From Paraphysomonas bandaiensis (taxonomy: Eukaryota; Protista; Chrysophyceae): a stretch of 24,807 bases of DNA. The DNA lies in the NCBI GenBank assembly GCA_965644295.1, contig CBFFRP010000321.1, positions 1-24,807 on the forward strand. The letters are read 5' to 3'. Positions 1-24,807 of the stretch are shown piece by piece (position 1 is the stretch's first letter; every line of letters begins with the position of its first letter). The notes beneath the pieces were generated by a model. That model saw only the letters and a program-made list of their open reading frames with translations. It searched no databases and had not been told where the DNA came from. A program made the translations under genes and the position numbers.

Positions 1-480
1 TGTGAACATAAGAAACTATATTATAATCAAGAAGAGTTTATGAAACTTGATGATGAAGATGTTTCAGACACAACAGATAAACACGAAACAAAATATAAGA
101 TATTGAAAGAGAAGATGAGTATAGACAGTGATGATAATATAAAGATAAACTTCACATTGATTGACAAAGAAGAACCCTATAAATACAACATAGCAAGAAT
201 GAAGCCTTTTTTAATGTCATATTGTCGTTGTTTTGTAGCTGAAATGATAGATAGAGAAGGCATATTAAATGATATAATAAGAATTCATACTGACGGTATA
301 GTATTAAACAGAAAACACGAATTTAAAGACGAATACAAACCATTGAAAGAATCAAAGACAACAGGCAATATATTATGGAAAAATACAAATACTTATTTCC
401 ATAAGTGTAAAAAGTGTAAGCGCTTGTATTCACACAGAACAAATAAATTGATGGGTAAAGATGAAATGCATGAATGTTAA
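1..480 (+). CDS. Protein-primed family B DNA polymerase, C-terminal part (5'-partial)
   Basis: Frame is open from base 1. Contains ARMKPFLMSYCR and the PolB motif C variant IIRIHTDGIV (cf. YxDTD). Ends in a CxxC-containing tail and lies next to an rve integrase, as in mavirus/Polintons. Confidence 0.75.
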   Translation, partial: CEHKKLYYNQEEFMKLDDEDVSDTTDKHETKYKILKEKMSIDSDDNIKINFTLIDKEEPYKYNIARMKPFLMSYCRCFVAEMIDREGILNDIIRIHTDGIVLNRKHEFKDEYKPLKESKTTGNILWKNTNTYFHKCKKCKRLYSHRTNKLMGKDEMHEC

Positions 481-1493
481 TTATTTTGGTTGTAATCATT
501 AATCATATCTTGAAATCCATCTTCAATTAAGTTTTTCTCAGGTTCCCATGTGCTCTCATTTTTTCTGTAGTTCTTCCACCATATCAAATATTCAACTTTT
601 TTCTTTTTTGTTCTCTTTCCAATAATTTTATATACTTCATATTTTGTTTCGTCTTCATCTTTAGCTTTCATGAGTTCATATTCAGAGTAAGATGCATTAG
701 GTAATCCTTCTAATATATATCTGTAATAAGGTTTATCAGTGAAAGAAACAACTCTTATAATCTTCTTTGGTATTTGTGAATATCTATAATCACCAACACG
801 AAAATTTTTCGTATTTTGTTTATGTCCTAAAGCATTTTCAGGAATGTCAAGCTTCTCATAAACAACATCACCCACATTATATTTTGCTTTAATAGAATAG
901 TTAATGAATCCAGGTTCATTAACTGTTAAATTTTCTCTGAATTCATTTAAATCTTTTCTAACTATTGGTATTATATCAGTCCATTCGCGAAATACTTTCT
1001 TTGTTTCTTTCTCTTTTTTATTCATATAACCATTAAAAAGTCTTGCTAATTGCTTATTTAGGGCTTCAACATTAGCCATTTGTTTATGTCTATTGGGTAA
1101 AGCGACTTTATGTAAAATTGAATTATCATGTAAGTATTTGAAAAAGACACCTTTAAATTCATTTCCGTCATCAGTTCTTATAGAAGCATAAGGTTTATCA
1201 ATATATGGTCGTTTAAAGCATTCTTTCATAGCATTTAAGACAGTTTGAGAATCTTTATTCTTAATTGGTTCAATGTCAAATCGTCTACTGAATAAATCAC
1301 ATATAACGAAACAGTATCTATATCCTTTTGAAGTTGTAGGAAGTTCCAATAAATCAGCCATCATATTATAATTAGCTTTTTGAACTGTATTCTTTCTAAT
1401 GCTATTAAATTTCTTTTGTTTCTTTCCTTCTTTTGTAAATGTTTCATCAATATCAAGTTTCTTTATTATGTCGTTGAATGATTTCTTATTCAT
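477..1493 (-). CDS. Retroviral-type (rve) DDE integrase with C-terminal chromodomain
   Basis: MMADLLEL (D1), IRTDDGNEF (D2) and ANVEALNK (E, ~34 aa after D2). C-terminal YEVYKIIGKR...EYLIWWKNY...STWEPEKNL is a typical chromodomain. Confidence 0.93.
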   Translation of the reverse strand: MNKKSFNDIIKKLDIDETFTKEGKKQKKFNSIRKNTVQKANYNMMADLLELPTTSKGYRYCFVICDLFSRRFDIEPIKNKDSQTVLNAMKECFKRPYIDKPYASIRTDDGNEFKGVFFKYLHDNSILHKVALPNRHKQMANVEALNKQLARLFNGYMNKKEKETKKVFREWTDIIPIVRKDLNEFRENLTVNEPGFINYSIKAKYNVGDVVYEKLDIPENALGHKQNTKNFRVGDYRYSQIPKKIIRVVSFTDKPYYRYILEGLPNASYSEYELMKAKDEDETKYEVYKIIGKRTKKKKVEYLIWWKNYRKNESTWEPEKNLIEDGFQDMINDYNQNN

Positions 1494-1592
1494 ATATATT
1501 ATGTGTATATATAAAATATAAAATATCTATTTGCTTAATTTTATATAAAGTCATTTAAAAAAATAAAAATATATAGTATTATTATAACATAC

Positions 1593-1817
1593 ATGAATAA
1601 GTCAGAAAAGAATATTGCTTATCAAAAGGAATACTACAAGAAGAATAAAGACAAACTAATAGCTTACAACTGTGAAAAGGTCAAATGTGAGTTATGCGAA
1701 AGACAAGTTTGTAAAAACAGGATTAAATTGCACTATAAGACAGCATTATGTAAAAGAACACAAGAAGAGAAAAAGATGTTAGAAGAAAGAAAAGAAAACA
1801 CATTAAAGTCATTATAA
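1593..1817 (+). CDS. Small basic zinc-finger-like viral protein
   Basis: ATG after an AT-rich intergenic region; YQKEYYKKNKDK helix followed by CELC...H....C. Confidence 0.6.
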   Translation: MNKSEKNIAYQKEYYKKNKDKLIAYNCEKVKCELCERQVCKNRIKLHYKTALCKRTQEEKKMLEERKENTLKSL

Positions 1818-1947
1818 TATTATTATGTTAATTACCTGTAAACAACTCAGAATAGACATTGCTTCTTTCACAGGTTGGATATTAGGTAAATTACTTGGTT
1901 GCTCTGTTATGTGCATTTTATCTTACTTATCCTAATTATTTTTATTT

Positions 1948-2298
1948 TTAGGATTTATTTTTAGGAGGTCTACCTCTTCCTCTTTTTGGTGGTGGTGGAG
2001 GTGGTGGTAAAAGTGGAGTTTTCGGGGATTTTGATTTTTCACTCTGTGGAGATTGTGTAATGTTTGAATCATCAAATTCCTCTATTGCTTTATGACTTTT
2101 TGGTTCTCTTTTTGTTTCTGTATTTTCTACCACTTTCTTTTTTGTTTGAAATGCTGGTAATTCTTGATATTCCTCCTCGGTTATTGGAGCAGTACGTCTT
2201 GTTCGTTGTACCTTTGGTACTGTTCTTAATCCCTTCGGTGCTTGATAATCTTCATCAGGTAATGATTCACTGCTATCTGTTGATAATGTATCAATCAA
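1948..2298 (-). CDS. Low-complexity protein ending in polyproline plus AT-hook; probably the frameshifted C-terminus of ORF 2309-3022
   Basis: C-terminus PPPPPPPKRGRGRPPK (AT-hook core GRP). No ATG start, and the frame stays open upstream across the stop of 2309-3022. Confidence 0.55.
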   Translation of the reverse strand: MIDTLSTDSSESLPDEDYQAPKGLRTVPKVQRTRRTAPITEEEYQELPAFQTKKKVVENTETKREPKSHKAIEEFDDSNITQSPQSEKSKSPKTPLLPPPPPPPKRGRGRPPKNKS

Positions 2299-2308
2299 CT
2301 CGCTGTGG

Positions 2309-3022
2309 CTATTCTTTGCTTTGAGGAGTTTGTGGAGCTGCCGCTGTTAACGTAGAGTGTACATTTGATTGTTCTTCATTCATCTGCATGAACCGCTCAC
2401 TTTCAGGTGTAAATGGTAATTCTCCTCCACCCATCTGCATAAAACGTTCGCTTTCTGGTGTGTATGGTGTTTTTAGACCTTCTTCTTGTGGTTTAATTGG
2501 TGATGGCTCTGTGAACGTAACATGTGGTTCAGAGATATCAAATGCTTTTCGTCGTTTTGGTTTTGGTTTTGTTTCAGTCTGAACTAATCCTGTTACTAGA
2601 TTTCCAGCTGTACTCATTCGTGATTTCACTTTATTTTGATCAATCGCATTTGCGACGTGGTAAGCAATAGCTTCGTTTCTCTCGTTCCAATCTCTCTTTG
2701 TTGGATTTGGTGTTTCCGATTGTGTGGAAGGCTTTGAGTTTTGCAAAAGTTCTAACTTTGCTTGAAGCAGTCCATCATTTAACTTTTGTGTTTCTGCTTT
2801 GTTTCCTAATCCAAACAAGGGGTTTGTCGAAACATTACCCTGAAGTGGTTTGTTTGATTTCTCTTGAGGAATAAATAATCCTCTATCATCCTTTTTCTTT
2901 CTCCTGGCAGCTTTCTTTTTCCGTCGTGCTCGTAGTTTATTTTGTATACGCTTTTTATCAATTCCGTATAATTTCACCAAATCATCGAGGTCTAAATATA
3001 TTTTATTTTTTGTTTTTCCCAT
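2309..3022 (-). CDS. Hypothetical basic viral protein
   Basis: 237 aa ATG ORF with a K/R-rich NLS-like N-terminus and an internal duplicated motif P(Y/F)TPESERFMQM. Confidence 0.6.
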   Translation of the reverse strand: MGKTKNKIYLDLDDLVKLYGIDKKRIQNKLRARRKKKAARRKKKDDRGLFIPQEKSNKPLQGNVSTNPLFGLGNKAETQKLNDGLLQAKLELLQNSKPSTQSETPNPTKRDWNERNEAIAYHVANAIDQNKVKSRMSTAGNLVTGLVQTETKPKPKRRKAFDISEPHVTFTEPSPIKPQEEGLKTPYTPESERFMQMGGGELPFTPESERFMQMNEEQSNVHSTLTAAAPQTPQSKE

Positions 3023-3033
3023 TCTTTATTTTA

Positions 3034-3552
3034 CTAACGAAAGAAATTATCGTATGTTTGAAATCGCTCTTTTCGAACTCTTGCTCTGTTATTTGATTGT
3101 CGCTTAGGTCCTCGTTTATAGTGTTGGTATTCTTCGTCATCGTAATCATCTGCGTCATCTGATTCCTCATCAGTTTCACTGGATTCACTTTCCGATTCTT
3201 CCACAACAATCCGTGTTTTTGGTCTTCGTTTCTTTTTCCTGACAACTATATATTGTTCATCGGGGGTTTCTTCCTCGTCCGATGGAATTAACTTTGTAGT
3301 CACCATAGGTGTTTTAACCTTTTTCTTTTTTAGTTGTTGATTTTCTTGTTGAACCAAGAGTTTTGAAGCCTCTATCATCTTTTCTTTTTTCTTTGCCTCA
3401 ATAGATGCTATTCTCTTCTCACGAACTTTTTGAAATGCTTTCATCTGTGCTTCACTTCGGGGTTTTTTAGGTTTAGTGAGAGGAGTTTGAATTTCCGGGG
3501 TATTTTCTTCGATGGGAGCTTCGATTTGTTCGTTATCGTAAGTATCGGACAT
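3034..3552 (-). CDS. Hypothetical basic/acidic viral protein
   Basis: ATG at 3552; KPKKPRSEAQMKAFQKVREKR basic helix and an acidic tract; collinear with neighbouring ORFs. Confidence 0.65.
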   Translation of the reverse strand: MSDTYDNEQIEAPIEENTPEIQTPLTKPKKPRSEAQMKAFQKVREKRIASIEAKKKEKMIEASKLLVQQENQQLKKKKVKTPMVTTKLIPSDEEETPDEQYIVVRKKKRRPKTRIVVEESESESSETDEESDDADDYDDEEYQHYKRGPKRQSNNRARVRKERFQTYDNFFR

Positions 3553-3628
3553 GTCTTTTAATAATACCAAGAAAATAATTTGGTTGGAAATTTAATAATC
3601 TAAAATTTTTATGTTGATTATAATAAAC

Positions 3629-4161
3629 ATGCATCGTCAACCACCCGCACCACCAAAAGAATCAAAACCTGAAGTATACAATGAAATGAAAACACCGAGT
3701 ATTATTTCAACCAGCGAAAACCCTTTTAAGTATCAACCTGTACCTGAAGTGAGTCTTTACGGTGCTAAACTTAAAGCTGACCATTTGTCCAAGAAAAACA
3801 TACTGTTTACTAATGAAGCTAACCAATTTGTAAATGCTGTTCAGGATGCCCTTTCCAAATTTGATAAAACTCGAATAGGTATAGCGAGGATATTTTGCTC
3901 TTTTGTATGTCTGCATGTGAAAATGCAATCCTCGGTAAAAAACAGGGTGAATTAAAATTACAAATGGTAAAAGCTTGTGTGAAACCATTCTTCAATAATG
4001 ATGAATTATTAATTGAGATATGGGTCTCGCTTCTTATGCCAAAAATTCTTAATTATAAATTCTGGAATCGCAACTTACGTAAGCTCGCTAGATTTTTTTT
4101 AAACTGTGTTTCGATGAAGCAACAAGCACCATCACCCGACACGCAATCAAAGTTTCTGTAA
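3629..4161 (+). CDS. Hypothetical viral protein split by a 1-nt frameshift near 3880
   Basis: ORFs 3611-3955 and 3895-4161 join into ...KTRIG-YSEDILLFCMSACENAILGKKQGELK... if one T is added at ggt/atagc (~3880). Confidence 0.5.
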
Positions 4162-4199
4162 AATATCTTCTCCCACTTTTAATAGCAATTGTTTAGCAT

Positions 4200-4280
4200 G
4201 GGATTCTGTGTCACCCACACAAATTATGGTAGGGGATTCTGTGTCACCCACACAAACTATGGTAGGGGATTCTGTGACAC
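4200..4280 (+). repeat. 33-bp tandem repeat, ~2.4 copies, in the viral terminal region
   Basis: GGATTCTGTG starts at 4201, 4234 and 4267 (period 33). Confidence 0.9.
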
Positions 4281-4481
4281 TCGTACGTCACGCGGATTCA
4301 CACCCACGGATTATTCAATGTCGGTTAATTTCACAAGTGAGGGACCTTAGAAATCGACTTCGAAAAACGCTTTGCAGTTGTTGACACTTGCCAAAACCTT
4401 TGACTGAACCACCCTTCTTTCGGTATGTGCTCCCACCAATTTTCAGTAAGTGCTATCGCCTATAAATTGATGGAAGGGGTC

Positions 4482-4544
4482 TATATTGATATACGGGGAA
4501 CTATGTGACACTAAAGTGTCACAGAGTCCCCGTATATCAATATA
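4482..4544. repeat. Near-perfect ~30-bp-arm palindrome (hairpin/cruciform)
   Basis: TATATTGATATACGGGGAACTATGTGACAC-TAAA-GTGTCACAGAGTCCCCGTATATCAATATA; one mismatch and one bulge. Confidence 0.9.
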
Positions 4545-4742
4545 TAAAGTATAGTATTATTAATATAATTATATAAGCTATAATAATTATATTTAAAGAT
4601 AGAGTGGAAAGGAAGAAAGATAGAGTGAAAAGGAAAGAGTAATAAAACGAAGTTTTATTACGATACGAGAGCCCTTCTGGCTCAGGAAGAATGCCTAAGC
4701 GGCTTAGAGCGACCCCTCGGCCCTTCGTCCTTTCTGTGTGTT

Positions 4743-7408
4743 TTGTATACCGATATATTCAGTGTGAGAAAACAACCGTTCCTGATAACACTGTCCGAGC
4801 CACTGGGGTTGACTCTTGTATCTCCGGTAGCTAGTGAGAAGACTGATGATCTAGGTCTAGCTTTTCAGGAGCAAGTATCTCTACTAAGAAGTCATGGTTT
4901 CGCACCAACTGTAGCCTATCTGGATCCGCAGCCTGGTTTCCAACCCCTCAGAGGACAGATTACAGGGGTGGAAGTGGATGTGTGTGGAGCAGGGGATCAC
5001 ATGGACAAGGTAGATCTCAAGATCCGGAGACTGAAAGAGACTATTAGATCTGTGCAGGCAGGATTACCCTGGTCACTGCCTGATAACATGGTCAGAGATC
5101 TGGTGAAGTACTCAAACAGTCGCCTAAATATCAGAAGGCCGTCTACAGGCACATCCATAGTAGCGCCACGAGTAGCGTTCACTGGGAGAAAGCCTAACTA
5201 CCGAAAGGAACTAGAGCTAGCATTTGGTGACTACGTGGAGTGCTACAACCCAAAGGTGCGAAGCAACGATGCCGAGCAAAGTCGCACTGAGCCGTGTATT
5301 GCATTGTACCCTACTGGAAATGCCAACGGTAGCTGGCTTTTCATGAATGCGAAGACAAACAAGCGAGTGAGAAGGACACACTGGGTGAAAATGAAGACAA
5401 CACAGCTCATAATTGATGCGATGAATCAGATGGCGAAGTTGGGTGATATGACTAGGAAGAGTCAGATTCCGAACCCACTCCTACAGTCGATAGAAGCAGA
5501 AGAGCAGCAGAAAGGCGAAGACATGAAGGAGAGTACGCCAGAGGACGTTAAACAGACTCCAGTTGCAGAAACAATAGTGGAAGATGTATCTACTACTGTG
5601 GTTGATGTAGAGCATAGCGGAGACCCACTAGGAGATGACGGTGATAATGAAGGTGAAGTGCCAGAACTTGTTGATGAGGAGCTGGATGACGATGTTCCAA
5701 CTATAAAGTCCGGCAGCAGCATTACAAGCAGTGACGAGACAGGCGTTGAGAACGACAGGTCGCCGGATGCGAAGTCGAAACCAGTAGAGTACAGGGCCTT
5801 TCACACGAGTGCGATGAAGGGACTGCGTGAGTATGGTCCACCGGCATATAACGCTATCATATCGGAGCTGAAACAACTTTTGCATGACAAGAAGGCTATG
5901 CGTCCAGTACACCGCAAAGACTTATCGGCAACACAGTTGAAGAGAGCTATTCGATCTCTGATGTTTCTCAAGACTAAGTATGATGGATTAGGGCGCTTCG
6001 AAAAGATAAAAGCAAGACTGGTAGCTAATGGCGCACAACAAGATAGGAAGGTGTACGTAGACACATCGTCACCAACAGCAGCGATGCAATCGATTATGAT
6101 GTGTCTGGCGATAGCTGCTAAAGAGGGACGTCACATAGGTACCATGGATATAGGAGGCGCTTACCTGAGATGTCTGGCGAAGAAGTCATAATGGAATTAG
6201 AGCCAATGTTAACGACGATATTGAAGAAAGTGGCTCCTGAAGTATCACCGTATGTTGATGAGACTGGTAAACTACTAGTGCGGCTGGACAAGGCGCTATA
6301 CGGGTGCATCCAGAGTGCGAAACTCTGGTACGACACGCTTACAGGATATTTGAGAAGTTTGGGATTCGAGCACAACGCGGTCGACCCATGTGTAATGAAC
6401 AAAGTAGCTGGCGGGCGAAAGTGTACAGTGGTGATATTAGTGGATGACATACTGGTCATGTCAAGCCATAAGGGCGACTACCTAGAGTTGCTTAAGAAAC
6501 TGAAAGAGAAGTTTGGGGATGTAAAGCACGACGATGGGAAAGATCTGTCATATCTCGGAATGCACGTTAGAGCAGAGGGAGAAAAGGTGACAGTGTCCAT
6601 GAGATCGTACATCGAGAATTTTCTACGAGAACACGGAGTGACAGGAACTGCTACATCACCTGCTACAGCTACTCTATTTAAGAACACCATGGACAAACCC
6701 ACTAGTAAGAGTGATAGAAGGAAGTTTCACAAGATGGTGGCTCAGTTGCTGTACCTGGCCAAAAGGGTTAGACCAGACATACTACTTGCAGTCGCTTACC
6801 TTAGCACGAGAGTCAAGAATCCGACGCATGCTGACATGGAGAAACTTAGCAGGGTGACCCGCTATCTGAACGCAACTAAGGGGCAGGACTTATTGCTGTG
6901 CATTGGAAAGAATCTTACCGTTACTGGATACGTCGATGCAGCGTTTGGGACTCATGACGATGGAAAGGGTCATTCGGGCCTGGTCGTAAAGGTGGGGAAT
7001 GCAACAGTACTCTGCAAGTCGTCGAAACAGCGCATTGTGACACGTGACTCGACGGAATCAGAGTTGGTAGGTCTATCAGATATGTTAATGATGATTGTGC
7101 AATGTGCAGAATTCATAAAGGAACAAGGATACAGTATTGACGCACCTCGAGTGTTGCAAGACAATACCTCGACTCTATCTCTTGTAACGAAAGGCGGAGG
7201 CAAATATCGTACAAAATACCTGCGTGTGAGGCGTGAATTCATCAAGGAAAGGGCAGATGAAGGAAGCATTCAATTGGAGTACTTACCCACAAAGATGATG
7301 CTGGCTGATGCATTGACGAAGCCCCTCCAAGGTACTCTGTACAAGTTTATGACATGTGGTATCGTGGGAAACAATACACATGCCACAGGGGTGCGTAGAG
7401 CTAAATGA
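4743..7408 (+). pseudogene. pol: Copia pol (integrase, RT, RNase H), 5'-interrupted, with a frameshift at ~6165
   Basis: YTDIF, FGDYVE, KARLVANG, DIGGAYL|, LDKALYGCIQSAKLW, ILVDDIL, SYLGM, GYVDAAF, STESELVG, LQDNTS, LADALTKPL. The expected 'NA' of GAYLNAEM is missing at the frame change (small deletion). Confidence 0.92.
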
Positions 7409-7751
7409 TGATTCGGTATAGAAGTCTTCGAGTGATGGAAATGAAAGTCAACGTGCACATTCGTTTTTGTCACAGTGATTATGTTTTCAGTTATTGTACA
7501 TGTGTGACTCTGTAGGATACGAGTGAGAGTGTACAGTAGAACATGATCAGCTGTAGTATTATTGTGTTGTGGGGAGACACCATAATTTCCTATCACTAAC
7601 GATTTCTGTAGTATTTGCAAAGAGACTTGTCTTTTGCCTACCTGTAGTGTAGTTTGAACGGAGGACAACGGGCGAACTGGATCCGTGAGTGTTTGATTGA
7701 TCTGTAGTATCAGTGCTGTATTTTCGATCCAAGTACGTATTTCTCTACGCA
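7392..7751 (+). repeat. 3' LTR of the Copia element (~360 bp)
   Basis: Starts TGCGTAGAG right after the purine tract and ends CTCTACGCA (perfect 9-bp inverted termini). Ends could be 2 nt further inside (see findings). Confidence 0.75.
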
Positions 7752-9522
7752 CCCTCAGAGGAGTTTTTCTGACCCTTGTCCAATGTCGTCAAAATGTTTT
7801 TTTTTGGTGGGACCATCAAAGTTCAGAAAAGTGGCTGACTGGACCGCTTTGTCAAAAAACTCCTTCATGGGATACGGCGGTATGGATATGCGATATCTAG
7901 TGGCGGAAAAGAAAACTGTAGGCAGTTTTTTTGAGTCATTTGCCCATTCCAGACACCGTATTCCACACAGTTTCATAGTTTAGGGTCCCCTCCATATGTC
8001 AATCATATGCTCCAACATTGAGACATACCACATAAACACACTGGGTTACCAATAGAACATGCTATTCTGGAGGTGTGGAGTCCAACTTCCGCAAGTTTTG
8101 GTGGAAATTTGATTGTAAGATTGCAATTGTTATCCTGCATCAAAATTCACAGTTTATGGAGAGCTCCTGAACTCACTGTGAGGTATATAGCAGAGACCAG
8201 TTGCTGATAACAATGTTGTGATTGCAAAGATGAGATCATGAGTTCTTATTCTGGATTCATTGATAAACGGTCAAGAAATATGCACAGGTCACTGTAGGAG
8301 ACCTCTCCCTAATTGCGCCTTCCTTGTTGCACTTAATGATCCTACATGTCCCCAAATTCAAAGAATCGTATTATTCTTAATATTTGAGTGATATGAAATC
8401 ATGATATTGACATTCATCTCTTATTTTGTTGGAATTATGTTCATTCATTGACTGAGCTCTATATGCGGTATTGACACCATGGTCCCAAACCCCTTCCAAC
8501 CACGGGTGTAGTAGTCCTATTTTGCAGTGAATTTAACCTCAATGACTGTTTATGATACTGTTATAATGGTTTGATTCATGTAAGTATGCTTTGATGAAAT
8601 ATTAAGGCCATATTGGATGAGTTGCTACTTTGCAAAGCAATATAGTACGCACTTATGTCACTTGTGACGAAATGTCGTATGATATGATATCAACCCTACC
8701 CAATCAAATTGGATGTTTATAGTGAGTTATTATAAATAATTTAACTTCATTTTCTTGTTCAGATTAATATGTCTTTCACTGTTGGTCTGGAAATACGATT
8801 ATATGTAGATAAATTATGCGAGTTTATAGAGATATTTATGCGAGTTGTGACCGTATAAAACTGACAGACAACATTTATAGCGATATGTAGAATGCGTAAC
8901 CCCTTTACTATTCATCCTTAGATAGTGTGCCTTCATTATCTGTGCAACAAGCTTCTGCAATTTACGATTCCAATGACTTCTACTTCTACTACACTGTTAC
9001 ATATCATCTCTGATAACCTCACCCACAACCTATATATATTGTTCTTATCCTGACCGTTTAGTTGATATTTGTGGTTTAAAAATAGCCTTCTTGTTCTAAC
9101 CATTATACTCTATACGACACCGACTTAACTAGTCAATTGTATCTCATGATTAATGTTGTTCACATGTGACGTATTTCCATAATAGCTGGTATTTAAAATT
9201 GAAAGTGACACTCTTGTGACGTTATTGTATCTGCTAGCGTTATTTGATAGTACTCCCTTATTTAGTAGGAATCTATTATTTAACCTAGTCAAATTGGTTG
9301 AATTACCTTCTCACACCAAAATTGGTAAAAAAACCTAGTCATTTAATAATTCGTATTTTCAGTTTACAATGACTAGGTGGACAAAAGTACCTAGTCAAAA
9401 ATAAAAAATTTCACTCAAACATGGGAGCATACTCAAGCCATCAATTACTGAAAATACAACCATTGTACACATGCAATACAACACATTTAATCTTCGCAAT
9501 CAAACGAGAATTGGGCAGTTTC
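7750..9522 (+). repeat. Repeat R copy 1 (~1.77 kb)
   Basis: Aligns end to end with 16738-18526, from CACCCTCAGAGG to GAATTGGGCAGTTTC. Confidence 0.95.
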
Positions 9523-9690
9523 CCAATATATATTGCGATCCGATATCACTTTATTCGAGAACACATATTACCGAAAACCTAATAACTGTTGATCACATAT
9601 CGACCATGTTAATGTTAGCCGCTCTACTCACAAAACCACTAGGACGTTTTATCTTCTTTAAATATATATTGAAAGTCTTATTATTAGCAA
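9480..9690 (+). pseudogene. Decayed RNase H C-terminus of a second Copia element
   Basis: Two frames give YIAIRYHFIREH / ITENLITVDHISTMLMLAALLTKPLG, matching the Copia KHIxxRYHFIRE...ADxLTKPL tail. Confidence 0.75.
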
Positions 9691-9829
9691 TAGACGTTAA
9701 GAATCAGCACCAGATTAGTAGCTAGATGAAAACTAGTCAAGCTAGATAGTAGACGTCTACCTGTCACTAACTGGTACAAACTCTATTATCCTACTATTTA
9801 ACGCTACGAACTACATTGGTGGAAGGAAC

Positions 9830-10168
9830 TGAGTTTGACACCCCATCCAGCAATAATAGAAAGCGATCAACAACCTCAGAGTTGACTATAGCTCTTAATT
9901 TTTACTAATTTATTGATTGTTAAGAAAGTACTAGGATTCAATCTAATATAAGGTAGAAGTCGAGGTAATACCAAAACCTGGTAAAGCGATTTCACCAGGT
10001 TTCATATCTAAGTATTGAGTTATTATTTTACTGTAATTTGTATCTGAGAGGTTAAAGATAAAGAAAAAGTTGCAATTATAGTTGTTATTAGCAATATTTA
10101 TTGCGTGGAAGTATAAACTAGTACCCCAACCCTAACCCTAGTTCAAACCAATTGCATAGTACAGCTCA
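9830..10168 (+). repeat. Putative 3' LTR of the second Copia remnant
   Basis: Follows the purine tract GGTGGAAGGAAC; TGAG...CTCA inverted termini; internal TATAA (~9947); downstream of the RNase H remnant. Confidence 0.5.
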
Positions 10169-10173
10169 AGTAG

Positions 10174-13100
10174 TTACTTGGGCGCTCTTTTGTACGTAAC
10201 AAGGTAAGCAGGATAGCTTTGATGCAGTTCGTAAACAATAAGCCCTTGAATAGACCCATCAATCGGACCACGCACAGACTGGTAACCCGCTGAAGGGGTT
10301 TTTATGCTGCTATCTTTGGTATCCTTCTGCTCAATACAACCCTGGGCGACATATGCCAGAAAAATCTGTCTTTCGTCTGAGTTCTGGAATTCATACGAGT
10401 AGCGATTTGCGTAACCAGTATCGTCAGTAAAGTACGATCCTCTACCATAATAATTTTTGTCACCAGACCAACGAATATCAAAACCATATGTGTTTGTCCT
10501 CGAACCACTATTCCAGACAGTTTCCGGATGTGTATTACGTGTTCCATGCTTCAGAAGAATCTCATTCGCATTGCCTCCGTTTTTACGAGCAACCTCTTTG
10601 CGCTTCGTGTCGTAAAGACGGTAGAGCTCTACGTTTTGCACACGTTCAATGCGTACTATGTCTGCCTTAAAATTGTCATTTCCAAAGCATTTAGCAGCCT
10701 CGATGTACTCGCTGCTAATTGGCTCTAGCTCTTTGAGTGAAGGGTCAGGGAAGCAATCGTCATCAGATAACTCATACCCCCAGGTATCAGGTAGAGAAAT
10801 GGCACGGCTGTCATTGTAGACTTTATTCCTCTCATATTCAAGCACTTTTGTCTGCGCCCGGAGCACTACAACTTCCCCTAAACCTTCAATAACAACATTC
10901 CAGTCGGCATCATTGCTGGAGCTGATCACGACATTCATTTCTCTGCTTAGTTCCTGGAGTTCATGAAGTGCGGTTTCGAATTGAATATTGGAAGTTCGTA
11001 GAAGACGTAATTCAACAGTGTTGGAAGTTTTGTTTTCCAAAATGAAACTATCGAGAGCAATCATGGTTTTCTTTATCGCATCAGAGGTACCTATTTACAC
11101 AAAATATATTTACATCCAATCACGACAATAAATGACAAAATAATTTACCGAATATTGCCACGCCGTTCTTTCTTTGTAAGGAGTTTAGAGTCTGTATCCC
11201 ATCTCGACCTTTTACAAAAGCACCAGTTCTTAAGTTCGTAGGTATAACCCTCTCAACGATGTCAGATCTAACGCGTATTTGCTCTTTACACCGCTCATTG
11301 TACATCGGAATATTCTTAGGATCGATTACAGGTCTGCGGAAAATCGGACGTACAGAAAGGTCATTCAAGGGTGGAATCGTTGTTTGTGTTTTTAGTGAGA
11401 AGTCAATTTTGTATTGTTTATTATTTCTTGCTCCGTAGGCATCACCAACCAGAGTAACCGACGAGTCTCCAGCAAGAAATGCTCGCTCCATTTGCATAAC
11501 TTGATCATAATCATAAGGAACAACAACATGCTCAACCAAAGATTCGTCACACACGGTACGAACCGCCCCATCTGGCTGTTCCGAAATCTCATGAGTCCAC
11601 ACTTTCCGGAACCACTGATACTCAGGCACTGAAGGTGGTGGTGGAGGAGGGAATTGTGTAGGGATAGACACCGACGCACCAATGGTGTGATCCTGCAATG
11701 CCTTTAGTGCTGATACGAACGCAGATACCCTGGACTCAATGTTGTCAAAAAGAACTATTTTTTTCAGAGATTTCTGGGCGTCATCAGCCGCTGTTTGGTC
11801 ATGAATGAACTCTCCGATTGCAAGTACGATTTCTGTTGCAGCATCTTCCACCGGCCACTTGAATAAACCCATACCAACACCTGGAATCGCTACGGCCTCC
11901 GCGCCTTTTAACTGAGCTTCACACAAGGCATTCTTCACAGCATTATACAACAAATGGCGTTCGCCTATCCTCACAGAATCGTCAGAAGAAGAAGACCATA
12001 CCGGAGCCACCGTATGTATAATACTCTTGAATCCGTGATCATGCAAACGATACGATTCCGTCGCTGTCGCTCCACCAGCAGGAATATGACTTTTGGAATT
12101 ACACTCCCTAACAAGTTCGGGGCCAGCAGCATCTGATATTGCCTTCGCAATACCACCGTCATGCTGCAATTGTGAGTTGGCGGAGTTGACAATTGTGTCA
12201 CATCCATAAGATGCAGTCTCAATAAAATCACAATGAACTACGTAAACAGATATTGGACCCATCTCGCACTGGCATTTCAACTGCGGATCGCCATAGGTTG
12301 AAATTAAGTCTTCACTGACAAAATCCACCACAGTATCATTTTCGTCGCCTATATGCGTCGCATTTTGCATCAACCAGTTCACCTGATAATCGTGAAAGCA
12401 GTCTACCACTGATAATTCGAGATCAGCTACAATTTTTCGTAATTTCGCCTTCGTTGCCTCAATAGCTGCTGGTATCATTTTTTGAGGACCACGAAGCGTA
12501 AGAATTGTGGAGTTGTTGGAATTTGATTCACTGTGAGCCTGGGGTATCGTTAGAGTCAACGATTTAAAAGTCTCAGACACAAAGTTCTGTAAATGTGCTA
12601 AAGTACATCCCTCACCATCTCGACGAAGATATCTGGCAATTCTATCGCTATGCGGGAATTCCGAACAGTCGATATCGGCAGACTCGGGCTGCTGTCCAGT
12701 CATTTCTTGTTCAATGTAAGCAATTGCTCCCAAAACCGATTCCCTGGCACCATGTAAAATAATATTCTTGGTATCCTTGTCATATTTATAAGACAATTGA
12801 TCAAATTTATTGAGTGCTTTATTGAATCCAGTCGGATTTTCACCCTTTACAGATATTTCACTCCTTGTAAAGCTGTCAATAATATTTCGGGCTGTTTTGA
12901 CAAGGAGCTGCCATTGGTCCTGGCGCTCATGCAGTGCCACAATACAAACCTCTCTCCGTCCTGGGTAGAATTTCGCCAGAGGCATCCGGACTGTTCTAGA
13001 CTACATACGATACAATTAACGACGAAATGAGGATTACATTACTACTCAAACTTACATTAGAAACAGACGTTTTGTCAGTGTTGGATCCAGTATCCAGCGA

Positions 13101-16100
13101 ATACGTACGGTCTTGGTCAGAATCATATGCTCTAAACCAGCTTTCGAAAATTGATTTCAGGTTGTTTTTAAGTGCTTGATAGAGGTCATCGCTCTGTTTT
13201 TCCTTCGGAATTGCAATGGTTTTTTCCAATATTTTCCGACGCCGTTCTCTTAAACGTGTCTCCGCAAGCTCAACCATCTTTTCTAGACCACGTACAGCTA
13301 CGACGCGCTTTTGTTGACGCTGAGATACTTCGAGCTGTAATCCAGGTGCAATATCATTGATCTCACTAATCAAAAAGCACCAGACTGCGTCCATAAAAAA
13401 GTAATTTTCGACAGCAGGGCGGTAGGAGGAAGTGTCTGGAGGACCACCCGGGGCATCGAATACATCTAACTCCCGTTCGCAATGACGAAGTTCGTTAATA
13501 CGATGCATGACTTTTTCCGCCCCCTCCGCATTGCTAGGAGGATAAATCAGTTGAATAGACTCAACTTCACGCGCTTCAGGACTAGGCAGTGATTCACAAA
13601 ATGACACACCATTGGATGACTGTGAATTGAGGAGCCTGTTTCTCCTATCCTCGTCAAGTGCATCTCGAGATAGCACGATATAAGCATGTAGCACTGGTTC
13701 CTTTTGTATGTTAATATTAACAATATGAGTAACGGGGTTGATGCCTAGTTGAACTAGGTGTGAACGCGCAAATTCCTCTATATCATTAGCACTCGCATTT
13801 GGGTGTCGTTGAGGAGACCGATTCGCCGGTACATTCGGTCCTGCTGACCAATGTTTAGGAAGAAGCATGAAAATGGCGTCAGCGCCACACATGTTCTCCT
13901 GCTTACGCCTAGACACATTGCAGTACACTTGATATTGCTTTTTTATTGTTCGCAATTCAGTGTCACCCAAAAGAACTGAGCGTGGCACCGGCACTTTGTC
14001 TCGTAAAATCTGTAGACCTCTTAGAAACTCCTCTACACAACATTTTCCTTTTTTCAGCAGATCATCTGCATCAGTAATTGATTGCTGTGAAGGTTCAACG
14101 TGATAAACCGATAGTCGCAAATACGGTCCCTGAGAATCAGTACACAGCTCCAATACGACATCGGGTGACACCTTAAGCAACATGTCATCAACAATTGGCT
14201 TTGAGAGGTACTTGAGGTGGTTGTAGTGTAGCCAGCTAATAGGCCACATGCACGACCTGGTAGTCTTGTCACTGTTACCTGTGCATTCAAAGTATCCATA
14301 TCCCACGGTGCTATCGTCGGGACACTGGACCCATATCATACTTCCACCAGTGGCAGAACAGAGTGCAGGAGCCCCCCCACTTTCTCTAAATTGGCTTTTG
14401 ACCACATTTTTTTCAGCGCACCGTGGAAAATTCTTATAGAATTCACCTACATGCATCACAATTAGCAGCCAGACTTCAAAGTAAATACGAATAGGAATAC
14501 GACATTAACAAGCGTAATAATAACGTACCCAATCGATTGGCGGGAACCTTTCCCCCCTCTAAGCGTACCCAAAACTCCAGTAGAAAGTGCAAAGCTACAG
14601 AAACTAATCCTCCCTGATTATTAGCCTGGTAGCAAAGAGCTCCATTACTTCTACCACAAAAACTGTCCAAACCTCCATATTTAGTATTAATCGCCCCGAT
14701 TTCTTGTTTATCTTTAAGTAGCTCTTTCATGTAAGCGGGATAGAAACGGCTGGCCTGTCCCCTTACATACATGAAATCGGCAAGAGCAAAAACTAGAGAG
14801 GCATACTCCTTATCATTCTGTGGGTTTCCAAATATTTCCACAGTAGTGTTATTAACTCCAGACGCCATAGGTTTACTGGCACCAAGGATTTCTTGCCACA
14901 CACCTAGAGAGTAGCGAGGACTCACAATGGATTTGAAAACATCAGAACATTCCGCAGGGTCATAAATTAAAATCACAAGTATACCCATCCGTTTCAAATC
15001 GTCTACAACAGAGGAGTAGTCACCATCACTGGCAATGAGGACAGCTGCAGTTTTTTGTTTCGCATCGTCATTCATTTTTTGGTAATCAGCTACAAATGCT
15101 CTCATGTTACGCTCAATGCGCTTATCAACCTCTCCTTTCTTTATACCCGGCACATCGATAAGTACTGCCCCAACAGTGTCCATATCTCGAACGAAAGATT
15201 TCGATGGGTGAAAAACATTATTGCTGTCGCGCCTGATGCAAAAATCCCACTTCCATGACAGATCTCGGTCAAAATCCATAACATTCACTGCTTCCATACT
15301 TCCGAGAAAAGCGCACATGATCTTCTCTAACGTGTATTTAACTAGGACTCTGGCCTTCAGACCTAATCGCCCTTCACACCTACAATTCTCCACATCGTGA
15401 AATATGTGCACAAAGTATGGGGTATTATCCGTATTTGGCGTAGCGATCGCTTGACGCTGCGCTTGAATAGCCTTGATCTTGGATAGCGCATGCTCATAAG
15501 TTGCAAACATGTCACGGACATTGCGAGCTCGTACAGATGATGATTTCCCCTCGTTATCAAACTTATCAAGCTGATCGCGATATTCAGCGAGCCGCTCTTT
15601 CAAACTTTCAACGCTGCTCTCACCCAACTCATCCAATATACGGTCAATATCTCCATCCGATGCGCGTGTAACAACGCCCGCTTGACGCTGCACTTGGATA
15701 GCCTCGATCTTGGATAGCGCATGCTCATAAGTTGCAAACATGTCACGGGCACTGCGAGCTCGTACAGATGATGATTTCCCCTCGTTATCAAACTTATCAA
15801 GCTGATCGCGATATTCAGCGAGCCGCTCTTTCAAACTTTCAACGCTGCTCTCACCCAACTCATCCAATATACGGTCAATATCTCCATCCGATGCGCGTGT
15901 AACAACGCCCGCTTGACGCTGCACTTGGATAGCCTCGATCTTGGATAGCGCATGCTCATAAGTTGCAAACATGTCACGGGCACTGCGAGCTCGTACAGAT
16001 GATGATTTCCCCTCGTTATCAAACTTATCAAGCTGATCGCGATATTCAGCGAGCCGCTCTTTCAAACTTTCAACGCTGCTCTCACCCAACTCATCCAATA

Positions 16101-16551
16101 TACGGTCAATATCTCCATCCGATGCGCGTGTAACAACGCCCGCTTGACGCTGCACTTGGATAGCCTCGATCTTGGATAGCGCATGCTCATAAGTTGCAAA
16201 CATGTCACGGGCACTGCGAGCTCGTACAGATGATGATTTCCCCTCGTTATCAAACTTATTAAGCTGATCGCGATATTCAGCGAGCCGCTCTTGTAAGCTT
16301 TCGACGCTGCTCTCACCCAAGTCGTCCAATATACAGTCAATAACTCCTTCAGAGGGCGTAGATAGAGAATCGCAAGCATCTTTGGCCTTCAGGCATTCGT
16401 CCAAACTCTCTTTGAAGTTGTTAGCTCTCTGTGATGAGCCCAGCCCGCTATCCTCGAGATCTTGCACTTGTCTTCGCAAGGTTTCTATTTCTCTCTCCAG
16501 TTCATCCAGTGAGTCCACACCGATACGATCCAGAATAGCTTGAATCGTCAT
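10174..16551 (-). CDS. ~2060-aa multidomain protein: 77-aa repeats - NYN nuclease - LOTUS-like x2 - RRM/KH-like region - macrodomain - WWE - PARP catalytic (PARP14-like with NYN). Exons 16551-14529, 14446-13056, 13000-11149, 11090-10174
   Basis: Four collinear ORFs join in frame via GT-AG introns 14528-14447 (82 bp), 13055-13001 (55 bp) and 11148-11091 (58 bp); exon total 6183 nt. NYN: IFHDVEN, KKGEVD, VLIASDGDYSSVVDDLKRMG. Macro: IVNSANSQLQHDGGIAKAI, AIPGVGMGLF. WWE: YQWF..., PYDYDQVMQMERAF, YKIDF. PARP: IERVQN, LLKHGT, YGRGSYF, HQSYPAYLVTY. Confidence 0.9.
15449..16342 (-). repeat. Coding tandem repeat, 231-bp (77-aa) unit, ~4 near-identical copies plus a diverged fifth at the N-terminus
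   Basis: CGGTCAATA at 15641, 15872 and 16103, with variant CAGTCAATA at 16334. The N-terminal IQAILDRIGVDSLDEL... resembles IDRILDELGESSVESL. Confidence 0.97.
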
Positions 16552-16737
16552 CGTGCTGCTCTCTTGTGATTAGTAGTGAATATGAATACTGTAGAGTGAA
16601 TCAATGCTCTGCTGGTGGCGTGTGCTGCTGTATATATGTATATGCCGTATATCTGATATGGATATATGGGTATGTGTGGTCCGCTTCCAGGATATTTCCC
16701 GGCACTGGTCAGTGTCAGTACCAAATAAGACCCAGCC

Positions 16738-18526
16738 CACCCTCAGAGGAGTTTTTCTGACCCTTGTCCAATGTCGTCAAAATGTTTTTTTTTGGTGGGA
16801 CCATCAAAGTTCAGAAAAGTGGCTGACTGGACCGCTTTGTCAAAAAACTCCTTCATGGGATACGGCGGTATGGATATGCGATATCTAGTGGCGGAAAAGA
16901 AAACTGTAGGCAGTTTTTTTGAGTCATTTGCCCATTCCAGACACCGTATTCCACACAGTTTCATAGTTTAGGGTCCCCTCCATATGTCAATCATATGCTC
17001 CAACATTGAGACATACCACATAAACACACTGGGTTACCAATAGAACATGCTATTCTGGAGGTGTGGAGTCCAACTTCCGCAAGTTTTGGTGGAAATTTGA
17101 TTGTAAGATTGCAATTGTTATCCTGCATCAAAATTCACAGTTTATGGAGAGCTCCTGAACTCACTGTGAGGTATATAGCAGAGACCAGTTGCTGATAACA
17201 ATGTTGTGATTGCAAAGATGAGATCATGAGTTCTTATTCTGGATTCATTGATAAACGGTCAAGAAATATGCACAGGTCACTGTAGGAGACCTCTCCCTAA
17301 TTGCGCCTTCCTTGTTGCACTTAATGATCCTACATGTCCCCAAATTCAAAGAATCGTATTATTCTTAATATTTGAGTGATATGAAATCATGATATTGACG
17401 TTCATCTCTTATTTTGTTGGAATTATGTTCATTCATTGACTGAGCTCTATATGCGGTATTGACACCCATGGTCCCAAACCCCTTCCAACCACGGGTGTAG
17501 TAGTCCTATTTTGCAGTGAATTTAACCTCAATGACTGTTTATGATACTGTTATAATGGTTTGATTCATGTAAGTATGCTTTGATGAAATATTAAGGCCAT
17601 ATTGGATGAGTTGCTACTTTGCAAAGCAATACAGTTAGCACTTATGTCACTTGTAACGAAATGTCGTATGATATGATATCAACCCTACCCAATCAAATTG
17701 GATGTTTATAGTGAGTTATTATAAATAATTTAACTTCATTTTCTTGTTCAGATTAATATGTCTTTCACTGTTGGACTGGAAATACGATTATATGTAGATA
17801 AATTTTGCGAGTTTATAGAGATATTTATGCGAGTTGTGACCGTATAAAACTGACAGACAACATTTATAGCGACATGTAGAATACGTAACCCCTTTATTAT
17901 TCATCCTTAGATAGTGTGCCTTCATTATATGTGCAACAAGCTTCTGTAATTTACGATTCCAATGACTTCTACTACTGCTACACTGTTACATATCATCTCT
18001 GATAACCTCACCCACAACCTATATATATTGTTGTTATCCTGACCGTTTAGTTGATATTTGTGGTTTAAACACAACCTTCTTGTTCTAATCATCACACTCT
18101 ATACGACACCGACTTAACTAGTCAATTGTATCTCATGATTAATGTTGTTCACATGTTACGTATTTTCCATAATAGCTGGTATTTATAATTGAAAGTGACA
18201 CTCTTGTGACGTTATTGTATCTGCTAGCGTTATTTAATAGTACTCACTTATTTAGTAGGAATCTATTATAGAACCTAGTCTAATTGGTTGAATTACCTTA
18301 TCACACCAAAATTGGTGTAAAAAACCTAGTCATTTAATAATTCGTATTTTCAGTTTACAATGACTAGGTTGACTAGGTGTTTTAGGGTATTCACCTAGTC
18401 AAAAATAAAAAATTTCACTCAAACATGGGAGCATACTCAAGCCATCAATTACTGAAAATACAACCATTGTACACATGCAATACATCACATTTAATCTTGG
18501 CAATCAAACGAGAATTGGGCAGTTTC
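16738..18526 (+). repeat. Repeat R copy 2 (~1.79 kb)
   Basis: Direct copy of 7750-9522, offset 8988 bp at the left end. Confidence 0.95.
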
Positions 18527-18761
18527 TCGTGAACAAGTGCGGTGAAGTTCGACAACCTCCTTCATTTCGTGGGCATCGAACCCAACAATCTTAGGATGGA
18601 AAAATATGTCATCAGGGACATCCAAGAAGCGACACTGCCATCGAAGGAGTTTTTGCTTCTTGTGATTCGGCACTACGCGATAATCCACGCACATACCATT
18701 CACGTACTGGGGACTGAGGATATAATACTTCCCTATATAATAGTTAGTAGTGTACTTATTG

Positions 18762-21454
18762 CAATTGACTTGTTAAGTCGGTGTCGTATAGAGTATGATG
18801 ATTAGAACAAGAAGGTTGTGTTTAAACCACAAATATCAACTAAACGGTCAGGATAACAACAATATATATAGGTTGTGGGTGAGGTTATCAGTGAGACACC
18901 AAGGTCTCTGCTTCAGTCTCTTCCAATCCAAAAGCCAAGCCTATATCTCTAATCTGTTCTTCACTAGCATTGGCAATGGAAGGGTCTAACCCTCCAAGCA
19001 TAAGCCTGAGGGTTCTTCTTACTGACTCAAATTTAGTAGACTCTTGTGCGCTATCAAGAGTCTCCTCCTCCATAATAATAACAATATAATCAAATCACAA
19101 TGAACAAATATATGTCTACAACTACAATGCTATCTACCAGCAATTTCAAGAGTAAGGAAATTGCATCTTATTATCAATAATATAAATATGTCTACCTACG
19201 ATTCCGTGATCAATGGAATGAACATCATCGTATCGGCAGTCAGCATCATAGTTTTCGGAAATGAATTGAAGCAAAATTACTCTCTATTCCTGATGTACAA
19301 CTACAGCGGAAATACAGATAATTATTGTCTCAATAGTAGAGGCATCTTTGAACAAAAATATACAAAGGATGCCGATACGATTCATATTCAATACCAAACA
19401 CATCAGTCAACACAGTTGATCATAATAACTCACCACAACTGTATAAGGGAAGATACATTCAGTATTCTCATTGAAGTTGAAGCCTGATATTCGTACTCCT
19501 CAGTACAATCAATCCCCAATAAGCACTGAAGGAAATACGTAATGTATAACTGTATTACTGGATAATCTGGCAATACACATCTATCAGCGTCCCGGAATTC
19601 TCCAGTAAACTTCTCCAGCCTTAAAGTCAATATATATATATACAATAAGAACATATATATATATCATCCATCATTAGTATCATCATTATGTCTCATTATT
19701 GATAATCATGTCTTTCTTTGTCTTTTGAATGATTATGTACATATCAATGATAAGCATGAATTGTCATAGTCATAACATATCATATATCTTAGTGTGAGTT
19801 ATGGCAATAATAATAATATTCAATCTATGTTTGCACAGATAGTATGTACAAACTTAAGCATATACAATAGAGAGCTTGTAGAATAGAATAACCTGATAAC
19901 TGGTTATTACATCAGAGTTGATATGTAACAGTGTAGCAGTAGTAGAAGTCATTGGAATCGTAAATTACAGAAGCTTGTTGCACATATAATGAAGGCATAC
20001 TATCTAAGGATGAATAATAAAGGGGTTACGTATTCTACATGTCGCTATAAATGTTGTCTGTCAGTTTTATACGGTCACAACTCGCATAAATATCTCTATA
20101 AACTCGCATAATTTATCTACATATAATCGTATTTCCAGACCAACAGTGAAAGACATATTAATCTGAACAAGAAAATGAAGTTAAATTATTTATAATAACT
20201 CACTATAAACATCCAATTTGATTGGGTAGGGTTGATATCATATCATACGACATTTCGTTACAAGTGACATAAGTGCTAACTGTATTGCTTTGCAAAGTAG
20301 CAACTCATCCAATATGGCCTTAATATTTCATCAAAGCATACTTACATGAATCAAACCATTATAACAGTATCATAAACAGTCATTGAGGTTAAATTCACTG
20401 CAAAATAGGACTACTACACCCGTGGTTGGAAGGGGTTTGGGACCATGGGTGTCAATACCGCATATAGAGCTCAGTCAATGAATGAACATAATTCCAACAA
20501 AATAAGAGATGAACGTCAATATCATGATTTCATATCACTCAAATATTAAGAATAATACGATTCTTTGAATTTGGGGACATGTAGGATCATTAAGTGCAAC
20601 AAGGAAGGCGCAATTAGGGAGAGGTCTCCTACAGTGACCTGTGCATATTTCTTGACCGTTTATCAATGAATCCAGAATAAGAACTCATGATCTCATCTTT
20701 GCAATCACAACATTGTTATCAGCAACTGGTCTCTGCTATATACCTCACAGTGAGTTCAGGAGCTCTCCATAAACTGTGAATTTTGATGCAGGATAACAAT
20801 TGCAATCTTACAATCAAATTTCCACCATCACCATGCATAGCGTCTATAGTATGCTCTTGAATGGTCCTAACTCCTGCTCATCTCCTTATCCAGAGCACCA
20901 ACATGAAAATGCAGCTCACAGAGGTATTGGGCTGTGTACATCCATAGTTCTGCACTTAACTTGAGACATTTATGTTCACTTTAATGCTACCTAAGTCTCT
21001 CTCCATTGCCCTTATTGCCTCTACGTCATAGAACAACAGGTGCAGTCGGCTGGCTTCACATGTATTGCAAGTAGAGATACTGGGTAACGTGTTTTGAGTG
21101 TCGTGATATTAATAACTGCCTAGAGTAGCCGCATGTATGCACTTCAGTGTGAATGGCTTGTTGTAATTCCATGACTCGTGGCTAGATCCTTGCACTTCCT
21201 TCGTAAATAATTATCTTGTACTGTTTGCTATCCTTCTTCTGTTGTTGACTCTCTTCTTGTTGTGGGTAACTCTATTTCACTACTACAACTTACTACTATA
21301 TAAACCCCCAGGGTTACATAGGGTCCCCTCCATATGTCAATCATATGCTCCAACATTGAGACATACCACATAAACTATGAAACTGTGTGGAATACGGTGC
21401 CCGGAATGGGCAAATGGCTCAAAAAAACTGCCTACAGTTTTTTCCGCCTCTAGA
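18762..21454 (-). repeat. Repeat R copy 3, inverted and rearranged (pieces 18762-18891, 19912-20827, 21321-21370, 21371-21454)
   Basis: Reverse complement of R. Interrupted by the 18892-19911 insertion and carries ~490 bp (20828-21318) absent from copies 1 and 2. Confidence 0.9.
18892..19911. mobile_element. ~1020-bp insertion, probable solo LTR
   Basis: Splits R copy 3 exactly; TG...CA termini; flanking duplication TCAG (18888-18891 and 19912-19915); the empty site is visible in R copies 1 and 2 (CTGATAACC). Confidence 0.75.
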
Positions 21455-21725
21455 CTTCTAGACTTCGCTCGTTTTTGTGTATGCGGTATGACGTATGGTA
21501 TCGTAGTACAGCAGTAGTACCAGTATGGTATGGTATGGTGTGGTGTGTGCCATGGAGTATCAGGCCAATCCGATGACAGATGACTGACGTGCGGATGGAT
21601 GTGTCGACCAATAGTTGAACTGATAGTTGCTGTTATTCGCACTTCACACTTCACACTTCCTTCTGTTTATTCTGCAGGCACTTTGTATATATGTCACTGT
21701 ATTATCATGCGTGTCCGTCTGTCCA

Positions 21726-22670
21726 ATGAGCGCTGCGATATTCAACTCCTACTCCGTCACCGGAGTGTCTGGTGACTCCACAGCCCATGCGACATGCATC
21801 CTGACGAGACCAGCGGCTGTCCTCCCGATCATATCGATAGTGTTGTTCGTTGCATTTAACGTCATATTTTCAGTTCAAACTGTTCCGAGATCACACCACA
21901 GTCCCTTCTGTGTCCCTGAAGACAACAGATATGAATTCCAAGTCAAGCCCGCTTTAAGAGTGCGTGGGTCTGTGTTTCTTCCTCTGTACGCGTCACACAC
22001 ACCCAGCACCATACAAGACAGCATTAAGGTTGCGTTGATATCAATTCACGGCTATGGCAGACACGGAGGTGAGTGTTCCGTATCTTCATGTCGTGTGTTT
22101 ACTCTCCCTGCAGGCGACACATTCTGTCAGGTGTTTTCTGCTCTCGAGAAGAGATCAGATGTGATGATTCTGGTGCCTCTCTTTCATTCGACTTCGATAT
22201 CTGGGCTGGTTTGGAATAGCAGTGACAGTCGCTCCTCGTCAGCGTTTTGGCCTACATCGAACTGGATGAAAGGTGAGAGTTTAGGAAGGACAACTGCCAT
22301 GTCTAATCCTCTTTGTATAGGTGGTAACGCCCACACTAAATTTACAACTCATGGACTATCATCTTTTGCTGCGATTGATATGTTAATCTCTCAGCTGCAG
22401 AACACTACTCTGTTTCCATCACTTAGGTTGGTGGTTGTAGCTGGTTTTTCAGCCGGTGGACAATTTGTCAACAGGTACAGCTGGGCAACTAGTCGAGGAA
22501 TTTCCAGCAATCATTCTATTGCCCCAGTCATGCAATTCTTATTTATACTTCAATAGTGTTCGCCCGCACAAAAACTGTTCACTTCCTTACAATGGTGTCC
22601 CATCATGCTCTCGATTCACGTTACCGTACCGCAGAATTAGAGCTCGTTGTCCGAAGTACGACCGGTGGCC
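21726..22670 (+). pseudogene. Alpha/beta-hydrolase (esterase-like) host gene, frameshifted and truncated by an LTR insertion
   Basis: N-terminal hydrophobic segment, ISIHGYGR and nucleophile elbow VVAGFSAGGQFVNRY. Introns 22069-22113 and 22273-22320. Frame change ~22530 before SYLYF; coding sequence breaks off at CPKYDRWP|TGTCAC. Confidence 0.75.
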
Positions 22671-24807
22671 TGTCACGCATACCTGTAGTTACTGTTATAC
22701 GTGGAGTTATACTGTGTTATACTGCGGTACTCAAGGCAGCATGCTGTTGTACTTTCATTTTCAGTTTATTTAGTATACATTGCGGTTACTGTATTCTTGA
22801 AGGGATATAAGTCCCGTATAACTACAAGTATGATACTGTAAACTGTAGATGATTCACAGCAAGATAGAGTGTTGTATGTTTTCACTTCTTTTCTTTACAC
22901 GTTTTAACGTAATTTAATTCATTCTATACTCGCGGTTTGCTTGTGTTAGGAGGCAGTTTCACCGGTTTGGTGTTCTGGACAGTGTATTCTCGGTTTGGGA
23001 AGCACTTTAAATTAATAAAACGTTGTAAACACGGTCTTTCTCATCAGAAAGATTACAGTATTAATACTTTAGTCGGATAGAAAGAAACATTGCTTATTTA
23101 TATTATTGTCGACTATGAGTTCGGAAGAAGAGGTTCCAAACATTATGGAGTTCCTTCAGCAGCGGTTTGCTGAACAAAATGAACAGTTTGCTGAGCAAAA
23201 GCAGCAGTATGCTGAACAACAAGAGCAGCTGAACAAGCGCTTTGAATCTATCGATCTTCATTTCGAAATGTTCGAACAAAGATTGCAGCAGTTGGAGTCT
23301 CGACGTTCCTCAAGACAAGCCACTCCAGCTAATTCGGAAGTAGATTTTGGAGGGGGTATATCCCAGATTGATGAAGAGGCAACGAATCAAATTGAAGAAG
23401 TTCAACAGCAAGAAGAACAAGCTGGAGGACCAGTACATGAACAGCAATACATAGACCCAGATCTACTTCAGACCAGAATCGAGGACGCAGTCCAACAGGC
23501 CGTGCTCAACGCAACGCAGGTATTGAGAGAGGAAGAGCAGCCTAGGAGGAGGAATGTTAGGAGACAGACTATTCAAGAAGCGCTAAGGCAGGCCGACGAA
23601 GACAGGACTAGTCAGGTCGTATTGACTCAACAGGATAATTCATACTTGAAGATCCAATTGACGGAAATTACTTTAGACGGCTTCATGACGTTTATGGAGA
23701 AGATTGCTGAGTATGAAAAACGGAATTATAATAGAGCGGTGCCTTCAGTGTACAGTTTGCTGAAAGATCGAGCAAGGGACATGGTTCGTCATACCCTGCG
23801 ACGCATGAATCCAACAGAATTCCCTACATACTTGGAGTGTACTGATGCTAGGATCACACATATCATTGAGGCAGTCAAACGTTTATTTAAACCTTTGGAT
23901 GTAATGGCATTCAACAAAATATTGTACAAATCTTGCAAAGCATACAAGGTTAATATGGAGAGACTGGAGGATTTCAGGAAAGCTGATGAAGATATATGTA
24001 TTCTCGAAACTAAGTTTATTCAGAGATACGACTTCTTGGTGGATGCAGCAAAAGTAAATCACTTGACTTTGAGTATACCTCTAACTACCACCAAACGAGG
24101 TGGGTCACTGGAAGTCTGGATGAGTTTGATACCACCTTGTATGAGAGATACCAGTAAGAGATTATTGAGAACAGAGAATTTCAACTCAGTGGAATCATTC
24201 TTCGAGGAGTTTTTCGAACATCTAAGAGTAACAAGGGAGCTTTCTGAGAAGTATCAACAATTCAAGGGCAGGTTTAATTTTCAAACAAAGCCTCAATTGA
24301 ATGCTGCAATATTGGCCATGATGGAGGAAGACGATTCGGATGAGAATGAGAAACAGACTAAGGAAAGTAACAATGATGCAAAGGATGATGACCTTAAGAG
24401 TGTGAATGAGGAAGTGATGGCTGCAGAAGTTTACAAGAAGAGTCCATGCTTTAAGGAAATGAATGTAGAGGGTGGGTGCAAGGACAAGAGTTGCAAATTT
24501 TCTCATGATAAGGAAATTCTTAAGGAGACACTGCGAGCTATGAATGCCAAGTTTGGAATTAAGGAAATGCCGACTAGGACTTCGCCTTGGCCTCAACAAA
24601 GGACTCAGAAAGAGAGTGTTCCTTGGTACCAGAGGAAACTAGGAAACGAGAAAGGGGATGTGCGAATGCTTGTGCGAGAACAAGAGGACCAGGGAGACAC
24701 AGATCCCATTGATGATCTTTGATCGGGTTCTACTTATCATGCTGCCCAGTTGTATAAGATGTCTACCAGCAAATACTGGAGAGCAGCACACAGAGAAGGG
24801 ATTATAA
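22671..24807 (+). mobile_element. LTR retrotransposon 5' part (probably Ty3/Gypsy); 5' LTR ~22671-23057
   Basis: TGTCACG starts exactly where the hydrolase frame breaks; AATAAA ~23014; candidate ...GATTACA end at 23057; long intronless Gag-like ORF follows. Pol domains lie outside the window, so the superfamily is inferred. Confidence 0.65.
23115..24722 (+). CDS. gag: Gag-like protein with N-terminal coiled coil and C-terminal CCCH zinc finger
   Basis: ATG at 23115; Q/E-rich coil; helical core; CFKEMNVEGGCKDKSCKFSH; position just after a putative LTR. Confidence 0.65.
   Translation: MSSEEEVPNIMEFLQQRFAEQNEQFAEQKQQYAEQQEQLNKRFESIDLHFEMFEQRLQQLESRRSSRQATPANSEVDFGGGISQIDEEATNQIEEVQQQEEQAGGPVHEQQYIDPDLLQTRIEDAVQQAVLNATQVLREEEQPRRRNVRRQTIQEALRQADEDRTSQVVLTQQDNSYLKIQLTEITLDGFMTFMEKIAEYEKRNYNRAVPSVYSLLKDRARDMVRHTLRRMNPTEFPTYLECTDARITHIIEAVKRLFKPLDVMAFNKILYKSCKAYKVNMERLEDFRKADEDICILETKFIQRYDFLVDAAKVNHLTLSIPLTTTKRGGSLEVWMSLIPPCMRDTSKRLLRTENFNSVESFFEEFFEHLRVTRELSEKYQQFKGRFNFQTKPQLNAAILAMMEEDDSDENEKQTKESNNDAKDDDLKSVNEEVMAAEVYKKSPCFKEMNVEGGCKDKSCKFSHDKEILKETLRAMNAKFGIKEMPTRTSPWPQQRTQKESVPWYQRKLGNEKGDVRMLVREQEDQGDTDPIDDL

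Follow-up and report, generated by a model that had tools for sequence, protein, structure and literature searches.

The window, by which we mean the whole 24,807-nt stretch of Paraphysomonas bandaiensis DNA that was analysed, holds an intact gene predicted to encode a protein of 2,060 residues, with a layout of 77-residue helical repeats, an NYN domain, a winged-helix-like domain, an array of KH-like modules, and macro, WWE and mono-ADP-ribosyltransferase (ART) domains. Joined in this one chain are a MARF1-like ribonuclease module and a PARP14-like module, a fusion that an earlier note on this DNA had proposed and on which profile, Foldseek and PDB matches agree. On balance, we favour the view that this is a single nuclear-type eukaryotic gene whose product would be a self-contained protein that binds, cuts and marks RNA, with RNA surveillance as its likeliest role.

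Exons, introns and reading frame

The coding region occupies positions 10174–16551 of the minus strand, on which all features of the gene lie, and runs from an ATG at 16551 to a TAA stop at 10176–10174. Before splicing it appears as four open reading frames (14476–16551, 12996–14459, 11120–12985 and 10174–11064). The earlier note had joined these through three GT-AG introns into one frame of about 2,060 residues, a model borne out by the frame arithmetic, by alignments at the first junction and by an intron of the closest relative.

Exon 1 (14529–16551; 674 codons plus one nucleotide) carries the N-terminal helical repeats, the NYN domain and the domain that follows it. Separated from it by intron 1 (14447–14528; 82 nt, GTACGT..TAG, phase 1) is exon 2 (13056–14446; two nucleotides plus 463 codons), and after intron 2 (13001–13055; 55 nt, GTAAGT..TAG, phase 0), which is predicted from splice signals and frame, comes exon 3 (11149–13000; 617 codons plus one nucleotide) with a KH-like region and the macro and WWE domains. 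Intron 3 (11091–11148; 58 nt, GTAAAT..TAG, phase 1) leads into exon 4 (10174–11090; two nucleotides, 304 codons and the stop), which comprises a linker and the PARP-type ART domain. A single frame is kept throughout (674 + 1 + 463 + 617 + 1 + 304 = 2,060 residues), with the codons split by introns 1 and 3 both being GGT (Gly). The lengths of the introns are all one more than a multiple of three, and the introns are AT-rich (22–35% GC, compared with 44% for the gene).

None of the four exons contains an in-frame stop. At the composition of the gene, reading 2,060 codons without a stop has a probability of about 10^-55, and 200 shuffles gave no open stretch longer than 175 residues as against the 296–691 observed, which together exclude a chance origin of the open frame. 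At junction 1 the reading frames of P0001, P0005 and P0003 are uninterrupted and leave room for exactly one residue, that of the split Gly codon; around intron 2 the relatives are collinear, with the junction not fixed to the residue. Intron 3 has a counterpart in L002, the closest relative, where a 150-nt GT-AG intron lies at the same place and in the same phase and splits the same Gly codon. From the sequence and the support of these relatives, the four open stretches form one intact spliced gene. As motifs only, a candidate poly(A) signal AATAAA (10097–10102) lies about 70 nt past the stop and a TATA-like hexamer (16631–16636) about 80 nt upstream of the ATG.

Domains of the encoded protein

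Homology searches and structure prediction were run exon by exon, on the separate exon products. At the N terminus is an in-frame tandem repeat (15448–16347) of 231 nt, or 77 residues, present in 3.9 copies that are 97% identical and predicted to be helical or coiled-coil-like; relatives carry the same helical module with fewer copies.

Following the repeats is a LabA/MARF1-type, PIN-like NYN nuclease domain (14878–15417; exon-1 residues 379–558), close to where an NYN had earlier been placed (about 14900–15411). In the window this domain scores 18.1–21.0 bits, below the Pfam gathering threshold of PF01936 (24.2), which is passed by the collinear relatives P0002 (24.7 bits), P0003 (27.2), P0005 (26.2), P0041 (30.9) and P0072 (24.4). 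Searched alone against PDB sequences, the region returned only noise (a topoisomerase, E 0.27), so that a family profile was needed; with a profile of 40 sequences, the only significant PDB matches were structures of the MARF1 NYN domain, 5yaa (3.4e-11) and 6fdl (3.3e-10). The AlphaFold (AF2) model of the domain (pLDDT 85) has a PIN-like fold, and its top five Foldseek matches are MARF1 NYN chains from the same two entries (target TM 0.73–0.82), followed by the LabA-like 2qip.

Near-invariant among the NYN columns of the family are Asp, Lys, Asp, Asp-x-Asp and Trp. Of the MARF1 active-site aspartates, four in number, three (Asp358, Asp427 and Asp452) align with Asp in the window protein, each at least 90% conserved in the 40 sequences, and the position of Asp426 is Val. 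Two residues past the Asp452 equivalent is an extra conserved Asp, forming the Asp-x-Asp motif, and this second Asp may compensate for the Val. Taken with the relatives and the predicted structure, the assignment of the exon-1 domain as a MARF1/LabA-type NYN, with a probable acidic active-site cluster, is confirmed.

Behind the NYN domain is a helical domain with a β-hairpin (14530–14829), winged-helix-like and with a LOTUS-like order of elements, which is kept in seven relatives and present twice in P0011. It resembles LOTUS domains only in how its secondary-structure elements are ordered and in its place behind the NYN domain; OST-HTH (PF12872) had no match in the window exons even at E ≤ 10, and comparison of the domain with the LOTUS region of P0072 was negative by phmmer, HMM and hhalign.

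Repeated small α/β modules make up the model of exon 2. Two stretches are predicted to form β-α-α-β-β-α units, the order of type I KH domains: the first at 13749–14012 (exon-2 residues 145–232) and the second at 13233–13484 (residues 321–404), the latter collinear with a weak KH_PARP14_6 match in P0005. Farther along, in exon 3, is a weak match to the third KH domain of PARP14 (12704–12823; KH_PARP14_3, 21 bits, cut-off 28), which P0001 repeats at the collinear place; weak KH_PARP14 matches at collinear places are found in P0001, P0005 and P0041. Exon 2 matched no Pfam family and no PDB sequence, and a PDB profile search with full-length rows of the family alignment re-found the macro and PARP domains and was uninformative on exon 2. 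Several KH proteins appear in the weak Foldseek list for the exon-2 model; as this model has a pLDDT of 70.6 and nothing was matched at E ≤ 1e-3, the likeness to KH domains is a lead only. No RRM family was found by Pfam in any exon. The KH-like array, the N-terminal 77-residue helical repeat and the winged-helix-like domain behind the NYN are all features beyond the earlier account.

Towards the C terminus are the three domains of the ADP-ribosylation module, whose motifs the earlier note had recognized; the macro and PARP domains exceed Pfam thresholds, making their identities certain at the level of sequence, and the WWE domain is established through relatives. The macro domain (11834–12190; Pfam 90.5 bits) has macrodomain 1 (MD1) of PARP14 as its best PDB match (1.3e-25), with MacroD-type hydrolases next. 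Columns of the ADP-ribose site, an Asn and a Gly-Gly pair, are invariant across the family. In the second macro loop, the second Gly in the alignment with PARP14 MD1 is Lys in the window protein, and with this replacement the domain may be a hydrolase or a binder.

Between the macro and ART domains is a segment (11336–11620) that scores 18.5 bits as a WWE domain in the window alone, where the cut-off is 21.1. It is 45% identical (26 of 58 residues) to the significant WWE domain of P0008 (35.7 bits) and also aligns with that of P0041, and these alignments confirm the assignment.

Closing the chain is the PARP-type ART domain (10183–10764; Pfam 55.3 bits), whose best matches among solved structures are PARP12, PARP14 and PARP15 (1e-13 to 1e-11). 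The His and Tyr of the catalytic triad are kept. At the third triad place, no long family member has a Glu before the strand, and the residue reads as a small one (Gly/Ala) or as Ile according to where the gap is set, an ambiguity owing to which activity is not assured. The sequence supports assignment to clade 3 (PARP12/14/15-like), of the mono-ART type without the poly-ART Glu. A PARP14-like writer, reader and eraser had been proposed earlier; the ART and macro domains are indeed present, but the protein has a single macro domain, of the MD1 (eraser) type, and not the set of three.

An environmental family and its known counterparts

The architecture of NYN, macro, WWE and PARP domains recurs in at least seven environmental proteins that have diverged past 50% identity. 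Belonging to the family are P0001 with a downstream exon, P0005, P0008, P0019, P0041 and P0072, and the partial P0050 (Choanoeca perplexa) and P0026. The members are collinear with the window protein over all four exons, with the domains in the same order, and have in common with it the N-terminal helical module and the post-NYN domain; identity to the window protein is 19–51% by region, and that of L002 36–51%. The same domains are encoded in single uninterrupted reading frames in P0019 (2,024 residues, on an 18-kb contig), P0008 (1,941 residues) and P0005 (1,797 residues). The window gene differs from the family in two additional introns and in the expansion of its 77-residue repeat. P0072, the sole relative added by a search with residues 1250–1941 of P0008, has its NYN domain directly before significant OST-HTH/LOTUS domains, together with WWE, macro and PARP domains; SH3, LOTUS and a second WWE are its extras.

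For the NYN subtype, 52 representatives were found among 1.84 billion, with a patchy distribution, and the search of representatives found no protein more than 36% identical in the NYN region. Exact look-ups of the window reading-frame products returned no record, and a homologue search with the six-member family alignment returned the first query only. Genomes of the family range from 37% to 70% GC, one relative adjoins an ordinary citrate synthase gene, and the JGI labels of two members name only a macro domain. The one source named by three cluster look-ups was Choanoeca perplexa, from EukProt. Judged from these sequences, the family is small and unnamed and occurs almost only in environmental eukaryote data, from diverse uncultured eukaryotes. 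No published description of the architecture was found in the searchable literature, in keeping with the suggestion that it was undescribed; it is not unique to this gene, being that of a conserved family.

With human PARP14 the window protein shares the C-terminal module of macro, WWE and ART domains, including the MD1-type (hydrolase-type) macro domain; its upstream array of small α/β modules gives weak PARP14-KH matches. PARP14 has three macro domains where the window protein has one, the window protein has no RRM match, and its N-terminal NYN domain, winged-helix-like domain and helical repeats are absent from PARP14; owing to the low sequence identity, we do not claim orthology. With MARF1 (limkain-b1) it shares the LabA-like NYN subtype, three of the four active-site aspartates and a helical domain after the NYN, a place taken in P0072 by true OST-HTH/LOTUS domains. 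MARF1 differs in having RRMs and LOTUS domains, matches to which are absent from the window protein, and in lacking an ADP-ribosylation module.

A third comparison is with ZAP (PARP13) and its cofactor KHNYN, the nuclease of which belongs to another PIN-like subgroup; the ART domain of ZAP is inactive. KHNYN is a KH-plus-NYN endoribonuclease that degrades the bound RNA, and in its coupling to an RNA-binding PARP-family protein the logic is similar (PMC11997328). In vertebrates this pairing takes two proteins, in the window gene one chain, and the window protein has no CCCH zinc finger.

Proposed role and competing explanations

In the bind, cut and mark mechanism that we favour, the KH-like and winged-helix modules would hold single-stranded RNA, and self-association could be the task of the N-terminal helical repeats. 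Cleavage of this RNA would fall to the NYN domain, whose Asp cluster would coordinate a metal; the ART domain would mono-ADP-ribosylate nearby proteins, the protein itself or phosphorylated RNA ends; and the macro domain would read or remove the ADP-ribose mark, which the WWE domain would also read. The NYN domain of MARF1 has endoribonuclease activity and restrains the expression of retrotransposons (PMC6294520, PMC6217404), and by analogy with MARF1, PARP14 and the ZAP–KHNYN pair, surveillance of foreign or retroelement transcripts is the likeliest role; by the same analogy an antiviral or anti-transposon function may be proposed.

The same protein might instead be a housekeeping post-transcriptional regulator, a MARF1-like factor of mRNA decay or RNA granules that is tuned by ADP-ribosylation and is no defence effector, which we hold to be possible if rather unlikely. 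MARF1 cooperates with the decapping machinery and breaks down target mRNAs of the cell (PMC6294520, PMC7279887). PARP14 is found in association with helicases of P-bodies, and the conservation of one architecture over genomes of such different GC content and the metabolic neighbour of one relative would suit a housekeeping gene as well. The rarity and patchiness of the family, its fast divergence, visible even in the closest relative, and the recent expansion of the N-terminal repeat fit genes in conflict better than core machinery, none of these points being decisive.

Improbable, in our estimate, is a partly inactive scaffold in which the NYN, ART or macro domain is without catalysis and serves as binder or reader only, like the dead ART of ZAP. 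Consistent with such a scaffold are the Val at one MARF1 active-site Asp position, the unusual third position of the ART triad, where a small residue adjoins the strand, and the Lys for Gly in the second macro loop. Yet Asp, Lys, Asp and Asp-x-Asp in the NYN, His and Tyr in the ART, and Asn and Gly-Gly in the macro domain are invariant or nearly so among members less than 50% identical, the pattern expected of residues kept for catalysis or ligand binding, and this argues against a scaffold.

The gene is bracketed by two non-coding direct repeats of 1.78 kb, 97.1% identical and both on the plus strand, a new observation here: copy A (7750–9522), a neighbour on the 3′ side and apparently no part of the gene, and copy B (16738–18526), which begins 186 nt before the ATG. 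The repeat recurs, in part and inverted, at 19911–20827. We considered the repeats as long terminal repeats (LTRs) and rejected this, since their ends are CACCC..GTTTC and not TG..CA and their flanks share no bases; no PBS-like or purine-rich tract was found next to them. The right-hand reading frames of the window matched no Pfam family and no PDB sequence, and Rfam found nothing in the window. One of these frames, of 538 residues, has a 98% identical copy in ENA assembly ERZ17293498, where the next reading frame is a gypsy-type pol, and is most likely, by this copy, the first ORF (gag) of a gypsy-type LTR retrotransposon. An endogenous virus had been reported beside the gene, which this assignment does not bear out; the accompanying one, of an intact gene among transposons, holds, the window being full of retrotransposon remains. 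This transposon-rich setting says nothing on the function of the gene.

That the gene is mobile-element cargo or viral in origin, carried between the two direct repeats, is very unlikely. The bracketing repeats, the third copy nearby and the retrotransposon remains would fit such an origin, as would the giant viruses of protists that encode stand-alone NYN/LabA-like proteins matching the NYN model. However, neither TG..CA ends nor a target-site duplication, primer-binding site or polypurine tract accompanies the repeats, and the gene has three spliceosomal introns, one common to a relative in a different context; repeats of this kind are absent from the relatives' contigs, on one of which a metabolic gene is the neighbour. 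Hardly credible is a row of two to four separate genes (NYN, unknown, macro/WWE and PARP), as which prokaryote-style ORF calling splits the region and as which the PARP part of L002 is called, the latter owing to its conserved phase-1 intron, since the gaps are only 55–82 nt with consensus GT..AG ends, one frame is restored, and relatives read through junctions 1 and 2 without a break, P0005, P0008 and P0019 through all of them.

A bolder form of the RNA-surveillance role that we favour, and one to which we give little credence as yet, is that the family represents a self-contained 'cut-and-cap' defence enzyme of microbial eukaryotes. PARP14 ADP-ribosylates phosphorylated single-stranded RNA ends in vitro, and its MD1 reverses the mark (PMC10499325). 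Cleavage of target RNA by the NYN domain would leave phosphorylated ends; the ART domain would ADP-ribosylate these ends or proteins riding on the RNA, blocking repair, translation or reverse transcription, and the MD1-like macro domain would reset the mark. If so, the nuclease-plus-PARP logic, which in vertebrates is divided between ZAP and KHNYN, and RNA-end ADP-ribosylation, so far seen mainly in vitro, would have in this family an ancient natural fusion that hints at their joint use.

Few hints in nature that two activities share a substrate are stronger than a gene fusion. Conserved across very different genomes, the fusion of a MARF1-type endonuclease to a PARP14-type writer and eraser argues that cleavage and mono-ADP-ribosylation act together. 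The analysis provides a first domain map for an unnamed environmental family and indicates that a nuclease can take the place of RRMs in PARP14-like proteins, and it bears on what antiviral PARPs do to RNA and on whether RNA-end ADP-ribosylation is physiological.

Gene structure and splice junctions

Four long open reading frames run one behind another along the minus strand (14476–16551, 12996–14459, 11120–12985 and 10174–11064). Separating their coding parts are three introns, located by sequence reading and a splice-signal listing: intron 1 (minus strand, 14528–14447, 82 nt, GTACGT..TAG), intron 2 (13055–13001, 55 nt, GTAAGT..TAG) and intron 3 (11148–11091, 58 nt, GTAAAT..TAG). Once spliced, the exons form one frame of 674 codons and a split GGT, 463 codons, 617 codons and a split GGT, and 304 codons followed by TAA, amounting to 2060 residues with no internal stop codon in any of the four exons. 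With consensus intron ends, a preserved frame and no stops, the single frame of ~2060 residues that the earlier note had read from four ORFs and three GT-AG introns is borne out. All three intron lengths equal 1 modulo 3, GC content is 22–35% in the introns versus 44% across the gene, and codon position 1 has the highest GC in all four exons alike. The probability of 2060 codons without a stop at the gene's composition is ~10^-55, and the longest open stretch in shuffled sequence is at most 175 residues. Directly upstream of the ATG is an in-frame stop, and a TATA-like motif and AATAAA flank the coding region. The gene is real and intact. Past the stop codon and before AATAAA lies a short telomere-like run, two copies of TTAGGG and then TTGGGG (~10120–10140, minus strand).

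All searches of the spliced model were made with each exon separately, not with the joined protein. A HMMER scan of the NYN region over 1.84 billion representative proteins yields 52 relatives (top identity 36%), with which the exons are fully collinear in exon-by-exon BLASTP. At junction 1, the exon 1 match to the environmental relative P0001 ends at residue 543 and the exon 2 match begins at 545; for P0005 the corresponding pair of BLASTP positions is 473/475 and for P0003 477/479, and the single residue left between the two matches is the split Gly codon. These three relatives are unbroken ORFs across junctions 1 and 2. Junction 2 is placed by splice signals, frame and collinearity, its position being approximate at the residue level. 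Bearing on junction 3 is the closest relative, on contigs L002 and L003 from two ENA assemblies, in which a short gap separates a 1679-aa ORF from a 317-aa PARP ORF downstream of it. The L002 intron (150 nt, GTAAGC..CAG) is identical to intron 3 of the window in position, phase and split Gly codon, and exon 4 shares 51.5% identity with the downstream L002 exon from residue 3 on. The same domains are found in single ORFs in P0019 (2024 aa, on an 18-kb contig), P0008 (1941 aa) and P0005 (1797 aa).

Domains of the encoded protein

At the N terminus is an in-frame tandem repeat within exon 1 (15448–16347, minus strand), with a unit of 231 nt (77 aa) present in 3.9 copies at 97% identity. Three copies are 98–100% identical and the fourth is more diverged, although the assembly may misjudge the copy number; the near-identity of the copies suggests recent expansion of a putative 77-aa helical unit. 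Its Pfam matches are only of an unspecific coiled-coil type, and the module is also present, with fewer copies, in relatives.

Following the repeats is the NYN domain, which in the window alone scores 21.0 bits against a threshold of 24.2. In an alignment of 40 sequences of this region, Asp, Lys, Asp, Asp-x-Asp and Trp are near-invariant, and the resulting profile matches, across the whole PDB, only MARF1 NYN crystal structures (5yaa, 3.4e-11; 6fdl, 3.3e-10). The AlphaFold model (pLDDT 85) has as its top five Foldseek matches MARF1 NYN chains (target-normalised TM 0.73–0.82), followed by the LabA-like protein 2qip. The active-site patch of human MARF1 comprises Asp358, Asp426, Asp427 and Asp452 (PMC6294520). 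Conserved Asp residues of the window occupy positions 358, 427 and 452 in the profile alignment, whereas position 426 is Val and an extra conserved Asp lies two residues past the equivalent of 452.

Next after the NYN domain is a region of ~100 residues modelled as helices and a β-hairpin, common to seven relatives and doubled in P0011. It resembles LOTUS in where it lies and in how its elements are ordered; no sequence method linked the window's domain to OST-HTH, the LOTUS domains of P0072 included. The ENA relative P0072 (2419 aa) has, in this order, SH3, NYN, two significant OST-HTH/LOTUS, two WWE, macro and PARP domains, and provides the clearest natural bridge from a MARF1-like NYN–LOTUS module to a macro–PARP module. 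Exon 2 has no sequence match in Pfam or the PDB; its model (pLDDT 70.6) consists of repeated small α/β modules, two of them in type I KH order. No Foldseek match was obtained at E≤1e-3; among the weak hits are several KH proteins, and the window, P0001, P0005 and P0041 each show weak PARP14-KH Pfam matches at collinear positions. The KH-like modules, post-NYN domain and N-terminal repeats are additions to the architecture first proposed.

Judged from its sequence, the macro domain is unambiguous (Pfam, 90.5 bits), with PARP14 macrodomain 1 as its best solved relative (1.3e-25), followed by MacroD-type hydrolases. WWE scores 18.5 bits in the window alone (cut-off 21.1); it aligns with the WWE domain of P0041 and, at 45% identity, with the one in P0008, which is significant. 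The PARP catalytic domain is clear (Pfam, 55.3 bits), its best solved relatives being PARP12, PARP14 and PARP15 (1e-13 to 1e-11), with tankyrases lower. Retained in every long member of the family alignment are the His and Tyr of the NAD+ site; no member has Glu in the stretch of the third triad residue, where the strand-adjacent residue is Gly or Ala and the exact third residue is ambiguous. From what is established for the PARP classes, this ADP-ribosyltransferase (ART) domain, with His and Tyr kept and no Glu, is predicted to carry out mono- rather than poly-ADP-ribosylation. Pfam, the NYN profile, Foldseek and alignments with relatives uphold the reading of NYN, macro, WWE and PARP in one chain.

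Family and genomic surroundings

The NYN type combined with macro and/or PARP domains has at least seven representatives diverged beyond 50% identity: P0001 taken together with the exon that follows it, P0005, P0008, P0019, P0041 and P0072, with P0050 and P0026 partial. Nearly all come from environmental assemblies (ENA, JGI and Logan), with one Choanoeca perplexa transcript (EukProt); GC content of their contigs ranges from 37% to 70%, and two members carry a JGI label of macro domain only. On its 18-kb contig (68% GC), P0019 is an intronless ORF adjoining a citrate synthase gene; the nine other called genes there have no Pfam match. The earlier note knew of no description of the architecture, and full-text literature searches gave none of NYN + macro + WWE + PARP, nor does it figure in a PARP distribution survey, a PARP domain re-annotation, an OST-HTH paper or a 2026 PARP14 review; entries for it may already exist at database level, as in InterPro. 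The architecture is no one-off. The gene is a member of a conserved unnamed family, a PARP14-like variant rather than a unique invention.

The gene lies between two non-coding direct repeats of 1.78 kb in the same orientation (97.1% identity), copy A at 7750–9522 and copy B at 16738–18526, the latter starting 186 nt upstream of the ATG. Another 1.9 kb along, 917 nt of the repeat are present in inverted orientation as a partial copy (19911–20827, 99.6–100% identity), and shorter inverted segments lie at 18762–18891 and 21319–21454. As the repeats have no LTR hallmarks or ends and no target-site duplication, an identity as LTRs is rejected; the repeats may represent a transposon fragment, a segmental duplication or an assembly effect.

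To the left of the gene are an ORF with integrase core and chromodomain (477–1493, minus strand), representing the C-terminal part of a chromovirus-like pol of gypsy type, ORFs without a family match on the same strand (1948–3570) and a copia-type reverse-transcriptase region of two overlapping ORFs (4743–7408, plus strand), its frame broken at least once, ending ~340 nt before copy A. To the right is a 538-aa ORF (23106–24722), probably what had been taken for a neighbouring endogenous virus. It has no Pfam family or PDB sequence match; a 98% identical copy, in a cluster of 25 sequences, occurs at locus L007 in ENA assembly ERZ17293498. Because that copy precedes a pol ORF of gypsy type that carries RT, RNase H and integrase zinc domains, the 538-aa ORF is most likely gag-like, the opening ORF of a gypsy-type LTR retrotransposon, with the pol expected past the window end. 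ORFs of 309 and 108 aa (21627–22556 and 19161–19487), assigned to the interval from the partial inverted copy to the 538-aa ORF, have no family match. Stand-alone NYN proteins similar to the NYN model occur in giant viruses of protists; a viral link of the gene is conceivable but unsupported.

Proposed activity and role

The domain set is shown, together with conservation of its predicted ligand-binding and catalytic residues. RNA would be bound by the KH-like and winged-helix modules and cleaved by the NYN domain in a metal-dependent manner; the ART would carry out mono-ADP-ribosylation, and the macrodomain 1-like macro domain and WWE would read or remove the mark. Cleavage by PIN-like nucleases leaves phosphorylated ends. 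In vitro, human PARP14 ADP-ribosylates single-stranded RNA that is phosphorylated at the 5' or the 3' end, and its macrodomain 1 reverses the reaction (PMC10499325). The NYN–ART fusion, taken with this RNA-end chemistry and phosphorylated PIN-type ends, suggests that cleavage and marking act on one and the same RNA. A housekeeping role in RNA decay is a serious rival to one in defence. MARF1 acts in retrotransposon control (PMC6294520, PMC6217404) and, by analogy with MARF1, PARP14 and ZAP–KHNYN, the protein may serve in defence.
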